Source: Escherichia phage APECc02
DNA length: 64,000 nucleotides
Sequence record: NC_041869.1
Strand: one strand, 5' to 3'
Both the position numbers and the translations under genes were made by a program. This document shows positions 1 through 64,000 of the stretch, in pieces (positions within the stretch are counted from its first letter, which is position 1; every line of letters starts with the position of its first letter). The notes under the pieces are model-generated. The model saw only the letters and a program-made list of their open reading frames with translations. It searched no databases and was not told where the DNA came from.

Positions 1-404
1 TCAGTTTTCTTTATAAACTCCTGCATGTAGGACTCAATAGCCTCATGCTTGGTGCACTCTGGATTAATGACAAGATTGAGATCTGATTCTGCTCGTGCAA
101 TGATCGTAGCTTTAGAGCATCTCCTCAAGAACTTTGTCATATCATCTCTGTAGTTTTTGTGGAGCGGGAAGTCGCTGTAGTCTTTCTCCAAATAGTCAGC
201 CATCCGGCGCAACGCCTCTGATAAACTGCAATCTGTATACTCGTTACAGTATTTCATCCAGTATTTAAGCACATACCCCTCAAAGGTATTAGTGCATTGT
301 GACAAAACACCCCTGCAACGACCAGTCAGATGGTCATGATCCAAACAAGGCTTACGAAGTGGCTCGCACAAGATCGGATCAAGACCATCCTGCTCCTCTG
401 ACAA
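1..404 (-). CDS. HNH / endonuclease VII-like nuclease, partial (C-terminus beyond window start; start codon unresolved)
   Basis: Minus-strand frame is open from 552 to the window edge and is not in the ORF track (no in-frame ATG upstream of the motif). My translation contains CEPLRKPCLDHDHLTGRCRGVLSQCTN, matching the DHDHxTGxxRGxLCxxCN signature of the intron ORF at 15837-16427. Possible TTG start at 402-404 or 528-530. Confidence 0.4.
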   Translation of the reverse strand, partial: MSEEQDGLDPILCEPLRKPCLDHDHLTGRCRGVLSQCTNTFEGYVLKYWMKYCNEYTDCSLSEALRRMADYLEKDYSDFPLHKNYRDDMTKFLRRCSKATIIARAESDLNLVINPECTKHEAIESYMQEFIKKT

Positions 405-481
405 TTCTTTTCGAAAGTTGGCTATGTCCTTAGAATCTTTTAACCACCCGTTATGAACGGGGGCTTTGACAGCTTTCTTTC

Positions 482-1111
482 TTATTTTACGCTTTGCGAT
501 AATCCCTCCAGATGCGCCCTGCCTATCCAATAAGCATCTGCGAGATCGGCCTTACCTTGTACCAAATTGATCCCATCTAGGAACCCAGGTTCAGATACTT
601 CGCAGGCCTTAACCATCAACTTTTTATCCATCGTAACAGGTTTCTTCACAGTATGCTCTTTACCTGTCTTTTTGTCAAGCTTTTTCTTCTCCTCGAAAGC
701 AAGTTCCTCAGGAAGATGACTACGAGCAAACTTTTTGGCAGTTGTTGGTGTCACTGTGTGGACCTTAAACAGGCCGTCATTTTCACAATCGGCTAAGGCA
801 TCCCAAAGCATAACTTCAAGACCGTAAAACAACCCAGCCAGTTCACGTGTGGCATCCCCGCGTGATCCAAAGGAAAGCCCTTCCATAACTACGGTGTCAA
901 CGCCGTGCGTGTGGATATAATATCTGACCTGTTTGCAGATCCAGTCAATACGCTCAGCAGCTGTTGCAAAAGAAACCGTCCCTGGTTTCTTCTCTTTTGC
1001 AGATGAGCTTTGAGTTCGTAACACAACCTTATGAACAGGCTTTCCATCGTCCCATACAACGCAAGCTGTGTGCGTCAACGACTGGTCTATGGATAATAGA
1101 CGCTCTCTCAT
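482..1111 (-). CDS. putative RuvC-like Holliday junction resolvase
   Basis: 209 aa; N-terminal LLSIDQS...ACVVWDDG and later TVVMEGL resemble the RuvC/RNase H-like catalytic acidic motifs; basic C-terminus. Motif-level only. Confidence 0.4.
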   Translation of the reverse strand: MRERLLSIDQSLTHTACVVWDDGKPVHKVVLRTQSSSAKEKKPGTVSFATAAERIDWICKQVRYYIHTHGVDTVVMEGLSFGSRGDATRELAGLFYGLEVMLWDALADCENDGLFKVHTVTPTTAKKFARSHLPEELAFEEKKKLDKKTGKEHTVKKPVTMDKKLMVKACEVSEPGFLDGINLVQGKADLADAYWIGRAHLEGLSQSVK

Positions 1112-1443
1112 GCTTCTTCGTCCTCCTCTCCTTCATCAGGAGCGTAAGCCTTATCTTTGAACAAGACGAGAGAGCAAAGCTTAACATCTGTTTCCACACT
1201 GGTGAACATGCATAACCGCTCGCCCTCAATCAGCTCACAATCCTCTTTTAAAACAGCAGACCATACACGGTCATCTGCGTAATCATCCGTGTACAGGATG
1301 TATGAAATGGTGTCATCTTCATACAACCGCCACATACCTGTGGCAACAACGAATGTATTTTTTGTTTTAAGTGTCCCTGTTGTGTGATCATCCTCAAAAA
1401 CAGCTTCCATAATTGCGTTATCTACAGAATTTTTAGTCATCAA
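1108..1443 (-). CDS. hypothetical protein
   Basis: 111-aa ORF, stop overlaps the downstream gene start (operon-like packing); no recognisable motif. Confidence 0.45.
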   Translation of the reverse strand: MMTKNSVDNAIMEAVFEDDHTTGTLKTKNTFVVATGMWRLYEDDTISYILYTDDYADDRVWSAVLKEDCELIEGERLCMFTSVETDVKLCSLVLFKDKAYAPDEGEEDEEA

Positions 1444-2579
1444 ATTGCTCCAACATTTCTAAGAACGTTAACAAGTTTTGTTTGATCATTGAATGTTCGC
1501 TTCATATACAAACAGTCAAAAATTATACTCATCCATTGACCTACGGAAATTCTACGATCAATACCATTGAAGTCAGTATACTTAACAACACCTTTCGGGA
1601 ACCACTTCTTGTACTGATCAATAATAGCCATCCACATCTCCTTTGGAGTGCTGCACTGAGACAGTAGGTAGAATGCTGAGGCATCTCCGAACTTACCCTT
1701 ACCGATAAGTCCCTGATACGGCTTGATGTTGTCAGCAGAGTCACCACACAGCATTTGGTATCCGAAGAACAGCATTCCGTAACCACCAACCTCTCCATTA
1801 GGCTTCATGAAGATGTTCCCCATACCGTTATCGATCAGCATAGGGGTTTCCCTTACAAAATCTCCCTTATCGTTTCGCATGGGATCGAACACAAGCCCCG
1901 GTAGTGTTCTTTGGTCCTTATCAATAGAGATAATAAACTTGTTGAACTTACCTGTTTTTTGGTAGTGGTTCCAACCTTCAAATTGCTGGATAGCTAACCA
2001 GTCATCAGCCTCGATACCGTTGATCACTTGAGCATTATACTGCTTTTGGAGATACTGTCTTGCATCTCCAAGCAGCAGTGGTCGAAGAGTATTGTTACGG
2101 TTGGCTTTGTATCTTTCCGGCATTGGAAGATCTAGTCTGAAGTTACCTGTGCCTCCCAACACCCCGACACATCGCTCTTCCGGAATACCAAGATAGTTAA
2201 GAACTGCATTTGCCTTACATTTTATTGTGTGCAAGCAGTTCTCTACAGGGTCAGGTGTTTGGATATCCAAGACATCAAAATCTTCACGTGTCCACGGAAT
2301 AAACTCCTTACCAGACTTTTTACATGCGGCTTCACGGTTGGTATTCTCAGCTTTTAGCCAACCACCAACGGTGTTCTTCTGACGCCCCCAGAACTCTGTT
2401 CGTGTTTTAAACATCTTCTTACGTCCGGAGGCTTTGTGTGTTACCTCAATTGTCCTTTTTTCACAACTTGCTGCAGCTTGATATGCAACCTGATCGAAGT
2501 CATAATAAACTATAGCGTCAGGTTCAAGAAGATCAGCCAGACAATCTATGGACTCAATAAGTGGATATTCTCTACTCAA
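1440..2579 (-). CDS. 5'-3' exonuclease / flap endonuclease (FEN-like)
   Basis: 379 aa; YKANR and INGIEADDWLAI motifs match the conserved YKAxR and G-[YF]-EADD motifs of PolI-type 5' nucleases. Confidence 0.7.
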   Translation of the reverse strand: MSREYPLIESIDCLADLLEPDAIVYYDFDQVAYQAAASCEKRTIEVTHKASGRKKMFKTRTEFWGRQKNTVGGWLKAENTNREAACKKSGKEFIPWTREDFDVLDIQTPDPVENCLHTIKCKANAVLNYLGIPEERCVGVLGGTGNFRLDLPMPERYKANRNNTLRPLLLGDARQYLQKQYNAQVINGIEADDWLAIQQFEGWNHYQKTGKFNKFIISIDKDQRTLPGLVFDPMRNDKGDFVRETPMLIDNGMGNIFMKPNGEVGGYGMLFFGYQMLCGDSADNIKPYQGLIGKGKFGDASAFYLLSQCSTPKEMWMAIIDQYKKWFPKGVVKYTDFNGIDRRISVGQWMSIIFDCLYMKRTFNDQTKLVNVLRNVGAI

Positions 2580-2880
2580 AGACCCTCCTGTTAGTTATTC
2601 TGCAAGATGGTTGGATGCTGTAATGGAATGCATCATCACTCTCTGCAATAAGTGACTCAACATCCCAATACTTTTCAAAAAGGAACGGATTAGACCCCCA
2701 GTGGTGGGTTATTTTCATCAAGGAGTCTGGTATCATATAACCACAGATCTTAATTACATCGCCAGGTTGAATTGTGTTTTCATGAAGGTTGCTTGCCTTC
2801 TTCAGAATCATACCTTTATGATTCTCGTTTGCATACAACTGGACAATATCTTTATCTTCAACAATAAAAATTTTAAGCAT
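2572..2880 (-). CDS. hypothetical protein
   Basis: 102-aa ORF in the co-directional early block. Confidence 0.45.
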   Translation of the reverse strand: MLKIFIVEDKDIVQLYANENHKGMILKKASNLHENTIQPGDVIKICGYMIPDSLMKITHHWGSNPFLFEKYWDVESLIAESDDAFHYSIQPSCRITNRRVFE

Positions 2881-2939
2881 ACCTAGTTCTCCTAGTTTAT
2901 AGATATCTGACCGATAATATCAGATTAATAACACTTTTG

Positions 2940-3233
2940 TCAAGACTTTTTAGTCTTTCTTGGAGAGCTTTTTGTTGATCTTTTCCTTTTGTGGTAGATT
3001 CCAAGTGCAGCGTTTTCTTGGGCGCACGTTTTAACAGTTCTCAGACAAGAGCTTTCAGCTTTAGGCAGGTTTAACTCCCACCAACCAAGCCAGTAAAGTT
3101 CTGATTCAGACAACTGCTCAGATTCAGCCTTCCGATACAAGGCTTGCATACCTCTGATGATATCGTCCAGAGGTGTATCGAATACAAAAGCTGTCTTATC
3201 GAATTTCTCTTTTACAGATCTCTTAGCCATCAA
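2940..3233 (-). CDS. hypothetical protein
   Basis: 97-aa ORF with a basic Lys/Arg-rich C-terminus. Confidence 0.45.
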   Translation of the reverse strand: MMAKRSVKEKFDKTAFVFDTPLDDIIRGMQALYRKAESEQLSESELYWLGWWELNLPKAESSCLRTVKTCAQENAALGIYHKRKRSTKSSPRKTKKS

Positions 3234-3687
3234 GGTAACCCTCTATCCACGAAAAGTCAGTCTTCCATTCTGGAACTTTACTAAGCTCGCGCCACTCTGC
3301 AAAGCAGTCTCGGTAATACGCCTCTGCCATACCTCTGGTGATCTTATTCACCTTAGCCAACTGATTAACTGCCTGAGCATACTTTCCACGGATATTTGCT
3401 AATCCAGGATGTACCGATGTGTGACAATCTGGGCACAACGCTATCAGTCCGACAAGCCGGATCACTCCCTCTTCGAAAGTGTAAAGTTCATGACACTCCA
3501 CTGGATGTTTGCTGCCTTTACCGCCGCACACCTCGCAAGTGTAGTTTGCCTCTCTGTAGCACTTCTTACGGATCTTATCCCACTCACTCTTCTTCACAGC
3601 GTTTCGGAGGTTATTATACCAAGCTGTTTCTGGGATCAGTTGCACAATAAGCCTGCGTTCAGACCTCATTAAACGTCCGTCTTCCAC
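3223..3687 (-). CDS. Cys/His-rich zinc-binding protein (possible HNH-like)
   Basis: 154 aa; CEVCGG...ECHE...CPDCHTSVH arrangement (CxxC ... H ... CxxCH). Confidence 0.4.
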   Translation of the reverse strand: MEDGRLMRSERRLIVQLIPETAWYNNLRNAVKKSEWDKIRKKCYREANYTCEVCGGKGSKHPVECHELYTFEEGVIRLVGLIALCPDCHTSVHPGLANIRGKYAQAVNQLAKVNKITRGMAEAYYRDCFAEWRELSKVPEWKTDFSWIEGYLDG

Positions 3688-3696
3688 GTATCCCCC

Positions 3697-3918
3697 TTAT
3701 TCAAAGAAATGGGTGCGAGGGCAGGAACCTGCCTCGCCTTGTTTCACAAGCTCGTAGAGCTCACCTTGGCTTGTCTCATAAAGGCAAATACGTTTACCAT
3801 TGTCCCGATACACATCGACAAGATACGCTGTTTCACCTGCAAACACGACACCACAGGCCAGACATGCTGCCATGAACAAAATTGCCAACAGAAAATCTTT
3901 CATGGTTAAACACTCCAT
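3697..3918 (-). CDS. small membrane or secreted protein
   Basis: 73 aa; hydrophobic N-terminal segment (FLLAILFMAACLACGVVFAG), Cys-containing C-terminal part; immediately downstream of the endolysin on the same strand (holin-like position, unproven). Confidence 0.4.
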   Translation of the reverse strand: MECLTMKDFLLAILFMAACLACGVVFAGETAYLVDVYRDNGKRICLYETSQGELYELVKQGEAGSCPRTHFFE

Positions 3919-3966
3919 AACATTTTATGAGGTAACAATACCACGTCCGTGTGGTTATGTCAATGA

Positions 3967-4437
3967 TCAATCCAGGACAATGCCGCCTGCCTTTTTAAAC
4001 ACCTCGATCAACTTCTCGATCTTCTGTTCATGCTGACCATATCCCGCGCCGGGTAACGAAGCCCAGCGGGAACGGCATTTGCGGATAGCTTCGTGGATAC
4101 GCCCTTCGTCAATGTCGGCGAGAGCCTTGCACTCACGGATCAGTTGCAACGCAATCTTGTCCTGACTGGCAGGGCCAAAATCTGGTAATCCTAACTGTTT
4201 CATGTAGTGTTTAGCAAACTTCTCCAAAACCTGGTAACGACCAGCAGCGGAGGAGGTAAGTTTAGCATTTAGCTTAACGTAAACACCTGGATGCTTGCTG
4301 TAATCGCTGAACAGCTTGCCGCCGACTATGACATCGTACCCCCGATCCTTGGTAGGTTGTCTACCATTATCTGTTCCTTCCGAATATGCGATCATATCCA
4401 AGAAAGCTTTTCGTTGAACATTTTTATCAAGTTTCAT
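3967..4437 (-). CDS. endolysin, lambda R-like lytic transglycosylase
   Basis: 156 aa; QRKAFLDMIAYSEGTDNGRQ...GYDVIVGG...AGRYQ...WASLPGAGYGQ closely parallels phage lambda R along its whole length. Confidence 0.85.
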   Translation of the reverse strand: MKLDKNVQRKAFLDMIAYSEGTDNGRQPTKDRGYDVIVGGKLFSDYSKHPGVYVKLNAKLTSSAAGRYQVLEKFAKHYMKQLGLPDFGPASQDKIALQLIRECKALADIDEGRIHEAIRKCRSRWASLPGAGYGQHEQKIEKLIEVFKKAGGIVLD

Positions 4438-4561
4438 TTTTCATACTCTCCAGTTTGCTCATAACTAACCCGATCAACAACACTGCATAGTGTGGTTATG
4501 TAGGTGCCAATTGAAAAACCATCATTCAATTGGCTACCGTTACCTACTAAACCATCCTACA

Positions 4562-5845
4562 TCATTCCAGAACCTCCCAAGTATCTGGGTTAACATTTCG
4601 GACGCAGATACCGACAGGGAATTGGTAGTTGTTGTCTTCTGTCCTTGCTTGATATTTGAAGGTGACAAACTTGCCGATCATTTCCTGCATCCTGTCATAG
4701 CTACGCTCCTCGTGCGTGCCTTTCATCTTCATTTTAACAACAACACCTTCCTTGTCAACACAGATAAGAACACCTTCATCATTCTTATCTTTCTCAACGT
4801 CAATAACTTTCACCTCTGCGTCGTTGAACTTTTTCCATTTCAATGCTTCAGATGTTCGCTGACCATACTCATATTTACCACAGAAGTTACGCATAATGGT
4901 ACCTTCATATCCTTCAGACATAAATATACCAACAGACTCTTCGCACCGATCAACCGTATATGCAAGCTCTGCATCAACAACCTTAATATGATCAAGCATC
5001 AAAGAAGTAATAGCACCGTTTGCCTCCATAAGATCCTTACAGCGACCAGACTCTGTTTCAGGATCCCACCACACCTTATCGCTAGGAATATCGAAAATAT
5101 GATACTCTAAGTCGTAGCTGCAGTACCCTCCGTAACGCAAATCATCACGAACAGGCTCAACATCAACAGGAATGTCCACCTTGTTGAAGTTTTTGTATGT
5201 TGCTAAACCTGCTTTAATCGCAGCCTGACGGCGTTTTTTATCTGCCTTGTAGTCTTTATCGATCTCGGCCTGAATTTCTTCCTGTGTGCGCCACCGTTTA
5301 GCAAGAGACACTATTTTCTGCAGAGGCAGACCATGAATATAGAGCTCTCCGTCGAGCTGTTTAATCCCGGTGGTTAGGTGGAAAGAGCGAAGTTGCTCCA
5401 GAAGCTTTCCTTGAATAGGGTAGGACTTATTACCACGGGAAATAAATTTAGGCTCACCATTCTGGAAAACAACAAGTAGACGAAGGCCATCTAACTTACG
5501 CAAGATCCAGCAAGGTAATTTAAGTGCCTTGCCACGCTTCAGGTAGTCATGCACCAACATGGGTAAAAGATCAACACCTTGCTCACAATCTTCCATACTC
5601 TCCACGTACCCGAGTCGGACCTGTTTTTCCCACTTACTGATCGCTTCCAGCTCGGCCTGTTGCTCAGCTGTAGTTTCATTGGCGCGACCCACGTTCTTAG
5701 GTGTGCAGATCGTCTCTTTGTATTGCAGTTTACCATCAAGCTTGCCAAACTCTACGATAACCTTATCACCATCCGTGAATACTTTCCACTGTTGGTAGCT
5801 GCCATCTTTGTTCAGTGCGTACAGTGTTGTTTTGATTTGATGCAT
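4562..5845 (-). CDS. ATP-dependent DNA ligase
   Basis: 427 aa; nucleotidyltransferase motif I KLDGLR (adenylated Lys), motif IV EGTIMR, motif V LKWKK. Confidence 0.85.
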   Translation of the reverse strand: MHQIKTTLYALNKDGSYQQWKVFTDGDKVIVEFGKLDGKLQYKETICTPKNVGRANETTAEQQAELEAISKWEKQVRLGYVESMEDCEQGVDLLPMLVHDYLKRGKALKLPCWILRKLDGLRLLVVFQNGEPKFISRGNKSYPIQGKLLEQLRSFHLTTGIKQLDGELYIHGLPLQKIVSLAKRWRTQEEIQAEIDKDYKADKKRRQAAIKAGLATYKNFNKVDIPVDVEPVRDDLRYGGYCSYDLEYHIFDIPSDKVWWDPETESGRCKDLMEANGAITSLMLDHIKVVDAELAYTVDRCEESVGIFMSEGYEGTIMRNFCGKYEYGQRTSEALKWKKFNDAEVKVIDVEKDKNDEGVLICVDKEGVVVKMKMKGTHEERSYDRMQEMIGKFVTFKYQARTEDNNYQFPVGICVRNVNPDTWEVLE

Positions 5846-6114
5846 TACTCGGCCTCTTCCTTAAAAATTTTAAACATCTCTTCTTTACTCATTACCAACC
5901 AGTCCCCCATAAAATCAACAAGCCAATCACCCTGGTACAAGACTAGGTTACCAAACGGCTCTACAAGCTCACACATGCGACGAAGATCTCTGGTCCGAAC
6001 AGGTGACGATGTAAACACACCTGTATCAATCCACCGTTGCAGATCAGATACTGATGAAGAGCTTCCGTCAAACTGGTGTGCTTCTACAGGTTTAGCAAGA
6101 TTAAATAACGGCAT
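5845..6114 (-). CDS. hypothetical protein
   Basis: 89-aa ORF, abuts the ligase gene. Confidence 0.45.
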   Translation of the reverse strand: MPLFNLAKPVEAHQFDGSSSSVSDLQRWIDTGVFTSSPVRTRDLRRMCELVEPFGNLVLYQGDWLVDFMGDWLVMSKEEMFKIFKEEAE

Positions 6115-6439
6115 TGCAGTCCTCCTTATCTAATAGATCTTTTATTGGGTAAACAAGCAGGTGTGGATCGTAATAATTTATAGTTTTATTCTGCCACACT
6201 ATGAACTTAATTACAACTAAATTTACCACATCTTTATCTCCATGTAGTCCAACACACAGATTTGTCCATATTTTGTGGTTGAATACTTTGCTGTCGATGT
6301 AGATCTTAGTGTCAAACTTATCCTCTATCCTGCCTATAAGTTTAACCAACTCTTTCATCTGATCCCCAAACACAGCATCGTTTTCAAGATCTCTAGAGTG
6401 CTTGTACATAACTATCTGCCTCACTTGCATACTTTCCAC
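6101..6439 (-). CDS. hypothetical protein
   Basis: 112-aa ORF, overlaps its neighbour by 14 nt. Confidence 0.45.
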   Translation of the reverse strand: MESMQVRQIVMYKHSRDLENDAVFGDQMKELVKLIGRIEDKFDTKIYIDSKVFNHKIWTNLCVGLHGDKDVVNLVVIKFIVWQNKTINYYDPHLLVYPIKDLLDKEDCNAVI

Positions 6440-6472
6440 AACAAGTAAAGCCGGGTAATCCCGGCCATGTTG

Positions 6473-7186
6473 TTAAATATACTCTGCTACATCCTTGAAG
6501 CTCGAAGGCTTCATGATCTTACCTTTACTGTCAAGGAATATGATAACTTTATTACCGTTGTAGAATTCTTCCTTAGCAACAAAACCTTCATATCGACCAT
6601 CAAAGCGTCGCTCAAGATCTTTAATCTCCAACTCTATGAGTTGTTCAGCAGGCATATCTGCACTGGCACCGTGTGAATACCGTAGATGGTTGACCCGTGC
6701 AAACTTGCTGTCATTCGATTTGAGAACCTTACGCATCATCCCGCACACATCGCCGCGAAGCTGGAACAGCAAAGCTGTTGACAACTCCGCTAAACGGTAA
6801 GCTGACGCTCTTTGCTTGGATGTGTTTTTCGCAGCGATCAGTGTGTCATAGAACTCACCGATCTTGAACTTAAGACCTTGTGGATTATCAAACAGGTTTG
6901 ACCACTTTTCGTGATTGTCATTAACAAGATAAGCTGCATAACTTGTGACAACGTGAAGATCGCAGGCCTCCTTTAGCAGGTGATCTCCACCATCACCTTT
7001 CTCCAGCTCTTCCAAAACTTCATTGAACTCTTCCTCAATGAAGCTAAGCTGTAATTCGAATGGTGTGTATGATTTTTTCACTTTAGCTGCCACACGGTTC
7101 CAGTTTTCCACCCAGTTGGCAGACCAAAGGTAGTTTTCAGGTTGGGATAGTTTTTCCAGGTTGTCAATTAATTTAGTATTCAGCAT
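6473..7186 (-). CDS. hypothetical protein, possible MazG-like all-alpha NTP pyrophosphohydrolase
   Basis: 237 aa; EEEFNEVLEELEKGDGGDHLLKEACDLH resembles the EExxE...E..D metal-binding helix pattern of MazG/HisE-type enzymes. Weak. Confidence 0.4.
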   Translation of the reverse strand: MLNTKLIDNLEKLSQPENYLWSANWVENWNRVAAKVKKSYTPFELQLSFIEEEFNEVLEELEKGDGGDHLLKEACDLHVVTSYAAYLVNDNHEKWSNLFDNPQGLKFKIGEFYDTLIAAKNTSKQRASAYRLAELSTALLFQLRGDVCGMMRKVLKSNDSKFARVNHLRYSHGASADMPAEQLIELEIKDLERRFDGRYEGFVAKEEFYNGNKVIIFLDSKGKIMKPSSFKDVAEYI

Positions 7187-7199
7187 TAAAGGTCTCCTT

Positions 7200-7961
7200 T
7201 TAAAGTTCCATAAAGTTTTCTACAGTCTCAATGAATGTTTTATCAGAGAAGGCATCAACCGCACCGTTAAACCAAACTGGGATGCCGCGATCCTCATACT
7301 GGTAAATATCACTACGTGAAATGCCATTCTCCTCTAGATGCTGTGAGTCGTATTTATTAACGATCAGTAGTTTGGTTCCCTTATTGCAGGCAGGGAATAG
7401 CTCCCAGTTAAAATTGATAACTGTGTTGGAGCACCCTACAAGGATAACCATATCATTGCTCGTAAGAGAAGTCAACAGGTCATACATGTCTGTATACTTC
7501 GGAGCTACTTCTCCGAAGAACACCACATTAGGCTTAACCCAGGTATACTTTCCTGCGTCTACCTCAGAGTATCCAATGTCCTTAATGACGTCACTTCCTT
7601 CATCGTCCTCATAGACTATTTCTGGCAAATACCCGTGGACATGTAAAATATCTTCATGTTTTACACCAGCACGCTCCAGCAAATCATCTACATTGGTGGT
7701 AAGGTTGATCACACGACCAGACCAGCGGGAATACCACTCAGCGATCCGAAGATGTGCAAGGTTAGGCTCAACACTGCCTAAAGCTACACGACGTGCATTG
7801 TAAAAGTCATGCACCTTATAGTAGTTCTTGGCAAAGGTGTGGATGTTGCACACCTCATCGATGCTGAAATTCTCCCACATTGCAGTGCTACCAGATCGGA
7901 AAGTGGGAATACCAGATTCAGCGCTCAAACCAGCACCGGAGATAATAATCAGTCGTCGCAT
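7200..7961 (-). CDS. Sir2-family (sirtuin-like) NAD-dependent deacetylase / ADP-ribosyltransferase
   Basis: 253 aa; the three sirtuin hallmark motifs are present: ISGAGLSAESGIPTFRS (GAGxSxxSGIPxFR), TTNVDDL (TQNID-like) and HVHGY (catalytic His-Gly). Confidence 0.8.
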   Translation of the reverse strand: MRRLIIISGAGLSAESGIPTFRSGSTAMWENFSIDEVCNIHTFAKNYYKVHDFYNARRVALGSVEPNLAHLRIAEWYSRWSGRVINLTTNVDDLLERAGVKHEDILHVHGYLPEIVYEDDEGSDVIKDIGYSEVDAGKYTWVKPNVVFFGEVAPKYTDMYDLLTSLTSNDMVILVGCSNTVINFNWELFPACNKGTKLLIVNKYDSQHLEENGISRSDIYQYEDRGIPVWFNGAVDAFSDKTFIETVENFMEL

Positions 7962-7969
7962 AAGTGTCC

Positions 7970-8320
7970 TCAGTAGATGTTTTGTTTAATCTCTATTCCA
8001 AACTTTTTAAACGAGTCAGCTGCAAGCATGAATTTACGAGCCGCTGATGGGTTAGAAGTATGCACGAAAATCTTCACGTTGTCAACTACAGGAGGCTTAC
8101 CAAATACAAATTTTTCCTCTAGGATGCAGAAGCAATCGTATCCTTCAAAAATTTCTCCCAAGTCGCTGTCAAAATGCCACTCAGAAACTCGTCTATAAAG
8201 CTTTCTCTTGTCATTGATGAAATCCATAAACTCAGAAGAGTTCTTCAGCCAAAGAGCATCTTGGAGCCCGTAATTTGACGGATCTCTCAAGTCATCCAGC
8301 CACACAATCAACTTCTTCAT
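7970..8320 (-). CDS. hypothetical protein
   Basis: 116-aa ORF packed between the Sir2 gene and the RNA-ligase-like gene. Confidence 0.45.
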   Translation of the reverse strand: MKKLIVWLDDLRDPSNYGLQDALWLKNSSEFMDFINDKRKLYRRVSEWHFDSDLGEIFEGYDCFCILEEKFVFGKPPVVDNVKIFVHTSNPSAARKFMLAADSFKKFGIEIKQNIY

Positions 8321-9252
8321 TGCATATAGTCCTCGTTGTGGAAATAGTAGTCAAGTATCTCGCGGCGTTCCTGCTCAAGGAGACAGTTCCACACATCTTC
8401 TGTGTAATTGCTACGAATGAAGTTTACCATGCCGTAAAACTCTTCGTCAACACGTTTAAAGATATCCTCATCCCAAATCTTCCAAGCTTTACCTCTCATT
8501 ACGGCCTTCCGTGCCAAATAGTACGGAGACTTGATCTTCAGCTGCAGATCATAAGGGTAGTAAGGCTTACGAATCATATACCCTTCACCTCTTGTTTCTG
8601 CAGCTAATTCTTTTGCATAACTGAACGGAATTTCACGCACAGTGTGAGGACGTTTTGCACCAAGGTATTTGGCAATCCCATCTAAAGCTGCCTCTGGTAG
8701 CATTATTCCAGAATCATTATATCTGCAACCTATCAAATATGCGCCATGATCTTCCTGAACAATATGCGGATCTGAAGGGTGACAAATTTCAAACATGAAT
8801 GTCATGTTTTCATTGCCCATAACCTTCTTGATAAGATCTAAATTACCACATTGCTCCTGGATGGTTTCCTTTGCGAGGTTACAATATGGAGAATCAAGAG
8901 ATCCGGTTGTTGAGAACAATAGTTCACCTTTATGAGAGGATACCACACCAAGGAATCCGTTCTTTTTCTCTACCGCCGTCACAAGCTTATTGTCAGGCAG
9001 GTTGGTGGAGTTTTCTCCCAAGTTAAACACTTTTGTGAAGGGCCATGCCACAACATTTCCTTCATTACCGACAACAATGCCTCGGCACTCCAGTAAACGA
9101 GGGGACAAATGCCATAAATTGTTGTAAAATACTTTTCTGGCATATTTATAGATCTTTAACCCAAGATCCGGGTAATATCTACTGGTTACAAGACCTTTGT
9201 CAACTAGGTCGTCTGCATTAAAATACTTCATCATACGTTCCTCATTTGTCAT
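8317..9252 (-). CDS. putative RNA ligase (covalent nucleotidyltransferase)
   Basis: 311 aa; motif I KKNGF (Kx[DN]G), motif IV EGYMIRK, motif V LKIK; a separate DNA ligase already exists at 4562-5845 and a PNK-like kinase lies next door. Confidence 0.6.
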   Translation of the reverse strand: MTNEERMMKYFNADDLVDKGLVTSRYYPDLGLKIYKYARKVFYNNLWHLSPRLLECRGIVVGNEGNVVAWPFTKVFNLGENSTNLPDNKLVTAVEKKNGFLGVVSSHKGELLFSTTGSLDSPYCNLAKETIQEQCGNLDLIKKVMGNENMTFMFEICHPSDPHIVQEDHGAYLIGCRYNDSGIMLPEAALDGIAKYLGAKRPHTVREIPFSYAKELAAETRGEGYMIRKPYYPYDLQLKIKSPYYLARKAVMRGKAWKIWDEDIFKRVDEEFYGMVNFIRSNYTEDVWNCLLEQERREILDYYFHNEDYMQ

Positions 9253-9295
9253 TTTGTCAGTCTATCCTGCCACACAAATAACCTAGTGTCAACAC

Positions 9296-9324
9296 TTGAA
9301 ATTAACAAAACAGTTAGGTATACT
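9296..9324 (+). promoter_or_regulatory. sigma70-like promoter (TTGAAA-N17-TATACT)
   Basis: Hexamers with 17-nt spacing in the divergent intergenic region upstream of the kinase gene. Confidence 0.5.
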
Positions 9325-9352
9325 ATCGTTGAAATTAAAACGGAGTATTACT

Positions 9353-9763
9353 ATGTCTAAAATGCTATATATCGTGCGTGGTCTACCAGGGTCTGGCAAA
9401 TCAACACTGGCAAATGCGCTATCTTTAGAAGGTCTGTATCCACATTTTGAGAACGACATGTTCTGGTACGACGATGATGGAAATTACAACTGGGATGCAA
9501 GTAAAGTAACACTTGCAGCAAAATGGTGCAAAGATAACGTAGAAGATATGATGCGTATGGGATACGACCGTATCGTGGTAAGTAATACGTTTACAAAAGA
9601 AAAATATGTGCAAGAATATATTGACATGGCGATCAGTCATGGGTATAGTTATACCGTGATCGTGGTTGAAAACCGCCATGGTAATAAAAGCATTCATGAT
9701 GTTCCAGACAGGGTTGTGGATCGTATGGAACGCCAGCTTAAAAATTGCATTAAACTTAAATGA
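9353..9763 (+). CDS. polynucleotide 5'-kinase (P-loop, T4 Pnk kinase-domain-like)
   Basis: Start moved to the ATG at 9353 (GGAG RBS upstream). Walker A GLPGSGKST and IVVSNTFT resemble the T4 Pnk N-terminal kinase domain. Confidence 0.7.
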   Translation: MSKMLYIVRGLPGSGKSTLANALSLEGLYPHFENDMFWYDDDGNYNWDASKVTLAAKWCKDNVEDMMRMGYDRIVVSNTFTKEKYVQEYIDMAISHGYSYTVIVVENRHGNKSIHDVPDRVVDRMERQLKNCIKLK

Positions 9764-9770
9764 GGAATGT

Positions 9771-10325
9771 ATGAAATACTTTGTAACAAGCGACACACAC
9801 TTTCTCCACCAGCGGGTCATGGAGTTCGACTCATGTCAAAAACACAGATCTCAGTATGATCACAATCTTGACAGTATGAATGCGGGAATCATCACCGAGT
9901 GGAACTCTGTTGTGTCACCTGCAGACACTGTGTTCCACCTGGGAGATATTGCGTGCACTAATGATAAGAATATCAACAAATTGCTCCCAGATGTTCTAAA
10001 TATGTTGAACGGACATATTATTCTTGTTCGTGGTAACCATGACACAAGGACGACTGTCAGAATTATGAAAGAGTTCGGTCATGAGGTTGTAGATTATTAC
10101 GAGCTTCGCCACAACAAGAATTTGATCTGTATGAGCCATTACCAGTTTGCAAAGTGGAACAGAAAGCCTCACGGATCAGTCCAACTGTTCGGTCATGCTC
10201 ACGGAACCACACAGCAGTTGTTTGGCAGGCAGTTTGATGTCGGTTGGGATGTGTGGGGGAGACTCTTACCATTAGAAGAGGCATACCGTATTGCAATGAG
10301 TCTTGCTATTGACAGCGGGGAGTAA
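9771..10325 (+). CDS. calcineurin-like metallophosphoesterase
   Basis: Start at the ATG at 9771 (GAGGA RBS). Metallophosphatase motifs SDTHF, GDIA, GNHD and GHAHG. Confidence 0.75.
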   Translation: MKYFVTSDTHFLHQRVMEFDSCQKHRSQYDHNLDSMNAGIITEWNSVVSPADTVFHLGDIACTNDKNINKLLPDVLNMLNGHIILVRGNHDTRTTVRIMKEFGHEVVDYYELRHNKNLICMSHYQFAKWNRKPHGSVQLFGHAHGTTQQLFGRQFDVGWDVWGRLLPLEEAYRIAMSLAIDSGE

Positions 10326-10372
10326 TCCCTGCTATTTTAAAGAAAATTGCCACACAAGGAGAATCAGGAGAT

Positions 10373-10723
10373 ATGAAAGATGGGGATAAGCTGCTATATC
10401 TTAAAGTCCCCCTTGAAATACTGTCTATGTCAAAAGTTTTGAATGACACAACTGGGGAGGTTGTTGTTCTTGACTTGTATGACAAGATCGTATACTGCTA
10501 CCTGCACAACTGGTATAAGCTTGGAGGAAGTTCACGCTTCACACCCAGCACAAGGAAAATTGCAGCAGATGTTGGGATAAAGAAAACAAAAGCAGCAGCG
10601 TGCGTTAAAACTTTAGAATGTGCAGGAGTGGTTGAAATATCCACACAAGGGAGAGGTAAAAGATGCACATTTTCCAAAGTTTTGCCACCAGAAGAGGTTA
10701 TTCGAATGTCAACAACTGGTTAG
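10373..10723 (+). CDS. putative DNA-binding protein (helix-turn-helix-like)
   Basis: 116 aa; segment STRKIAADVGIKKTKAAACVKTLECAGVVEI looks like an HTH/winged helix; gene ends 75 bp upstream of the palindromic repeat array. Confidence 0.4.
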   Translation: MKDGDKLLYLKVPLEILSMSKVLNDTTGEVVVLDLYDKIVYCYLHNWYKLGGSSRFTPSTRKIAADVGIKKTKAAACVKTLECAGVVEISTQGRGKRCTFSKVLPPEEVIRMSTTG

Positions 10724-10798
10724 ACCAGTAAAAACTTAAATATCTGTACTATAAGGATTCGTATGTTTTATGTTCGCTCTGGAACAGAGGTTAGTAAC

Positions 10799-10879
10799 TG
10801 TCCGTGATACGGACACTACTGTCCGTCACGCGGACACATCTGCCCGTAATACGGACACTAACTGTCCGTGATACGGACA
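10799..10879. repeat. array of four 17-bp palindromes TGTCCG-N5-CGGACA at 21-22 bp spacing
   Basis: Copies at 10799, 10820, 10841 and 10863; copies 1 and 4 are identical (tgtccgtgatacggaca), copy 3 has one arm mismatch. Confidence 0.8.
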
Positions 10880-10921
10880 CATAAAGAATATAACTAAAAT
10901 AACTAAATAATAAAAAATAAA

Positions 10922-10981
10922 AGATCTAGTACTTATGGTACTAAGTACATATACTTAACTTATGTAGAATATACTAGATCC
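10922..10981. repeat. AT-rich region with nested inverted repeats
   Basis: agatctagta ... tactagatc flanking inverted repeat, plus internal palindromes agtacttatggtact and gtactaagtac; immediately downstream of the repeat array. Confidence 0.4.
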
Positions 10982-11383
10982 TAAGTACCATGTTTTAAAT
11001 TTATTACTTACTATGGGTAGTGTCGGCCCTTCATTGGCACTCGCCTACGAGGGGCGAGATGCCGGGCCTCCCTGGTGCACACAATAACAGAAGTGCATAC
11101 ATGCAGGTCTGTTAACATGTGTGGGAGCGAAGCGATAGCGCAGGCCAAAGGCCGAGCACTGATGTGGACCACCGACGAAAGCTTGCCAGCGCCGTAAGGA
11201 GTCGGTTGAGAGTCTCCCGCGCGAGCTTGGATGAAGTTTATGTGTGGAAACGGACAAGAAGGCCCCTAAATCGCTCCACAGCTATATAAACTATACCAGG
11301 TAAGGCAATCGCACCAGTTTGATAGAAAAGCTCGTTACAAAGCGATACAGTGAGTTTTTCTATAACTTGAAGAGGAGGTAGTT

Positions 11384-11962
11384 ATGAGTCCACGCAAAGA
11401 TGACCGTGAAAAGATTGCAAAACGTTATCAGAATGAAGAACAGATGGAGAAAACTTTCAAGTGGAAGCCAGGTTTCCAGCGTAATCATTCTAACGCTCGT
11501 GATCGTAAGCATCCGGATAAGTGGTTAACACCGCCAAATGATGGCATTCAGGTTGGTGATGAGAAGGAGCTGTCACCTGGAAAAGATGGCAACTACATTC
11601 GAACTAAGGAAGCAGGTCCAAAGGATGACAGCTATCTTGTAGATAAGGTTCTTGACGGTGTTGATGTAGGTGTTGACACTGTACGAAACCTTTTTCTTGG
11701 TTGGTATCGCACAGGGTTTTTCGACATCAAGGCTATTCGTCGTGTTTGTGATATTAAAAAGTCTGCCTACGATGATGATTCCCTACATCGCACTCTGAGA
11801 CAATACTCAGAGAGATACGGTCATCCAGTTATCACTCTTGACGATATTAACGAAGTTATGTATCATGTAGAGGTTGTTGCAGGTAGGTTCGGTGATGCAT
11901 ATCTCGGTATTCTCTCTGCAAAGGATGAGGTAATGTTAAATAAGATTTACTATGAACGCTGA
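11384..11962 (+). CDS. hypothetical protein
   Basis: 192-aa ORF with GAGGAGG RBS upstream; first gene after the noncoding block. Confidence 0.5.
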   Translation: MSPRKDDREKIAKRYQNEEQMEKTFKWKPGFQRNHSNARDRKHPDKWLTPPNDGIQVGDEKELSPGKDGNYIRTKEAGPKDDSYLVDKVLDGVDVGVDTVRNLFLGWYRTGFFDIKAIRRVCDIKKSAYDDDSLHRTLRQYSERYGHPVITLDDINEVMYHVEVVAGRFGDAYLGILSAKDEVMLNKIYYER

Positions 11963-11971
11963 GGGGCGATT

Positions 11972-12161
11972 AATGAACAATCCGGTAGCAAAGAACTGTA
12001 ATAAATTCAACAAGTCTGCGATTCACACTGACAGGAAAAAGAGTTGGTTTCCTGACATTGACGAGGAGCTTGAGAGTTACTTTGAAGATTTAGTCACCAA
12101 TGCAGAGGAGGTTGCGATTAAAGAATACGCAGACAGGAGGGATAAGGCCGGAATCTGTTGA
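11972..12161 (+). CDS. hypothetical small protein
   Basis: About 63 aa from the ATG at 11972 (GAGGGG RBS); ORF track starts 20 nt earlier. Confidence 0.35.
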
Positions 12162-12186
12162 CAAAAATAATGTTACCTGATAAGAT
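12158..12186 (+). promoter_or_regulatory. sigma70-like promoter (TTGACA-N17-TAAGAT)
   Basis: Perfect -35 hexamer, 17-nt spacer; upstream of ORF 12238-12480. Confidence 0.5.
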
Positions 12187-12237
12187 CTGCAATATGATGT
12201 GATACAATTTTAACTTACGAGGTCTACAGGTAATGCT

Positions 12238-12480
12238 ATGTTTAAGGTTAAGCTCGTTTTTCGTTCCATGAATGAGGATTATTTAGAAGATGAAGGTGAA
12301 TTTCGTGCACTGGATGATGCAATAGATTTTGCCAACGACTTAGCTTGTATGAATACGGGTTATGGGCTATGCTGTTGGGATGGTGGTGTTCAGATCGGTG
12401 ATAGCAAGATCTTCTACTTCTACCCTGAGCCCGATAACAAACAAATTAAGTATGTTTTATTTATTTGTGCTTTACAATGA
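12238..12480 (+). CDS. hypothetical protein
   Basis: 80-aa acidic ORF downstream of a consensus promoter. Confidence 0.5.
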   Translation: MFKVKLVFRSMNEDYLEDEGEFRALDDAIDFANDLACMNTGYGLCCWDGGVQIGDSKIFYFYPEPDNKQIKYVLFICALQ

Positions 12481-12767
12481 GGTTGTTTTCGTGTATCATG
12501 ATGAATATCCAATTTAAAGATGAATTTGATGGCTTTATCTCCGGATGCTTTGAAACAGGGTTCGGAGAAGGCTGAGTTACCCTTAGAGGGCTTGATAGTG
12601 CACCACACTTAAAATGGTAGGGGCAGCCAGCACATGACGATGTGACCCCAGCCAACCTGTAATAAGGTCGAGCCAAAGCGCGGTAATGGGCTCTGGTAAC
12701 CCACTTGTTGGGTCTTGCTGGTCCAGGACGCTGGACAAGTCGCAGGGAATACCACCCTGCGGCGAAC

Positions 12768-12796
12768 TTGACAATCAGTATTTGCTATGATAAAAT
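12768..12796 (+). promoter_or_regulatory. sigma70-like promoter (TTGACA-N17-TAAAAT)
   Basis: Perfect -35 and near-consensus -10 about 30 nt upstream of the ATG at 12826. Confidence 0.55.
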
Positions 12797-12825
12797 CCAC
12801 CTATCACGTGATAATGGAGGAAACA

Positions 12826-13163
12826 TGGCGGATACAACTAAAAAGCGTCGCCGTAGAGGCAGACCTCTGAAAGAGGAGTCCAACGCCATTCAGCTAGAGA
12901 AGAACATCCTTGATATGAAGGAATCTTTTATAGCGATGGTTCCAGAAGCTCACAAAGTTTTAAGAGAGCTGATGTTGGACCCGAAAACCAAACAAAATAT
13001 TCGTCAAAGCATTGCAGAGTATGTTCTTGATAAGGCAGACCGAATGCAGGAAGAATATGATGAGATGTTTGGTGAAGAGGAAGAGGTGGTAGTAGAAGAG
13101 GCTGAAAAACCAGCACCTTTTATGCCATTTACCACAGAAATACAGCCTGTTGGCAATAGTTAA
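12826..13163 (+). CDS. hypothetical protein with basic N-terminus and acidic C-terminus
   Basis: Start moved to the ATG at 12826 (GGAGG RBS); KKRRRRGRP N-terminus, EEEEVVVEE tail. The track's 12705 start would run through the promoter. Confidence 0.5.
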
Positions 13164-13172
13164 AATATTTTC

Positions 13173-13201
13173 TTGACAAACTTTGCTTAACAGTGTAATA
13201 T
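13173..13201 (+). promoter_or_regulatory. sigma70 promoter (TTGACA-N17-TAATAT) for the tRNA cluster
   Basis: Consensus hexamers about 60 nt upstream of the first tRNA. Confidence 0.6.
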
Positions 13202-13259
13202 TGTAAACATGGTCTCCCACCTTTTCTGGCGGCTAAGGTGTAAAAGAAAGCCACCCAGT

Positions 13260-13334
13260 GCCCTGTTAGCTTAGTGGATAAAGCAGCGGCCTTCTAAGCC
13301 GTTGACACTGGTTCGAGTCCAGTACGGGGTGCCA
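13260..13334 (+). tRNA. tRNA-Arg (anticodon TCT)
   Basis: Hand-folded cloverleaf: acceptor gccctgt/acggggt (two G-U pairs), D stem gctt/aagc, anticodon loop cttctaa, T arm actgg-ttcgagt-ccagt, encoded CCA. Confidence 0.75.
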
Positions 13335-13338
13335 AATT

Positions 13339-13425
13339 GGGGAGTTATCCCGTAGAGGTAGCGGTGTAGACTGTAAATCTATTGTCATTGCGACTCGGGT
13401 GGTTCGACTCCACCACTCCCCACCA
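13339..13425 (+). tRNA. tRNA-Tyr (anticodon GTA), long variable arm
   Basis: Acceptor ggggagt/actcccc, anticodon loop ctgtaaa, T arm ggtgg-ttcgact-ccacc, encoded CCA; 87 nt type II. Confidence 0.75.
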
Positions 13426-13539
13426 AATTTACATTTTTAAATGCATAAATCATACAGATAATGGCATTGATATTTATCGTCGTTTATACTAGTCACTAAC
13501 TGCTCGAAAATCAGTGTCATTATCAGTATTGTTTATAAA

Positions 13540-13630
13540 TGAGGGTAGGGAGCAATGGTGCTCAAGCGGTCTTGAAAACCGTCCCGTTGAGGATGACTCG
13601 ATGATGGTTCGATTCCATTACCCTCAGCCA
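13540..13630 (+). tRNA. tRNA-Ser (anticodon TGA), long variable arm
   Basis: Acceptor tgagggt/accctca, anticodon stem-loop gcggt-cttgaaa-accgt, T loop ttcgatt, encoded CCA; 91 nt. Confidence 0.7.
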
Positions 13631-13728
13631 TATTGTTGACCTTGTAATTAAGCGAAAGCCGGAAGCAGAACCGGATTATCAAATGTTACAGTCGTCATCG
13701 CCGACTAGCAACATGGTCAACATACTGA

Positions 13729-13825
13729 GCTAGGTAAGCCCTTTGGCAAGGGCGAGGATTTTTAATCCTGAAAATAGACGAGGTAGTCGTTGAATACATA
13801 GGTGGTTCGATTCCATCACCTAGCA
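13729..13825 (+). tRNA. tRNA-like gene, identity ambiguous (anticodon possibly TTT, Lys)
   Basis: Perfect acceptor gctaggt/acctagc, D stem gccc/gggc, T arm ggtgg-ttcgatt-ccatc, but about 30 nt between anticodon arm and T arm, no position-26 spacer, no encoded CCA. Confidence 0.4.
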
Positions 13826-13832
13826 CCTTTTT

Positions 13833-13908
13833 GCTGATGTAGCACAATTGGTAGTGCAATTGATTTGTAATCAATAGGTTGCAGGTTCGAGTCCTGCTAT
13901 CAGCACCA
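13833..13908 (+). tRNA. tRNA-Thr (anticodon TGT)
   Basis: Acceptor gctgatg/tatcagc, D stem gcac/gtgc, anticodon arm attga-tttgtaa-tcaat, T arm gcagg-ttcgagt-cctgc, CCA; 76 nt. Confidence 0.8.
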
Positions 13909-13909
13909 T

Positions 13910-13984
13910 GGCCCTGTAGCTGGAAGGTTCAAGCAAGCGACTCATAATCGCCAGACGGTGGTTCAATTCCACCCAGGGCCACCA
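13910..13984 (+). tRNA. tRNA with CAT anticodon (Met, or Ile2 read via lysidine)
   Basis: Acceptor ggccctg/cagggcc, anticodon loop ctcataa, T arm ggtgg-ttcaatt-ccacc, CCA. The anticodon arm gcgactcataatcgc resembles bacterial tRNA-Ile2 as I recall it. Confidence 0.7.
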
Positions 13985-13995
13985 AATAATAAATA

Positions 13996-14072
13996 CTCCG
14001 CGTAGCTCAGCTTGGTAGAGCGCCTGATTTGGGATCAGGAGGTCGAGTGTTCGAATCACTCCGTGGAGACCA
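13996..14072 (+). tRNA. tRNA-Pro (anticodon TGG)
   Basis: Acceptor ctccgcg/cgtggag with C1-G72, D arm gctc-agcttggta-gagc, anticodon arm cctga-tttggga-tcagg, T arm gagtg-ttcgaat-cactc, CCA. Confidence 0.8.
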
Positions 14073-14118
14073 CTTTCAGTTATACTTTAAACATATACAA
14101 ACAAAAGGAACCTTTAAA

Positions 14119-14388
14119 ATGTATACACTTAAAATTGTAGAGCGTGTAAATCCAACCCATACTGTAGATTTTCGTGACGATTTCAATCCTCTGGCTGTAA
14201 ATCTTCGAGAGTCATATCATGAACTCAGCTGCGATGCAGTGGTGGTCTTTTTTGAAGACAACTCTGAAGGGGCAGTAGCTTGTGTTGTTGATAGTGAGCA
14301 GAAGTTTTATATTTACAGAGATGTAGATGCATACTTGATGAATGAAAATGCAGTTACTGTTAGAATCATCCACCGAGTGCCTCGATAA
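14119..14388 (+). CDS. hypothetical protein
   Basis: Start moved to the ATG at 14119 (AAGGAA RBS); the track start at 14029 lies inside tRNA-Pro. 89 aa. Confidence 0.45.
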   Translation: MYTLKIVERVNPTHTVDFRDDFNPLAVNLRESYHELSCDAVVVFFEDNSEGAVACVVDSEQKFYIYRDVDAYLMNENAVTVRIIHRVPR

Positions 14389-14440
14389 GTATTAGTCTCC
14401 TTTTAGTTAGTTTCGATCTATTTAGGTTACTCAATTTTAA

Positions 14441-14485
14441 CCCGCCCCGTTAGCTGTATAGCTGTATAGCTGCGGGGTTTTTTCG
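14441..14485 (+). terminator. putative rho-independent terminator
   Basis: GC stem cccgc/gcggg with a large loop holding a gctgtatagctgtatagctg tandem, then a 7-T run. Confidence 0.5.
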
Positions 14486-14501
14486 TTTCTGGAGCCTTAA
14501 A

Positions 14502-14900
14502 ATGATTTCAGTTTTAACATGGCTGAGTAGGTATAGAGGGATCATAAAAGGTTTAGTTTTTGCAGCTGCGCTAGGTACAGCTTATCTTGGGGCCGTATAT
14601 TGGTTTAACTCTAAGCTTAATGAAGCCTACCAAGAGGGTGTGTCAGCAACAGAGTTAAAGTGGGAACGGATCCTTGATCAGCAACAAAAGCAGGCCGACA
14701 AAATTAAAATGGGCCACGCAGAGGAGGTTAAAAACCTTGAAAAATCCCTTTCTGATCTGCAGGATAAATTAAATATGGCTGAGAAGGCAGGTAAAGAAAA
14801 GCAGATTATCTACCTCCAGTCACCTGAAGGCAAGAAGTCAACACTTCCTGATCAGCTTATAGATATTTATAATGAGAGTATCAATCAGGAGGATCAATGA
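14502..14900 (+). CDS. putative i-spanin (Rz-like)
   Basis: 132 aa; single N-terminal transmembrane segment (GLVFAAALGTAYLGAVYWF) then charged coiled-coil-like sequence; overlaps the next gene by 4 nt. Confidence 0.55.
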   Translation: MISVLTWLSRYRGIIKGLVFAAALGTAYLGAVYWFNSKLNEAYQEGVSATELKWERILDQQQKQADKIKMGHAEEVKNLEKSLSDLQDKLNMAEKAGKEKQIIYLQSPEGKKSTLPDQLIDIYNESINQEDQ

Positions 14901-15184
14901 GAGTTGCTACACTGTTTATTGCGTGCTTGTTATTATGTGGGTGTGCAACCAGCGTTGAGAGAGAATACAAGATTGACCCTCCGGATGTAGGAAGGTTGAT
15001 TGTTAAACCCCCGGAAGGTGCCATGAAACCACCTGCTAAAGCTATGCCTTTGAAGAAAGGTGCTCCAGATGCAGTAAATTCTGGCATTATGAGGGATAAT
15101 AATTTGTCTTGTAGCAATGATAGAGCTAAATTGATCATTTTGCAAGACTATATTAGAACACTGTTTCCAAAGGAGAGAGGTTAA
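14897..15184 (+). CDS. putative o-spanin (Rz1-like lipoprotein)
   Basis: 95 aa; signal peptide ending in a lipobox-like LLCGC, proline-rich mature part; stop overlaps the terminase start codon. Confidence 0.55.
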   Translation: MRVATLFIACLLLCGCATSVEREYKIDPPDVGRLIVKPPEGAMKPPAKAMPLKKGAPDAVNSGIMRDNNLSCSNDRAKLIILQDYIRTLFPKERG

Positions 15185-15618
15185 TGTCTAAGATTTCTAA
15201 GATTTACGGACCGTGTTCTGAAAAGCAGAAGATGATCCTCGAAAACGATGCAGATATTTTGGTAATCGGCGGTGCCGCAGGGTCTGGCAAGTCGTTCCTC
15301 TTGCAGTTGATGCCGCTTAAAATTATTGATGACCCACACAGCTCTGTGGTTATGTTCCGAAGAACAACCCCGCAGTTGGAAGGTGAGGGTGGACTATGGC
15401 CTAAAGCAGTAGCTATTTATAGTGATCTGCCTGAAAACATTAAGCCAAAGTTTAGAGAGAAGGATCATAAGTTCATTTTTCCACGGTTTGATCCGAGCAC
15501 TGGCAAGTGGGATAGAAGCAAAAAGGGAGCTGTTGTAAAATACTGCCACATGGAGTATGTACAAGATAAGCTTAACCATCAGGGGCTTGAGTACACCATG
15601 GTTTGCTTCGATGAGGGT
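15184..15618 (+). CDS. terminase large subunit, exon 1 (ATPase N-terminal part)
   Basis: Walker A VIGGAAGSGKSF; ORF stops immediately after the Walker B-like MVCFDEG, with the rest of the protein in another frame about 0.9 kb downstream. Confidence 0.75.
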
Positions 15619-16501
15619 TAATTTGTAGCTCTCGTAAAACCTCCCTAATTGCGGGGAAATCTTTATTATTGACACCACCAACCTGTTATGGTAACATAAT
15701 AGAGGCTTCGAAGAGAGATCGAAGGTATGGTAACAGTGTGTTAATTTAGATAATCCGCAGCGAAGCATCCGAGAGGATGAACGTTCAACGACTAGTCGAA
15801 AGACGTAGAATCAAGCGATTCGAAACGGGAGGGTGAATGTGTAATACTAAAAAATGTATGGATTGCCAAAGAGTTCTGCCTATTGATGATTTCTTTTTAT
15901 CATCTAAGAGCAAGGATGGATACTCAGGTACATGCAAGGAATGCTATATGTACTACAGGAAGGGTGGATCTCGTAAAAACAAAAATATGGTTAAGAGAGA
16001 TGACGCAGCATTGTTTATTCAAGACTTGCTGAAGAAAGGTGAACTTTTTGAATGCAAATCTTGTCATGAAAGTATGCTCGCTGATAGTTTTTACACAAAA
16101 CGTGACTATGGTAAAGTATATCTGGTTACGAACAGGTGTAAGATGTGTGAAAAGTTTTATCAGATTGAGAAGAAATTTCACATAACAAAAGATGAATACT
16201 ATCGTCTACTCTCAGATCAAGATCATAAGTGTGCCATTTGTAGAATATCTCTTAATGAGTATAGGACGCAAGGGTACAGAGATTTCTTTTGTGTTGATCA
16301 TGACCATAAAACTGGTGCTGTAAGAGGGTTGCTTTGTGATAAATGCAACAGAGCTTTAGGTTTCTTCCAAGAAGATGAGGAAACTATTCTTAGAGCGGCA
16401 GAGTATTTACACATTCATAAGATATAGTCTGGTCTGCATGGAGACATGCAGCTGCCTGAAAATGGCGGGGCAAGACTAGCGACCTTGCCCGAACATAAAC
16501 G
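15619..16501 (+). mobile_element. putative group I intron carrying an HNH homing endonuclease
   Basis: Intervening 883 nt between the two terminase parts; proposed 5' exon ends in T (15618) and intervening sequence ends in G (16501); free-standing HNH ORF inside; boundaries approximate. Confidence 0.55.
15837..16427 (+). CDS. HNH homing endonuclease (endonuclease VII-like motif)
   Basis: 196 aa; Cys-rich N-terminal zinc-finger-like region and CVDHDHKTGAVRGLLCDKCNRALG motif. Confidence 0.8.
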   Translation: MCNTKKCMDCQRVLPIDDFFLSSKSKDGYSGTCKECYMYYRKGGSRKNKNMVKRDDAALFIQDLLKKGELFECKSCHESMLADSFYTKRDYGKVYLVTNRCKMCEKFYQIEKKFHITKDEYYRLLSDQDHKCAICRISLNEYRTQGYRDFFCVDHDHKTGAVRGLLCDKCNRALGFFQEDEETILRAAEYLHIHKI

Positions 16502-17623
16502 ACACAGTTCGAATGGGAGCAGATAGACTATCTGATGTCTCGTCTGCGATCTCAGTCAAAGTATCCATCAAGAATGGTTATCAGCTGTAACCCTGATTCA
16601 GAACACATGCTTGCCAAACTGGTTAGGTGGTGGTTGGACGATGAAGGGTATCCAGATCCGGAGAAATGTGGTAAGAAAAGGTATTTTATCAGGCGTGACG
16701 GTGAATTTATCTGGGGAGACTCTAAAGAGGAGTTGATAGAGAAATACACCACGGTTAACGGACTGGGTGTGGAGATCAAGCCAAGACCGTTGTCATTCTC
16801 GTTTATAGGCGCAACAATATTCGATAATCCTGTCTGCTTGAGAGACAACCCAGAATACCTTGCTTTCCTTGAAGGTCTGCCTGAGCTTGAAAAAGCCCAG
16901 CTTCTTCATGGTAACTGGTTTGCAAAGCCTGAGGGTGCAAACTATTTTCAAAGATCTTTCCTTCGTGATGCCGATAGAGTACCTCTTGGATCAGTGTCTT
17001 GCAGGGCATGGGATAAAGCAGGAACCGAGAGAACTTCCGGTAATAAATTTCCTGACTTTACCGCCAGTGTCAAGGTAAGTAAAGATAGCGACGGCTTTTA
17101 TTACCTGTCCGGGGATTATTGTCCTGAGAACGTGGATGACGGGAGGTATTCCACAGGTCTGGAAGGCAAGTTCTGTAAAAAGGCTGGTGAACGAGATGTG
17201 ATCATCAGGAAACAGGCGCAGTTTGATGGTGATGATTGTATAATCGTATTCTCTGTGGACCCCGGTCAGGCAGGTAAGAGTGAGTTCTTAACCTCCTCCA
17301 GATCCTTGCTTGCCGAAGGGTTTAGGGTTGAAGAAGACCCAATGCCTTCCAACAAATCTAAACTGACAAGGTTCTCACCTTTTGCCAATCTTGCCCAACA
17401 AGGAATGGTGAGGATTGTAAAATCCAGTTTCCATCCTGATACTCTGGAAGCATTTCTGACTGAACTTGAAAAATTCAACGGGGAAAGATCAACATTTAAC
17501 AGAAAAGACGACTGGGCCGACTGTGTAGCTTCTGCGATTAATTTCCTGGAGAAAGAGGAGGTAGCACTTCCTTGTGTGATTCCATCAATCTCATCACCTT
17601 CTATGTTCAAGCGTTTTATCTAA
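16502..17623 (+). CDS. terminase large subunit, exon 2 (rest of ATPase plus nuclease domain)
   Basis: Frame open from 16499; RMVISCNP motif right after the junction, C-terminal DDWADCVASAINFL typical of terminase nuclease domains; the first ATG is only at 16535. Confidence 0.75.
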   Translation, partial: TQFEWEQIDYLMSRLRSQSKYPSRMVISCNPDSEHMLAKLVRWWLDDEGYPDPEKCGKKRYFIRRDGEFIWGDSKEELIEKYTTVNGLGVEIKPRPLSFSFIGATIFDNPVCLRDNPEYLAFLEGLPELEKAQLLHGNWFAKPEGANYFQRSFLRDADRVPLGSVSCRAWDKAGTERTSGNKFPDFTASVKVSKDSDGFYYLSGDYCPENVDDGRYSTGLEGKFCKKAGERDVIIRKQAQFDGDDCIIVFSVDPGQAGKSEFLTSSRSLLAEGFRVEEDPMPSNKSKLTRFSPFANLAQQGMVRIVKSSFHPDTLEAFLTELEKFNGERSTFNRKDDWADCVASAINFLEKEEVALPCVIPSISSPSMFKRFI

Positions 17624-17672
17624 GTGTTGCCAATCTTAATTAGATGTGGTAGAATAGAGTAATCGGAGATAC

Positions 17673-17700
17673 TAGCCCTCTAACACGAGGGCTATTTTGT
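17673..17700 (+). terminator. possible terminator or attenuator hairpin
   Basis: Stem tagccctc/gagggcta with a 6-nt loop, then TTTTGTT; sits between terminase and portal. Confidence 0.4.
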
Positions 17701-17725
17701 TATACTGTTTTGAGGGGTAAAGCTT

Positions 17726-19282
17726 GTGTCCAAAAAGAACCGCAGGAAACACAACGCCACAGCCAAAACTGTGAATAAATCTGGGAACGCAGGCGCACCA
17801 ACTCATAATGTTCGTATGAGTGAGATCGGTTCTGGCGCACTTTCCCAAATTATGGCAGAATCGCAATCTATGATGGTTGAGGAATTGCGTTGGCCTCAGC
17901 TGATTGCCACCGTGGAGACTATGAAATGTGATTCCACAGTTGCTACTGCCTTAGATACAAAATATGTTTTCATCACGAAAGCATTCAATGATTTTAAGAT
18001 CCTCTATAATGTTAAAAGTGAAGACTCTAAGAAAGCTGCCGAGCTTATAGAGTATTCTTTGCGTAATTTGGCAAACCAACAAACTCTTCGAGATATTGCA
18101 AGAAGCGCAGCTACCTTTAACGAGTATGGTTTTTCACTGTTTGAGAAAGTATACCGCAGAGAGAAAGAAGGTAAATATGCCGGGATGCTTCTTATTGATA
18201 AAATTGCATTCCGACCTCAGGCCAGTTTGTCCAGATCAGAGCCGTTTGTCTTTGACAAGAATAGTAGAACACTGACAGGTATTTATCAATCACCTAATGC
18301 ATTTCTAAACACTCAGAATGCACGCTGGGCTGGACCTCTTGCTGCAATGCCTTCAAAAGGCTTTAATGAGCCTGAAATTTTCATCCCTGCTAAAAAGCTT
18401 ATGCTCATGACCCTGTCAGGAACAGAATCTAACCCTGCAGGTGTGTCACCGATGATAGGTTGCTACAGATCTTTCCGTGAGAAAGTTCTGATTGAAAACC
18501 TTGAGGTTGTTGGCTGTTCCAAAGACCTTGGTGGTGTGCTTGAGCTGAAAATTCCTTCCAATATTTTGAACAAGGCCAGCATTGACCCGAATTCAATGGA
18601 AGGGAGAATGGTTGCAGACCTTATGCTTGACGCAGCAAACGCCCATAGTGGTGAGCAAAGTTTCTTTATACTTCCGTCTGATAGAGATAAGTCTGGTAAA
18701 GAGCTTTACTCCATGACCCTGAAGGGGGTTGACGGTATGGGTAAGCAGTATTCCACTAAAGATTTGATTGATGCCCGTAAGAAGGCGATTCTTGACCGTT
18801 TCGGTGCTGGCTTTATTAACCTCGGTAACGATAACGTTGGATCCTTCTCTCTGTCTGAGTCAAAACAGTCTATCCATGGTCATTTTGTTCAGCGTGATAT
18901 AGATATTATCACTGAGGCCTTCAATAAAGATCTTATTCCACAGCTTCTGGCATTGAATGGTATCATCCTTGAAGATGATGATATGCCTAAACTGAAACCT
19001 GGTCTGATTGAAGAAGTGGATATGGAGAGCTTCTCCAAGTTTGTCCAGAGGATCGGTGCTGTAGGTTACTTGCCAAAAACTCCTGCAGTAATTAATAAGA
19101 TTCTTGAAGTTGGCGGGTTTGATGAAAGATTTGACGAGGACATGGATCAGGAAGAGCTGATGAAGCTCTTGGGCCAGGACATTAGTAGGGCTGGTGATGG
19201 AATGGCTGCAGGATCCACTGGCAACGGCACTTCTAAGATGTCATCAACCAGAGATAATTCCATATCCAACATGGAAAATTAA
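17726..19282 (+). CDS. putative portal protein
   Basis: 518 aa, GTG start with GAGGGG RBS; size and position directly after the terminase, acidic C-terminus. Positional call. Confidence 0.6.
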   Translation: MSKKNRRKHNATAKTVNKSGNAGAPTHNVRMSEIGSGALSQIMAESQSMMVEELRWPQLIATVETMKCDSTVATALDTKYVFITKAFNDFKILYNVKSEDSKKAAELIEYSLRNLANQQTLRDIARSAATFNEYGFSLFEKVYRREKEGKYAGMLLIDKIAFRPQASLSRSEPFVFDKNSRTLTGIYQSPNAFLNTQNARWAGPLAAMPSKGFNEPEIFIPAKKLMLMTLSGTESNPAGVSPMIGCYRSFREKVLIENLEVVGCSKDLGGVLELKIPSNILNKASIDPNSMEGRMVADLMLDAANAHSGEQSFFILPSDRDKSGKELYSMTLKGVDGMGKQYSTKDLIDARKKAILDRFGAGFINLGNDNVGSFSLSESKQSIHGHFVQRDIDIITEAFNKDLIPQLLALNGIILEDDDMPKLKPGLIEEVDMESFSKFVQRIGAVGYLPKTPAVINKILEVGGFDERFDEDMDQEELMKLLGQDISRAGDGMAAGSTGNGTSKMSSTRDNSISNMEN

Positions 19283-19349
19283 AAATTATCAACACAGGGG
19301 GTTGCAAAACCTCCTTTGGCGTGATAAAATAATCCACATGGGGAATAAG

Positions 19350-19769
19350 ATGCCACAGGAAGAAATGATTTCCTACGAAATCATCTACGAACCTGACACT
19401 AAAGATGCTCACGGTGAGTGGATGAGTAAAGACACCATCAAAAAGGCTAAAGATAACTGGGACGCAGCATACGCCGCAGGCCTAGTTTCTGAAAACCTTT
19501 TTCACTTGACCTCTACAGATGCTTTCACTATTGAAAAGACGTGGATTCAAGAAGAGTTTGATGTTGTAGTAATTGGCACTGAGCAGGTCATCAAGGCTGG
19601 CTCTTGGGTTGCTAAAGTTAAATACAATAATCCTGAATTATGGGAAGCTAAGAAGGCTGGCATTGTTGGTGGCCTAAGCATTCAGGCAACAGGTAATGTT
19701 GATGAAGAAACTGGTGAAATTACCAACGTAAACTTCGGGATCAGTGTTGTAGAAGAGGGCAATGAATAA
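19350..19769 (+). CDS. hypothetical head assembly protein (possible prohead protease)
   Basis: About 139 aa from the ATG at 19350 (GGGGA RBS); lies between portal and scaffold; no catalytic motif recognised. Confidence 0.35.
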   Translation: MPQEEMISYEIIYEPDTKDAHGEWMSKDTIKKAKDNWDAAYAAGLVSENLFHLTSTDAFTIEKTWIQEEFDVVVIGTEQVIKAGSWVAKVKYNNPELWEAKKAGIVGGLSIQATGNVDEETGEITNVNFGISVVEEGNE

Positions 19770-20746
19770 TGTCTGAAAAAACGATTACTATTAAAGAGAA
19801 GGGGATTGCCCTGTGCCATAAGGCGCAAGGCTATAGCGCTAACAACAGACCTGTATCTCTTTTGATGAAGAGTGATCTTAAGCCTGAGCAGTTAACAGAC
19901 GATATTGTTAAGGCACTTCGCCAAGTTACTGTGGAGCTTAGTTTTGAAGAATACCTGCGTCGTTTCTTCGATATGTGGTATGATGATGCTAAAGCACTTG
20001 CACACATGCTCGGTTTTGAGATTGAAGAGGAGGCTTGGGCTAAAGAGCATCCTGATTGGGAATGGGCGCAAGCTGACGCAGAGTCTTGTATTGCATGGCT
20101 GGAAGAGCGTTGTGATAACGTGACCATTCATAAAGCTGCAAAAGAAGGTAAGCAGCTTAGCGTGGTAGATCAGTACAGCCTGTTAAAAACACAACAGATT
20201 TTTGAACAAGTAACCGCTGATCTCTTCGATAAAGAAGGGAACCTGATCAAGGCGGTACAGGAACCCGCTGAGGTGGATAAAACTGCCGAGGTGGATGATG
20301 TTGCAAAATCCGCAAATACCGAGGAGAATCCGGTGGACGTAACCAAAACTAAAGAGTATCTGGATCTGCTGAAGCAAGTAGAAGAGCTGAAAGCAACCCA
20401 GAGTAAAGCTGAAGAAATCATCAAGGCCCAGGTTGAAGTTGAAAAAGCTAAAATGCTGACTAAGGCTCAAGCTTTAAGCTTTGTTGGTGAAGAAGATCAT
20501 GCAACCCTGGTTGACTTCATGCTGGAAAAAGCTAACGAACCTATCGTAGCTATGCTGGAGAAAGCTCAAGCAAAAATTGAAGAGCTGGAAGCAGAGGTGC
20601 ATAAAACCAAAGAAGAGTTTGCCACCACTGAACATGGTAATGATGGCGAACCTGTTGTGGATGATATTGCGAAATCCGCAGAAGAAATTCTTGCTGAAAA
20701 CGTTGCAAAAGCACTTGCTCGTGCACGTGCAGAATCTACCAAATAA
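19769..20746 (+). CDS. putative scaffolding protein
   Basis: 325 aa, highly acidic with long Glu/Lys/Ala-rich helical stretches, immediately upstream of decoration and capsid genes. Confidence 0.6.
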   Translation: MSEKTITIKEKGIALCHKAQGYSANNRPVSLLMKSDLKPEQLTDDIVKALRQVTVELSFEEYLRRFFDMWYDDAKALAHMLGFEIEEEAWAKEHPDWEWAQADAESCIAWLEERCDNVTIHKAAKEGKQLSVVDQYSLLKTQQIFEQVTADLFDKEGNLIKAVQEPAEVDKTAEVDDVAKSANTEENPVDVTKTKEYLDLLKQVEELKATQSKAEEIIKAQVEVEKAKMLTKAQALSFVGEEDHATLVDFMLEKANEPIVAMLEKAQAKIEELEAEVHKTKEEFATTEHGNDGEPVVDDIAKSAEEILAENVAKALARARAESTK

Positions 20747-20765
20747 GACATTAACGGGGAAATAA

Positions 20766-21155
20766 ATGATTACCGCTCAATATTCTGATATCGTGCTCGG
20801 CAAAGTTGATTCTAGCGATGCTGGCTACAATTTTAAAGAGATGGAAATTACACTGACAGAGCACCATCATGCTGGTACTGTTGTAACAGAAACTGGCACT
20901 ATCGCTAACGATGATGGCTCAGACGTTTATGGTGTTCTTGTAGACCGAGCTCTGGTAAAAGATGCAGGAAAAGTTCATCTCGCTGAGCCTCTGCAAACAG
21001 GTCAGAAATATAAACTGGTTGTTGCAGTTCACGGTGTTACCTTTGCAAAAGATAAGCTGCTAGGGTCTAACGGTGAAGCAGCTAAGCAGGCTGTTCTTGA
21101 AAAGCTGGAAGCTCTGGGTAACAAAGTTCACGTCCAGACTCTTGGTGAAGAGTAA
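20766..21155 (+). CDS. putative head decoration protein
   Basis: 129 aa, directly upstream of the major capsid gene (lambda D/E-like arrangement). Positional. Confidence 0.4.
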   Translation: MITAQYSDIVLGKVDSSDAGYNFKEMEITLTEHHHAGTVVTETGTIANDDGSDVYGVLVDRALVKDAGKVHLAEPLQTGQKYKLVVAVHGVTFAKDKLLGSNGEAAKQAVLEKLEALGNKVHVQTLGEE

Positions 21156-21203
21156 GCCCTAAATTGTTCGGGAAAATATTTAAGTTTTACTTTGGAGAAA
21201 TAA

Positions 21204-22211
21204 ATGATTACTCGTAAAGATGAATTTGGCATTGTTGATTTAGGTGCTACTCTGGACCTTGTTCCGCGTCAATTCCGACTGATTACTGGTATGGATCTGT
21301 TCGAAACCCGTCTCGGCACCTCAACAATTGCTCAGATTGAGCGTGTTGATGAAGTTGTAACCGACATTCCGGCACGCCGTCGTGGTGGTGAGCGTAACTA
21401 CGTTGGTAGTGAACGTGCTCAGGTTAAAAACCTGAACATCCCGTTCTTCCCTCTGGACAAAGGCATCACCGCAGCAGATGTTCAGAACTTCCGTCGTTAC
21501 TTCACCCCTGATGCTCCGAAAACTGTTCAGGACGTAGTAACCCGCGTTGTTCGCCGTATCCGTGTTTCTCATGAAGCACTGCGTGAGAAAGCGCTGTTCC
21601 AGGCTATTCTGGGTAAATCCTATGCACCTGGTGACACAACCTGTCAGTATGACTACTACACTCTGTGGGGTGTGTCTCAGAAGTCTGTTGAGATTGACCC
21701 TGCAAAAGCAGATCAGGATCCGATGGAGGTTCTGGAAGAAGCTCGTCTGCACATCGCGCTGCAAGCTGGCGATAACGCAGCTGGCTATCGTATTGTAGCC
21801 CTGTGCTCACCAGAGTTCTTCAGTGCTATTACCCATCACCCTCTGGTAGAACTGGCATACACCTATTACGGCTCTGCTCAGGAACCTCTGCGTCGCCGTC
21901 TGGGTGCTGGCGGTCAAGACAGCGTATACCGTGTGTTTGAGCATAAAGGTATCACCTTTATCGAAGATATCTCTGGCAATATTCCTAAGAAAGAAGCTCG
22001 CATTCTGCCGATGGGTATTGATCAGATGTTCCAGCTGCACTTTGCTCCGGCAGACGATGTTAACGAAGCAAACACTCCAGCACAGGAACTGTACATGTGG
22101 TATAAACACTCTGCATACCTGCGTGAAGAGAAGATTGAATCTGAAACTTCCATGCTGGCAGTTAACACCCGCCCAGAGCTGGTTGTTAAAGTAACTCTGA
22201 AAAGTGAATAA
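21204..22211 (+). CDS. major capsid protein
   Basis: 335 aa; strongly biased high-expression codon usage (ctg, cgt, ggt), follows the scaffold, ends at a strong terminator. Confidence 0.7.
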   Translation: MITRKDEFGIVDLGATLDLVPRQFRLITGMDLFETRLGTSTIAQIERVDEVVTDIPARRRGGERNYVGSERAQVKNLNIPFFPLDKGITAADVQNFRRYFTPDAPKTVQDVVTRVVRRIRVSHEALREKALFQAILGKSYAPGDTTCQYDYYTLWGVSQKSVEIDPAKADQDPMEVLEEARLHIALQAGDNAAGYRIVALCSPEFFSAITHHPLVELAYTYYGSAQEPLRRRLGAGGQDSVYRVFEHKGITFIEDISGNIPKKEARILPMGIDQMFQLHFAPADDVNEANTPAQELYMWYKHSAYLREEKIESETSMLAVNTRPELVVKVTLKSE

Positions 22212-22236
22212 TCACTAAGGTGATTCATCCCATATG

Positions 22237-22266
22237 GGGAGGGGGTTCTCCCCTCCCCTTTTTATT
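22237..22266 (+). terminator. rho-independent terminator
   Basis: ggggaggggg-ttct-cccctcccc stem-loop followed by a T run. Confidence 0.8.
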
Positions 22267-22290
22267 TATTAGGGTTTACCAGGAGTGTCC

Positions 22291-23137
22291 CGTGAAGAGA
22301 GCTGTATATCCAGTTGAGTATGATCCTCTATTAAGAGTTTTCAACAATCAGTTAAGTTTTTATCAATTTTTAGCACAATATAATCCAGAAATCAATGTTG
22401 GTTTATCAGCCCTGCTGCCACCAACAGAATTCGTTATCGGCAGTGTTCACTATCCATGTAGAACGATTGTAGACTTCTTCGAGAAGATTGCAAAACATAC
22501 AGGCCTGCCAATTGATACTGGTATTTCAACTATCCGTATGGGTGTTATTCTTCTGTTCTTCACAGAGAACCTTGATGAAAGCACTTTAACACTGCAAAGC
22601 GGGGATGTCAATATCACACTCACCCCGTCAGTGTTTAAAGAGGTAGATGCGGCTTTCCAAGTTTCCGTGGCAGAGGGCCATCTATGGGACCCTGTAGGGA
22701 TGCCTAAAAAAGTGACCATAAACGATGAGCAATGCAACATTGTTTATGAAGAAGATACCCAAACTTTCACCATTGAGTGGCCTAAGAAACGTTCTCAGGT
22801 TGTAAATCTTGGGCTGGTTTCTACGATAGCTCCACCGCCTGAACCAGAGCCTGAGCCGCCTGTAGGCCCTACTGAACCCAGTGGTGACGGTGAAGAATCT
22901 CCAGATCCGGCTGCACCGGAAGGCACTGAGCAGGATCCTGAACAGGCACAAGAATCAAGATCTTCTCGCAGTGATGTTGATGCCCTACTACAGCAGGCCG
23001 CAGCTCTTAACAACGAAGATGACAAAAGTGGTTCAAAAGATGCACTCCAAACCTTCGCCAAAGAGTACGGTGTTACCTTAAGTAAGGCAAAAACTTTCCA
23101 AAATATGATGAAAGATTTTGAGGCTGCACTGGCATAA
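22291..23137 (+). CDS. hypothetical structural protein with Pro/Glu-rich low-complexity segment
   Basis: GTG start at 22291 with AGGAG RBS; contains APPPEPEPEPPVGPTEPSGDGEESPDPAAPEG. Confidence 0.45.
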
Positions 23138-23147
23138 TTTTGTTAAG

Positions 23148-23180
23148 GCCCCTTCCAAATCAGGAATGGGGCTTTATTTT
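23148..23180 (+). terminator. putative terminator
   Basis: gcccc/ggggc stem followed by TTTATTTT. Confidence 0.5.
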
Positions 23181-23196
23181 TACGAGGTATTTTCAA

Positions 23197-23817
23197 ATGG
23201 CATGGTATGAAGATGAAGAGATTATCACGTCCCCGCCTAACCATGATGGTGTAGTTGATACCCCAGAAGAACCACCAAAAGAAGATCCTGTACCTCCGGA
23301 ACCTGATCCAGACCAACCTCTTATTAATATTATGAGGTTGTTGCTTGGCAATGTTGATGAGGAAACCCTCCCTGACGAGGTAATTAAAACATTCCTTGAC
23401 ATGGAGAAGCTGAAACTAAATTATCCGGCAGACCCTGATAAGCTACCTCTGCTTAAGTACAATGTGCTTGTGCAGCTTGTGCGGTGGCTGATGATGCAGG
23501 AAGTGTCCAGCGGTAATGCAAGTATAACTTCCCGTCTGGAAAAAATAGGTGATGAGACCATAGAGATTCGTGGTGGATCTTCCTACGCCCAATGGAAAGA
23601 CTTTCTTGATTGGCTGCTGGCACACCCTGACTATGTAGATTCTGAGCTGGATGCTTACAGCAGAATGATTATCATTGGTGGTGTTCGTGTAGACGAAGGA
23701 ATTCGGGTTAAATTTAATGAAAACAGCAACGGACCGTTCGATGTCCAGGGGATTACACCTATCAGTGGTCTAAATAACCAACCTCCTCGCCACCCAAGAC
23801 GCAAACGCAGTTTTTAA
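23197..23817 (+). CDS. hypothetical structural protein with Pro/Glu/Asp-rich N-terminal linker
   Basis: ATG at 23197 (GAGG RBS); PPNHDGVVDTPEEPPKEDPVPPEPDPDQP segment. Confidence 0.45.
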   Translation: MAWYEDEEIITSPPNHDGVVDTPEEPPKEDPVPPEPDPDQPLINIMRLLLGNVDEETLPDEVIKTFLDMEKLKLNYPADPDKLPLLKYNVLVQLVRWLMMQEVSSGNASITSRLEKIGDETIEIRGGSSYAQWKDFLDWLLAHPDYVDSELDAYSRMIIIGGVRVDEGIRVKFNENSNGPFDVQGITPISGLNNQPPRHPRRKRSF

Positions 23818-23823
23818 AAATTG

Positions 23824-23852
23824 TTGCTTTTGATGTATCTTTGTGGTAAAAT
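23824..23852 (+). promoter_or_regulatory. putative promoter (TTGCTT-N17-TAAAAT, TGG upstream of -10)
   Basis: Shares the tggtaaaata -10 context seen at several other intergenic sites. Confidence 0.45.
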
Positions 23853-23870
23853 ACATTAGTGAGGGATATA

Positions 23871-24329
23871 ATGCTAAAGGTTAAATGTCAAACAAGGTTC
23901 AACCTAAAGCGCTTAGATCGCTTCTACAAAGACCTTGTGAGACTTGAAAGTAAAACAATAACCTACGGCTTTTATGACGAACCTCACCCGTCAGGCTTAA
24001 ATATGGCAACATTGGCAGCCATTCACAACTTCGGTTGGAACGGGCTGCCTGTTCGCAATTTCATGGAGACAGCCTTTGCATTTCATAGTGCTCAACTGCA
24101 GACTTTGACAGAAAAATTGTTGAGAGCTATGGCTAGAGGATCAAGTGCAGAGGCTATTCTTAAGCAGATGGGGGACACAGGGGCCAAAGCTATCCAGTTT
24201 GTTATTGAGGCTGGGCAGTTTAGTAATCCTACTGTTAGTGAGCAGTGGGCACAAGAAAAGGGCTTCAACGAGGCTATGCGGCATTACGATGTGCTGCTTG
24301 AATCTGCAACCTTTAAAATCGGACAGTAA
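23871..24329 (+). CDS. hypothetical protein (head-tail region)
   Basis: ATG at 23871 with GAGGGA RBS; about 152 aa. Confidence 0.45.
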   Translation: MLKVKCQTRFNLKRLDRFYKDLVRLESKTITYGFYDEPHPSGLNMATLAAIHNFGWNGLPVRNFMETAFAFHSAQLQTLTEKLLRAMARGSSAEAILKQMGDTGAKAIQFVIEAGQFSNPTVSEQWAQEKGFNEAMRHYDVLLESATFKIGQ

Positions 24330-24344
24330 AAATAAGGGGGTTGA

Positions 24345-24770
24345 GTGGCAGCAGGTTATAAGCTGATAGGAAAGAACAGACTAATACCTCGTAAAACATT
24401 CAAAGGTCGCCACAGAGTGTATAACAAAACAGTTGGTGGCCCTTTTGCCAACGAGGGGTTAGAACTTGAGTATGAAGAGTTCGATGTCTTAGAGTGCGTT
24501 GTGCAGCCGTTGACAGGAAGGGCAGCTAAAGATTACTCCTCTCAAATAAACCCTGAAGGTGACAGACAGTACGAGGCTTTTACAGTTTACTCCTCAACCA
24601 AGTTGTATAGTCCGGATGAAGGAACATATGCAATGGCTGACCAAATTCAGCTGCCCGACATCCGTGGTGACTTGAAATGGTTTACTGTTTTAAAATGCGA
24701 TGCATATGTTACCTCTGGTGGTGGGAGATATAGATTTTTTGTGGTAGAAGAGCCTGAAGGAGAAAACTGA
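24345..24770 (+). CDS. hypothetical protein (head-tail region)
   Basis: 141-aa ORF; stop overlaps the next start. Confidence 0.45.
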   Translation: MAAGYKLIGKNRLIPRKTFKGRHRVYNKTVGGPFANEGLELEYEEFDVLECVVQPLTGRAAKDYSSQINPEGDRQYEAFTVYSSTKLYSPDEGTYAMADQIQLPDIRGDLKWFTVLKCDAYVTSGGGRYRFFVVEEPEGEN

Positions 24771-25321
24771 TGGAAGCTTTCGAAAAAGTTTTTTCTGATC
24801 TTGAAACAACCATTGCTAAGCTCGTCAAGGTTGCCACAGGAAGAACTGTAGTTCTGGCAGAAAGCTTTACCATACCTAAGCCGGAAGGTGAGTTTGTACT
24901 TTTACAAACCTTGGCGATCAATCCAACCACTTGGGAAGATAATGAGTTTCAAGACGCGGAGGGTAATGCCTACGTCACCCACAGTTACACTGTTACTTAT
25001 CTGTTAACAGCTTATCGTGGCAGGGCATATGCTGCACTTAGCAGAGTATTGCAAGCAATAAACCTTCCGATGTTTTATGACAAGTATTTCCCTCTGGGAT
25101 CGTGCTTTGCCTACTCTAACAATTCAACAATCTCACCTCAAAGAGTGCCGTTGAATAAGCAGACGTATGAAAATAGAGCCACTGTGATGCTGACATTTAA
25201 CGTAAGGTTTGTTGAAACAGACATTGGGGCTTTTGAGGATCTTCAGGGAATTAAGGCTGAAATAACCACACACTTCCCTTCACCCAATTCTGGTAAAGCG
25301 GTTACAGACAGTGGTCAGTAA
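24770..25321 (+). CDS. hypothetical protein (head-tail region)
   Basis: 183-aa ORF between capsid and tail genes. Confidence 0.45.
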   Translation: MEAFEKVFSDLETTIAKLVKVATGRTVVLAESFTIPKPEGEFVLLQTLAINPTTWEDNEFQDAEGNAYVTHSYTVTYLLTAYRGRAYAALSRVLQAINLPMFYDKYFPLGSCFAYSNNSTISPQRVPLNKQTYENRATVMLTFNVRFVETDIGAFEDLQGIKAEITTHFPSPNSGKAVTDSGQ

Positions 25322-25393
25322 TCGTTATAATTGTGTAGTGTAATGATTACACTGCGTGTTTGATATCCGTGCACAGATATTAAGAGGAAACAA

Positions 25394-26770
25394 ATGCCAT
25401 ATTTAGATAAAGTGGTAGATGTTACAGTTAACCTCGGAACCCAGCCTATTGACACTGTAGGTTTCGAAACTCCCCTGTTCATCGCTATCCACAACAACTT
25501 TACTGAGCGAGCTCGCGTATACGCTGAGCTGGATCAGATGGTGGAAGATGGTTTCGCACAAGGCTCTGCAGCGTATGAGTTTGCAGCAAAAGCTTTTGGT
25601 GGTGTATTCCCTCCACAATACGTTATGATCGGCAGACAGGCCAAAGAAAAGACCACTGTAGATTTTAAAGGTATTGCTGCCGCAGCTGATACCGATGTCG
25701 TAATGACTATTGCAAAAGGTAGCTACAATACTTCTTTGATAGTGCCTATCTCTGGTGGAACAGGTGCAACTCAGATTGCAGAGTCAATGAAGACTAAAAT
25801 TGAAGCAGATGATAGCTTGAACGATATCACTGTAGAGGCTGCTGAAGGTGTTCTCACCATCACGGGTGATTGTACTGTTGGTTATCATACTGGCAACTAT
25901 ACAATCAAAAATATCGCCAATGCTGAAAAACCTTCTACAGTAGTTGATAAGATCAATGCTGAGCGTGACAATTGGTACTTCCTGTGCCATGAAGACCACA
26001 CCGACATTGAAGCATGTGCTAAGTGGGCTCAGGCTAACTACAAGCTGCATGTCTACTCTACTGCAGAAGATGTGACTGGTAAAGATAATAACATCGCCAC
26101 CAAACTGATGGCTGCACAATATGACAGTGTTGGCATGTACGATCCTCGTGCTGATAAAGATTTTCCAGAGGGTGGTATCGTAGGCGCTATGGCATCCAAC
26201 GATCCGTCTTACGGTGACAGCTTGCACTTAAAACAGATGCCGGGTGTGATTGCACCATCTCTGACTTTAACTCAGCGTATGGCGATTTGGGAAAACCACG
26301 TTAACTTCTACAGGATGATTAACGGTGTCGGTGCTTTCTGGGAAGGCAAGTGTGCTTCAGGTCAGTATGCAGACGCTATTCGTTTTGCACACTGGATCAA
26401 GTTCAGATCTGAAGAATCCATGTTTGGGTACATGCATCGTCGCTCCAATATGGGTTTAAGCATGAAGATGTCTGATGATGATCTTCCGGTTATCAAGTCT
26501 GTCCTGATGAACAACCCAATCAACACTGGCATTAAGAATGGTGCGATCCTGACAGGTTTCGACGAAGACAATAATGTATTCTACGACCCGATCATCACAG
26601 TTCCTAAACGTGCAGAAATCCCAACCAATCAGTTGGCTGCTCGTGTTCTGGAAGGTGTGAAAGTAGAACTGGTGTATAACAACGCCCTGCACTTCGTTCG
26701 TATCCGGATCAATGTCCTTCTGGACAAAGTTGGTTCTAAATCCACCAATGCTGTTGCAATGACTGAATAA
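25394..26770 (+). CDS. putative tail sheath protein (alternative: large major tail protein)
   Basis: 458 aa, followed by a 157-aa tube-sized gene, a strong terminator, the chaperone pair and the tape measure gene. Order-based. Confidence 0.5.
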   Translation: MPYLDKVVDVTVNLGTQPIDTVGFETPLFIAIHNNFTERARVYAELDQMVEDGFAQGSAAYEFAAKAFGGVFPPQYVMIGRQAKEKTTVDFKGIAAAADTDVVMTIAKGSYNTSLIVPISGGTGATQIAESMKTKIEADDSLNDITVEAAEGVLTITGDCTVGYHTGNYTIKNIANAEKPSTVVDKINAERDNWYFLCHEDHTDIEACAKWAQANYKLHVYSTAEDVTGKDNNIATKLMAAQYDSVGMYDPRADKDFPEGGIVGAMASNDPSYGDSLHLKQMPGVIAPSLTLTQRMAIWENHVNFYRMINGVGAFWEGKCASGQYADAIRFAHWIKFRSEESMFGYMHRRSNMGLSMKMSDDDLPVIKSVLMNNPINTGIKNGAILTGFDEDNNVFYDPIITVPKRAEIPTNQLAARVLEGVKVELVYNNALHFVRIRINVLLDKVGSKSTNAVAMTE

Positions 26771-26780
26771 GGAAGCCTAG

Positions 26781-27254
26781 ATGGAAACTCAAATTTTAAC
26801 TCCTTATGCGTATGACCCTAAAAAGGTCAAACTGTATCTGATGCAGCAGCGTGTCACTGGCTTCGCTGCTGACACCAAGATTGTTGTTTCAAGAAACGAA
26901 GACAACATTTACCCTCACGTCGGTGTGGATGGTGAAATGTCTGCGGCTCTGTCTCGTAACCAATCTGGTGTTATGACCGTGTCTTTGCAGAACACTTCTG
27001 TATGGAACGCTTACCTTTCTGACTGGCAGAAACAGGCATCGATTACTGGTCTGGTATTCTTCCCAGTTCTGCTGGAAGGTAGCCAGGGTCCTGGTATTTC
27101 CACAATTGGTTGGATCCAGAAACAGCCTGACCTGACTTACGGAACCGAAGTAGGTCAACTGGACTGGGATATCGGTATTCTGGATGCATGGCTCAACCGT
27201 GATAACATCACTGGTGCTCTTACTGGCCTCGCAGGTCTTGCAGGTATTATCTAA
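26781..27254 (+). CDS. putative tail tube protein
   Basis: 157 aa immediately after the sheath-like gene, terminator downstream. Confidence 0.45.
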   Translation: METQILTPYAYDPKKVKLYLMQQRVTGFAADTKIVVSRNEDNIYPHVGVDGEMSAALSRNQSGVMTVSLQNTSVWNAYLSDWQKQASITGLVFFPVLLEGSQGPGISTIGWIQKQPDLTYGTEVGQLDWDIGILDAWLNRDNITGALTGLAGLAGII

Positions 27255-27272
27255 GGGCACACTTTAGCATAA

Positions 27273-27300
27273 GCCTCACCTTCGGGTGGGGCTTTTTGCT
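27273..27300 (+). terminator. rho-independent terminator
   Basis: gcctcacc-ttcg-ggtggggc hairpin plus TTTTT. Confidence 0.8.
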
Positions 27301-27344
27301 TTTATGGTTTTGACACACGTTCTTGAATTGCTTGGAAGGTTAAA

Positions 27345-27373
27345 TTGACAATGCACCATAATCATGGTAAAAT
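27345..27373 (+). promoter_or_regulatory. sigma70-like promoter (TTGACA-N17-TAAAAT)
   Basis: Perfect -35, 17-nt spacer, TGG immediately upstream of the -10. Confidence 0.6.
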
Positions 27374-27416
27374 ACACAAATATGGTGCACAACATGACTA
27401 ATAAGGATGCTATAAA

Positions 27417-27890
27417 ATGGCTATAAACTTTAGACCTACAACAGAGATTGATTTAGCAGGGCACAACTTTGTGATCACCCACTGGGGACCGATGAAAGCA
27501 ATGAAAAACATGCCTAAAATCGGTAAGATTGTGGCTGTCCCGCTAGGTGCTATCGGTGGATCTATTATCTCAGGCGGTCAGAACATGGCAGAGGTCCTTC
27601 CTACAGCTCTGGCTTACCTGTTCCAAGAACTTGATGATAACTCTATCGAAGAGTTATTTAAAATTTTGTTCGAAGATATTACCGTAGATGGTGTGGATAA
27701 GCTTAACCCGGATGTTGTGTTTGCAGGGCATCTGCTGGAGATGATTAAGCTGGCAGGTAAGGTTCTGGAGGTTAACTACGGCTGTTTTTTCACACAAGAC
27801 GGTTTAGGAAGCCTTCTGGAGATGTTACAGCAGATGGGTATGATTCAGCAGGTGAACAACCTGGATCAGACTCCGGAAGAGCAGGAATAA
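27417..27890 (+). CDS. tail assembly chaperone (G-like)
   Basis: 157 aa, acidic C-terminus, immediately upstream of the tape measure gene, with a slippery heptamer near its 3' end. Confidence 0.6.
   Translation: MAINFRPTTEIDLAGHNFVITHWGPMKAMKNMPKIGKIVAVPLGAIGGSIISGGQNMAEVLPTALAYLFQELDDNSIEELFKILFEDITVDGVDKLNPDVVFAGHLLEMIKLAGKVLEVNYGCFFTQDGLGSLLEMLQQMGMIQQVNNLDQTPEEQE
27785..27791 (+). promoter_or_regulatory. -1 programmed frameshift slippery heptamer T TTT TTC
   Basis: Canonical X XXY YYZ heptamer in the zero frame of the chaperone ORF; the -1 frame is open from 27776 to 28150. Confidence 0.6.
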
Positions 27891-28150
27891 GCAAGGTTGT
27901 TGTGAGGGCCAGTGAGTGGGCAGCCAAGAACAGTTCACTCAACTGGTTCGACTTTCTTTGGTGTAGGGTGCTCAAGAATTTCAAAGGGGAAAATTTTGAA
28001 TCGCTAAATCTTGCAGATATGGCGTATTTCCTGAAGCTCTGTGAGTATCTTGATATCGAAGAATTCCTAGATACCGTCCAAAACAGGGAAATGGAGCGGG
28101 AGCAGAAGGCTGCCGCAGCTGCTGCGAAAGCTAAGCGCAGGAGAGGATAA
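27788..28150 (+). CDS. frameshift extension of the tail assembly chaperone (GT-like fusion C-terminal part)
   Basis: -1 frame ORF overlapping the chaperone 3' end; Ala/Lys/Arg-rich basic C-terminus (AAAAAAKAKRRRG); the track lists only the 27902-28150 part. Confidence 0.5.
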   Translation, partial: FHTRRFRKPSGDVTADGYDSAGEQPGSDSGRAGISKVVVRASEWAAKNSSLNWFDFLWCRVLKNFKGENFESLNLADMAYFLKLCEYLDIEEFLDTVQNREMEREQKAAAAAAKAKRRRG

Positions 28151-28155
28151 TCTAA

Positions 28156-28190
28156 GGGCCGGATTCCTTTTCTGGGATCTGGCCCTTTTT
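28156..28190 (+). terminator. putative terminator
   Basis: gggcc...ggccc hairpin followed by TTTTT. Confidence 0.6.
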
Positions 28191-28204
28191 ATTATGAGGA
28201 AACC

Positions 28205-30541
28205 ATGGCTACAAACAAAATAGTTGCCACAACAGTCAACAAGATTGGCTTTGAGATAGAGAACTCCTCCTACAAAAAAGCTGTAGAGAAAATTCGCAGT
28301 ATTGGGAGGGAGTTCAGGAAACTGGGCGAGGATTTTAACTCAGCCAACCCCATGAGTAGATGGCAGGCGGTAGCTGTTAAAACCCAGCAGACAATGCAGC
28401 GGGTTGCCAGACAGCAATCTCAGGCAAATGCTAAACTGCACAGAGAGAGCGTAGCACAGGCCAAGAAAGAGGCTGCAGTAAGGGCTGCAATAGAACGTAG
28501 GGAGAATGCGAGACGTAAACAAGCTGTAGGTAATCTTACCGCTAAAAATCCAGAAATGGCTAGGATGCGTAAGTTCTACCAGCAGCAAGCTAAAGAGGCC
28601 AAAAAGGCTGCCAAATCTGCACCAGTGTCTTACGGTGGTTATAAGGCACCTAAGGCAAGAGTTTTGGCTAATGCCAAATCTTTCAAATATATCCCAGGTA
28701 ACCCTAATATGGGTGGTGTGGCTTCCGACCCTAACCTTGTGAAAGCTCAGACAGCCGCTATGAATCGTTATCATAGACAGCTAAGAAGAGACAGTAAAGC
28801 TGGTATGGATAATAGGCTTATGTCGGATCGTGAGGCAAGGAGAACCCACCTCTACAACTCCGCGATAAGACTTTCTGCCAAGTATGGGGCCGGATTCCGT
28901 GGAAGCTTGCCAGGATACTCAGAGTTAGAGTCCAGGTTTGCTCGCGGGGAGATGAAGAAGTCAACCTTTAACGCCCACCTGTCAGCGCTGCAGTCTGGGT
29001 TTAAAAGCGCCACCAGCCAAACGCTTACACTAGGCGATGCCATGAGAGACTTACGTAGATCTGTTATTAATGCAACAGCTGCGTATACAGCTTTTTCTGG
29101 ATTTGCTGCGGTTAACAGATCCGGTCACATGATGGAGGGGGCAAGTGCTGCTCTTACTGCTGTCACTGGAGATCCAAACAAAGCCAACAGTGAGGTTGCG
29201 TTTGTCCAGCAAGAGGCTATGCGTCTTGGTTTTGATCTCAAATCTGGTCTTCAAGGTTACGCCCAGATGTCGGTAAACGCCAAAAACCAGATGACAAATC
29301 AGGAAGTGCATGAGCTGTTTTCTGCATACTCCCAGTATGCTGCTGCTTATGGTGCCGATGAGGTAAAATACCAGCGCGGTATTATGGCTATCCAACAGAT
29401 GCTTGGCAAGGGACAAGTAATGTCCGAAGAACTGAAGCAACAACTTGCTGAAGCATTGCCTGGTGCATACGAACCTTTTATCAAGGCCACCAAAGAGGCT
29501 TTTGGTCTTTCTGAACTCTCCATGGATCAGTTCATGGACATGATGAAGAAAGGTGAGGTTAAAACAGCCAAGATCATGAAGTATGTGGCTAAGTACATGA
29601 ACGAGGCATCTGCAGCTGGTTATGAAAGAATGCAGAAGTCTAACGTGCTGGCAGAAAACAGACTGAAAACCTTCATCGAACTGACTCGTCAGAAACTGTT
29701 CACCCGTTGGTCTGACGAACTAACAGAGTTCTATTATACACTAATCCGCACTGGTGAGACTCTGCAATTTGTGTGGGATGCCTCTGGTGATTTTGTTAGC
29801 GGGTTTGTGAGAGGCCTTAACTGGGTAGTTGGTGAACTAAACAACACTATAGTCAAGATCCGCATGTTTTTCCTTGAATGGGGGATTAAATGGGGATTCA
29901 TAACAGCTAAGACGAAGGAATATTCTGAAGAGCTTCATGACACCTTTAGCTATGCTAAATGGGCAGGGTTTGCTGCTGCCATCATGCTGGTAGTCAACGC
30001 CCTAACAAAAGGTTTTGTCATGGCATCCATGCTTGTAAAAACCTTTAAATTCCTTAACTCTCTAAGGGGTGCAGCTGGAGCAGCGGGTGCCGCTACTACA
30101 GAAGGATCTGGTGGTGGAGCTCCGGCAGGAAAAGGTGGGGGTGGCCTCAAGACACCTGGTGGCAAAGTTGGTCTGCTCGGTAAGCTGGGCATTATCGGTA
30201 CAATACTAAGCGCCGGGGAATTATTTAATGACCGTTACAACCCACTAAGTGAAAGAAATCAGCAGCTAGATACTATCAGCGATATGATTCGCAAAGATAT
30301 CATATCGGGAGGTAACGGGTTTGTTAATCCTTTGGACACCTTACCTGGCGGGACTCTTCCGTTGCCGGGTGGCCCTGGTTTTGCTTCTCAATTAAGAACT
30401 ATGGAAATGCTACCTTTAGAGATCAGTGATGGGAAAATCACGATTTCAATAGATGAGGGTGAGTTTAACAAAATATTTGATGCAAAACTTGAGTGGGAGA
30501 ACAATAAAGATATCAACTTCATGTCTACCGACCTTTGGTAA
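28205..30541 (+). CDS. tape measure protein
   Basis: 778 aa, long Ala/Gln/Lys-rich helical regions, Gly-rich segment near the C-terminus, follows the chaperone pair. Confidence 0.7.
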   Translation: MATNKIVATTVNKIGFEIENSSYKKAVEKIRSIGREFRKLGEDFNSANPMSRWQAVAVKTQQTMQRVARQQSQANAKLHRESVAQAKKEAAVRAAIERRENARRKQAVGNLTAKNPEMARMRKFYQQQAKEAKKAAKSAPVSYGGYKAPKARVLANAKSFKYIPGNPNMGGVASDPNLVKAQTAAMNRYHRQLRRDSKAGMDNRLMSDREARRTHLYNSAIRLSAKYGAGFRGSLPGYSELESRFARGEMKKSTFNAHLSALQSGFKSATSQTLTLGDAMRDLRRSVINATAAYTAFSGFAAVNRSGHMMEGASAALTAVTGDPNKANSEVAFVQQEAMRLGFDLKSGLQGYAQMSVNAKNQMTNQEVHELFSAYSQYAAAYGADEVKYQRGIMAIQQMLGKGQVMSEELKQQLAEALPGAYEPFIKATKEAFGLSELSMDQFMDMMKKGEVKTAKIMKYVAKYMNEASAAGYERMQKSNVLAENRLKTFIELTRQKLFTRWSDELTEFYYTLIRTGETLQFVWDASGDFVSGFVRGLNWVVGELNNTIVKIRMFFLEWGIKWGFITAKTKEYSEELHDTFSYAKWAGFAAAIMLVVNALTKGFVMASMLVKTFKFLNSLRGAAGAAGAATTEGSGGGAPAGKGGGGLKTPGGKVGLLGKLGIIGTILSAGELFNDRYNPLSERNQQLDTISDMIRKDIISGGNGFVNPLDTLPGGTLPLPGGPGFASQLRTMEMLPLEISDGKITISIDEGEFNKIFDAKLEWENNKDINFMSTDLW

Positions 30542-30553
30542 TAAACTGTGCAA

Positions 30554-30578
30554 GGGGGCTCCGGCCCCCTTTATTTTA
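30554..30578 (+). terminator. rho-independent terminator
   Basis: gggggc-tccg-gccccc hairpin plus T run. Confidence 0.8.
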
Positions 30579-30584
30579 TCGGTG

Positions 30585-30613
30585 TTGTAAAAACGGCTAT
30601 TTTATGATACAAT
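30585..30613 (+). promoter_or_regulatory. putative promoter (TTGTAA-N17-TACAAT)
   Basis: Hexamers with 17-nt spacing right after the terminator. Confidence 0.45.
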
Positions 30614-30646
30614 ATCTAGATGGTATCGGAGTGTCCTGGAGAGGTT

Positions 30647-31531
30647 ATGCCAAGCAATATAGTTGATGAAAAAGACCTGTACAAGCCTCAAGAGGTTAAA
30701 TCTCCAAAGGCTGAAAAGGCAGAGCAGCAAACTGAAAGCGATGTAAAGTACACTATGTTTGTCAGCGGTCTTAACTATGGCGGTCGCAATACGGGGATGA
30801 AGGGTAAAAACTTTACTAACGATCTTGCCATTATCTTCGATCAGGTTGAGAATTACTCTTTCAAACATTCTGTTGATAAGACTGGGTTTGCGGTGGAAGA
30901 TAAATCTACCCTGTCAGACCACGCCGTAATTAAAGATGGTGTATTTTCTTTTACTGGTAGGGTAAATACATCCCCACACATAATCTATGAGCAAAACTAC
31001 ATTGATAGGAATACTGACTCTAAAAACCCTGCAGCATCTATGCGACCAGGCGCTGCATTGGAGGCTTTGACTGAGATTATCAATAAGCGACAGTTGGTTT
31101 CTTTGGTTACCGAGGAGAGACTTCTTGAGAACTACATCATAACCAGTCTTTCTGCCAACAAGTCTGTTGGTGAAGGCGCTGCAATGGTGTTTGATGTAGA
31201 ACTTACAGAGTTCCGCACATTCTACTTGAATAAGGTTGTTAATGCAACTGTATACAGCAATCCTAAGAAAGTAGGCAAGACCCAACAAAAAGGCGCTGTC
31301 AACGACTGTAAGAATGGTAGTAACGTAGGTAACAAGAGGGACACAGGAGCATTCGCAGACACTGCATCCACAAACGCTGCAGAGGAGTGGCAGCCATACA
31401 AATCTATGATGTGGACAGATGAAAACGGTGTTACCCAATCGGCTGCGGATTGGTATTATCAGGAATATGGAAGACCTTCTACCATAGTCCCATCTGAGCA
31501 GGGAAACTACAACAAAGTTAACGGGAAATAA
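30647..31531 (+). CDS. hypothetical baseplate or distal tail protein
   Basis: ATG at 30647 with GGAGAGG RBS; first gene after the tape measure. Confidence 0.45.
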   Translation: MPSNIVDEKDLYKPQEVKSPKAEKAEQQTESDVKYTMFVSGLNYGGRNTGMKGKNFTNDLAIIFDQVENYSFKHSVDKTGFAVEDKSTLSDHAVIKDGVFSFTGRVNTSPHIIYEQNYIDRNTDSKNPAASMRPGAALEALTEIINKRQLVSLVTEERLLENYIITSLSANKSVGEGAAMVFDVELTEFRTFYLNKVVNATVYSNPKKVGKTQQKGAVNDCKNGSNVGNKRDTGAFADTASTNAAEEWQPYKSMMWTDENGVTQSAADWYYQEYGRPSTIVPSEQGNYNKVNGK

Positions 31532-31543
31532 GGGGAGCGTATA

Positions 31544-31924
31544 ATGGAGCTTAAAGATTGGTGCATAATCACCTTTGTGTGGGACATTGACGGCTTTCCT
31601 GACCAAACCATGCGTGTTGTTTTAGACAATGAAACGTATGAAATGCGTATGCAATGGAATGAGAGGGATGAGTCCTGGTGGTTATCTCTTGGTCCAGTAG
31701 GTGATAGCCCTTTAGTAACCAGAAAAGTAACAGCTTGTCAAGATATTTTAGACGGGCTGCATTACAGAGATGATTTACCGAAAGGAAGACTGATGGTGCT
31801 GTCGTTTAAAGACGATCAATATTGGGGTAGAGTTGGAAGATATAACCTTGGGGCGAGATCTGAGCTACAACTTGTATACGGCACCCCGGTTGATCTTTAC
31901 AAGGAACAGCAAGGGTTAGAATAA
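31544..31924 (+). CDS. hypothetical tail protein
   Basis: 126-aa ORF; stop overlaps the next start. Confidence 0.45.
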   Translation: MELKDWCIITFVWDIDGFPDQTMRVVLDNETYEMRMQWNERDESWWLSLGPVGDSPLVTRKVTACQDILDGLHYRDDLPKGRLMVLSFKDDQYWGRVGRYNLGARSELQLVYGTPVDLYKEQQGLE

Positions 31925-32928
31925 TGGCAGAGTACAGACGTAGAACATGGCGATTATTGTTTGGTCGTCCTGTAGAACATGGCGGCAAATCAAAAACCAA
32001 TATCCCAAAATCTGTTGAAAAGAAAGGGGAGAGTGATTCCGGAGTTTATGAAGTTAGCTCGGACACTGGTGCTGCCAATATAGAGTTTGACATACAAAAG
32101 GACAATACCAAAGAGCCAAACAAAGGTTATGTGACAGTTTACAACCTGTCTGACGATACAGTTAACTATCTGGACATGCATCAGGCTGATGCCCTTGCAG
32201 TTATGTTTGAAGCTGGCTATGATGATGAGAACCAGTTAATATTCTCCGGAACTGTGGAGTTTGTTGAAGACAGATGGGAAGGTCCGACCAGAAAAACTAA
32301 GTTCATCTTCGGGGATGGCACTGAGAACATCATTAAGTGCCAAAGCACAAGATCTTATCAGAAAGGCACACCTCTGAACTCTGTGCTTAATGACCTGCTG
32401 AAGGATATGAACTTGCCAAAAGGTAGGGTTGTTGGTTTTGGAAACCAGACTTTGCAATACTCTATGGCTTTCTCTGGAAACACTGCAGAGAACCTCCGCA
32501 GGTTTGCAAGGCTGACCAACTCCACATTTAGCGTTCAGGATGGGGCTTTGTATTGGACCAAGGTTGGAAAAAGGTTCAAAGACTCTGTGTTTGAAATAAG
32601 TGCAGAGTCTGGGATGCACGGATCTCCTACCCCTAAAAACCCAGAACCTGCTAAAAAACGAAAAGCTAAAGCTGCTGCCAAAGGTGGTTCGACATCTAAA
32701 AAGAAAAAGAAAAACCCGAGAGAGGATGTTGGCCTTACTGTAACCACATGCCTTAACGGAGCTATCCTCCCAGAGTCCACTATTTATCTTAAAAGCAAGC
32801 AATATACAGGCTTCTATAAGGTGATCACGGTGCATCATAAGGGCACCATAGAAGGTGGTGATTACACTACAGAGCTTGGCCTTGGGGAAACAGTGGGTGG
32901 AGTTGTTGACAAAACTGAGGAGGTATAA
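31924..32928 (+). CDS. hypothetical baseplate protein
   Basis: 334 aa with an internal Lys-rich low-complexity stretch (KKRKAKAAAKGGSTSKKKKKNPRE). Confidence 0.45.
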   Translation: MAEYRRRTWRLLFGRPVEHGGKSKTNIPKSVEKKGESDSGVYEVSSDTGAANIEFDIQKDNTKEPNKGYVTVYNLSDDTVNYLDMHQADALAVMFEAGYDDENQLIFSGTVEFVEDRWEGPTRKTKFIFGDGTENIIKCQSTRSYQKGTPLNSVLNDLLKDMNLPKGRVVGFGNQTLQYSMAFSGNTAENLRRFARLTNSTFSVQDGALYWTKVGKRFKDSVFEISAESGMHGSPTPKNPEPAKKRKAKAAAKGGSTSKKKKKNPREDVGLTVTTCLNGAILPESTIYLKSKQYTGFYKVITVHHKGTIEGGDYTTELGLGETVGGVVDKTEEV

Positions 32929-33605
32929 TGGCAATAAATAGGAAAGATGCTGCTGTAAGATCCTTTATAGAAAAAATAATGAGGGACTACCACACCAGTA
33001 TCAGGGCCAGAGTTGTCAGTGTAGACTACAGTATCCCTTCTGCAGCCGTGCAGCCAATTGCTGAAACCACGTTTGATGACGGGGATGTAGAGAGATACCC
33101 TCTTATCTATGACGTTCCAATTCAGGTGATGTCTGCAAACAGCGGAAAGGCAAGGTTAACACTCCCTATTAAGGCTGGAGATGTTGTAGGATTGCAGTTT
33201 TCAGAGAGAAATGAAAACAATAACGACGATCAACAAACTCACGGTCTGTTTCCGGGGTGGGCAATAACCTCTGTTCATTCAGACTCAAACGCTTTACAGA
33301 TCGATCCTGATAACGTAGAGTTATGGAATGATAGGGTTTATTTTAAACTGACACCTTCTGGAGATTTTGAGCTTCAAACACCCGGTGGGACATTACGGTG
33401 CGACAGCAGCGGGGAGTTTTCTTTCACTAACGGGGCTGCCAATTTGCGAGCTGCTGTGGATGGGAATATCAGAATGAATGGTGCTACAATAGACCCATCT
33501 GGTAGAATTATAACTGCTGCTGGCGTGGATTTGGATTCATTCTATGCAGAATATAAAGGTCATACCCACTCTTGCCCTGATGGCGAGACAAGTGGACCAC
33601 ACTAA
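32928..33605 (+). CDS. hypothetical baseplate protein
   Basis: 225-aa ORF, start overlaps the previous stop. Confidence 0.45.
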   Translation: MAINRKDAAVRSFIEKIMRDYHTSIRARVVSVDYSIPSAAVQPIAETTFDDGDVERYPLIYDVPIQVMSANSGKARLTLPIKAGDVVGLQFSERNENNNDDQQTHGLFPGWAITSVHSDSNALQIDPDNVELWNDRVYFKLTPSGDFELQTPGGTLRCDSSGEFSFTNGAANLRAAVDGNIRMNGATIDPSGRIITAAGVDLDSFYAEYKGHTHSCPDGETSGPH

Positions 33606-33617
33606 TAGAGGGCTTTA

Positions 33618-34334
33618 ATGGCTACGCTTTATAGTGATATATTGATGGACCCACAGACAGGCGATTTGGCGATAGACAAAGGTCTTGAGTTGATAGATTC
33701 AAACCAGGTAAGTCTGCGCCAGCGCTTGTGGATGAGGTTTAATACGTGGAAGGGGAGCTGGTACTTTGACGAACTGTTTGGCTTCCCTTATATGGACTTT
33801 CTCAGTAAGAAGGTCATGAAGACTGTTCTTGATAACAAGATCATGGAAGTGGCAAGACAAGAGCCGGATGTGCTAAACATCATAAACTTCCAGTCTACCA
33901 TGGACCGAAGATCGAGAACATACCAAGCGTTCTTTGAGGTTGTTACCAAAGAGAACGAGATTGTAAGGCTGGCTTTCGTAGGTCTTGATCAGTTCACCTA
34001 CCCACAACCTGATTCTGGGACAACCTCTCTCTGTGATGATGAGGGTTGGATTAAGTGGGCTAATAAACTGTACTACCTGATCAACTTCAGATTACCTAGA
34101 ACCGGAGATGCCACATGGTGGAACCAGTATGCTGGTCCTGAGATGGAAAACCCGATCCCTGTAGGCTCTCTGTTGACTCAGGATAAAGATCTGCTGATGA
34201 CTGAGGCAGAACAAACCATTAACCGCAATACCTGGACGCTTGCTCCAGATGAGCGCGAATACTCTGGTGTTATTGCTACCTCCAATGATGAGGCTATTGC
34301 CAACCAGTCTGGTCGTGCTATTGATGTTAACTAA
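33618..34334 (+). CDS. hypothetical baseplate protein
   Basis: 238-aa ORF in the co-directional tail block. Confidence 0.45.
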   Translation: MATLYSDILMDPQTGDLAIDKGLELIDSNQVSLRQRLWMRFNTWKGSWYFDELFGFPYMDFLSKKVMKTVLDNKIMEVARQEPDVLNIINFQSTMDRRSRTYQAFFEVVTKENEIVRLAFVGLDQFTYPQPDSGTTSLCDDEGWIKWANKLYYLINFRLPRTGDATWWNQYAGPEMENPIPVGSLLTQDKDLLMTEAEQTINRNTWTLAPDEREYSGVIATSNDEAIANQSGRAIDVN

Positions 34335-34343
34335 GGAGAAATC

Positions 34344-35012
34344 ATGGCTGTAGCTTATCCTACAATACCAATTCCAGATCTTGAAGATGCAGAAACAGTC
34401 CTGAGTGATGACTTCTTGGTTGTCAACCAGACTGATGGGACAAGAAAGGCTAAGATTGACGATGTTGTCAACGATCTTAGCATTACTAAGATAGTCTATT
34501 TCACAGAAGGTGGTTATCTTAAGAGCAAGAAGGACTTTGCTTATGACCCAGAGACTAAGCGCTACTACACGTGGAACGGGGATTATCCTAAAATAATCCT
34601 ACCAGACTCCACTGTAGAGGGTGCTGGGGGCGTGTCTGCAAATGCCTGGTCTGTTTTTGGTGAGCTTGCTGCAACTTCTTCTGGCAGAATAGTTGATTAC
34701 GGATCTATCGGTGGTCAGCTTGATATGGATCTTGAAGTTGCGGATACCTTTAAGGTTCGACTAACTTCAAATACTACAATCTCTTTTGAAAATCAAACAG
34801 AAGGTCTTGAAGGGGTGGCGAGAACTATAACCGTATGCATTACTCAGACCTCTGGCGGCAACAAAGTCTATTGGCCTGGTAATGTTAAATGGTCCTACGG
34901 AAGAGATCCTATCCTAACATTTACAGCTGGTGCAACAGATATTTTCAAGTTGGAAACCTACGACAACGGGTTAACTTGGTACGGGGCACTGATTATCGCA
35001 GGAGCTATCTAA
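34344..35012 (+). CDS. short fibre or anchor-domain protein
   Basis: 222 aa; first ~110 aa parallel the N-terminus of the 1479-aa fibre (shared DDFLVV.Q.DGTR.AKI.DVV ... EGG ... AY ... W.G..P ... GG ... AW pattern). Confidence 0.5.
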   Translation: MAVAYPTIPIPDLEDAETVLSDDFLVVNQTDGTRKAKIDDVVNDLSITKIVYFTEGGYLKSKKDFAYDPETKRYYTWNGDYPKIILPDSTVEGAGGVSANAWSVFGELAATSSGRIVDYGSIGGQLDMDLEVADTFKVRLTSNTTISFENQTEGLEGVARTITVCITQTSGGNKVYWPGNVKWSYGRDPILTFTAGATDIFKLETYDNGLTWYGALIIAGAI

Positions 35013-35013
35013 G

Positions 35014-37611
35014 ATGCGTATTCAACATAACATTGATAACGTATTTCAGATGATTGAGGGGCACAGGAAGTGCCTCGATAACAACACAGGTATTACCAAC
35101 ACCCCTACACAAAATAAGCTAGTAAACCCTGATGGTCTTATAGCTGCAGGGTGGGCAGGTAATAAGATAAATAATGATTGGGCAATGCATGAGTCCCAAG
35201 CTGTGTTGATTCTGGGATACATTGAAGCATACAGGGCATCGAAAAGCGATTTCTATCTGGATAGGGCAAAAGATGCTTGGGAAGCTTACAATAGCCATCT
35301 TCTGGGTGCATATGCAGTAGAAAGTAAAATGCAAAGATTGTCCCACTACCCTCTATCCACAGATGGGGTTCCATCACATGGTGGGTTTAAAGATGTGGTG
35401 GTGTCTTTTACCAACGGTAGAGGAAAAATCCCAGCTGGATCTCCGACATGGGGGGAATACCTTGACAAGGCATTCCAAGCGTATAACGGTGTGTTAGGAA
35501 GAAACACTGTAGACTCTGATGTTTACGGTGGCACAGATGCTAACCCAGATTGGACAACATCCGGATTAAGTTGGTGGGTTGAGTGGTACATAGCATGGGA
35601 TGGTAACCGCTATTGGGCTAACGGTAGCATAGCCGACAGTGGTCATACGTCTGTAGAGTTCGGCACAATCCAATTACAAGATAAGGGTGTTACAGGAAGC
35701 CACAAGGTAACCTATTGTGTGAGATTACCTCAAGAGCAAGGTGGATCGGTGATACCTGCAGGATCCCCTGTAATTGTAAATCCCATAAACGTGGTTGCAG
35801 ATAATCAGGCCCCAGAGTTGGACGGGGAAGAAATGTGGTGTGACGCTTGTTATCAACTCTACACCTTGACAGGTGAGGAAAAGTATTACACCGCGTTTAA
35901 ACAGTCTTACAACAAATTGCTTAATTTCAGTGATATAAACGCCTACGACAAACTGTTTAGGAAGACCACGTTGATTAAGGCACCGTTTACAGATGGTACT
36001 TGTCTTGTTGCAGGAACAGTTCCTGTCATGAGCAGGGACAGTGACGGGTATATCAATTTTAGAATGAACGCACGCCAGCCTTGCGAAATAATTCAAAAAG
36101 GGACTACATACAAAATAGGCAGAGATGCTGAAATTGTTATGAATTTCGGAGGAGAAGGGGTTCTGTTCCAGCCACATTTCATCCTTAATGATGGCAACAA
36201 TAACAAAAAACAGTACAGGATAGGGGTTCCTTTTGGAGGGGCAGGGGTAACAGAAATAGTTGCCAAGGTTACTGATTTCGTAGAGGTAGTTGGTAAAGAC
36301 GGTAATCCGTATCTCTTACCTAAAGAGGAAAACATTGCCGTAAGCGGTGGTGCTGGTGTTAGTATGCAGTATGATACCGACATCTACAACCACTCTGACA
36401 ACTTCACCCGTTGTAATATAGCAAGAGGTAAAGTAACTTTCAATTTTGGAAGAGAGATTTCTTTAAACTCAGTAACTTATCGATCAGATGATGAGATGGT
36501 AAGGGTCAAATTTCTTGACAAAGATAGGTGGTTATGGTATGCTGATCTATATGCCACTAATGGACAATGGATAACAGAAACTCTTACTCTAGGAGACTTC
36601 AAACTAGATCCGACACAACCTCATCACACCGAAGAAGAGATTAAACCTTTCTTTGCTAATCCTAAGGGGCTCACCTCTGTAGATTTCAGCCTAAGCGACA
36701 GACAGATAGGTAATGGCTTGTTTGATCTATATTGCGTCAACACACTGCCGCAATTTTATATTGCAGATAGGGATGCTTATCTAATCTGGTTTAGCGTATG
36801 GATGGCAAGCAAGACAGAATCAACCGCTAAGGTTGGCGATTGCTATGTCAGAAACTACAAGCAAGGTGCATACAGGCACACACCAGGTGTGTTCCCTGCC
36901 GGAAAGGTGATAGATAAGGAAAACTATCTCTTAGAGGAAAAGCCAAATTGGCCCTACCCTGGCATGCAATACCCAGCAGTATACTGCATGGGTGCAGAAA
37001 ACATAGATCGCCATAGATTGTCAAATACAATAGGCTTTCTGTATGACGCTCAAGTCTGGTATAATAATACATTTAAGACAGAGGGTCCAGTTGCCTCGCG
37101 TTATGTATGGCAGAGAGGTAATGAAGGGCTGACTGGTTGGTGGGAGATGGTAGATAACTCTAAGCTCCAGTCAAGATCTTTTGTTGCTGCGTGCCGCACA
37201 ATCTATGAGCTCAAGAAACATAAAGAACCTGTTGATGAAAGATTATTCCTGTTCTGCCAGAAATGGGCATGGTTCCTCAACAGATTCCAGTCATCTCATT
37301 CAGGAAATCTACCTACAGACTTTAACACCTCTGGGGGATATTCTTATCAGGACAGAGGAGACAGGATGTGGGTGGTAGGTGAATGGCTTGCAGGTTGCTG
37401 CTGGCTAGGTCTGTGCGGGTATTCAGAGACAATACCTCAAATAGATATTGTTGTAGAGGCCTGTGTGAAGCTACTGCAAAAGCACCACTTCATTAATGGG
37501 GATAATGTTTTAAACGGCTGCTGGGCAGTTTCTGATCCGGTTGGCTATCACTCTGGCGAAATCCTTCGCGGTCTGGGCCTTTATGCTCAATACCGTGGAT
37601 TGTACCTTTAA
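35014..37611 (+). CDS. large hypothetical tail protein
   Basis: 865-aa ORF, Trp/Tyr/Gly-rich, followed by a GC hairpin. Confidence 0.45.
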   Translation: MRIQHNIDNVFQMIEGHRKCLDNNTGITNTPTQNKLVNPDGLIAAGWAGNKINNDWAMHESQAVLILGYIEAYRASKSDFYLDRAKDAWEAYNSHLLGAYAVESKMQRLSHYPLSTDGVPSHGGFKDVVVSFTNGRGKIPAGSPTWGEYLDKAFQAYNGVLGRNTVDSDVYGGTDANPDWTTSGLSWWVEWYIAWDGNRYWANGSIADSGHTSVEFGTIQLQDKGVTGSHKVTYCVRLPQEQGGSVIPAGSPVIVNPINVVADNQAPELDGEEMWCDACYQLYTLTGEEKYYTAFKQSYNKLLNFSDINAYDKLFRKTTLIKAPFTDGTCLVAGTVPVMSRDSDGYINFRMNARQPCEIIQKGTTYKIGRDAEIVMNFGGEGVLFQPHFILNDGNNNKKQYRIGVPFGGAGVTEIVAKVTDFVEVVGKDGNPYLLPKEENIAVSGGAGVSMQYDTDIYNHSDNFTRCNIARGKVTFNFGREISLNSVTYRSDDEMVRVKFLDKDRWLWYADLYATNGQWITETLTLGDFKLDPTQPHHTEEEIKPFFANPKGLTSVDFSLSDRQIGNGLFDLYCVNTLPQFYIADRDAYLIWFSVWMASKTESTAKVGDCYVRNYKQGAYRHTPGVFPAGKVIDKENYLLEEKPNWPYPGMQYPAVYCMGAENIDRHRLSNTIGFLYDAQVWYNNTFKTEGPVASRYVWQRGNEGLTGWWEMVDNSKLQSRSFVAACRTIYELKKHKEPVDERLFLFCQKWAWFLNRFQSSHSGNLPTDFNTSGGYSYQDRGDRMWVVGEWLAGCCWLGLCGYSETIPQIDIVVEACVKLLQKHHFINGDNVLNGCWAVSDPVGYHSGEILRGLGLYAQYRGLYL

Positions 37612-37646
37612 CATAGGGGGCTGTTTGCCCCCTTTCAGGAGAAAGA

Positions 37647-40600
37647 ATGGCTGATATTAAAGTTGTCAGAATCGAATCTCTTCCTGCCACTACCGCAGTG
37701 ACAGAGGATGATTACCTGGTTGTTCAACAACCAGACCTGACCCGTCGTGTAAAAATTGGCGATGTTGTCCATGTGGATGGGACTGTTTCTCATGTAATCT
37801 CCTTTAAGGAAGGTGGTAAGTTAAACGGCCCAATGGATTTTGCCTACTTCGAAGAGGAAGACCTCTACCTGCGTTGGAAAGGCGAATTTCCACACACTGT
37901 TCCTGCACTATCTTCACCGTACTCCGATGGTGGGATTACTGACGCTGCATGGATGGTATATACAGATCCGTCCTTAAGGGAGGAGCTGGAATCTACCATT
38001 GGCGCATCTATGATCATGACAGCCGAAGGGCAGTCTGTCCAGGATGTAATGGATGTTACTGTTCAAACAGCTAACGATGCTAAAGCACTTGCACAGCGTG
38101 TGGATTTTGGTACAGTGCACACTGTAGGTGATGTTATTCACCTTGATAACTTTGTAGGTCCTGCAGTTATTGAAGAGGGAAGAACCACCAACTACCCTTC
38201 TGTAGCAGCTGGTGAAAAATTTCTGAACGGTGTGGTATCTCGTCGTGATACTACAACTGTTGATGGTATTTTCCGTGGCGCTACCTCCGGGGCCATGTAT
38301 ACCATTGCAGTAACCAATGGTGTAGCAACAACAAAAAGAATAGCACTTCGTGATGAATTTAAACGCCTGGAGGCAAACAGCCCAACAAGAACAGTTATCC
38401 GTGCTGGAGATGATTTAAACACGGCAGGGTACTTGCAGCTTGATGCAACAGGCCGCTGGGGTATGTGGAACCAACAAACAGCCTCGTGGCAACCTCTTGC
38501 TATAGAGCAAGGCGGTACAGGAGCCAGGGATGCCGCAGGTGCACGTATTAACTTAGGGGCTTTCTATAAGCAACGTGCAGCCCTTGAGCCAAATTTCAAT
38601 ATCAATAACTTGACTGGTAATCAGGATGGTGTATACTACCAGCCGATGACTGCTTATGCAACCGAGGCAAATGGTTACCCTGCAGGTTCTGGTGCTGGTC
38701 ACTTGATTGTTTGGCAGAACAATGCTAACGGCGGTACAGGTTGTCGTCAGGAATACTATCCATTCTCTAACGTAGATGTTTGGTATTTGAGAACCTATCA
38801 AGCCAACACAAACCAGTGGACTGCATGGCAGCCGATGGTCAGACCTCGTAACGATGATACCTTTAGATCGCACATCGGTCTCGGGTCTAGAAATTCCCCT
38901 ACCTTCGGGCACCTTTACCTGTCTCAAAGTTCTGCTGATGTTAAGTCAGCATCAGGTATTGTTAACGGGGACAAATACAGCGCTGACGGTGTCCTTGAGC
39001 ATGGTTATAGGATCTACTCTGAGGTAAGAAACGACAATAAGGCTTGGTTGACAATCCACCTGCACAAAGGTGCAAAAGGATCTGAAACCCATAGATATTT
39101 AGGTTTCCGCGAAGACGGTGTATTAGACTGCCCTAAATACATGCAGGTTGGGGATCTTACTGGTCAGCTGACAAACTGGGGACTTGGAGAGTGGATACGT
39201 AGTTCAGGAGCAGAAAGAGGCTTCTGGGGATCTAAGAAAGCCGCCAAGATGGTTATCTGGGATGGCGGGATGGACGAATCCGGTAACGGCACTCTGGAAT
39301 GGGGTGTTTATAACAACCGGAAGGCCAAGTGGGAACCTCTACCTCAAGCCGCAGGTGGCACCGGGGCTACAACTCTAGTAGATGCTCAGAATCTGTTCAA
39401 AGTTCCTATAGCAGCAGGTGTGAAAGACTTCTTAACACTGCCAAGAACCGCAGGGATGGAAGATGGGAAATACTACCCGATCATCGTTAGAACAGATCCG
39501 TACTATGCTCCAGCAACTGGTACTGATATTACCATAGTTACCAGATCGTCATCTGGAAATGACCCTATGAACTGTGCTACCTTACAGTGTCACTATAGAA
39601 CTGGTGGTTGGACAGACAGAGGAGACTCTTTCTACGGGGTAGTAAATTTCTACCAGAATGAAAAAGCAATTCTTGGGATGGTTGCTCCAACAAGGGGTAA
39701 ACAAGAATATGTTGCTTTCTATGCAGAGGCGCGTGCTTTCCCTGTCAGCATATACGCAAGTAGAAATGTTGTCGAGGTGTTTACCAGGGAGCAAGATTAC
39801 CAGGTTGGCTCTGTAACAGACAATCAGGACGGTGTTAAGTTCGTTGCACCTCTCCAGTCAGCAGATTTGAATCTTGCTGTTCTTGGAGATAATAATACCA
39901 ACACCAGACCTATTGTTGACTTCAAAGGGACTTCAGGGTTCTACACTGGTGGCGGCACACAGTGGCACTATATAGGCACTGCTGAACGCTATGCTGTGAT
40001 GAGCAAAATGAATATGCCAAAAGTCGAGCTATGGGCAGACGGTCTTGACTATTTGTGCTACGGCAGTCCTAGAAAGGCGTTATTCTCTAATGCAGGCTTC
40101 CAGTGTGCATCAGATGGGACAGAGGATCTGACTAACGGTACGTTTACCTCTAAATGCGGTAATGGTGCTGGTCTCAAAGGTCAGGCAGAGTTCAGATCTA
40201 CTCCAGAGGCTGGTCAAGTTATTGTTCGTGATGTTGTAGGTTCTGCTCACAGATTCTACAACTTCAACAAAGATGGCACTTTCTCAGCTCCTGGTGGTTT
40301 TGTATGCCACACAGGTGCAGACTGGAACAACCAGTTCGGGAATAACAACCCTTCTAAAATAATGGCTGGTAACGTCAACGGACCTGAAGGTTCCATGGTT
40401 GTAGCAGGGTTGTCGGTTGGTTTTTCTGGAAACTACGCTTTCCAGATGGCAGGTCGTTTAGACCAGCTGTATACTCGTTCCATAGAGCAGGGAAACCACA
40501 GAGCGTGGAACAAAGTTATTCAGCACCGTGGTCAAGGGTTGGGAACTAATGACCTTAACGACTACAAGGCAGATCGTGAAGGGATTTACCATCAAGAGGC

Positions 40601-42086
40601 AAATGCCAACGCCACAGCGGAAAGAAATTACCCACCAGGACAGCAGATGGCTGGTACGCTGATCGTTCTTAGAAACTCCGCTAACGAAGGAACAGGTTGT
40701 ATCCAGATATATAAAATGTATCTTGGTGGAACATGGGAAAGGTATTACAATAACCTTGGCAGCGGAATGGCTTGGAGTCCTTGGAAGAGAACAAGCTTCC
40801 CAGAAAACACAACTGCTCCAGTTATGCCTGACTTGTGGTTGCCTTTAACCTCTAACCTAAAACCTGCATTGGGTGAAGGTGAGATGGTCTTCTCCAGACC
40901 TTCCACAGCAACCTATTTCACTAAGCGGGGTGTTATGGCTGTTGCACAAGCAAACCAACCACGTTTTGAAAGAGATGGGTTGCTTATCGAGGGGCAAAGG
41001 ACAAACCTCATGCTCAACAGTGAGGACCCAAGCAAGTGGGGTGCACAGCAAGCGATTACTGTCGGTAGCACTGTAACAAATACTAACGGCACAAAAGGCG
41101 CAAGATTTACAGTAAACACCACATCCGGTGTAGAAACAACAGCGTTAAACCTTGCCACTGTTCCAGCCACTAGGGGTGCCGATGTGACAGGTGCTGAGAA
41201 ATTCTGTACTGGGTCTATTATTGCAAGGGGAGGTAAAGCGAACCAGAGATTACGTGTAAGATTCGACATGTATGACGGATCCACCACAGTATTCCAAGGT
41301 GACGCTTATGTTAACCTGTCAACACTTGAAGTTAAAACAACAGGGGATGCAGCTGGGAGAATTAAAGTAAAAGCTGAGAGATGGCAAACAGCCGGACCTG
41401 CTTGGGTAAGGATTGCCGCTACGTTTGAGGCAGCGGCCTCTGACAAGAATATCGGTTGCCAGTTCCAGATTGCCCCGCCGGAGAGTTCTCAACATGCCGT
41501 AGGGGATTGGGTTGACGTTGCAATACCTCAGTTTGAGTTGGGATCTTGTGAGTCCTCGTTTATCCCTACAGGGTCTTCACCTGTAACCAGGGCGGCAGAT
41601 CTTTGTAAATTTCCAATGACGGATAACCTAGCGCCCAGACCGTTCACTATCGCCGCTACGGTTGATGCCAACTGGAGAGGCTGGGGCAAAGCTCCTAACG
41701 CAGCTCCTAGGGTTATTGATACAGAAGGTCATCAATCCGGTGCTGCATTTATCATGGGGTTTGGCTCTGCAACAAATATTGCAGATGATGGTTATCCATA
41801 CTGCGATATTGGTGGGTCAACCAGACGTGTCTATGAGATGGCTAAAGCGCGTAAATTGAAGATTGGGTTCAGGATAAAAGGGGACGGTAAAACATGCTCT
41901 TTTGCTAATGGATTGGTAAGTACGGAAACACAGTCTTCTTGGGAGTTCCTGGCAGGAGGCGCTTTCCTCCGCATTGGTGGTAAAACGGCGACAGGTGAAA
42001 GACACCTATTTGGTCATATTAAGGACATAAGAGTTTGGAACTCTGCGTTGACAGATACTCAACTCATGATGGGGAGTGTTGAATAA
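37647..42086 (+). CDS. large tail fibre protein
   Basis: 1479 aa; N-terminal anchor shared with 34344-35012; two copies of the fibre collar-like motif (WQPLAIEQGGTGARDAAGARINLG and WEPLPQAAGGTGATTLVDAQNLF); internal duplicated ~70-aa segment. Confidence 0.65.
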   Translation: MADIKVVRIESLPATTAVTEDDYLVVQQPDLTRRVKIGDVVHVDGTVSHVISFKEGGKLNGPMDFAYFEEEDLYLRWKGEFPHTVPALSSPYSDGGITDAAWMVYTDPSLREELESTIGASMIMTAEGQSVQDVMDVTVQTANDAKALAQRVDFGTVHTVGDVIHLDNFVGPAVIEEGRTTNYPSVAAGEKFLNGVVSRRDTTTVDGIFRGATSGAMYTIAVTNGVATTKRIALRDEFKRLEANSPTRTVIRAGDDLNTAGYLQLDATGRWGMWNQQTASWQPLAIEQGGTGARDAAGARINLGAFYKQRAALEPNFNINNLTGNQDGVYYQPMTAYATEANGYPAGSGAGHLIVWQNNANGGTGCRQEYYPFSNVDVWYLRTYQANTNQWTAWQPMVRPRNDDTFRSHIGLGSRNSPTFGHLYLSQSSADVKSASGIVNGDKYSADGVLEHGYRIYSEVRNDNKAWLTIHLHKGAKGSETHRYLGFREDGVLDCPKYMQVGDLTGQLTNWGLGEWIRSSGAERGFWGSKKAAKMVIWDGGMDESGNGTLEWGVYNNRKAKWEPLPQAAGGTGATTLVDAQNLFKVPIAAGVKDFLTLPRTAGMEDGKYYPIIVRTDPYYAPATGTDITIVTRSSSGNDPMNCATLQCHYRTGGWTDRGDSFYGVVNFYQNEKAILGMVAPTRGKQEYVAFYAEARAFPVSIYASRNVVEVFTREQDYQVGSVTDNQDGVKFVAPLQSADLNLAVLGDNNTNTRPIVDFKGTSGFYTGGGTQWHYIGTAERYAVMSKMNMPKVELWADGLDYLCYGSPRKALFSNAGFQCASDGTEDLTNGTFTSKCGNGAGLKGQAEFRSTPEAGQVIVRDVVGSAHRFYNFNKDGTFSAPGGFVCHTGADWNNQFGNNNPSKIMAGNVNGPEGSMVVAGLSVGFSGNYAFQMAGRLDQLYTRSIEQGNHRAWNKVIQHRGQGLGTNDLNDYKADREGIYHQEANANATAERNYPPGQQMAGTLIVLRNSANEGTGCIQIYKMYLGGTWERYYNNLGSGMAWSPWKRTSFPENTTAPVMPDLWLPLTSNLKPALGEGEMVFSRPSTATYFTKRGVMAVAQANQPRFERDGLLIEGQRTNLMLNSEDPSKWGAQQAITVGSTVTNTNGTKGARFTVNTTSGVETTALNLATVPATRGADVTGAEKFCTGSIIARGGKANQRLRVRFDMYDGSTTVFQGDAYVNLSTLEVKTTGDAAGRIKVKAERWQTAGPAWVRIAATFEAAASDKNIGCQFQIAPPESSQHAVGDWVDVAIPQFELGSCESSFIPTGSSPVTRAADLCKFPMTDNLAPRPFTIAATVDANWRGWGKAPNAAPRVIDTEGHQSGAAFIMGFGSATNIADDGYPYCDIGGSTRRVYEMAKARKLKIGFRIKGDGKTCSFANGLVSTETQSSWEFLAGGAFLRIGGKTATGERHLFGHIKDIRVWNSALTDTQLMMGSVE

Positions 42087-42418
42087 TGAATATTTTTACC
42101 CTTGGATTCACTGACAGGGAGGACTTTAACGGTTTCATGGATGAAATCGGCTTTTATGAGAATGAGGTGTTGCAAAACACCCTTCTTGTAGAGGTTGTCG
42201 GGTTCATTTACACAGAGACTGGAGACACTTATGAGGCCGAAGATGAATTTGGCAACATGGTTGTCTACCCGGTTTGCGAGAAAAGTGAATTGTTTTATGT
42301 TAACGTTCTGGCTCTGGACGAGGATGCAGAAAACATCGTCTCTAAAAGCGGAAAAGTTGTAGATCCGATAAGGTTGAACATGTTCGACCCATCAGTATCC
42401 ACCTTGGAAGCACTTTAA
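42086..42418 (+). CDS. hypothetical protein (possible fibre-associated)
   Basis: 110-aa acidic ORF overlapping the fibre stop, followed by a terminator. Confidence 0.4.
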   Translation: MNIFTLGFTDREDFNGFMDEIGFYENEVLQNTLLVEVVGFIYTETGDTYEAEDEFGNMVVYPVCEKSELFYVNVLALDEDAENIVSKSGKVVDPIRLNMFDPSVSTLEAL

Positions 42419-42425
42419 AGTATTG

Positions 42426-42450
42426 CCCTCGCTTCGGCGGGGGTTTTTTG
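42426..42450 (+). terminator. rho-independent terminator
   Basis: ccctcgc-ttcg-gcggggg hairpin plus TTTTTT. Confidence 0.8.
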
Positions 42451-42456
42451 TTTGTA

Positions 42457-42485
42457 TTGCGTATTAACTTAAAATCTGGTAAAAT
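42457..42485 (+). promoter_or_regulatory. putative promoter (TTGCGT-N17-TAAAAT, TGG upstream)
   Basis: Same tggtaaaata -10 context as the other late-region promoters. Confidence 0.45.
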
Positions 42486-42516
42486 AACTATCATAATTGT
42501 TTAACCTGGAGGCATA

Positions 42517-43107
42517 ATGTTTTTATGGGAAAGGCCTAGATACCTTCCAGATATTAGATTAGAGTTGCTGGCAGATATTGTCACGTTTAAAAGTCCGTTT
42601 ACAGGTAAAACGCAAAAAGTAACCTATGCCACGCCTAACTGGAAAGGCACTTTGACGGTCTCCAATATCAGCGAGTCACAGTTACTAGAGCTTAAGAGCT
42701 TTGTTGATCAGGTGTATAAAGATGGGAACATCTTTCTTATTAAAACTTACGGTCACTCGGTAACAGCTAACGAGCCAATCGCCCTTGGGCCTACTGGTAA
42801 CGACGATTTTTTGAAGACTGTTGGGTGGGAGCCAAACAGAGACATAGCCAGAGCCGGGGATAAAATATCTGTCAATGATGAATTGAAAGTGGTAACAGCT
42901 CCAGTGCGTAGCGATGGTGTTGGGTCTGCTGTTATAGGCATATCTCCAAGACTTAGAAAACCTATTGCCGCAGGGGACACCATGAAGATAATAACTCAAT
43001 CTCCGAAGGGTAGGTTTCATATCAGAGATATTTATAAAATTAAGCAAAAAGTCGATGCTATGCAAAAAGGTGATAATATAGTTATCAACTTCTTTGAGGA
43101 TTTCTAA
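42517..43107 (+). CDS. hypothetical distal tail protein
   Basis: 196-aa ORF, first of four tightly overlapping genes before the 1199-aa protein. Confidence 0.4.
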   Translation: MFLWERPRYLPDIRLELLADIVTFKSPFTGKTQKVTYATPNWKGTLTVSNISESQLLELKSFVDQVYKDGNIFLIKTYGHSVTANEPIALGPTGNDDFLKTVGWEPNRDIARAGDKISVNDELKVVTAPVRSDGVGSAVIGISPRLRKPIAAGDTMKIITQSPKGRFHIRDIYKIKQKVDAMQKGDNIVINFFEDF

Positions 43108-43660
43108 GATGATCAGAGCGCCATTAGATAATTTATTTCTTGAAAAGCTGGAGCTTGATGGTGTTGAGATCTTAATTGCTGCAAAGCTGGAGCTACCGAC
43201 AGGAACTGTCAGGGTGTGCTCAGGCACTGGTGTTGTAGTAATTGAGGGGCAACATTTTATAGGGATAGGTGGATCAGCAACATTAACCGCTGTGTCTGAG
43301 AAAGATGCCACCAACTTCGGATCTGTGGTAGCGACATTGAACGGGTTTGATCCTAAGTATGTGGGTGATCTGCTAAAGACTGAGTATTCTGGTTGTCGTG
43401 CCACGTTGTACATTACCGCTATGGAGAATGGTCTGCCTGTTACAACTAATGGCTTGTTTGACGGCCTTATAACAGATATGGCTATTCAGACAGGTGAGAA
43501 TAGCGCTTTGTCCATATCCATCTCTTCCATCTTTAACAGTTGGTTAAGAGGTTTTCCTTATCGGTACACGGAGGAAAGCCACAGCTCAAGAAACGATAAT
43601 GACAGATTTTTTAAATATGTGGATCAGGTGGCGAGCCGCCCGATCATTTGGGAGGTTTAA
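43094..43660 (+). CDS. hypothetical distal tail protein
   Basis: 188-aa ORF overlapping both neighbours. Confidence 0.4.
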   Translation: MRISKMIRAPLDNLFLEKLELDGVEILIAAKLELPTGTVRVCSGTGVVVIEGQHFIGIGGSATLTAVSEKDATNFGSVVATLNGFDPKYVGDLLKTEYSGCRATLYITAMENGLPVTTNGLFDGLITDMAIQTGENSALSISISSIFNSWLRGFPYRYTEESHSSRNDNDRFFKYVDQVASRPIIWEV

Positions 43661-44085
43661 TGAGCACACACCCTCGTTTAGTGGATTGGCAAGAAAGATT
43701 GTGGAAAGTGTTTGACGAAGAGGCCACCATACCTTTTGAATGGGGATTCCACGATTGTTGCACCTTTGCAGCTAAGTGTGTTGATGCCCAATACGGAACA
43801 GATTTTCTTTCTAACTTCGAAGGAACGTATAAAACAGAGTTGGAAAGCAAAAGATGGTGCATGCTTCGTTTCAAAACTACACACCTGCCTACTATTTTTG
43901 ATCTCTTTATGACTCGACTGGATACTCCTAAACAGGTTCAGCGTGGCGATATTGTTATTTTCGAAGGTCTGAACGGGCTCACCGCTGGTGTGTTCTGGAA
44001 CAACCAGATTTGGGCGAAAGGTGATAAAGGGGTCTTTATGTTCGACATGAAAGATTCTATCGTTGTTGATGTCTGGAGGTATTAA
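43660..44085 (+). CDS. hypothetical protein, possible NlpC/P60-like cysteine peptidase
   Basis: ATG at 43660 with GGGAGG RBS; FHDCCTFAAKC could carry a papain-like catalytic Cys. Weak. Confidence 0.35.
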   Translation: MSTHPRLVDWQERLWKVFDEEATIPFEWGFHDCCTFAAKCVDAQYGTDFLSNFEGTYKTELESKRWCMLRFKTTHLPTIFDLFMTRLDTPKQVQRGDIVIFEGLNGLTAGVFWNNQIWAKGDKGVFMFDMKDSIVVDVWRY

Positions 44086-47000
44086 TGCCAATTGCAATGA
44101 TTGATAACATCGTTGCTTCTGCAAGATCTTCAAGTTATGACTGGAACGCATCCAAGGCAGCTCTGGCTGACAGCCTGAACACTGTGACCACCAGAACTTT
44201 GGATAAGATTTTTGAGGGCAACAAATCTTACAGAAGTCAGCAAGATAGACAAAAGCTTCTCAGATCTTCTGCTGCACCTTGCTCTGTAGTGTATGGAAAG
44301 ACACGCACATCTGGATTGCTTGCGTTTTTGGAGCAGGATAGCGACAGAACCCTCCATTGTGCTATTGTTCTTGCCAATCACCCTCTGGAAGGTATAGAAG
44401 ATATACTTATCGACGGTAATCCTATTTCCTCGTATGGAGATCTGGTATCGTGGGAGCTACATAACGACAGAAAAACATCTGATCCTTTCATGGGTACACA
44501 CTGCCCATCATGGTCACCTGACATGATAGGTAGAGGGATCAGTTGGCTACGTGCCAGCTTCAGGTTTGACCCTAACAAGTTTCCTTTTGGGTTGCCAAAC
44601 GTTACACTCGTTAAGGTTGGTAAAAAATGCTATGATCCTCGCATCAGTAAAGAGGTGTATACCAATAACGCGGCCTTGGTGATTCTAGACTATTTAAGAA
44701 CGTACCTTAAATGTCCTGACGAAACCATCAACTGGGAGTCCTTCAAGGAGGCTGCTAACATATGCGACGAGGCGGTAAAAAACGCAGACGGAACCAGTGA
44801 GCGCCGATACACCATTAATGGCGAGTTTGACATGGACGAGGCTCCGGCAAGCATTATGGCAGAAATGCTGAAAGCTTGTGGCGCAGATCTCAGCTATGTA
44901 GCTGGTAAGTATGGTTTGCTGGTTGGTGCATACTATGGCCCGGCAACAATGACGCTGAGTGAGGATTGTGTCTGTGGTGAGGTCAAGATCTATCCGGAAG
45001 CCTCATTTGACAAAAGATCCAACACAATAACTGGCAGATTCACTAGTCCGACCAAAGGGTATTCTGAAACAGATTTTCCATCAGTGTTTGTCCCAGAGTG
45101 GATAGAGAAGGATGGAGAAAGAAAGATAATCGATATAGACTATCGCTTTGTTACCAGTCCTTATCAAGCTCAGCGTGTTTCTGCAATCTTCCTAAGACGT
45201 GCCAGAGCTGGCAGGATTATTGAAGTCACCTGCAATATGCGAGGTTTCAAATTTAAACCTGGTCGTTACGTTACAATGGACCTCCCAAGTATTGGTATAG
45301 TGGGCCAAGAAATGAGAGTTCTTGAATGGGAGTTTACCAAAAAGGGTGGTGTCAAGGTAAAACTTCGTCAAGATGCTAAAGAGTGGAATGATGCCACAGG
45401 ACAACTTCCGGATTCTGGCGATGTAGATATTCCAATATCTCCATCTGGTGTAGCTCAACCGCAAAACTTCAGATATTCCGTTCTCCAAGCTGGAGAAGTA
45501 ACTCACGGTGTTTTGGCTTGGGACAACGTTGGGACCTACGCTCAAAATATTGTGCAGGTAAGAAAGAACGGAGAGATTGTTTGGACAGCACAAACAGTTG
45601 AGCAGTTTGTCCGAGTAGAAGGCTTGACCAAAGGGTCATACACAGCAACCGTGGTTGCAACATCTTATAAAGGTGGCGTATCTCCGGAAGCATATTGTGA
45701 GTTCAACATTCAGGCACCTGAAGCTCCTGTTTCTGTGGAGGTTAAACAGGGATACTTTGCTATTACCCTGATCCCGCACAGCAGAGACTTGGCTAGTGTA
45801 AGCACCCAGTACGACTTTTGGACATCTGGGATGACAAGATTGCCAGATACCAGTGATGCAACCGTTACTTCAAAAGCCACTCGTATGGGTGTTGGTTCAA
45901 CTTGGACATCTGAAGGTCTGCAGAACGATAAGATTTATTACTGGTATATCAGGACAACAAATGCTTTTGGTTCATCTGCTTTTGTGGAGTGTGCAGCCCA
46001 CTGTTACACATCCATAGAAGATCTTATGCCACAGATTGATGCTGAGTTCAAAAAGACAGAGACTTATAAAGAGCTTACCGCCAATCTTGATAATGCAGTC
46101 AAGGAAATGGATAAAAATGTTGGTGCAGTCAATGACCGTGTTACTAGCATTTTTGAAGAGCTTGGGGATACAATAGAGGGTGTTGTCAGAGAGACGACAG
46201 AAAAATTTACAGGGGTTAATGGAGAAATTTCTGCCCTTAACAGTAAGCTGGTAGCAGCTCAGCAATCCTTTGACGATAAACTTGCAGCAGAGTCTGGTAG
46301 GCTTGGGTCACTAATCGAGACAACAAATAGATCAACCGTTGATCTTGTTAATCGTAAAACTCAAGCATTGAGTGAGCAAATAACTGCAACGCAAGGTACT
46401 CTGCGGGAAGAGTTGAAGAACACTGAGAGCAAACTTAACTCCTCTATTCAAGAAACCAACAAGGCAACAACCGATCTGCTAAATAAGACAACGGAAGCTA
46501 TTAAGCAGGATCTGGTGGCAGCTACAGGGAAGATCACCAAGCTGGAAGATGATGTGCAGAAAGAGGTTGCCAATCTGCAAGCATCTATTCAAGAAACTAA
46601 TAGTACAACAGTTGATCTTGTTAATAATACAGCCACAGCGATCCGTCAAGAACTTACCTCTGCAAAACAAGAAATTGTTGACGAAATGGGTAATATTGAT
46701 GAGCTCAGGGCTACAGTATCTAATACCTCTAAAGCTGTAACAACACTTGAGGGTAAAATAGATGCTCAGTGGGGAGCTAAGATTCAGGTAGACTCCGCAG
46801 GGAATAAATATGTTGCAGGTATCCAGCTGGGGATGGAAGGATCTGGGGGCCAAGTTCAATCCTACTTCATGGTTAGTGCAAACAATTTTGCGGTATACAA
46901 CCCCGGAAATGGAACAGCAACCCTTGCTTTCGCAATCAAGAACAACCAAGCGTTCTTGAAAGACGCTTTTATAGAGAATGGCACGATCTCCTCTGCCAAG

Positions 47001-47684
47001 ATCGCACAAGAAATTTCGTCAAACAACTACGACGGCAACGGGTACCATAAATACGGTTGGTATATTAACAAGAACGGGCACGCCCAATTCATGGATGTGT
47101 GGGTGAAAGGCAACATCAACGCCAGTTCTGGTAACTTCACAGGGGCAGTTAACGCCACTAGTGGTACCTTCCGTGGGGATGTTTATGCCAATAATGGTAG
47201 CTTTAGAGGCACCATAGATGCAACCGGAGGTACCTTCCGTGGTCGTGTAGAGGCTTCTGTTATCCGCGCTAACCAGTTCGAAGGTGCAATTGTTGCACAC
47301 AGGACTTACGGGGATTGTGCCCCAGTATATAACTCCCAGCAAAGGGTTTGCCGTTGGAGGTGGAGATACGTAGATAACGTTTCAGGTCAGGGTAAGAACG
47401 TAACATTCTTCTTTAAACTGAATGGTACTCTTGCCAGCTCCCAACTGAATGCATGGATAGCTGGTCATCAGATCCTTGCTGGCAAGAAGTATTTTAACGA
47501 CAACAACGGCATGTGTGCGGTAGGGATAACAGGTCTGGGTGAACAAACTATAGACATTGTTATCGAGATTTACACACCGTGGTCAACGTCGAGCGTGACA
47601 GGTGTCACAATCTCCTGTCCTACTGTGATAGTAAGTCGTTCAAACTCTAGCTTCCAGGGACCTTGGAACGAGTCTCACGACTAA
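44085..47684 (+). CDS. large tail tip / host-specificity-like protein
   Basis: 1199 aa; three tandem repeats (ETTNRSTVDLVNRKT, QETNKATTDLLNKTT, QETNSTTVDLVNNTA) in a coiled-coil-like region and C-terminal GNFTGAVNATSGTFRGDV...GGTFRGRV repeats. Confidence 0.55.
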   Translation: MPIAMIDNIVASARSSSYDWNASKAALADSLNTVTTRTLDKIFEGNKSYRSQQDRQKLLRSSAAPCSVVYGKTRTSGLLAFLEQDSDRTLHCAIVLANHPLEGIEDILIDGNPISSYGDLVSWELHNDRKTSDPFMGTHCPSWSPDMIGRGISWLRASFRFDPNKFPFGLPNVTLVKVGKKCYDPRISKEVYTNNAALVILDYLRTYLKCPDETINWESFKEAANICDEAVKNADGTSERRYTINGEFDMDEAPASIMAEMLKACGADLSYVAGKYGLLVGAYYGPATMTLSEDCVCGEVKIYPEASFDKRSNTITGRFTSPTKGYSETDFPSVFVPEWIEKDGERKIIDIDYRFVTSPYQAQRVSAIFLRRARAGRIIEVTCNMRGFKFKPGRYVTMDLPSIGIVGQEMRVLEWEFTKKGGVKVKLRQDAKEWNDATGQLPDSGDVDIPISPSGVAQPQNFRYSVLQAGEVTHGVLAWDNVGTYAQNIVQVRKNGEIVWTAQTVEQFVRVEGLTKGSYTATVVATSYKGGVSPEAYCEFNIQAPEAPVSVEVKQGYFAITLIPHSRDLASVSTQYDFWTSGMTRLPDTSDATVTSKATRMGVGSTWTSEGLQNDKIYYWYIRTTNAFGSSAFVECAAHCYTSIEDLMPQIDAEFKKTETYKELTANLDNAVKEMDKNVGAVNDRVTSIFEELGDTIEGVVRETTEKFTGVNGEISALNSKLVAAQQSFDDKLAAESGRLGSLIETTNRSTVDLVNRKTQALSEQITATQGTLREELKNTESKLNSSIQETNKATTDLLNKTTEAIKQDLVAATGKITKLEDDVQKEVANLQASIQETNSTTVDLVNNTATAIRQELTSAKQEIVDEMGNIDELRATVSNTSKAVTTLEGKIDAQWGAKIQVDSAGNKYVAGIQLGMEGSGGQVQSYFMVSANNFAVYNPGNGTATLAFAIKNNQAFLKDAFIENGTISSAKIAQEISSNNYDGNGYHKYGWYINKNGHAQFMDVWVKGNINASSGNFTGAVNATSGTFRGDVYANNGSFRGTIDATGGTFRGRVEASVIRANQFEGAIVAHRTYGDCAPVYNSQQRVCRWRWRYVDNVSGQGKNVTFFFKLNGTLASSQLNAWIAGHQILAGKKYFNDNNGMCAVGITGLGEQTIDIVIEIYTPWSTSSVTGVTISCPTVIVSRSNSSFQGPWNESHD

Positions 47685-47692
47685 CCTTTAAA

Positions 47693-47720
47693 GCCCCGCT
47701 TCGGCGGGGTTTATTTTTAT
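47693..47720 (+). terminator. rho-independent terminator
   Basis: gccccgc-ttcg-gcggggt hairpin plus T-rich run. Confidence 0.8.
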
Positions 47721-47727
47721 GCTCAGA

Positions 47728-47756
47728 TTGACTATTGTTACAAAATTTGGTAAAAT
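47728..47756 (+). promoter_or_regulatory. sigma70-like promoter (TTGACT-N17-TAAAAT)
   Basis: Near-consensus hexamers with TGG upstream of the -10. Confidence 0.55.
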
Positions 47757-47789
47757 ACCTTGTAGAGATTTTCATACCGGAGGAGTGAC

Positions 47790-49280
47790 GTGGCTAAGTA
47801 TGGATTGACAGAGGCTGGTTTCGTTATACCAACCCTAAATGACCTAATCGTTGAAACTAAGCAAAGCCTGATCCGTGCTTTTGGCGAAAACTTCAACGTA
47901 CAGAGTAACTCCGTTGCAGATAAGCTGACCACTATCTTCAACGAGCGAGAGTATCAACTTATTCTTATGGCAGCATCTGTATACGCATCACAGACGCTGT
48001 ATGGGGCAGAAGGTATTTATCTGGATGAGCTTCTTGGAAGACAGGGTATTTACCGAAGAGGCCGTTCTAAATCATCAGGTACCTGCCAGTTGACGATCAA
48101 CACAACTGTGCCGTACAATATGATTTATGATTCCAAAACTTATACGCTGGATAGTGGCAACTTTGTTCTTAGCAATGATGTGCAAGTGGCAGGGAATCTT
48201 ATTGCTCACAGAATAAATGCTCCAGACCTGAGGATTGGTAAATACAACTTTCAAATTACCAACCAGACAGATGGAAGTATCAAAACAAAAAGTTTGGTTT
48301 TAACAGATAAGGCTCTGGACTCTTCTGATCTGCCAAGCTTTTACGGAGAGATTAAGCAATTCATTGTCGATAATACAACCCTGTTGAACGACGATTTGAT
48401 TCAGATCGATATGTTGACAGGAACGTTGTGGATAGGGTACAATTCGAATCTTGATCAAGTTGGACTTAATAGTAGGGTAGATTTCAGAGTATCCCCGATT
48501 GTAGGGGAAAGAACTATCACCCTGGATGTTATCGCTAACGAGGCTGGTGAGCTGTCAAGAGAGGCAGAAACCGTGACAACAATGTCACCTACTCCCAGTG
48601 GATTTATCAAGCTTACCAACAGAGAAAGATTCAATGAGGGCAGGGATGTTGAGAAAGACTCAGAGTATCGCTTAAGAGCTTCCAGCACAAAACAGTTAAC
48701 ATCTAAGGCTACCCGTCCTGCAATCCTTAGCGCTGTAAGCGAGGTGAAAGGTGTTGAGAAAGTGAGAGTGTTCTCTAACAATACCGATAAAACTGATGCT
48801 AAAGGTATACCTCCTTACAAGTTCCAAGTGGTTGTGTTTGGTGGTGCAACGGAGGACATTTGCCAAGCACTTTACCAAACTATAGCCTGTACGAACAGGA
48901 CTTATGGTAATATTTTCTACGATGTCACTACATCTGACGGTCAAACTGAAAGAATTTATTACTCCAAGGCAAATACCTACCGCTTGGATGTAAGAATTAC
49001 CTACTCCGGTGCTGCGCTTTCCACAACCGAAAAAGATGCCATTGTAGAGGCTCTTTTGCAGGTTGTTAACGGACTGGATGTTGCAGATACGTTATACAAT
49101 ATCCAATTGGTCGGTGCTGCATCCGCTGCTGTGTCAATAGGCAGATTTAATAGACTGGTAATTCAAGTTAAATCCGTAGGAGCTTCTGATGAAGCTTACA
49201 CTACAAACGATATTGTTGCGAACATGACCGAGGTGTTTGACCTCGACGAAAGTAATATAACTTTCCAACAAACTATTTAA
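47790..49280 (+). CDS. hypothetical baseplate wedge protein (possibly J-like)
   Basis: 496 aa, GTG start with GGAGG RBS; assignment from size and position upstream of the fibre genes only. Confidence 0.4.
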   Translation: MAKYGLTEAGFVIPTLNDLIVETKQSLIRAFGENFNVQSNSVADKLTTIFNEREYQLILMAASVYASQTLYGAEGIYLDELLGRQGIYRRGRSKSSGTCQLTINTTVPYNMIYDSKTYTLDSGNFVLSNDVQVAGNLIAHRINAPDLRIGKYNFQITNQTDGSIKTKSLVLTDKALDSSDLPSFYGEIKQFIVDNTTLLNDDLIQIDMLTGTLWIGYNSNLDQVGLNSRVDFRVSPIVGERTITLDVIANEAGELSREAETVTTMSPTPSGFIKLTNRERFNEGRDVEKDSEYRLRASSTKQLTSKATRPAILSAVSEVKGVEKVRVFSNNTDKTDAKGIPPYKFQVVVFGGATEDICQALYQTIACTNRTYGNIFYDVTTSDGQTERIYYSKANTYRLDVRITYSGAALSTTEKDAIVEALLQVVNGLDVADTLYNIQLVGAASAAVSIGRFNRLVIQVKSVGASDEAYTTNDIVANMTEVFDLDESNITFQQTI

Positions 49281-49291
49281 GGCGGCGAGAT

Positions 49292-49978
49292 ATGGCAGAG
49301 ATTAAGTCGGATGTTAACCACATCCACACTCTGCCAGATTTTGTTCAGGGGGGTCTTGACTACCTGCCTGGAGATTTTCTGGCTGAGAAGGTTAATTTAG
49401 TCACATTCTTAACCGTATACCTTAAAAGGTTGGAGGATGTTGATAAGATGCTGGTAGGTTTGGCTGAAGGAAGATTGCTTAACAATGCCAGCGGAAGATA
49501 CCTTGACGAAGTTGGTAATCAACTTGGTATTCTTAGGAATGGACTTTCAGATGCTGATTTTCGTGCCACACTAATTATTCAGCAGGCCGCAGCATCAAGG
49601 GGCGGGACTCGCGAAGATGTCATCTCCACCTTGCGACAATTGTTCGGAAGAGACAATTTCGATACGTGGAAAGGAGACAACTTCAGGTTTGACATAAATA
49701 TTAGAAAAACTTGCTTTGACATATTGCAGTCTATAGATCAGATCTTAGATATGCTACCATTGCCTTGTCATTTGCGTCTTACAGAATCGCAAGGGCAAGC
49801 TTTTGGTTTTGAAGGGGACTCTACAGCTCTTGGCTTCGGATCAGTGTGGGAAGAAAACCAATTCGGAGTTGGTGGGCTGGCTACTTTGCTATATGTTCCT
49901 GACGTAAGACCTGATTGGGACACCACAACCATTTATTGTGAAAGTATTACAGTAAACGCAACTAGACAGGAGGGTTAA
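49292..49978 (+). CDS. hypothetical baseplate protein
   Basis: 228-aa ORF; stop overlaps the next start. Confidence 0.4.
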   Translation: MAEIKSDVNHIHTLPDFVQGGLDYLPGDFLAEKVNLVTFLTVYLKRLEDVDKMLVGLAEGRLLNNASGRYLDEVGNQLGILRNGLSDADFRATLIIQQAAASRGGTREDVISTLRQLFGRDNFDTWKGDNFRFDINIRKTCFDILQSIDQILDMLPLPCHLRLTESQGQAFGFEGDSTALGFGSVWEENQFGVGGLATLLYVPDVRPDWDTTTIYCESITVNATRQEG

Positions 49979-52050
49979 TGGCAACAGCTGTTTTTAAACC
50001 TTACCGTGATTACTCTACAATGGCTGCACAGTTTCACTACCGAACAGTTCAGGATACTGCCGTTCCTGGTAGGGATTATAATCATGTTGAGGGCGATGTA
50101 ACTATCCCAATTGGGGCAACCAGTATTGAGATCCCCGTGGAAATTGTTGACAAATTACCCAACAGGTTACCAAGAAGCTTCTTTATGGAGTTTTCATCAA
50201 AATCTCAAGGGGTGATGATTGGGACACAAAGGGCGAAATGTACAATAGTTTCAGATGAGAATCTTGACAGGATATCCTGGGATACTGTTGAGGAGAGAAT
50301 GTTTCACCCAAGATATTGGGTTACAACCACTCAGCAGACTGAAAGTACCTGTATTGTTGCAGATGACAACTGTTGTATTAACCGTTTAGTGTCAAGAACA
50401 TATGGAGGTATGGCTGGGTGCATTTGGGAAACAGTTGACAAGTATGACCATTTCGGTATTGGGTTTGATGATCACTATGAGATGAGAAACACCAAGCTTT
50501 GGTTCAGAATGTCAATAACCAATGCCAGCAACTTCTCCACTCCTGAAAAGATGATTATGACTGTAGACCTTGTTGATGGCACAATCATCTATGTTCCTTT
50601 AGCTCAATATGCTGTCAGCATCTCAGAGGATAAGAATGTTGCAGAGATTCATATTGATTTCGAGGACTGCGTCGGGATGGATCAGAACAACAACATGATG
50701 GGTGTTGATCCTCGGCAGGTGAGAAGGATTTTAATACCGCTTATGCCTAAAGACTGGGTAAGTAATAGCACAGACCCGAGAACGGAAAATGTAGAGTGTG
50801 AGTTGCGCCTAGATCTGCTTCAGCCAGACACGGGCTGGAAAATGATGCAACTTAACAATATTCAGGTTAAAGAGCACGACGTCGGGATCTGCACCGCATA
50901 TGACGATATGTGGAACGTATCTCCTTTAAGGGTGTTGAACAATATCAAGCGTCTGGGCTATACCGGAACCATAAACCACTATGTTGGTATGAGTCATTAT
51001 TATGACTACACATGGTCAGGAACCCAATGGTCTATAAACAGAACAGGGGCGCTAAACGCTGCAGCTTATAAATGGCATGATGATTTTATGTACAATGCCA
51101 AACGACACAACTTCGACGTTATGCAGTCTGTAAGTTTTGAGCTTTACAGCGATGCCTGTCCGTTGGAATGGACCCAAAGAGACTGGAACGATAACTACGC
51201 TAAAACAGGGTATACACCTTGTAGCTACCTCCTGTCTCCAACCATTGAAGAGGGTATGAATTTCCTTACGGCAGTATTTAAGAATTTTGCATCAGCCGCT
51301 ATGAGAAACAACCTGCCAGTGATTATGCAGGTTGGTGAACCGTGGTGGTGGTTCAATACCGATACTCGTAGACCTTGTATTTATGATTACCCTACAAAAC
51401 AGGCGTTTTATGATGAGACAGGTGAGTATGCATTAGATATTGGGACTATTGACGATCCTAAAACTGGCGGTGTTTACGACAAGTATGTAGCATTTTGTCG
51501 TGGTAAGCTTGGCGCTCGTATTGCGGCTATTTCAAAGGCAATAAAGGCACACGCTGCATCAGCTCAGATGACAGCTTTACTGTTTTTCCCAACTATTATG
51601 GAAACCGAGCTTACGCAAAAGCTGAACCTTGCCGACCAATATAAAAAAGAAGCAGGTGCTCTTGATTTCTTCTGCACCGAGTGCTACGATTGGGTGATGC
51701 AGGGAGGTATTGAAAAGGCAAAAGAGTCTGTAAACATACCTATCGTTAAGTTAGGTTGGCAACCGTCTGAAATACAATACCTTGCAGGGTTCGTTCCTAG
51801 TAAAGAGCTTGCTCCGGTATATGGCTACGACCCAACCAGGAATTACCAAGAATTTTTATGGAGATGTATTTGCGGAAACATGGCAACTATAGAGTATAGA
51901 TATCCTGAGGTAAAACAGTATGTGTGGGCATACCCGCAAGTAATGTCTGACAGCATCACTGTTACCGCTAGAGATTCTACCGTGCTTCATATGGGGCAGG
52001 TTGCTCTGAAAGGGTATGTAGAAGATGTTGTCCCGCCAGACTTCTCATAA
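49978..52050 (+). CDS. large tail protein, possible glycoside-hydrolase-like domain
   Basis: 690 aa; Trp-rich segment MQVGEPWWWFNTD reminiscent of TIM-barrel glycosidase active-site regions. Speculative. Confidence 0.4.
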   Translation: MATAVFKPYRDYSTMAAQFHYRTVQDTAVPGRDYNHVEGDVTIPIGATSIEIPVEIVDKLPNRLPRSFFMEFSSKSQGVMIGTQRAKCTIVSDENLDRISWDTVEERMFHPRYWVTTTQQTESTCIVADDNCCINRLVSRTYGGMAGCIWETVDKYDHFGIGFDDHYEMRNTKLWFRMSITNASNFSTPEKMIMTVDLVDGTIIYVPLAQYAVSISEDKNVAEIHIDFEDCVGMDQNNNMMGVDPRQVRRILIPLMPKDWVSNSTDPRTENVECELRLDLLQPDTGWKMMQLNNIQVKEHDVGICTAYDDMWNVSPLRVLNNIKRLGYTGTINHYVGMSHYYDYTWSGTQWSINRTGALNAAAYKWHDDFMYNAKRHNFDVMQSVSFELYSDACPLEWTQRDWNDNYAKTGYTPCSYLLSPTIEEGMNFLTAVFKNFASAAMRNNLPVIMQVGEPWWWFNTDTRRPCIYDYPTKQAFYDETGEYALDIGTIDDPKTGGVYDKYVAFCRGKLGARIAAISKAIKAHAASAQMTALLFFPTIMETELTQKLNLADQYKKEAGALDFFCTECYDWVMQGGIEKAKESVNIPIVKLGWQPSEIQYLAGFVPSKELAPVYGYDPTRNYQEFLWRCICGNMATIEYRYPEVKQYVWAYPQVMSDSITVTARDSTVLHMGQVALKGYVEDVVPPDFS

Positions 52051-52062
52051 TCAGGAGATAAA

Positions 52063-53103
52063 ATGTCAAAACCTAGTTTTCCATTAGAGATTTGGGCAGA
52101 GGAGGATCAGGTTCTGCCTAACACCCACAGACAGAACAGGCTACGCCCGATTGATGATTTGTGGAGAAAAGGTTGGGATCTTGGTCAAAAGCCCTCATGT
52201 GAAGAACTTAACTATATTTTCAATATGCTCGGGACTTGGGCAAAATACATTGCTGACGAGCAGATCCCCGCTCAAGAAGGCCGTTATCTGGTACGTGATA
52301 ATAACTTGAGCGATCTTTTGAACATCCCTGTTGCCCGTAGAAACCTTGGGATTATCACTAAGGAAGAGGCAGACGCCAGGTATGTAAAAGTTACAGGTGA
52401 TACAATGACAGGCCCCTTGGGGTTGCAACGTATCAACTTTAAAGCTGCCGAGACAGATAAGGCTTGGATAGAGACAACTATTGGCCCAGATAAGACAACT
52501 CTCGACTTTGGGTTAAGTGATAATACCGGGTCGTTTGATGATGGTGGTACATCTACAGTGGATGCGTTCCGTTGGAGATTCCAGCCAACTCAGCCGGATA
52601 TTAATCCAGAGTTCACTTTGATGTACCTTAACGCGATCACGGCTAACCGTGCGCTGTTGAAAGTGGTAGGCAATGTTGAAGTTGTCGATAACATGAGGTG
52701 CAATAACCTTACTATCAGCAATACAGCGACATTCACCAACTGTAATGTGGCTAGTCAGTTGACGGCTGGGTCAGTGTATGTTAATGGTGGTGCAAGTTGT
52801 GACAGTATGGTTGTAAGAAGCCAGCACTGTGTTGTCGGTAACAGAAATGTGGTTCGCTCTGTGAACGGAGTGACGGCTAACGGTAACGGTGATGTAACGA
52901 TCACTATCCCGCAGACAGGTGTGCAAGACATCAGAATCGGTGCAAGACTTGTGGACGGAGTTTCTGAATCTCCAATCCGCAACGGCTACGTTGTCACAGG
53001 CTGGCATTTCGGTGACAAAAAAGAGATGCGTGGTTCAACCTACTGGGCAGGACCTTTACAAAAACTTGTAAATGGTCAATGGATCACTGTTAATTATGCA
53101 TAG
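52063..53103 (+). CDS. tail fibre protein (paralogue 1)
   Basis: 346 aa; collar-like motif ARRNLGI...EADARYV...GDTMTGPL; C-terminus YWAGPLQKLVNGQWITVNYA; followed by a Tfa-type chaperone gene. Confidence 0.7.
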   Translation: MSKPSFPLEIWAEEDQVLPNTHRQNRLRPIDDLWRKGWDLGQKPSCEELNYIFNMLGTWAKYIADEQIPAQEGRYLVRDNNLSDLLNIPVARRNLGIITKEEADARYVKVTGDTMTGPLGLQRINFKAAETDKAWIETTIGPDKTTLDFGLSDNTGSFDDGGTSTVDAFRWRFQPTQPDINPEFTLMYLNAITANRALLKVVGNVEVVDNMRCNNLTISNTATFTNCNVASQLTAGSVYVNGGASCDSMVVRSQHCVVGNRNVVRSVNGVTANGNGDVTITIPQTGVQDIRIGARLVDGVSESPIRNGYVVTGWHFGDKKEMRGSTYWAGPLQKLVNGQWITVNYA

Positions 53104-53117
53104 ATCGGAGGACTAGC

Positions 53118-53702
53118 ATGAAAATACTTCAAGAGTTTAAACTTTACCAACCGGGATCTGGCGAATACCGCACCAACAAGGAAACCAAGGAGCTGACCCC
53201 TCAAGAGGTTGAGGATTACACAGCATACACTGGGTATTTTTTACGTAATGATGATGGCGATTGGTATGTGCAGTCACGAACATTGCGACAAGAAAATCCG
53301 GGTTGTATCTTCCTACTTGTTGACGAGAAGGGAATTCTTAAGACATCTACAGAAGAACCTGATGCCTTATGGCCTGCTCCAGGTCTTCGTGTGGTTATCG
53401 CCAAAAAAGAAGAGGTACCAGAAAACATTATGCTTCACCACGACGCTTTGCGTTTAGTTGGTGATGAATTTGTCACAGATAATGAATTCTTTGTTCAACA
53501 GGCAGAGGGTGTCATAGAGACAGAACTTGCTTGGGCTACTGCTAGAATTGGTGCCTATCAAGACGTGATTGACCTTGAATATGATCTTACTGATGACCAG
53601 AAACGTAACATCAGAGATTTGAAAATGTACAGGGTAAAACTTCTTGAAATAGATACATCTAAAGCCCCTGACATTTTCTTCCCGGAGCGACCTACCCTCT
53701 AA
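53118..53702 (+). CDS. tail fibre assembly chaperone (Tfa-like)
   Basis: 194 aa; C-terminal LAWATARIGAYQDVIDLEYDLTDDQKRNIRDLKMYRVKLLEIDTSKAPDIFFPERP matches the conserved Tfa C-terminal domain pattern. Confidence 0.7.
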   Translation: MKILQEFKLYQPGSGEYRTNKETKELTPQEVEDYTAYTGYFLRNDDGDWYVQSRTLRQENPGCIFLLVDEKGILKTSTEEPDALWPAPGLRVVIAKKEEVPENIMLHHDALRLVGDEFVTDNEFFVQQAEGVIETELAWATARIGAYQDVIDLEYDLTDDQKRNIRDLKMYRVKLLEIDTSKAPDIFFPERPTL

Positions 53703-53713
53703 GAGGAGGTGTT

Positions 53714-54028
53714 GTGGAGTTGGATTTGGCGGCATTGTACGGTATCTGCATGGGTACCGTTGTCCCGATCTGTGTATGGGCTTTCAACCAGTGGCACACC
53801 AAATGGAAAGGCATTTCCAAGAGGTTGGATGAACTGGAGAAAGACCTCATCTTAGTGAAAAACAGTATGGTTACAAAAGATAAACTTGATTCCGTTATCG
53901 AGACCCGGTTAAGCAAGCTAGAGGCCGATATTAACGACCTTAAGCAGGATGTCAGGACAGATGTCTCCGGTATCCGAGCTGATGTACAAAAGATTTTGCA
54001 CATGCTCGTAGAGCATAGTAAAAGGTAA
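53714..54028 (+). CDS. small membrane protein with coiled-coil
   Basis: 104 aa; N-terminal hydrophobic segment (LAALYGICMGTVVPICVWAF) then heptad-like charged sequence. Confidence 0.45.
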   Translation: MELDLAALYGICMGTVVPICVWAFNQWHTKWKGISKRLDELEKDLILVKNSMVTKDKLDSVIETRLSKLEADINDLKQDVRTDVSGIRADVQKILHMLVEHSKR

Positions 54029-54038
54029 ACAAAGGTCA

Positions 54039-54068
54039 GAACGGAAAGGACTCCGTTCTTGCATTTTG
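54039..54068 (+). terminator. putative terminator
   Basis: gaacgga/tccgttc hairpin followed by a T-rich stretch. Confidence 0.55.
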
Positions 54069-54087
54069 TTCTCTAAAGTGTTAAAAT
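54059..54087 (+). promoter_or_regulatory. putative promoter (TTGCAT-N17-TAAAAT)
   Basis: Overlaps the terminator tail; upstream of the second fibre paralogue. Confidence 0.45.
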
Positions 54088-54117
54088 AGTCCTAAGGAAT
54101 TTTCTCAGGAGAACGCG

Positions 54118-55161
54118 ATGACTAAACCAGTTATCCCTCTTGATATTTGGGCCAATCAGGATGTTGTGCTTGAAAATACGGGAGAGTTGAATAAGTCTCA
54201 ACCAAAAAAAGAAGAGAGATTGAAAGGTTGGGATATGGCACAAAGAGTGGCATGTGAAGTTGTTAACTTTGAACTTCACATGCTTTCTGCGTGGTTAAAG
54301 CATCTAACAGAAGATGTTGTCCCAGGATGGGATAATAGATTCTTAAGGGTCACTAATAATCTAGCAGACGTTCCAGACAAAGCTGCTGCACGTCAAGTTC
54401 TCAATGTATACTCGCCTGAAGAAATGGACGATTTGTATGTTGACAAGTCTGGAGACATAATGACTCAGACTCAAACTTTAGGTCTTCAAAGAATCGAGTT
54501 TGCATCTGCGTCAACAGACAATGCGGCAATATATACCACCATAACTCCAGACAAGACGACGATGGATTTCTGGATTATGGACAACATCGGTGGTGCTGAC
54601 GGCACAGACCTTGATGATCCTTCTCACCAAATAGACGGGTTCCGTTGGAGATTTCAACCTTCTGGTGGGCAGCCTGTGTTTTCGGCTATGAAGCTCAATG
54701 CTATAACTGCCAACCGTGCAAGACTGGCCATCCAAGGAAATCTTGAATGCAACGATGCAAAAAGTTCCTCTGCAAATGCCAATGCGGTCACGATACCAAG
54801 AGCCACTGTTAACGGACAACAATCCTGCGGAAGCGCTCAAATAGGTGGAAGAGTTGATTGTAACGATGAAACAGTCAGGGGTCAATATGCAACAGTTGGT
54901 GGAAGAAACGTGGTCCGCAGGGTAAATGGTAACGGCGCAGACAGTAGTGGTAACCTTACTATCCCTATGCCCAGCAGAGGGGTTGATGATGTAAGGATAG
55001 CAAACCGTTTCAAAACCACCTACAGAGAGTCAAGAGTCTACCCTGGACATGTGATGTGCTCTGGTAACTACGCTTATAAACACCCTTATCAAGGTGATTA
55101 CTGGACAGGTGCTATCCAAAAACTTGTAAATGGTCAATGGATCACTATATCTTATGCTTAA
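54118..55161 (+). CDS. tail fibre protein (paralogue 2)
   Basis: 347 aa; N-terminus and C-terminus (YWTGAIQKLVNGQWITISYA) parallel 52063-53103, central region diverged. Confidence 0.7.
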   Translation: MTKPVIPLDIWANQDVVLENTGELNKSQPKKEERLKGWDMAQRVACEVVNFELHMLSAWLKHLTEDVVPGWDNRFLRVTNNLADVPDKAAARQVLNVYSPEEMDDLYVDKSGDIMTQTQTLGLQRIEFASASTDNAAIYTTITPDKTTMDFWIMDNIGGADGTDLDDPSHQIDGFRWRFQPSGGQPVFSAMKLNAITANRARLAIQGNLECNDAKSSSANANAVTIPRATVNGQQSCGSAQIGGRVDCNDETVRGQYATVGGRNVVRRVNGNGADSSGNLTIPMPSRGVDDVRIANRFKTTYRESRVYPGHVMCSGNYAYKHPYQGDYWTGAIQKLVNGQWITISYA

Positions 55162-55172
55162 AAAGAGGGTAA

Positions 55173-55439
55173 ATGAAACTAACTCAGTTTTTATGGGGAC
55201 TGGTTGCGGCATCTGATGACCCTACGAAAGTGTCCCAAACTAAGCTATGGTCGAACATAGGCATGGCGGTGATGACTGGGGTGTTTATTCATATGGGGTA
55301 TAATGATACGCTTCCTGAATGGTATGCGTGGATATACGCGCCTTCAGTAGCTTGCCCCCAGCTTATTAGCAAATTCATCTCGCTCCGGTGGGGTTGCCAG
55401 CACCCTGACCACGTTAAAAACGAAGAGCAAAAAGCTTAA
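55173..55439 (+). CDS. small hydrophobic protein
   Basis: 88 aa with two hydrophobic stretches (FLWGLVAA; IGMAVMTGVFIHMG). Confidence 0.4.
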   Translation: MKLTQFLWGLVAASDDPTKVSQTKLWSNIGMAVMTGVFIHMGYNDTLPEWYAWIYAPSVACPQLISKFISLRWGCQHPDHVKNEEQKA

Positions 55440-55448
55440 GGAGAAATC

Positions 55449-57209
55449 ATGGCGCAAGACATGACAAGCTTTGAGCAGGCGGTAGATCAAGTAATTGTTG
55501 ATTCTGAACGTTTGCACTTGGTTGTCAACGGTAACGCTGTGGATGAAGTTGTCGTAGAGGATGGGACCACCATCCCTACGGTACGAAAAGCCATGCTTGA
55601 CAACCTTTATTTTAAAACGCCACCGATCCCTTGGGCGTATGGTGCATCCACAACAGTTTTTAACCAGCTGTACGAGTTTAAAGGGGACACAGGCCCTCAG
55701 TGGTGGTACGCTCCCGCAGCATCAAAATCTAACCCGGTTAGAATGCCAGCAGATCCTTCACAATCTCCAAACTGGAGATTATATACCGACTCTGCAGTAA
55801 TGGCAAAATACTACGCAAAACTTAACAGCCCGAGGTTCGAAGGTGACCCACGAGTACCTACACCTCCAATGGACGATAAGTCAGAGTCCATAGCAAACAC
55901 AGAGTTTGTTGTTGACTATGTTGATAGCATATTTAAAGCCATGGAGGGGATGAAAGTTACTGTAGGGTCTTTGGTGGTAAAAGGTCTTACAGAACTCGCT
56001 AACACTATAGTTGGTGGCACCCTTACCTTACATGGACCTGTTAATGGGGCAGATTCTACTGCACGCTTTAGGAATCTAATCCTCACGGCAAATACTTCTA
56101 CACTTACTTTTGCGTGGAGCGATCCTAAGCATGCAGACTGGAGAAGTACAGAGCTGCAACCTCATGAAGTGTCCACCCACAGGGTTATAGCTGACAGGGT
56201 TATAGCTGACACTATAACTTCTGGGAAACCAGTGGCTAATAATAACGATGTGCATTTTGATGGTCTGGGTAATAACTTTTTTGACTACGTGTACATTCGT
56301 GGTAATGCCATGAAGGCAGCAACCGAACCGACATTGCAGGTCGATGGGACCACCAGGGTTAAGAACCTTGAGGTGACAGGTACCGTTACAGGGATAACAT
56401 ACTCTGTCGATGGCACCATGATCTACCCTAGCTATATTGAAAGCACGGGTGATGCATTGATAAATGGCGATTTGGAGGTTGGCGGGTCTGTAGTTATTCG
56501 AGGTACAGCCTCTATCCAAAATATAGCTCTGAATACTCTAAGAGTCAATGAGCGTGCAACTTTTGAAGGAGAAGGGCTTACAGCCAATAAAGGTACAATT
56601 ACCGAGCTAACCACCACCACTTTAACTGCAACAACTGCAAACTCTGAAAACTGCAACATTACCAGAAACTTGCAGGTAAATGGAGATGTTAGTTTAAACG
56701 CCGCAGGGACTGGCACCACCCACCTTCACAACCTTGAAATATCCGGCACAGTGACCGGGTGGCTGCCAGACTTCTCTAATGTCAACTTTGTCTGTAATGG
56801 CATTAACTCCAGTGGTAAGATAACCACCTCTCAAGAAATTGAGGCGGGTAAAACCATTACTGCCCCTACTTTCCACGCAGGAAAGGTAGATTTTGACTTA
56901 GAGGAGGTTGACGCGTCCAGTGGGACATGGACACCTAACGGGCAGGCCAGCATGTATGTTGTCCACGCGAAAGGGGATTTTACAATAGGACAGTGGCCTG
57001 GGACATCAGCGGAAGATAAACCTTATCCATTCACTGCAGTTATCTATGTCATTCAGGATGCTGTAGGTCACAACGTGACTTTGCACGATAAGTATGCTAT
57101 CCTGTCGGCAACACCTGTTATTAACAACAAGGCTAACAGTGTTACCTTGCTGCAATTAACGTATTGTGGTGTTGGTGATATTGTAGACGTAGTAATTGCA
57201 CAACGTTAA
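55449..57209 (+). CDS. tail fibre / tailspike-like protein
   Basis: 586 aa; N-terminal motif SPRFEGDPRVPTPPMDDKSESIANTEFV, repetitive Thr/Gly/Asn-rich beta-type segments. Confidence 0.55.
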   Translation: MAQDMTSFEQAVDQVIVDSERLHLVVNGNAVDEVVVEDGTTIPTVRKAMLDNLYFKTPPIPWAYGASTTVFNQLYEFKGDTGPQWWYAPAASKSNPVRMPADPSQSPNWRLYTDSAVMAKYYAKLNSPRFEGDPRVPTPPMDDKSESIANTEFVVDYVDSIFKAMEGMKVTVGSLVVKGLTELANTIVGGTLTLHGPVNGADSTARFRNLILTANTSTLTFAWSDPKHADWRSTELQPHEVSTHRVIADRVIADTITSGKPVANNNDVHFDGLGNNFFDYVYIRGNAMKAATEPTLQVDGTTRVKNLEVTGTVTGITYSVDGTMIYPSYIESTGDALINGDLEVGGSVVIRGTASIQNIALNTLRVNERATFEGEGLTANKGTITELTTTTLTATTANSENCNITRNLQVNGDVSLNAAGTGTTHLHNLEISGTVTGWLPDFSNVNFVCNGINSSGKITTSQEIEAGKTITAPTFHAGKVDFDLEEVDASSGTWTPNGQASMYVVHAKGDFTIGQWPGTSAEDKPYPFTAVIYVIQDAVGHNVTLHDKYAILSATPVINNKANSVTLLQLTYCGVGDIVDVVIAQR

Positions 57210-57218
57210 TATATCTAA

Positions 57219-57243
57219 CCGCTCCTGACGGGGCGGTTTTCTT
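57219..57243 (+). terminator. rho-independent terminator
   Basis: ccgctcc-tgac-ggggcgg hairpin plus TTTT. Confidence 0.65.
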
Positions 57244-57257
57244 ATCTGGAGAACACA

Positions 57258-58623
57258 ATGCTTCCAATCCCTTTGCTAAAACTTGGTCGTCATTTCCTCG
57301 ATAAGAGGGGTGGAATTAAGGAACTTGCTGTTCTGTCATACCCAATAGACAACAGTGATGGTACAAGCAACACAGTATCCTATGTAAATAGCTTAGCTAT
57401 ACTTTTTGATGATGGTCAGCTTAATATTACTGGCTATAATAGGTTCGGAGAGTGTCGGACTGGAGATCTTGATACAATAAACTATCCTAATGAGGCAGCT
57501 TGGAACGTAGACCATGTTTGGAGAGCTGACCGTGCATTTGTAATCCGCACATTCGATAATAAATTTTTCTATATTGGTTGCACAGCTGGTCTTATCGGGA
57601 TCGGAGGCAGCAGGTGGAAACGATGTTTGTGTCAGAGAGTGGGCACCTTTGCCGGAACAGATCGTAACAGGGTTGCATTTGGACACCCATCCTGAGAGAC
57701 TTGTTGAAGTAATGGGTGGCGTAAACAATACAGTGTGGGTAATTGCTGCACCAGAGGCTGATGGTATGCTTCACCTGTACGGCTCTGGCAATAATACTTA
57801 CGGCTCTCTTCATGTTGACAAAAGTCAACACGCTACTCCAGTTAAGATCGGTGAAACATCTGAAAGTCCAGAGACAGGTCCTTGGAAAAATCCAAGAATT
57901 AATTGTGAAGTTCATGACAACTCGGTTATTTTTGGTGGTCCTAACGGATTCTGGATTGCAGGTTACGATTTCTTAAGAAATAACAGCAAAAACACACTAG
58001 TTTATCCAGCCGAGCATGTGACTCTTGACCAGTTTAAAGGCATCCCGGTGGGCGAGACATGGAAAGGGTTCATGTGTGGACCTAATGGTGCAATTATAGC
58101 CACAGAAAGGATGCACAAACCTGATGACCAACAGCTTGTTAATGTGTTTTATGGTCAGGATGTTTGGGGTGACGACACGTGGAGAAGCCTTAACATCACC
58201 TATACCCATGAAGTAATTATGGCTCGCGGGTACGGGACTAGTGGAATTTTCTTCAATAATGGTACAAAACAGTACCGTGGTTTCTCCAGAAACCTGTGTA
58301 ACGATATTGGTGCTCAATCTGCTAATAATAGTCCTAGGGCCAATTTTATTCATTACAGAGCGCTGGCAACAGCTAAGTTTGTTGAACAGACAGAGCCAGT
58401 AAGCTGGACAGAAAGCGTTTATTTTCAAGGGATCCACAGGGAAGGTTTCTTAGGCACATTCTGTGTGGTAAATGGAAAGCTTTGGTGGTCAGGAATACCA
58501 CGTGGTAGTTTTTCAGGATCTAATAACCTCTTTAGCGGCAGACTTAACAGCCAAGGGTTGCTAAAGTTTTCTCAGGTATTAAATGGAATCTACCTGTCCA
58601 AAGTATTTCATGGAAGCAAATAG
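57258..58623 (+). pseudogene. RCC1-like repeat protein gene, reading frame disrupted by a +1 change near 57606-57620
   Basis: ATG 57258 with GGAG RBS. Frame 0 carries repeat-like GYNRFGECRTGD and FFYIGCTAGLIGIGG then stops at 57695; frame +1 is open from 57562 and continues the same repeat type (LHLYGSGNNTYGSLHV) to 58623. Confidence 0.45.
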
Positions 58624-58739
58624 GTGATAACAAGCTGCTGGTTACCCCTGCCTGTCAGTTCAACGCAACTCTTAACGTTGATCCTGCTGTTGCGGCAAAC
58701 TCAGCTAAAGCTTCTGACTTCTCTGTGTCTAACACTGCT

Positions 58740-59930
58740 ATGGCAGATGTGAGGAAGATTGACACGCTGAACGCCAGAATTACCTGTAAAAACACTTATG
58801 GCACATTCCAAATCATCAACAACTTCACAGATGCTGATTCTAAGGTAGTGAGGACAGCAAGCCAGACTCTGAGTTTAGGGACTCTGGCCTATGCGGCCCT
58901 GATCACCGAACAGTCGGCAACACTCCAAGGAGGCGGTGTAGGCAAGTCCATTGCAACACCTGTGTGGAAGCCGAATGAGTGGGTTGTGTTTGATTTGACT
59001 GTGGACTTCTCCAGTGATAATAACTGGACATGGGTAAGGAATTGTTTGTCACAGTTGATGGGCGGTCCAAGCTCCGTTAGTGATAGTCACGACTCTACTG
59101 ACCCGAGTGTGTTCCAGGTAGGTAAAACTCACCCAGAGACTGGAGAAACGTTGCCTGACAGGAAGTATGCGTTGGTTTGCATCTCTTACGGGAAGGCAGA
59201 TGTCACCTTCTCAGGGACACACACTTATAACGGAACCTACAATTTCTCAAGGAAGTATAGTCTCAAAGCAGGGAACATTATAGACGAGGTTGGTGCACTG
59301 TATAATCCTGGCAACGGCATAGGGATTGTGGGTGGTCAACTGCAGATGCAGGAACCTTCTATTACCCCTTCCAACGTATCTGGGATTAGAAAGACTTGGG
59401 AAAGTAGCAATACCAACATTGCAACAGTGGATGCTACCACAGGACTGGTAACATTTAAAGCTACTGGGAATGTCACCATAAAGTTTGTAGTTACAGATGA
59501 TGCAGGCCGCAAAACGTCCTCAACATCATTCACTGTCAAACAGATGGCACCTCAGTGGTTTATTTGGGAAGGAAATCCTCTTGACGGGGCCTACCCTAGA
59601 CCTGCAGGAACGTCTAATATGAGGGTCTTTACCGGTCCGGTAATGAACAATCCGACCACAACCACCAACCCTACATTTTTTGGTGCTTACATACCTGAAA
59701 TTATTGGCCTACCAAGGAACCAGATACAACTGCTTTTCGGAGCAGGTGTTGATGGTCTAGCCACTTTTGGGTACAGTGACAACATTGATGCAGCCAGAAG
59801 CTCGGGTTGGATTGGATTTAAGTTTCAGTGGAACCCTGGTGGTAGAACATTAGGTCTTGCAAGCATAGGTGTTATGCTACCTGGTAACCAGCAATACCAT
59901 CTCGAAGCTTATACAAACTTCCCTAGTTAA
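58740..59930 (+). CDS. Ig-like domain-containing protein (possible fibre or decoration protein)
   Basis: ATG at 58740 (GTG at 58725 is an alternative); ATGNVTIKFVVTDDAGRKTSSTSFTV resembles a bacterial Ig-like (BIG2-type) strand pattern; frame is open upstream into the previous gene. Confidence 0.5.
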   Translation: MADVRKIDTLNARITCKNTYGTFQIINNFTDADSKVVRTASQTLSLGTLAYAALITEQSATLQGGGVGKSIATPVWKPNEWVVFDLTVDFSSDNNWTWVRNCLSQLMGGPSSVSDSHDSTDPSVFQVGKTHPETGETLPDRKYALVCISYGKADVTFSGTHTYNGTYNFSRKYSLKAGNIIDEVGALYNPGNGIGIVGGQLQMQEPSITPSNVSGIRKTWESSNTNIATVDATTGLVTFKATGNVTIKFVVTDDAGRKTSSTSFTVKQMAPQWFIWEGNPLDGAYPRPAGTSNMRVFTGPVMNNPTTTTNPTFFGAYIPEIIGLPRNQIQLLFGAGVDGLATFGYSDNIDAARSSGWIGFKFQWNPGGRTLGLASIGVMLPGNQQYHLEAYTNFPS

Positions 59931-59946
59931 CAGGAGGAAAATAAAA

Positions 59947-59972
59947 AGGGGCCAAACGGCCCCTTTCTTTTT
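59947..59972. terminator. bidirectional rho-independent terminator
   Basis: ggggcc-aaac-ggcccc hairpin flanked by an A run upstream and a T run downstream; separates convergent gene blocks. Confidence 0.8.
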
Positions 59973-59976
59973 ATAA

Positions 59977-60177
59977 TTAGTAATATTCCCAACACGACCC
60001 ATCTTCAGACGGCTGGACACGCTTACCTTCATGATCGACATAGGTGTAACCACAGCCTTCACAGATAACAGGTGCCGCATAACCTTCCTTCCACTGCTTC
60101 TCCGTGATCAATCCTTTCAGATCTCCGCAGTCACGACCAAACAACTCTTCAGAACAGTCTTTACAAAAATCAGCCAT
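59977..60177 (-). CDS. small zinc-ribbon-like protein
   Basis: 66 aa with CKDC ... CEGC pairs. Confidence 0.45.
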   Translation of the reverse strand: MADFCKDCSEELFGRDCGDLKGLITEKQWKEGYAAPVICEGCGYTYVDHEGKRVQPSEDGSCWEYY

Positions 60178-60243
60178 CTCTATCAGTCTCCATATTTAAC
60201 CAATCTATATTACATATTGCCGAAGAAACAGTATTTCATTTCA

Positions 60244-60462
60244 TCACAGATCTCCAACAACTTCCCAAATACCCCAGTGAGCATCTATATCCTTGATAAA
60301 GTATCTTTCTCCACGGTTTGTCCACACACCTATCCCAACTTTACCATCTATCCCATTGTATACATCTGCCTCATACTCTTTGCCCGGTGTAAAGTGTACA
60401 CCCATCATAAGGGCTGTTATTCCGTTAGGATTTTTAAATTTAACAAATTTTACTTTGCTCAT
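60244..60462 (-). CDS. hypothetical protein
   Basis: 72-aa ORF; stop adjacent to the next gene. Confidence 0.4.
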   Translation of the reverse strand: MSKVKFVKFKNPNGITALMMGVHFTPGKEYEADVYNGIDGKVGIGVWTNRGERYFIKDIDAHWGIWEVVGDL

Positions 60463-60463
60463 A

Positions 60464-60793
60464 TTACTTAATCCTTGCAGTTACAGTAGCGCTATACCCC
60501 ATGTAGTTATGAGACATAAAGAATGTAAGCCCTTTAAGTTCAGGATTCTTTCTAAGAAATCGTTTCAATTTTCGAATGCAATTAACACCATGATCATAGT
60601 TTGAGAAATTAAATTTAATACCCTGCTCCATCATAGTGCACACTTCTTCATGGGTATGCCATTGTCTATCGTGGTCACAAAACCAGTAACCAATACCTTC
60701 TTTTTCTTGGATATGCAATCCCCAAAATACTTTATGCATTGGATATTTTGGTTTTCTACCATGATAATGTAGTTTAATATTCACATGTGCCAT
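60464..60793 (-). CDS. hypothetical protein
   Basis: 109-aa His/Trp-rich ORF. Confidence 0.4.
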   Translation of the reverse strand: MAHVNIKLHYHGRKPKYPMHKVFWGLHIQEKEGIGYWFCDHDRQWHTHEEVCTMMEQGIKFNFSNYDHGVNCIRKLKRFLRKNPELKGLTFFMSHNYMGYSATVTARIK

Positions 60794-60962
60794 TTTTTGT
60801 TACTCCGTTCTGTATCTGTGATAATGAGAATAGCAAACTGGGGTGTGTGCTGTCAACAACATTTTTTAAGCGTTTTGGGGAAGTTTTTTGAAAGGTGGGT
60901 GTAATCACAAGAGAGGGTGGAGTTATTGAAGGCACAGGCCTCTTTTGAGGCCTTAAAATCGA

Positions 60963-61343
60963 TTATGACACTTTGACGTAGCGCTCTGACAGAGCTGGAA
61001 AGCCAAAAGCAGTACCTACACTGCCGTACGCTATCCACCATTGAAGTTCATCGTGACACCATTTTCCGATCAGAAAGGTGCTTGGGTAGCGGGTCAGTAT
61101 TTTGGCATAAGCTTTAGGGTCTGCATCCTCTGGGATAATGATGCTTGGAACATCTTTGTTATGACCACAGCAGCAGTTTAGAGTTTTCAATCCTGCCGCC
61201 CATAGACTCATGATAGGCTTAGCCATGCACTTATCAAGGCACACACGTTTTTTGCCGTCTCGAAGTTTTTTAGGCACATCGACGATAACATTTGGATGCT
61301 TGGCACCTTTCACTTTCCAATTATAGGATTTACACTTGCACAT
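60963..61343 (-). CDS. hypothetical Cys-rich protein
   Basis: 126 aa with clustered cysteines (MCKCK, NCCCGH). Confidence 0.4.
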   Translation of the reverse strand: MCKCKSYNWKVKGAKHPNVIVDVPKKLRDGKKRVCLDKCMAKPIMSLWAAGLKTLNCCCGHNKDVPSIIIPEDADPKAYAKILTRYPSTFLIGKWCHDELQWWIAYGSVGTAFGFPALSERYVKVS

Positions 61344-61550
61344 TTAATCAGTCTCCGTCTAGAAAGCAATACTTTACTTAAAATCTTTGTCACCTATTAC
61401 GATTGCACGAATCCACTCATTGTGATGTTCAATGGCGGTAAGGTGTAACATAATGCAGTGATTGTCATTACTAAACACGGTGCGGTAAGCTTTGGCAGCA
61501 CCATGATATAACTTCCACATCAGGTAATGATATCTTCGCCTCATGACTCT

Positions 61551-62021
61551 TTACTCCGGTTCAGGGTCTGGGTAATCTTCAATAATAAAGGGCCATCCGT
61601 TCCGCTTAGCCTCAGACTTATACTCAATCTCCTTCATTGCAAACTCTAACTGATTCTTAGCCGGAATACATGCCGGAGAATCATCAATCCAGATATCTGG
61701 GTAGATATCAAACTGCGCCAGATAGGCTGCCTTCTGAACACCACCAGTATAAAACACACCAACATCAAGCTCCTTGCGCCAATACTCAATGTCTACATTG
61801 TCTTGAGTAATGAATCGGAAAGTCACAAGGTAGACTGTCCACCCCTCCTTCTTCAGATCCCTGGTCAGGCGGGAGAAGATGAAAGGGCTCGCATTAAACG
61901 TTCCATCAAAGTCAATGGCAATGATGTGCGTGCCGTGGCGAGTCTCATATGGATTGCTCGTGGTAAGATTGCTGTAATTAAAAGGGACTTCTTCCCCGCA
62001 GTAGCTGTAGTCCATATTCAC
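61551..62021 (-). CDS. hypothetical protein, possible HAD-like phosphatase
   Basis: 156 aa; IIAIDFDGTF resembles HAD motif I (DxDGT). Weak. Confidence 0.35.
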   Translation of the reverse strand: MNMDYSYCGEEVPFNYSNLTTSNPYETRHGTHIIAIDFDGTFNASPFIFSRLTRDLKKEGWTVYLVTFRFITQDNVDIEYWRKELDVGVFYTGGVQKAAYLAQFDIYPDIWIDDSPACIPAKNQLEFAMKEIEYKSEAKRNGWPFIIEDYPDPEPE

Positions 62022-62293
62022 ACCTTCTCGTTGATAAATTTACGGGCGGTTTGGTGAGTTGTTTCTGCTGTCTTCAGAATGATATTAATTTTATTGTCAA
62101 GATCATTCATCTCTGCAGTTAATTCAGGAATCTCTCCGGCATGCATGGTAAAATCATACATAGACATGCCCAGAATCTCATTGATGCGGCGGTTGCATTC
62201 TGCAGCACGCTGGTTCATTTTCCAAGCTAACACCAAAGCCTCCTGCGTAGCCTCTAGTGCAAAATCTAATACGTCGGCCTCTTCTTTCGTCAT
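62018..62293 (-). CDS. hypothetical protein
   Basis: 91-aa helical ORF overlapping its neighbour by 4 nt. Confidence 0.4.
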   Translation of the reverse strand: MTKEEADVLDFALEATQEALVLAWKMNQRAAECNRRINEILGMSMYDFTMHAGEIPELTAEMNDLDNKINIILKTAETTHQTARKFINEKV

Positions 62294-62352
62294 CTCAGTC
62301 TCTCCTGTTGTATTGTTGTTGGTAGGTGCATGAATACCTTATAACTCACCTT

Positions 62353-62919
62353 TTATTCAAACTGTAATAGCAAGTCCACTACCGCGCTAGGTCTGTCAAC
62401 AAATTCCCCAGGTCCACATGCCCACAGAGGGTATCCGTCTACATACCGCCAAATCCAACCTGCGGTGTGGAGTTCGAGCAGGGCAGTGCCGTCCTTACTG
62501 TCAACCACTCTTTCCCACAGTGTTGGGCAGCGAAGCTTGAGAATCGGATCACCCCCCTTATACCCGTCCATGTAGATACCCATTGCAAAGTTCAGCATCA
62601 TCTTTTTGTGCACTGATCTCTTACTGAGGGTGCTCATCACTTCCTCTTTGTGAATGTTTGTAAGCTTCTCTTTGGCTACCCGCAGATCGTTGCAACCATT
62701 GTTCAGCAGATCTTCCAAACACTTAATCCGAAGGTCGTGAATGTCTTTGTCGTGTACCGTTGGCACAGGGTCGTAGCGGTATAGCACTGTTGATACGAGG
62801 TTGCTCGGGTGTGGGTCTGACAGCAACCCATAGCCCCAATACTCTTCTGTATCTGAAAGGACAAGACACCCAATGTCTCTGTCAAGCTTTCCTGTGTTGT
62901 AAGCCACATTGACCGCCAT
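62353..62919 (-). CDS. hypothetical protein
   Basis: 188-aa ORF. Confidence 0.45.
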   Translation of the reverse strand: MAVNVAYNTGKLDRDIGCLVLSDTEEYWGYGLLSDPHPSNLVSTVLYRYDPVPTVHDKDIHDLRIKCLEDLLNNGCNDLRVAKEKLTNIHKEEVMSTLSKRSVHKKMMLNFAMGIYMDGYKGGDPILKLRCPTLWERVVDSKDGTALLELHTAGWIWRYVDGYPLWACGPGEFVDRPSAVVDLLLQFE

Positions 62920-62921
62920 GA

Positions 62922-63167
62922 CTATAGCTCCACTAGCAAAGTGCTTTCAAAGTGACGTTCATGCAGACCGTTGTAAGGGACCACTTCCACAACGCCATCA
63001 CGGACATATGGGGCCATCATGGTGGTATAATCTCCAAACGGGTTGGTATTGTCACTAACCACAACCACCTTCTGCCCTTCCTTGGCAGAGTGCCAAATAG
63101 ATCTGCACTTCATCAGGTGTTCGAGAGCCCCAGGTAAAATTTTGTTACGTTCTTTACGGGTCTTCAT
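62922..63167 (-). CDS. hypothetical protein
   Basis: 81-aa ORF tightly packed with neighbours. Confidence 0.4.
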   Translation of the reverse strand: MKTRKERNKILPGALEHLMKCRSIWHSAKEGQKVVVVSDNTNPFGDYTTMMAPYVRDGVVEVVPYNGLHERHFESTLLVEL

Positions 63168-63613
63168 AACAGGTATAGCTCCTTATGAAAGTGATCTTTT
63201 AATTTCTCACTGAGAAACTTCTTGATACCTTCCTCTAAAGTGTTTTCGATGTAGTCCAGCTTAACTGCTTCGATGGACATATCATAGATCGCCAGCTCTA
63301 AGCTGTCAAGTCCCATCATAGCATGAACCATAAGATTTTCATCTTCAGATACATTCAGGGGACTTCCTATGACATCTGGAGGCAGAATAGTTTCCCAATT
63401 ATTCTGGGTGGTAGTTCTCCCTCCCTCTGCTTTACGGCGCAGTTCGAATGTGTTCTTAGTGTAGAACACTTCATAAGAAACGATACGACTGTCGCTCTCA
63501 TAATAAACGAAGTTCAGGTAGGAGCCTAGCCGCAGTCGGCAAACTTCCACCCCAAACCATTGTTTCTTATAAGAATTTAGGCTAATGCTGTCGCATTCAC
63601 GTTTGCTCAACAC
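63164..63613 (-). CDS. hypothetical protein
   Basis: 149-aa ORF overlapping the previous gene by 4 nt. Confidence 0.45.
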   Translation of the reverse strand: MLSKRECDSISLNSYKKQWFGVEVCRLRLGSYLNFVYYESDSRIVSYEVFYTKNTFELRRKAEGGRTTTQNNWETILPPDVIGSPLNVSEDENLMVHAMMGLDSLELAIYDMSIEAVKLDYIENTLEEGIKKFLSEKLKDHFHKELYLL

Positions 63614-63629
63614 GGCTCTCTCCTTTTTG

Positions 63630-63863
63630 TTAATCTTCGTAAATCAAGATTTCTGCTTTAGGTTTTCGTGCTTTCAGGTCCAGCTCTATCCAGTGCACCA
63701 TAGCTGTTTCAAGAAAAACAGCTTGGATGCATCCGTCCTCAGCGTGCCCTACCAACATAACAAGATCTTCACCTTCGTCATCTGCATCACGAACATAAAG
63801 AATCTCTCCAGATTCAAAGTCTTTCACAACCTGATTGTTGGATAATTTACGAATTTTTGCCAT
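63630..63863 (-). CDS. hypothetical protein
   Basis: 77-aa acidic ORF. Confidence 0.4.
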   Translation of the reverse strand: MAKIRKLSNNQVVKDFESGEILYVRDADDEGEDLVMLVGHAEDGCIQAVFLETAMVHWIELDLKARKPKAEILIYED

Positions 63864-63864
63864 A

Positions 63865-64000
63865 TCAGAAACCCTCTAAAAAGCTCTTGTAGAAAACAAT
63901 CTCAGTATCCACACCAGTCACGATCTTGTCGTTCCTGATTTCATCGGTAAGATAGGTGTCAAAACGCAGAACCTGTGTGGTGTTGTCACACATCCACTCT
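63865..64000 (-). CDS. hypothetical protein, partial (N-terminus beyond window end)
   Basis: Minus-strand frame open from the window end to a stop at 63865-63867; protein-like translation (...VTGVDTEIVFYKSFLEGF). Confidence 0.35.
   Translation of the reverse strand, partial: EWMCDNTTQVLRFDTYLTDEIRNDKIVTGVDTEIVFYKSFLEGF

What the first reader, a model, noticed from the sequence alone, without database searches (positions are those of the whole stretch)
57258..58623. RCC1-like repeat gene with a reading-frame break
Repeat-like sequence runs in frame 0 from 57258 to about 57610 and then continues in the +1 frame to 58623; frame 0 stops at 57695. Either a sequencing indel near ggaggcagcagg, an inactivating mutation in a non-essential fibre-associated gene, or a rare +1 recoding event.
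Basis: seen in the sequence. Interest (0 to 1): 0.5.

Follow-up and report, generated by a model that had tools for sequence, protein, structure and literature searches.

The report
Broken lateral tail-fibre gene in phage
The frame break is real, but it is one of two disabling mutations (one extra G and a 2,956-base deletion) in a large accessory tail-fibre gene of an rV5-like E. coli phage, so this is an ordinary decayed gene, not a recoding signal.

Summary
The window comes from Escherichia phage APCEc02 (Vequintavirus, rV5-like). Region 57258-59930 is the orthologue of rV5 gp27, annotated as a lateral tail-fibre protein with an RCC1-like N-terminal domain and a Big_2 domain. In most relatives it is one ORF of about 1,875-1,878 codons.

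Here the gene is in three pieces:
- Codons 1-114 lie in frame 0 (57258-57599).
- Codons 114-433 lie in frame +1 (57598-58559).
- The last 459 codons are back in frame 0 (58551-59930).

GG has become GGG at 57597-57599. None of 61 related records has the extra G.

2,956 bp are deleted between two copies of GCCAAGGGTT, with the junction at 58550-58559. None of 117 records has this junction. The stop at 58623 is an out-of-frame by-product of the deletion, not the gene's natural end.

**Recoding is not supported.** The shift is not conserved, there is no slippery or stall context, there is no downstream RNA structure (z = 0.08), and two separate shifts would be needed.

**A sequencing error is unlikely.** The genome was sequenced on Illumina, no other gene is broken in about 48 kb compared, and the deletion alone kills the gene.

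**RCC1-like is supported.** A family profile hits RCC1-like structures at E = 3e-14.

The closest analogy is the stf frameshift of laboratory lambda. Interest is low.

The parts
57217..57238 (+). Terminator-like hairpin between the upstream fibre gene (gp28 orthologue, 55449-57209) and this gene. GGAG at 57248-57251 is the likely ribosome-binding site for the ATG at 57258.
   Evidence: Terminator scan; sequence read directly.
57258..57599 (+). Fragment A: native codons 1-114 of the gp27 orthologue in frame 0. It holds the N-terminus and the first RCC1-like repeats.
   Evidence: Identical to HeinrichReichert/FFH2 gp27 orthologues over this stretch; PHROG 15684 positions 1-115.
57597..57599 (+). 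Lesion 1: a GGG run that carries one extra G (relatives have GG, i.e. GGA TCG). It shifts the native reading into the +1 frame.
   Evidence: Pairwise alignments with HeinrichReichert, rV5 and FFH2. None of 61 phage records matches the 85-nt site without a gap.
57600..57695 (+). Out-of-frame tail of ORF1: 31 aberrant codons, then TGA at 57693-57695. ORF1 (57258-57695) is deposited as the 145-aa hypothetical protein FDG86_gp176.
57598..58559 (+). Fragment B: native codons 114-433 in the +1 frame, the rest of the RCC1-like domain. It carries two substitutions, both nonsynonymous: T129A (57643), not seen in the 10 relatives compared, and G426S (58534), absent from the four nearest relatives. The record annotates ATG 57712-58623 as the 303-aa hypothetical protein FDG86_gp175.
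   Evidence: PHROG 15684 positions 112-436, E = 2e-226; 99.8% identity to FFH2/HeinrichReichert; exact-protein look-up.
58550..58559 (+). Lesion 2: the junction of a 2,956-bp deletion, marked by the single remaining copy of the 10-bp direct repeat GCCAAGGGTT. The deletion removes about 985 codons (about 434-1416) and changes frame by -1.
   Evidence: BLAST offsets differ by 2,956 and the two matches overlap by 10 nt. Both flanks are shown. Repeat copies sit at gene nt 1292 and 4248 in HeinrichReichert and A51.2. None of 117 records spans the junction, and the junction is absent from three other collections.
58560..58623 (+). Out-of-frame tail of ORF2: 20 aberrant codons (LLKFSQVLNGIYLSKVFHGS K), then TAG at 58621-58623.
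58551..59930 (+). Fragment C: the native C-terminal 459 codons plus stop, back in frame 0. The last frame-0 stop upstream is at 58545. It contains a Big_2 Ig-like domain (about 59331-59501) and the variable distal tip. No start codon occurs before GTG 58725 / ATG 58740, and neither has a Shine-Dalgarno sequence. The record annotates 58740-59930 as the 396-aa FDG86_gp174.
   Evidence: PHROG 15684 positions 1476-1877, E = 2e-255; Pfam Big_2 E = 1e-9; 98.8% identity to the A51.2 orthologue.
59945..59966 (.). Bidirectional terminator-like hairpin after the gene. Downstream genes are on the opposite strand.
   Evidence: gene order in relatives.

Best explanation
Region 57258-59930 is a decayed copy of the last large lateral tail-fibre gene of rV5-like phages (rV5 gp27 orthologue). 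Its architecture is an RCC1-like N-terminal domain, a long middle part and a Big_2 C-terminal part.

Two independent mutations of the replication-slippage or microhomology type disabled it in the APCEc02 lineage:
- a +1 G insertion in a GG run at codon 114;
- a 2,956-bp deletion between two 10-bp direct repeats.

What is shown: the gene can no longer give a full-length product. The only well-initiated product is a 145-aa stub made of 114 native and 31 aberrant residues.

What is inferred: the virion lacks this one fibre or adhesin. The phage stays viable because adsorption to its propagation hosts relies on other fibres, namely the deacetylase-domain fibre and the short tail fibres. Loss was either neutral or favoured during propagation, as with lambda stf.
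For: **One gene in relatives.** The orthologue is a single ORF of 1,875-1,878 codons in rV5, HeinrichReichert, FFH2 and A51.2. It is one annotated feature in 43 of the 46 listed records that annotate one here, and ECML-10 is intact though unannotated.

**Three pieces of one family.** The window's three ORFs map to positions 1-115, 112-436 and 1476-1877 of one 1,878-position profile.

**Lesions defined to the base.** Both are unique to this genome: 0 of 61 records for the insertion and 0 of 117 for the junction.

**No single frame reads through.** Frame 0 has 36 stops across fragment B.

**Assembly quality.** No other gene is broken in about 48 kb aligned to FFH2. The genome was sequenced on Illumina from purified phage.

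**Slippage in the same lineage.** A unique 15-nt tandem duplication lies in the neighbouring fibre gene.

**Drift.** Against the nearest relatives, the N-terminal part has 0 synonymous and 2 nonsynonymous changes, one of them at a residue invariant in distant homologues.

**Dispensability is plausible.** Other assemblies carry independent disruptions of the same gene: nomine W82*, a Logan contig W558*, naswa, ime, Alma, and frameshifts in P0016 and P0017. Vequintaviruses use a different, deacetylase-domain fibre on K-12. APCEc02 forms plaques and grows normally.

**Precedent.** Plaque growth selects stf frameshifts in lambda, with 19 of 21 isolates mutated.
Against: - No reads are available, so neither lesion is verified at read level.
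- The 'lateral tail fibre' role of gp27 is an annotation-level inference. The BASEL authors say it is unclear which genes form which fibre, and gp27 is not among the virion proteins named for rV5.
- The control fibre gene (gp41 orthologue) is split in a similar number of public records, 3 of 60 listed. The recurrence of breaks is therefore not shown to be specific to gp27, and some may be assembly errors (Alma has several).
- The net change of the two lesions is a multiple of three (+1 - 2,956 = -2,955). This is an odd coincidence, though expected about half the time for two frameshifting lesions.
Confidence: 0.8

Rival explanations
1. Sequencing or assembly artefact. The real phage carries an intact gene, or at least lacks the extra G, and the frame break comes from a consensus error, or from assembling a minority deletion variant.
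For: The insertion lies in a short homopolymer. Other public assemblies of this gene show indels in homopolymers that may be errors (naswa GGGG->GGG, the T-run shifts in P0016 and P0017, and multiple breaks in Alma). No reads could be inspected.
Against: The genome was sequenced on Illumina HiSeq 2x100 from CsCl-purified phage, a platform with low indel error at 2-3-nt runs (own knowledge). No other coding frameshift appears in about 48 kb compared with FFH2. A 10-bp repeat is too short to cause a k-mer assembly collapse (own knowledge), so the deletion junction must exist in real molecules. Even if the G were an error, the 2,956-bp deletion (not a multiple of 3) still truncates the protein after the RCC1-like domain.
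Confidence: 0.1
2. Programmed +1 ribosomal frameshifting at GGG-A (57597-57600). The Gly-tRNA slips from GGG to GGA, which would restore exactly the native sequence ...LIG-SEAAGG....
For: A +1 slip on GGG_A allows perfect re-pairing and gives the same amino-acid sequence as the relatives. A GGAGG string lies just downstream (57603-57607).
Against: None of 61 orthologous sites has the extra base, so there is no conserved recoding site. The next frame-0 codon is the common AUC, not a stop or a rare codon. There is no Shine-Dalgarno-like element upstream (direct reading). The 103 nt downstream fold no better than shuffles (z = 0.08). The product would still end 20 aberrant codons after the deletion junction, so a second, unrelated -1 shift would be needed to reach the C-terminal part.
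Confidence: 0.02
3. A functional split gene. The three ORFs, annotated as separate hypothetical proteins in the public record, are separately expressed and useful. For example, the stub could occupy the fibre's docking site, or the Big_2 C-terminal fragment could be made on its own.
For: The deposited record annotates three CDSs of 145, 303 and 396 aa. ORF1 keeps the native ribosome-binding site and start. Natural shorter relatives of 833-891 aa combine the RCC1-like domain directly with Big_2. This resembles what an in-frame version of this deletion (890 aa) would encode.
Against: ORF2 and ORF3 have no recognisable ribosome-binding site (direct reading). ORF1 and ORF2 cut the RCC1-like domain in the middle of a repeat, so neither should fold. 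Both end in aberrant out-of-frame tails. The arrangement is unique to this genome. There is no conservation signal for a split.
Confidence: 0.05

Closest known systems
rV5 gp27 / BASEL Bas58_0041 'lateral tail fiber protein with intimin domain' (PHROG 15684)
   Same: It is the orthologue. It has the same position after the gp28 orthologue and the same start codon. Identity is 99.8% (N-terminal part) and 97-99% (C-terminal part) to FFH2, HeinrichReichert and A51.2.
   Different: It has an extra G at codon 114 and lacks about 985 central codons. It is not a continuous ORF, so it is a pseudogene of this family rather than a working member.
Side tail-fibre gene stf of laboratory lambda (lambda PaPa), split by a frameshift into orf401 and orf314
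   Same: An accessory, non-essential tail-fibre gene of a plaque-propagated coliphage is broken by a 1-nt indel, and the pieces are annotated as separate ORFs. Loss can be selected on plates: 19 of 21 plaque-evolved lambda isolates carried stf mutations, 15 of them frameshifts. The Ur-lambda versus PaPa history is from own knowledge (Hendrix & Duda 1992).
   Different: The phage family and fibre protein are different. Here there is a second lesion, a large deletion. Neither selection nor fibre loss has been shown experimentally for APCEc02.
Lateral tail fibres of T5-like phages (dispensable on K-12)
   Same: These are accessory fibres that bind variable surface glycans and are not needed on rough laboratory hosts.
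   Different: There is no sequence relationship, and the ligand of gp27 is unknown.
Phage tail proteins of PHROG 11922 (about 830-890 aa: RCC1-like N-terminal domain plus Big_2)
   Same: They have a homologous N-terminal RCC1-like domain (E = 1e-15 to 7e-24 against the intact domain) followed by Big_2.
   Different: They lack the ~1,000-residue middle part. They share only 27-30% identity over the N-terminal domain alignment. They are intact genes.
Deletions between short direct repeats in phage genomes (e.g. T4 rII deletions; own knowledge)
   Same: The deletion endpoints coincide exactly with a 10-bp direct repeat, and one copy is retained.
   Different: Nothing notable. This is the classical signature.

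Membership tests
rV5 gp27 / PHROG 15684 lateral tail-fibre protein | Sequence match along the family profile | tested here: met
   The three pieces match profile positions 1-115, 112-436 and 1476-1877 (E = 1e-73, 2e-226, 2e-255). Positions about 437-1475 are absent.
rV5 gp27 / PHROG 15684 lateral tail-fibre protein | Conserved genomic position (after the gp28 orthologue, before the convergent small genes) | tested here: met
   Gene order in rV5, HeinrichReichert, FFH2 and A51.2 compared with the window; flanking terminators.
rV5 gp27 / PHROG 15684 lateral tail-fibre protein | A single uninterrupted ORF of about 1,875-1,878 codons | tested here: not met
   There are two frame changes and 36 frame-0 stops across fragment B. 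It is a pseudogene of the family.
rV5 gp27 / PHROG 15684 lateral tail-fibre protein | The product is a virion fibre component | not testable with these tools
   This is annotation-level only. gp27 is not named among the rV5 virion proteins in the text or the held supplements.
RCC1-like domain (seven-bladed beta-propeller) | Pfam RCC1 / RCC1_2 / WD40_RLD above the gathering score on this protein | tested here: not met
   On the intact orthologue: WD40_RLD 20.4 bits (cut-off 150, E = 3.6e-4) and RCC1_2 13.9 bits (cut-off 22). There are no hits on the window fragments.
RCC1-like domain (seven-bladed beta-propeller) | Homology to established RCC1-like domains at family level | tested here: met
   Seven homologues with E = 7e-24 to 1e-3 pass the Pfam RCC1 gathering score, and an eighth is a bona fide 7-repeat RCC1 protein. 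A profile of the family hits PDB RCC1-like domains in 31 of 32 matches (HERC1 3e-14, HERC2, UVR8, RPGR, RCC1 1e-4). PHROG 4219 'regulator of chromosome condensation' scores 3e-9.
RCC1-like domain (seven-bladed beta-propeller) | Seven-bladed propeller fold | tested here: inconclusive
   The single-sequence AlphaFold2 model is unusable (mean pLDDT 38.7). About seven G-x-N-x-x-G-x-L-like motifs can be read by eye in residues about 50-433, but they were not formally scored.
Programmed +1 ribosomal frameshift | The frameshift is conserved in orthologues | tested here: not met
   None of 61 records has the extra base. Orthologues are single ORFs.
Programmed +1 ribosomal frameshift | A shift-prone site with a slow A-site codon or stop, plus a stimulatory element | tested here: not met
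   The site is GGG AUC with a common A-site codon. There is no upstream Shine-Dalgarno-like element. The downstream RNA fold has z = 0.08.
Programmed +1 ribosomal frameshift | One shift yields the complete functional product | tested here: not met
   The second frame change at the deletion junction (58559) ends the +1 frame at 58623.
Accessory tail-fibre pseudogene (lambda PaPa stf type) | Intact ORF in relatives, with a lineage-specific disabling lesion | tested here: met
Accessory tail-fibre pseudogene (lambda PaPa stf type) | The phage is viable without the gene product and the fibre is absent from virions | not testable with these tools
   Viability is documented in the source paper (plaques, one-step growth). 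Fibre absence has not been examined. The only hint is that fibres measure 46 nm in APCEc02 against 70 nm reported for rV5, from different laboratories.

The most novel reading that the evidence does not exclude
Loss of the gp27 fibre is adaptive rather than neutral. The gp27 protein would be a conditionally costly accessory adhesin that rV5-like phages repeatedly discard during plaque or laboratory propagation, as lambda does with stf. Its loss would narrow host range. APCEc02 does not lyse UTI89, whereas all BASEL Vequintavirinae, which have intact gp27, do. An even less likely variant is that the net in-frame architecture (+1 - 2,956 = -2,955) is a step towards a mini-fibre of 890 aa that resembles the natural RCC1-like plus Big_2 tail proteins.
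Probability: 0.15. Interest if true: 0.4.

Novelty: new member of a known kind. Interest (0 to 1): 0.15.

Why it matters
There are two practical consequences.

- **Annotation.** The public record and RefSeq list three 'hypothetical proteins' (gp176, gp175, gp174). These are fragments of one dead tail-fibre gene and should be annotated as a pseudogene. The fragments also seed spurious protein clusters.
- **Phage biology and therapy.** APCEc02 is proposed as a therapeutic phage and is the type strain of a species. It probably lacks one of the receptor-binding fibres of its genus, which may explain a narrower host range. Repairing the gene from a close relative would be a simple test of what the gp27 fibre binds.

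There is no new mechanism here.

Tried and rejected
- **Recoding.** I looked for conservation of the shift (none), a slippery or stall context (none) and downstream RNA structure (z = 0.08). Rejected.
- **Two genuinely separate genes.** Rejected, because orthologues are single ORFs.
- **A generally error-prone assembly.** I listed all indels against FFH2. Every indel that is not a multiple of three, apart from this one, is intergenic or locally compensated. Rejected as a general explanation.
- **gp27 is broken more often than other genes.** The control fibre gene gp41 is split in a similar number of listed records, so I do not claim a gp27-specific hotspot.
- **Searches for the same insertion or deletion elsewhere.** There were no hits in IMG/VR, the metagenome collection or the genome collection.
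- **Single-sequence structure prediction of the intact N-terminal domain.** It failed (pLDDT 38.7), so no fold search was run.
- **The search for homologous proteins.** It gave only 3 close hits, and no deep alignment usable for structure prediction was obtained.
- **Look-up of P0045's contig.** The exact ORF1 product is not on record as a called gene in the contig index.
- **rV5 proteomics.** The text and supplements do not mention gp27.
- **Two papers retrieved for 'frameshift' plus Vequintavirus.** They concern host mutations, not phage genes.

Full report
**Observation.**
The ORF table shows 57258-57695 (145 aa, frame 0) and 57574-58623 (349 aa, frame +1). They overlap, and the frame-0 stop is TGA at 57693-57695. 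Frame 0 has 36 stops between 57693 and 58545, whereas frame +1 is open from 57544 to 58620. An open run of 320-349 codons has a chance probability of about 1e-7. Both ORFs match the same family profile, PHROG 15684 (1,878 positions), at positions 1-115 and 112-436. The frame break inside one gene is therefore real.

**What the gene is.**
Megablast places the window in the rV5-like Vequintaviruses, with 119 related records. In rV5, HeinrichReichert, FFH2 and A51.2 the ATG that corresponds to 57258 opens a single ORF of 1,875-1,878 codons. This is rV5 gp27, annotated as 'Ig-like domain-containing protein' or 'lateral tail fiber protein with intimin domain'. [quoted passage not shown]

A third window ORF (58725-59930, frame 0) matches positions 1476-1877 of the same profile and carries the Big_2 domain. 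The gene remnant therefore spans 57258-59930, not 57258-58623.

Exact-protein look-up identifies the source as Escherichia phage APCEc02/APECc02 (135,400 bp). Its record annotates the three pieces as separate hypothetical proteins of 145, 303 and 396 aa.

**Lesion 1.**
Base-level alignment with HeinrichReichert, rV5 and FFH2 shows one extra G in the run at 57597-57599. The window reads CTT ATC GGG ATC GGA, while the relatives read CTT ATC GGA TCG GAG. An 85-nt query centred on the site matched 61 records. All matched over 84 nt at 98.8% identity or lower, and none was identical. Native reading is therefore codons 1-114 in frame 0 and then the +1 frame.

Window 57000-58559 aligns to HeinrichReichert locus positions 3901-5459. 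Window 58550-59558 aligns to positions 8406-9414. The offsets differ by 2,956 nt, and the two matches overlap by the 10-mer GCCAAGGGTT. This 10-mer occurs at gene positions 1292 and 4248 in HeinrichReichert and A51.2. This is the classical signature of deletion between short direct repeats.

The deletion removes about 985 codons and, because it is not a multiple of three, shifts the frame by -1. As a result:
- The +1 frame runs into a TAG at 58621-58623 after 20 aberrant codons.
- The true C-terminal coding sequence lies in frame 0 from 58551 to 59930.

No record out of 117 spans the junction. The junction string is also absent from IMG/VR, the metagenome collection and the genome collection.

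The sum +1 - 2,956 = -2,955 is a multiple of three. This cannot rescue the protein, because the 960 nt between the lesions are unreadable in frame 0.

**What can still be made.**
ORF1 keeps the native GGAG and ATG, and would give 114 native plus 31 aberrant residues. The ATG at 57712 and the GTG/ATG at 58725/58740 have no Shine-Dalgarno sequence (direct reading). ORF1 and ORF2 split the N-terminal domain within a repeat. A functional fibre protein cannot be produced.

**Real or artefact?**
The source paper reports CsCl-purified phage sequenced on Illumina HiSeq 2x100. Against FFH2, every other indel in the window that is not a multiple of three is either intergenic or compensated within a few bases. 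I checked positions 20760, 30553, 31535, 59952, 60798, 60867, 61552, 62355 and 63628 against the FFH2 annotation. This is therefore the only broken gene in about 48 kb compared.

A 10-bp repeat is too short to mislead an assembler (own knowledge). Even if the extra G were an error, the deletion alone truncates the protein. The same lineage also carries a unique 15-nt tandem duplication (RVIAD repeated) in the adjacent fibre gene, giving 586 aa against 581 aa in the other listed cluster members. That is another slippage-type event.

Against its nearest relatives, the N-terminal part shows 0 synonymous and 2 nonsynonymous changes. T129A hits a residue that is invariant among distant homologues. 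This fits relaxed constraint, though the numbers are tiny.

**Recoding.**
A +1 slip on GGG_A would restore the native sequence, but nothing else supports a programmed event:
- The site does not exist in any relative.
- The following codon is the common AUC, and no Shine-Dalgarno-like element lies upstream.
- The downstream 103 nt fold no better than shuffled sequence (z = 0.08).
- A second, unrelated shift would be needed at 58559.

**RCC1-like?**
Pfam finds nothing on the fragments. On the intact orthologue it finds only sub-threshold hits: WD40_RLD at 20.4 bits against a cut-off of 150, and RCC1_2 at 13.9 bits against 22.

An exhaustive HMMER search with an intact 557-aa homologue found only 11 representatives. 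Seven of them pass the Pfam RCC1 gathering score, and one is a bona fide seven-repeat RCC1 protein. A profile of the N-terminal domains hit PDB RCC1-like domains in 31 of 32 matches: HERC1 at 3e-14, HERC2, UVR8, RPGR and RCC1 at 1e-4.

The label is therefore supported at family level. The fold itself was not confirmed, because the single-sequence model had pLDDT 38.7. The relatives are phage tail proteins (PHROG 11922) that combine this domain with Big_2.

**Is the gene dispensable?**
Independent disruptions of the orthologue occur in other assemblies:

| Assembly | Lesion |
|---|---|
| nomine | W82* |
| Logan contig | W558* |
| Alma | 1-nt deletion at codon 209 |
| naswa | 1-nt deletion at codon 763 |
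| ime | 2-nt deletion at codon 1052 |
| P0016, P0017 | frameshifts at a T-run near codon 104 |

The protein clusters also contain many fragments of differing length on full-length phage contigs.

However, a control fibre gene (the gp41 orthologue) is split in 3 of 60 listed records. That is about the same rate, so I do not claim a gp27-specific hotspot. Some of these breaks may be assembly errors.

Two independent points support dispensability. Vequintaviruses use a deacetylase-domain fibre to bind their glycan receptor on K-12. APCEc02 plaques and grows normally.

APCEc02 lysed 5 of 16 strains and did not lyse UTI89, whereas all BASEL Vequintavirinae infected UTI89. This is only a cross-laboratory correlation, but it can be tested.

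**Comparison and novelty.**
The closest parallel is the stf side-tail-fibre gene of laboratory lambda. It is split by a frameshift into orf401 and orf314, and loss-of-function frameshifts in it are selected in plaques (the PaPa history is own knowledge).

This case is another instance of that known kind. The specific fact that APCEc02's three 'hypothetical proteins' are one dead fibre gene is not mentioned in its paper. Interest is low. The value lies in correcting the annotation and in a simple repair experiment.

Noticed in passing
window 56182-56211 (inside the gp28 orthologue, 55449-57209): There is a perfect 15-nt tandem duplication (GGGTTATAGCTGACA x2) that adds RVIAD to the neighbouring tail-fibre protein. 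It is 586 aa here and 581 aa in every other listed member of its cluster and in the relatives compared. This is another slippage-type event in the same lineage, and it is in frame.
   Followed up: partly
L008 (nomine, MN850649.1) 5159-10786; L007 (Logan SRR22133733) 6001-11628: Two other assemblies carry TGG-to-stop nonsense mutations in the same gene (W82* and W558*). Each splits the gene into two called genes.
   Followed up: yes
L009 (ime), L010 (Alma), L011 (naswa): The gp27 orthologue carries small frameshifting deletions at codons 1052, 209 and 763. Alma also has its gp41 orthologue annotated in four pieces, which suggests an error-prone assembly.
   Followed up: partly
P0016 and P0017 (cluster of window ORF1): Independent assemblies show a frameshift about 20 nt upstream of the window's site, after ...FDNKFF, in the run AAATTTTTC. 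It leads into the same alternative frame and, in P0016, to the same stop.
   Followed up: no
P0045 (Logan, 42.9-kb contig): A 396-aa ORF starts at the same ATG as window 58740 and differs by only 2 residues. That start is expected only if a lesion lies within about 70 codons upstream, so this contig may carry the same deletion.
   Followed up: no
L012 (ECML-10, OL631479.1) 242-5878: The record leaves an intact 1,878-codon gp27 orthologue unannotated. Its numbering jumps from ORF 28 to ORF 26.
   Followed up: yes
phage records MG0656xx ('Campylobacter phage C12, C15, A12a ...'): About 15-18 records labelled as Campylobacter jejuni phages are 90-99% identical to E. coli rV5-like phages across the tail-fibre region. 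The host labels look wrong, or the phages were contaminants.
   Followed up: no
L005 (FFH2, NC_024134.1) about 10315-10698, against window 57100-57258: FFH2 has about 336 extra bases between the gp28 and gp27 orthologues relative to the window and rV5. The intergenic gap is 385 nt against 48 nt. FFH2 also has three matching places, which suggests a local duplication.
   Followed up: no
window 10859-10880; also 14465-14472 and 15197-15205: Relative to FFH2 there are short insertions that duplicate the adjacent sequence: 22 nt ending in ATACGGACAC, 8 nt TATAGCTG and 9 nt CTAAGATTT. These are more slippage-type tandem duplications, in the early-gene part of the window. Their coding status was not checked.
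   Followed up: no
A51.2 (ON286973.1) and EdH4 (MK327930.1), gp41 orthologue: The other large lateral fibre gene (window about 37650-42090) is annotated as two CDSs in these records. Breaks in big fibre genes are therefore not confined to gp27.
   Followed up: partly

Follow-up and report, generated by a model that had tools for sequence, protein, structure and literature searches.

A leftward small-gene cluster beside the tail-fibre operon of Escherichia phage APECc02, probably the distal part of a conserved Vequintavirus operon

The window analysed here, i.e., the whole 64,000-nucleotide stretch of Escherichia phage APECc02 (NC_041869.1), ends in a minus-strand cluster (59977–64000) of eleven complete open reading frames (ORFs) of 56–188 aa and a twelfth that is truncated by the window end; they are numbered g1 to g12 by increasing coordinate. 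A first-pass annotation had counted the eleven minus-strand ORFs correctly, while its size range of 66–188 aa did not hold because g5, with 56 aa, is one of the complete ORFs. Its description of a tightly packed, convergent small-gene cluster behind a bidirectional terminator was borne out, with intergenic spacers of −4 to 66 bp and, as sole exception, a gap of 169 bp between g4 and g3. The sign of the GC skew flips at about 60 kb. The following features were delimited.

59943–59968, both strands: bidirectional intrinsic terminator between the late tail-fibre operon (plus strand) and the small-gene operon (minus strand), GGGGCC-N4-GGCCCC stem with T-runs on both strands
59977–60177, minus strand: g1, 66 aa, acidic (pI 4.4), zinc-ribbon-like; rV5 gene 26 orthologue, phrog_2210, dN/dS 0.1
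60244–60462, minus strand: g2, 72 aa; belongs to the rV5 gene 25 family as a short allele, matching positions 11–81 of 135 of phrog_15992
60464–60793, minus strand: g3, 109 aa, basic, His-rich; accessory gene common to RB49-like T-even phages
60827–60856, minus strand: putative sigma-70-like promoter with extended −10 ahead of g3, TTGACA-18-TGcTATTCT
60936–60953, minus strand: perfect 7-bp hairpin AGGCCUC-AAAA-GAGGCCU, 10 nt past the g4 stop, no U-tract
60963–61343, minus strand: g4, 126 aa, basic (pI 9.4), Cys-rich; rV5 gene 24, dN/dS 0.05–0.09
61374–61544, minus strand: g5, 56 aa, basic; rV5 gene 22, phrog_12006
61551–62015 (62021), minus strand: g6, 154 aa (156 when starting from the GTG at 62021), predicted capless (C0) HAD-superfamily phosphatase; rV5 gene 21
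62018–62293, minus strand: g7, 91 aa, acidic, probably helical/coiled-coil; rV5 gene 20, dN/dS 0.02–0.06
62353–62919, minus strand: g8, 188 aa, all-alpha, lineage-restricted; rV5 gene 19
62367–62399, minus strand: doubtful promoter within the 3′ end of g8, rV5 P020 equivalent, TTGACA-21 nt-TGCTAT
62922–63167, minus strand: g9, 81 aa; rV5 gene 18, phrog_4868
63164–63613, minus strand: g10, 149 aa; rV5 gene 17, phrog_6790
63281–63309, minus strand: putative near-consensus sigma-70-like promoter within g10, upstream of g9, TTGACA-17-TATGAT
63630–63863, minus strand: g11, 77 aa, acidic, of a diverged tandem paralogue family; rV5 gene 16
63865–64000, minus strand: g12, C-terminal 44–45 codons, truncated at position 64000; rV5 gene 15, 87 aa in relatives

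The cluster comprises eleven and a half genuine, translated-looking genes under purifying selection with small, soluble products. A GGAG-type Shine–Dalgarno motif lies ahead of all 11 complete genes, the pooled dN/dS (as pN/pS) against five relatives was 0.05–0.08, and per-gene values against FV3, the most diverged relative, were 0.02–0.2. No transmembrane segments were found in the cluster proteins, and six of them (g1, g6, g7, g8, g10, and g11) have a low pI of 4.4–5.5.

The terminator at 59943–59968 consists of six G–C pairs extended by A–T pairs, followed by the tails TTTCTTTTT on the plus and TTTTTATTTT on the minus strand; it thus combines a GC-rich hairpin with a U-tract in both directions, as predicted for bidirectional Rho-independent termination, and its sequence is that of t026/t027 of phage rV5. 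The promoter-like site at 60827–60856 is identical in three of the four compared relatives that carry g3 and occupies the location of rV5 P025, although its sequence differs from P025. The site at 63281–63309 is identical in four relatives including FV3 and is missing from the rV5 promoter list, whereas P020 is listed in the rV5 paper; the spacer of its equivalent at 62367–62399 is, at 21 nt, outside the usual 16–18 nt. Across the window, TTGACA-N17-TAnnnT occurs 10 times versus 0.77 expected (13-fold enrichment). The hairpin at 60936–60953 was kept in all five close relatives and may serve in processing or stabilisation or act as a weak terminator.

The arrangement itself is already known, as it was described in 2013 for rV5 in an annotated and well-sampled phage genus. 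There, a “genes 11–26” transcription unit was reported with the promoters P011, P020, and P025 and the terminators t026/t027 (Kropinski et al. 2013, Virol J 10:76, PMC3606486). Judged by sequence comparison, the cluster is orthologous to rV5 genes 15–26, the distal part of that unit: gene order is kept (g12 to g4 correspond to genes 15–24 and g1 to gene 26), the terminator is shared, internal sigma-70-type promoters lie at the same places, and every product is listed without function in rV5 as well. The two differ in that rV5 has one 135-aa gene 25 in place of the cassette of g3 and the short g2, and in that the window contains the distal portion of the unit only. The first-pass annotation had let the cluster end at position 64000; relatives show that about 3.3 kb more belong to it, up to a divergent promoter region, where the operon starts with an Srd-like gp11 and a DUF2201 metallopeptidase/VWA gp12.

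Conservation in related phages, on which that annotation had made its proposal depend, was found within the genus Vequintavirus, to which the phage belongs in keeping with the virulent origin assumed for it. More than 100 Vequintavirus genomes share the cluster genes at 91–98% DNA identity, many of them being 96–98% identical to the region, and alignments of more than 90% identity span 80% or more of the region in 83 phage records. The gene calls agree gene for gene with the annotations of RudolfGeigy, SophiaRose, ECML-10, FFH2, and FV3, the last of which has an additional gene between g3 and g4. Further away, the metagenomic relative L019 preserves the order gp11-gp12-g10-g9-g8(x2)-g7-g6-g5 and has not kept g4–g1, and Seunavirus KE23 retains gp11, gp12, g10, and g6 only. 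The cluster is hence composed of a collinear core (g10-g9-g8-g7-g6-g5) followed by a variable tail (g4–g1) that includes the g3/g2 cassette common to RB49-like phages, with a short tandem paralogue array (g11, g12) at the window edge. This split, the extension past the window, and the prior publication for rV5 were all absent from the first-pass annotation. Tightly packed, small, mostly function-less genes in mosaic distribution are likewise found in the plastic small-early-ORF regions of T-even and T5-like phages, whose gene content is unrelated save for g1 and g3; the cluster differs from a purely plastic region in that distant relatives keep its six core genes in the same order.

Within the core, g5, g7, and g9 have homologues at the same positions in L019 (E-values of 8e-18, 6e-24, and 2e-18, respectively); g7 gave weak, sub-threshold coiled-coil-type Pfam/NCBIfam matches and nothing stronger, and g9 has weak relatives in Certrevirus and Klebsiella Vequintavirinae. 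The gene g8 is at least 99% identical in 84 records with a dN/dS of at most 0.02, and neither sequence nor structure comparison revealed relatives with known function. Conservation of g10 extends across the Vequintavirinae (26–28% in Seunavirus). As for the array at the window edge, g11 shows weak reciprocal similarity to g12 and g13 (E-value 0.003–0.03), g13 and g14 are clear paralogues (E-value 3e-10), and L019 has a single 83-aa copy that matches all four of g11–g14. The partial g12 translation equals the C-terminus of the 87-aa RudolfGeigy gene bas52_0052.

In the variable tail, the zinc-ribbon-like character suggested previously is supported for g1 as a putative zinc ribbon: both CxxC pairs, C5xxC8 and C39xxC42, are retained without exception by six homologues that represent five phage groups (Vequintavirus, Felixounavirus, BF23, Pseudomonas phage Lana, and Stenotrophomonas phage Bhz59), and the remaining two Cys residues are not conserved. 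A tblastn search retrieved g1 from 834 phage records, with Felixounavirus and T5/BF23-like phages among them; in the latter, the homologues sit among tRNA genes. The window-type allele of g2 was present in 28 records when an identity of at least 80% was required, and an allele of about 50% identity in 86 records. For g3, the distribution was limited to 28 rV5-like (Vequintavirus-type) records, with identities of at least 95%, and to Krischvirus at 58–70%; the 69%-identical homologue of RB49 lies in an insertion between the baseplate genes 8 and 9. The Cys-rich protein of the earlier description is recovered in g4, which shares C2, C4, C35, C39, C58, C59, H61, and C96 with a 98-aa ORF of Vibrio phage SBP1 that carries no annotation (48% identity) and had no match in Pfam or among PDB sequences.

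On its structural model, g6 is a minimal capless HAD-type phosphatase with predicted activity, so that the earlier guess of a HAD-like phosphatase holds for this gene. The model has the Rossmann-like alpha/beta core fold and all four catalytic motifs. Motif I, of the form DxDx(T/V), is D37-F-D39-G-T41 after strand 33–37, without variation among 11 diverse homologues and conserved to 90% or more in a set of 66; for motifs II–IV, T67 ends strand 62–67, K97 starts helix 97–102, and D113-D114 follow strand 110–112, with K97, D113, and D114 being invariant across 66 sequences. Membership in the HAD superfamily rests on fold and motifs, because no curated sequence model recognises g6: Pfam and NCBIfam gave no match at an E-value of 0.1 or below (one relative reached PF06189 at 0.078 only), and the family profile found no HAD chain among PDB sequences. 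The closest known enzymes are the capless HADs, e.g., the 3′-phosphatase domain of T4 polynucleotide kinase (PDB 1ltq/5uj0), KdsC/YrbI, and MDP-1; in contrast to these, g6 has a catalytic core of only about 105 aa, lacks a P-loop kinase domain, and falls into a family of its own, whose members are at least 490 small proteins from phages or metagenomes with no Pfam domain recorded and which occurs in Vequintavirinae, phiEco32-like, 7-11-like, and marine phages. The label of a T4-type polynucleotide kinase/phosphatase (UniRef and several GenBank names) was rejected, as the model shows one HAD-like domain alone and nothing resembling a kinase; the AAA_33 kinase-like gene of the phage is a different one, at 9296–9763.

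The enzyme would hydrolyse phosphomonoesters via a phospho-enzyme intermediate on Asp37, with Asp39 as general acid/base and Mg2+ bound by Asp113/Asp114. Its substrate would most likely be a nucleotide or a nucleic-acid end, because a cap is absent and homologues in unrelated phages (ES17, pSal-SNUABM-01) are encoded among DNA polymerase, Nudix, dNMP-kinase, and ligase genes. A role as an end-healing phosphatase is argued against by the RNA ligase, AAA_33 kinase, and metallophosphoesterase that the phage already encodes elsewhere in its genome. We give a low chance to the proposal that one of two products has a new activity, with the g6 mini-HAD family forming a new phage phosphatase class for a nucleic-acid end, the nucleotide pool, or a phosphorylated immune signal.

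Taken together, the region is probably the promoter-distal part of a conserved leftward, non-structural Vequintavirus operon, equivalent to rV5 genes 15–26, which terminates at the two-way intrinsic terminator facing the late tail-fibre operon. Host sigma-70 RNA polymerase would transcribe the unit early or mid infection, starting from the divergent promoter region past the window and from the internal sites at 60827–60856 and 63281–63309. Products other than g6 would most likely bind host or phage proteins, serving host takeover or, in the variable tail, counter-defence. This candidate role is drawn from the context, namely the Srd-like first gene, the sigma-70-type promoters, and the absence of the products from the rV5 virion proteome, where none of them is flagged as a virion component and the mass-spectrometry file lacks their masses. 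Sigma-70-like promoters alone are not a mark of early genes, because according to the rV5 authors they are scattered across the whole genome (PMC3606486). The literature searched contained no transcript-timing, knockdown, or toxicity data for Vequintavirus.

A different weighting of the same genes would make the cluster mainly an anti-defence island, in which most of the small proteins, especially those of g4–g1 and g11–g12, each inhibit one host immune system (restriction-modification, abortive infection, or signalling). The tail differs in content between close relatives and has exchanged genes with unrelated phages, most of the small, soluble products are acidic, the diverged tandem paralogues suggest diversifying duplication, and the g3–g2 cassette seems to own its putative promoter. 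However, annotations, cluster names, and the searched literature contained neither a counter-defence link for the cluster genes nor a resemblance to characterised anti-defence proteins, and the core is nearly invariant genus-wide under very strong purifying selection, as exemplified by g8, which makes the core genes unlike fast-evolving counter-defence genes. In agreement with the earlier statement that none is recognisable from sequence, no Pfam, NCBIfam, or PADLOC model recognised any cluster protein (PADLOC covering defence, not anti-defence). We regard a predominantly anti-defence cluster as possible though unlikely.

Still less probable, and already disfavoured, is that some of the genes serve structure or assembly and lie beside the tail-fibre module because of a virion role. 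The cluster does adjoin the lateral tail-fibre gene, and g10 is named “tail protein” both in PHROGs (phrog_6790) and in the RefSeq records of rV5, FFH2, FV3, Murica, and SSE121. That label was not retained, since g10 matched no tail-protein Pfam model and no PDB entry, its orthologue, rV5 gene 17, has neither function nor mass-spectrometry evidence in the rV5 paper (PMC3606486, Table S3), and it is encoded in a non-structural operon; moreover, the masses of rV5 genes 17, 19, and 21 are absent from the virion mass-spectrometry file, and a terminator and a change of strand set the cluster apart from the tail-fibre module, the unit to which it belongs being headed by an Srd-like gene. That the ORFs are chance open frames or decayed, unexpressed remnants could be argued from the lack of any database function and the shortness of several (56–81 aa), but it is already refuted by the substitution pattern in every gene and has next to no probability; it is also at odds with the Shine–Dalgarno motif at each start, the conserved gene order and sequence in a relative whose DNA has hardly any similarity left, and the confident AlphaFold models obtained for both proteins tested.

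As it stands, the cluster matters little beyond what was known, being published and annotated with all products but one still “hypothetical.” Gained are two label corrections, with g6 as a predicted minimal HAD phosphatase instead of a polynucleotide kinase and an unsupported tail-protein label for g10, two candidates for the bench (g6 and g8), and an operon map that sets a conserved core (g10–g5) against an exchangeable tail (g4–g1). Because rV5-like phages serve in biocontrol and therapy cocktails, it would be of some practical value to know which of the cluster genes can be dispensed with or are host-specific.

Over its full length, the region 59900-64000 shared 96-98% identity with dozens of Vequintavirus phages of Escherichia, i.e., rV5-like myoviruses of ~137 kb (such as A51.2, the BASEL phages DrSchubert, RudolfGeigy, and MaxBurger, FFH2, and SophiaRose), and 91% with FV3. 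Phage APECc02 was among the carriers of several window proteins in an exact-sequence look-up. Additionally, 15-16 GenBank entries named "Campylobacter phage" (records MG0656xx, host Campylobacter jejuni) were ~97% identical to this E. coli Vequintavirus across the whole region; these records are probably mislabelled or the product of contaminated preparations. The following genes were delineated, all on the minus strand:

59977-60177, minus strand, g1, 66 aa
60244-60462, minus strand, g2, 72 aa
60464-60793, minus strand, g3, 109 aa
60963-61343, minus strand, g4, 126 aa
61374-61544, minus strand, g5, 56 aa
61551-62015/62021, minus strand, g6, 154/156 aa
62018-62293, minus strand, g7, 91 aa
62353-62919, minus strand, g8, 188 aa
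62922-63167, minus strand, g9, 81 aa
63164-63613, minus strand, g10, 149 aa
63630-63863, minus strand, g11, 77 aa
63865-64000, minus strand, g12, cut by the window end (final 44-45 codons; 87 aa in relatives)

The first-pass annotation had described eleven tightly packed open reading frames (ORFs) of 66-188 aa; the count of eleven complete ORFs stood, the size range did not, as the 56-aa gene had been overlooked, and the packing was borne out by an intergenic spacing of -4 to 66 bp, with the 169-bp gap between g4 and g3 as the exception. The bidirectional terminator proposed between the cluster and the late genes was recovered as a hairpin (GGGGCC-N4-GGCCCC, 59943-59968) with T-runs on both sides and a terminator score on both strands, and the GC skew switched sign at 60 kb. 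Pooled pN/pS was 0.05-0.08 against five relatives and per-gene dN/dS 0.02-0.2 against the most diverged relative (37.5 synonymous and 3.5 non-synonymous differences in g8; 31 and 5 in g6), and a GGAG-type ribosome-binding motif preceded all start codons of the cluster. By these sequence criteria, the ORFs of the cluster are genes. No hydrophobic stretch of membrane-spanning length was present in any of their products. Searches of Pfam, NCBIfam, and PADLOC yielded no significant match for g1-g10; PHROGs returned solely families of unknown function for the cluster genes plus one unsupported "tail protein" label, and Rfam (E <= 1) sub-threshold chance matches alone, at the terminator and at a hairpin behind g4.

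The rV5 genome paper (PMC3606486) splits that genome into four transcription units. Its Table S3 gives genes 13-26, sized as g12 to g1, without assigned function, and its Table S4 gives terminators t026/t027, with a hairpin sequence identical to that of the window, as well as sigma-70-type promoters P011, P020, and P025 within the unit. Since the same genes and terminator are listed there, the cluster is the distal portion of an already published unit. Past the window end, the minus-strand run continued for ~3.3 kb in all annotated relatives, in the order of two to three more genes of 85-87 aa, a 486-aa protein with a DUF2201_N metallopeptidase domain and a VWA-like domain, a protein of 311-348 aa (depending on the record), and a divergent promoter region. 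The 311-348-aa protein was called Srd-like by the rV5 authors (PMC3606486) and matched the PHROGs "Srd anti-sigma factor" and "decoy of host sigma70." Across the divergent promoter from the operon with the 486-aa gene, a MoxR-type AAA ATPase was encoded; the two, at positions 10766-12226 and 15878 onward of a relative's locus (L001), may represent a phage-borne MoxR-VWA pair.

Gene content was conserved unevenly along the unit. A 27-kb metagenomic contig (L019), whose DNA similarity to the window was nearly gone, contained one distant g8 homologue, and carried in order the Srd-like gene, the DUF2201 metallopeptidase/VWA gene, one 83-aa gene, g10, g9, two g8 paralogues, g7, g6, and g5, followed by unrelated small ORFs and then a convergent 1940-aa gene. 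Seunavirus KE23 retained gp11 and gp12 (the first two products of the operon), g10, and g6 alone. Based on this order and content, g10-g5 were defined as a collinear core and g4-g1 as a replaceable tail. Only 28 records within the genus contained g3; its homologues in RB49-like T-even phages were 58-70% identical, and in RB49 itself, baseplate genes 8 and 9 are separated by an insertion that contains the homologue. Two alleles of g2 with ~50% identity were distinguished, the window type being represented by 28 records, whereas in rV5 the other allele forms part of a 135-aa protein. FV3 differs by an extra 167-aa gene between g3 and g4. At the other end of the cluster, g11, g12, and two further small genes beyond the window (g13 and g14) appear to be diverged tandem paralogues: E was 3e-10 between g13 and g14 and 0.003-0.03 for the reciprocal matches of the others, and the single 83-aa copy of the metagenomic contig matched all four.

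The strict motif TTGACA-N17-TAnnnT occurred ten times in the window (both strands) against 0.77 expected, and consensus host promoters are therefore a real feature of the phage. Several of these sites were in the late-gene region (e.g., 27345-27373 and 36515-36543), and this scatter agrees with rV5, for which host-type promoters spread genome-wide were noted by the authors. Signals within the cluster were as follows:

63281-63309, minus strand, predicted promoter (copy of TTGACA-N17-TAnnnT) within g10, upstream of g9; sequence unchanged in four relatives, among them FV3
60827-60856, minus strand, predicted promoter (TTGACA-18-TGcTATTCT) in the 169-bp gap before g3; identical in three of four g3-carrying relatives that were retrieved
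60936-60953, minus strand, perfect 7-bp hairpin without U-tract, 10 nt past the g4 stop; present in each of the five close relatives

With its 21-nt spacer, the counterpart of rV5 P020 was not accepted as a convincing promoter. Two ORFs of 53 and 62 aa in the g4-g3 gap were likewise rejected as genes, as they are annotated in no relative and overlap the promoter and the hairpin. In FV3, the hairpin falls within the annotated start of the inserted gene, a start that may therefore be wrong.

The "possible HAD-like phosphatase" of the first-pass annotation corresponds to g6. Curated sequence models (Pfam, NCBIfam) did not recognise it, and a PDB sequence search with g6 alone and with its family profile matched no solved HAD structure. 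Via tblastn, the family was detected in 332 phage records (Vequintavirinae, phiEco32-like Kuravirus, 7-11-like phages, and others), and a profile search retrieved at least 490 proteins of 90-190 aa, with a Pfam domain recorded for none. Residues D37, D39, T41, T67, R69, K97, D109, D113, and D114 were invariant in an alignment of 11 diverse members and comprise the DxDxT, T, K, DD signature of HAD phosphotransferases. An AlphaFold2 model (66 family members as alignment; mean pLDDT 86.9, >90 over the core) placed the motifs where strands 1, 2, and 4 end and where a helix starts, without a cap insertion, and its Foldseek matches were weak and mostly HAD. The assignment is supported at the level of predicted fold and catalytic motifs. 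UniRef and some GenBank records label g6 "polynucleotide kinase"; this name is wrong, as the kinase domain is absent. In ES17 and pSal-SNUABM-01, the g6 homologue is located between DNA polymerase and Nudix, metallophosphatase, dNMP-kinase, and ligase genes, which weakly hints at nucleotides or nucleic-acid ends as substrate. A function as RNA end-healing phosphatase is less likely given a separate divergent trio at the window's other strand switch (8317-10325), itself apparently a set for healing and sealing RNA ends:

8317-9252, minus strand, Rnl1-type RNA ligase
9296-9763, plus strand, AAA_33 kinase-like protein
9666-10325, plus strand, calcineurin-like metallophosphoesterase
7200-7961, Sir2 gene, in addition to the trio

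The "tail protein" name of g10 originates from RefSeq and PHROG annotation only. Its orthologue, rV5 gene 17, is reported without function and without mass-spectrometry evidence (PMC3606486), the masses of genes 17, 19, and 21 were absent from the rV5 virion mass-spectrometry file, and neither a tail model (Pfam) nor a solved structure (g10 family profile against PDB sequences) was matched; the label was rejected on these grounds. For g8, 84 phage records were at least 99% identical, and none outside rV5-like (Vequintavirus-type) records was found in the phage collection. When 5.8 billion clusters were searched by word index, three matched; an HMMER profile run exhaustively against 1.84 billion representatives found five (one a repeat-protein artefact), and none of these had a domain. 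The AlphaFold2 model of g8 was all-helical (mean pLDDT 81.7). A constrained role is suggested by the very low dN/dS of the gene.

Cys-rich or zinc-ribbon-like proteins had also been proposed. Homologues of g1 were found in 834 phage records, including Felixounavirus and T5/BF23-like phages, in the latter among tRNA genes; across six distant members, the four Cys of two CxxC pairs were invariant and the remaining two variable, which fits a zinc ribbon or knuckle. The gene g4 was nearly confined to the genus Vequintavirus and had no match in Pfam or, as a family profile, among PDB sequences. The only distant homologue examined was an unannotated 98-aa ORF of the N4-like Vibrio phage SBP1 with 48% identity, in which C2, C4, C35, C39, C58, C59, H61, and C96 were kept:

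1501-1797 of locus L013 (NC_055784.1 70719-71015), SBP1 98-aa ORF

On the other side of the terminator, the lateral tail-fibre gene with Ig-like/intimin domains (57258-59930, plus strand) is a single ORF of ~1875 aa in FFH2, RudolfGeigy, and rV5. The window copy carried a 2946-bp internal deletion (FFH2 locus positions 1705-4650), one extra base in its 5' part, and one missing base just past the deletion junction, resulting in three overlapping open frames with stops at 57693 and 58621. This represents a pseudogene of a phage passaged in the laboratory, or else paired sequencing errors atop a real deletion.

The best-supported reading is that the cluster forms the distal part of a non-structural (early/middle) operon transcribed by host RNA polymerase, with an Srd-like first gene and small soluble products, one of them a minimal HAD phosphatase. 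The role in host takeover or anti-defence put forward in the first-pass annotation is reasonable by context, above all for the variable tail; for the core genes, near-invariance at the sequence level speaks against a part in an arms race. Neither PADLOC, cluster names, nor literature linked a cluster gene to anti-defence, and no publication on counter-defence genes of the subfamily, on Vequintavirus transcriptomes, or with CRISPRi-ART data on the rV5-like phage EdH4 was found to cover them. The cluster is real, conserved, and already published, and is therefore ordinary for a large virulent phage; what is added here comprises corrections to the annotations of g6 and g10, a map of core and variable genes, and two candidates, g6 and g8, for experiments.
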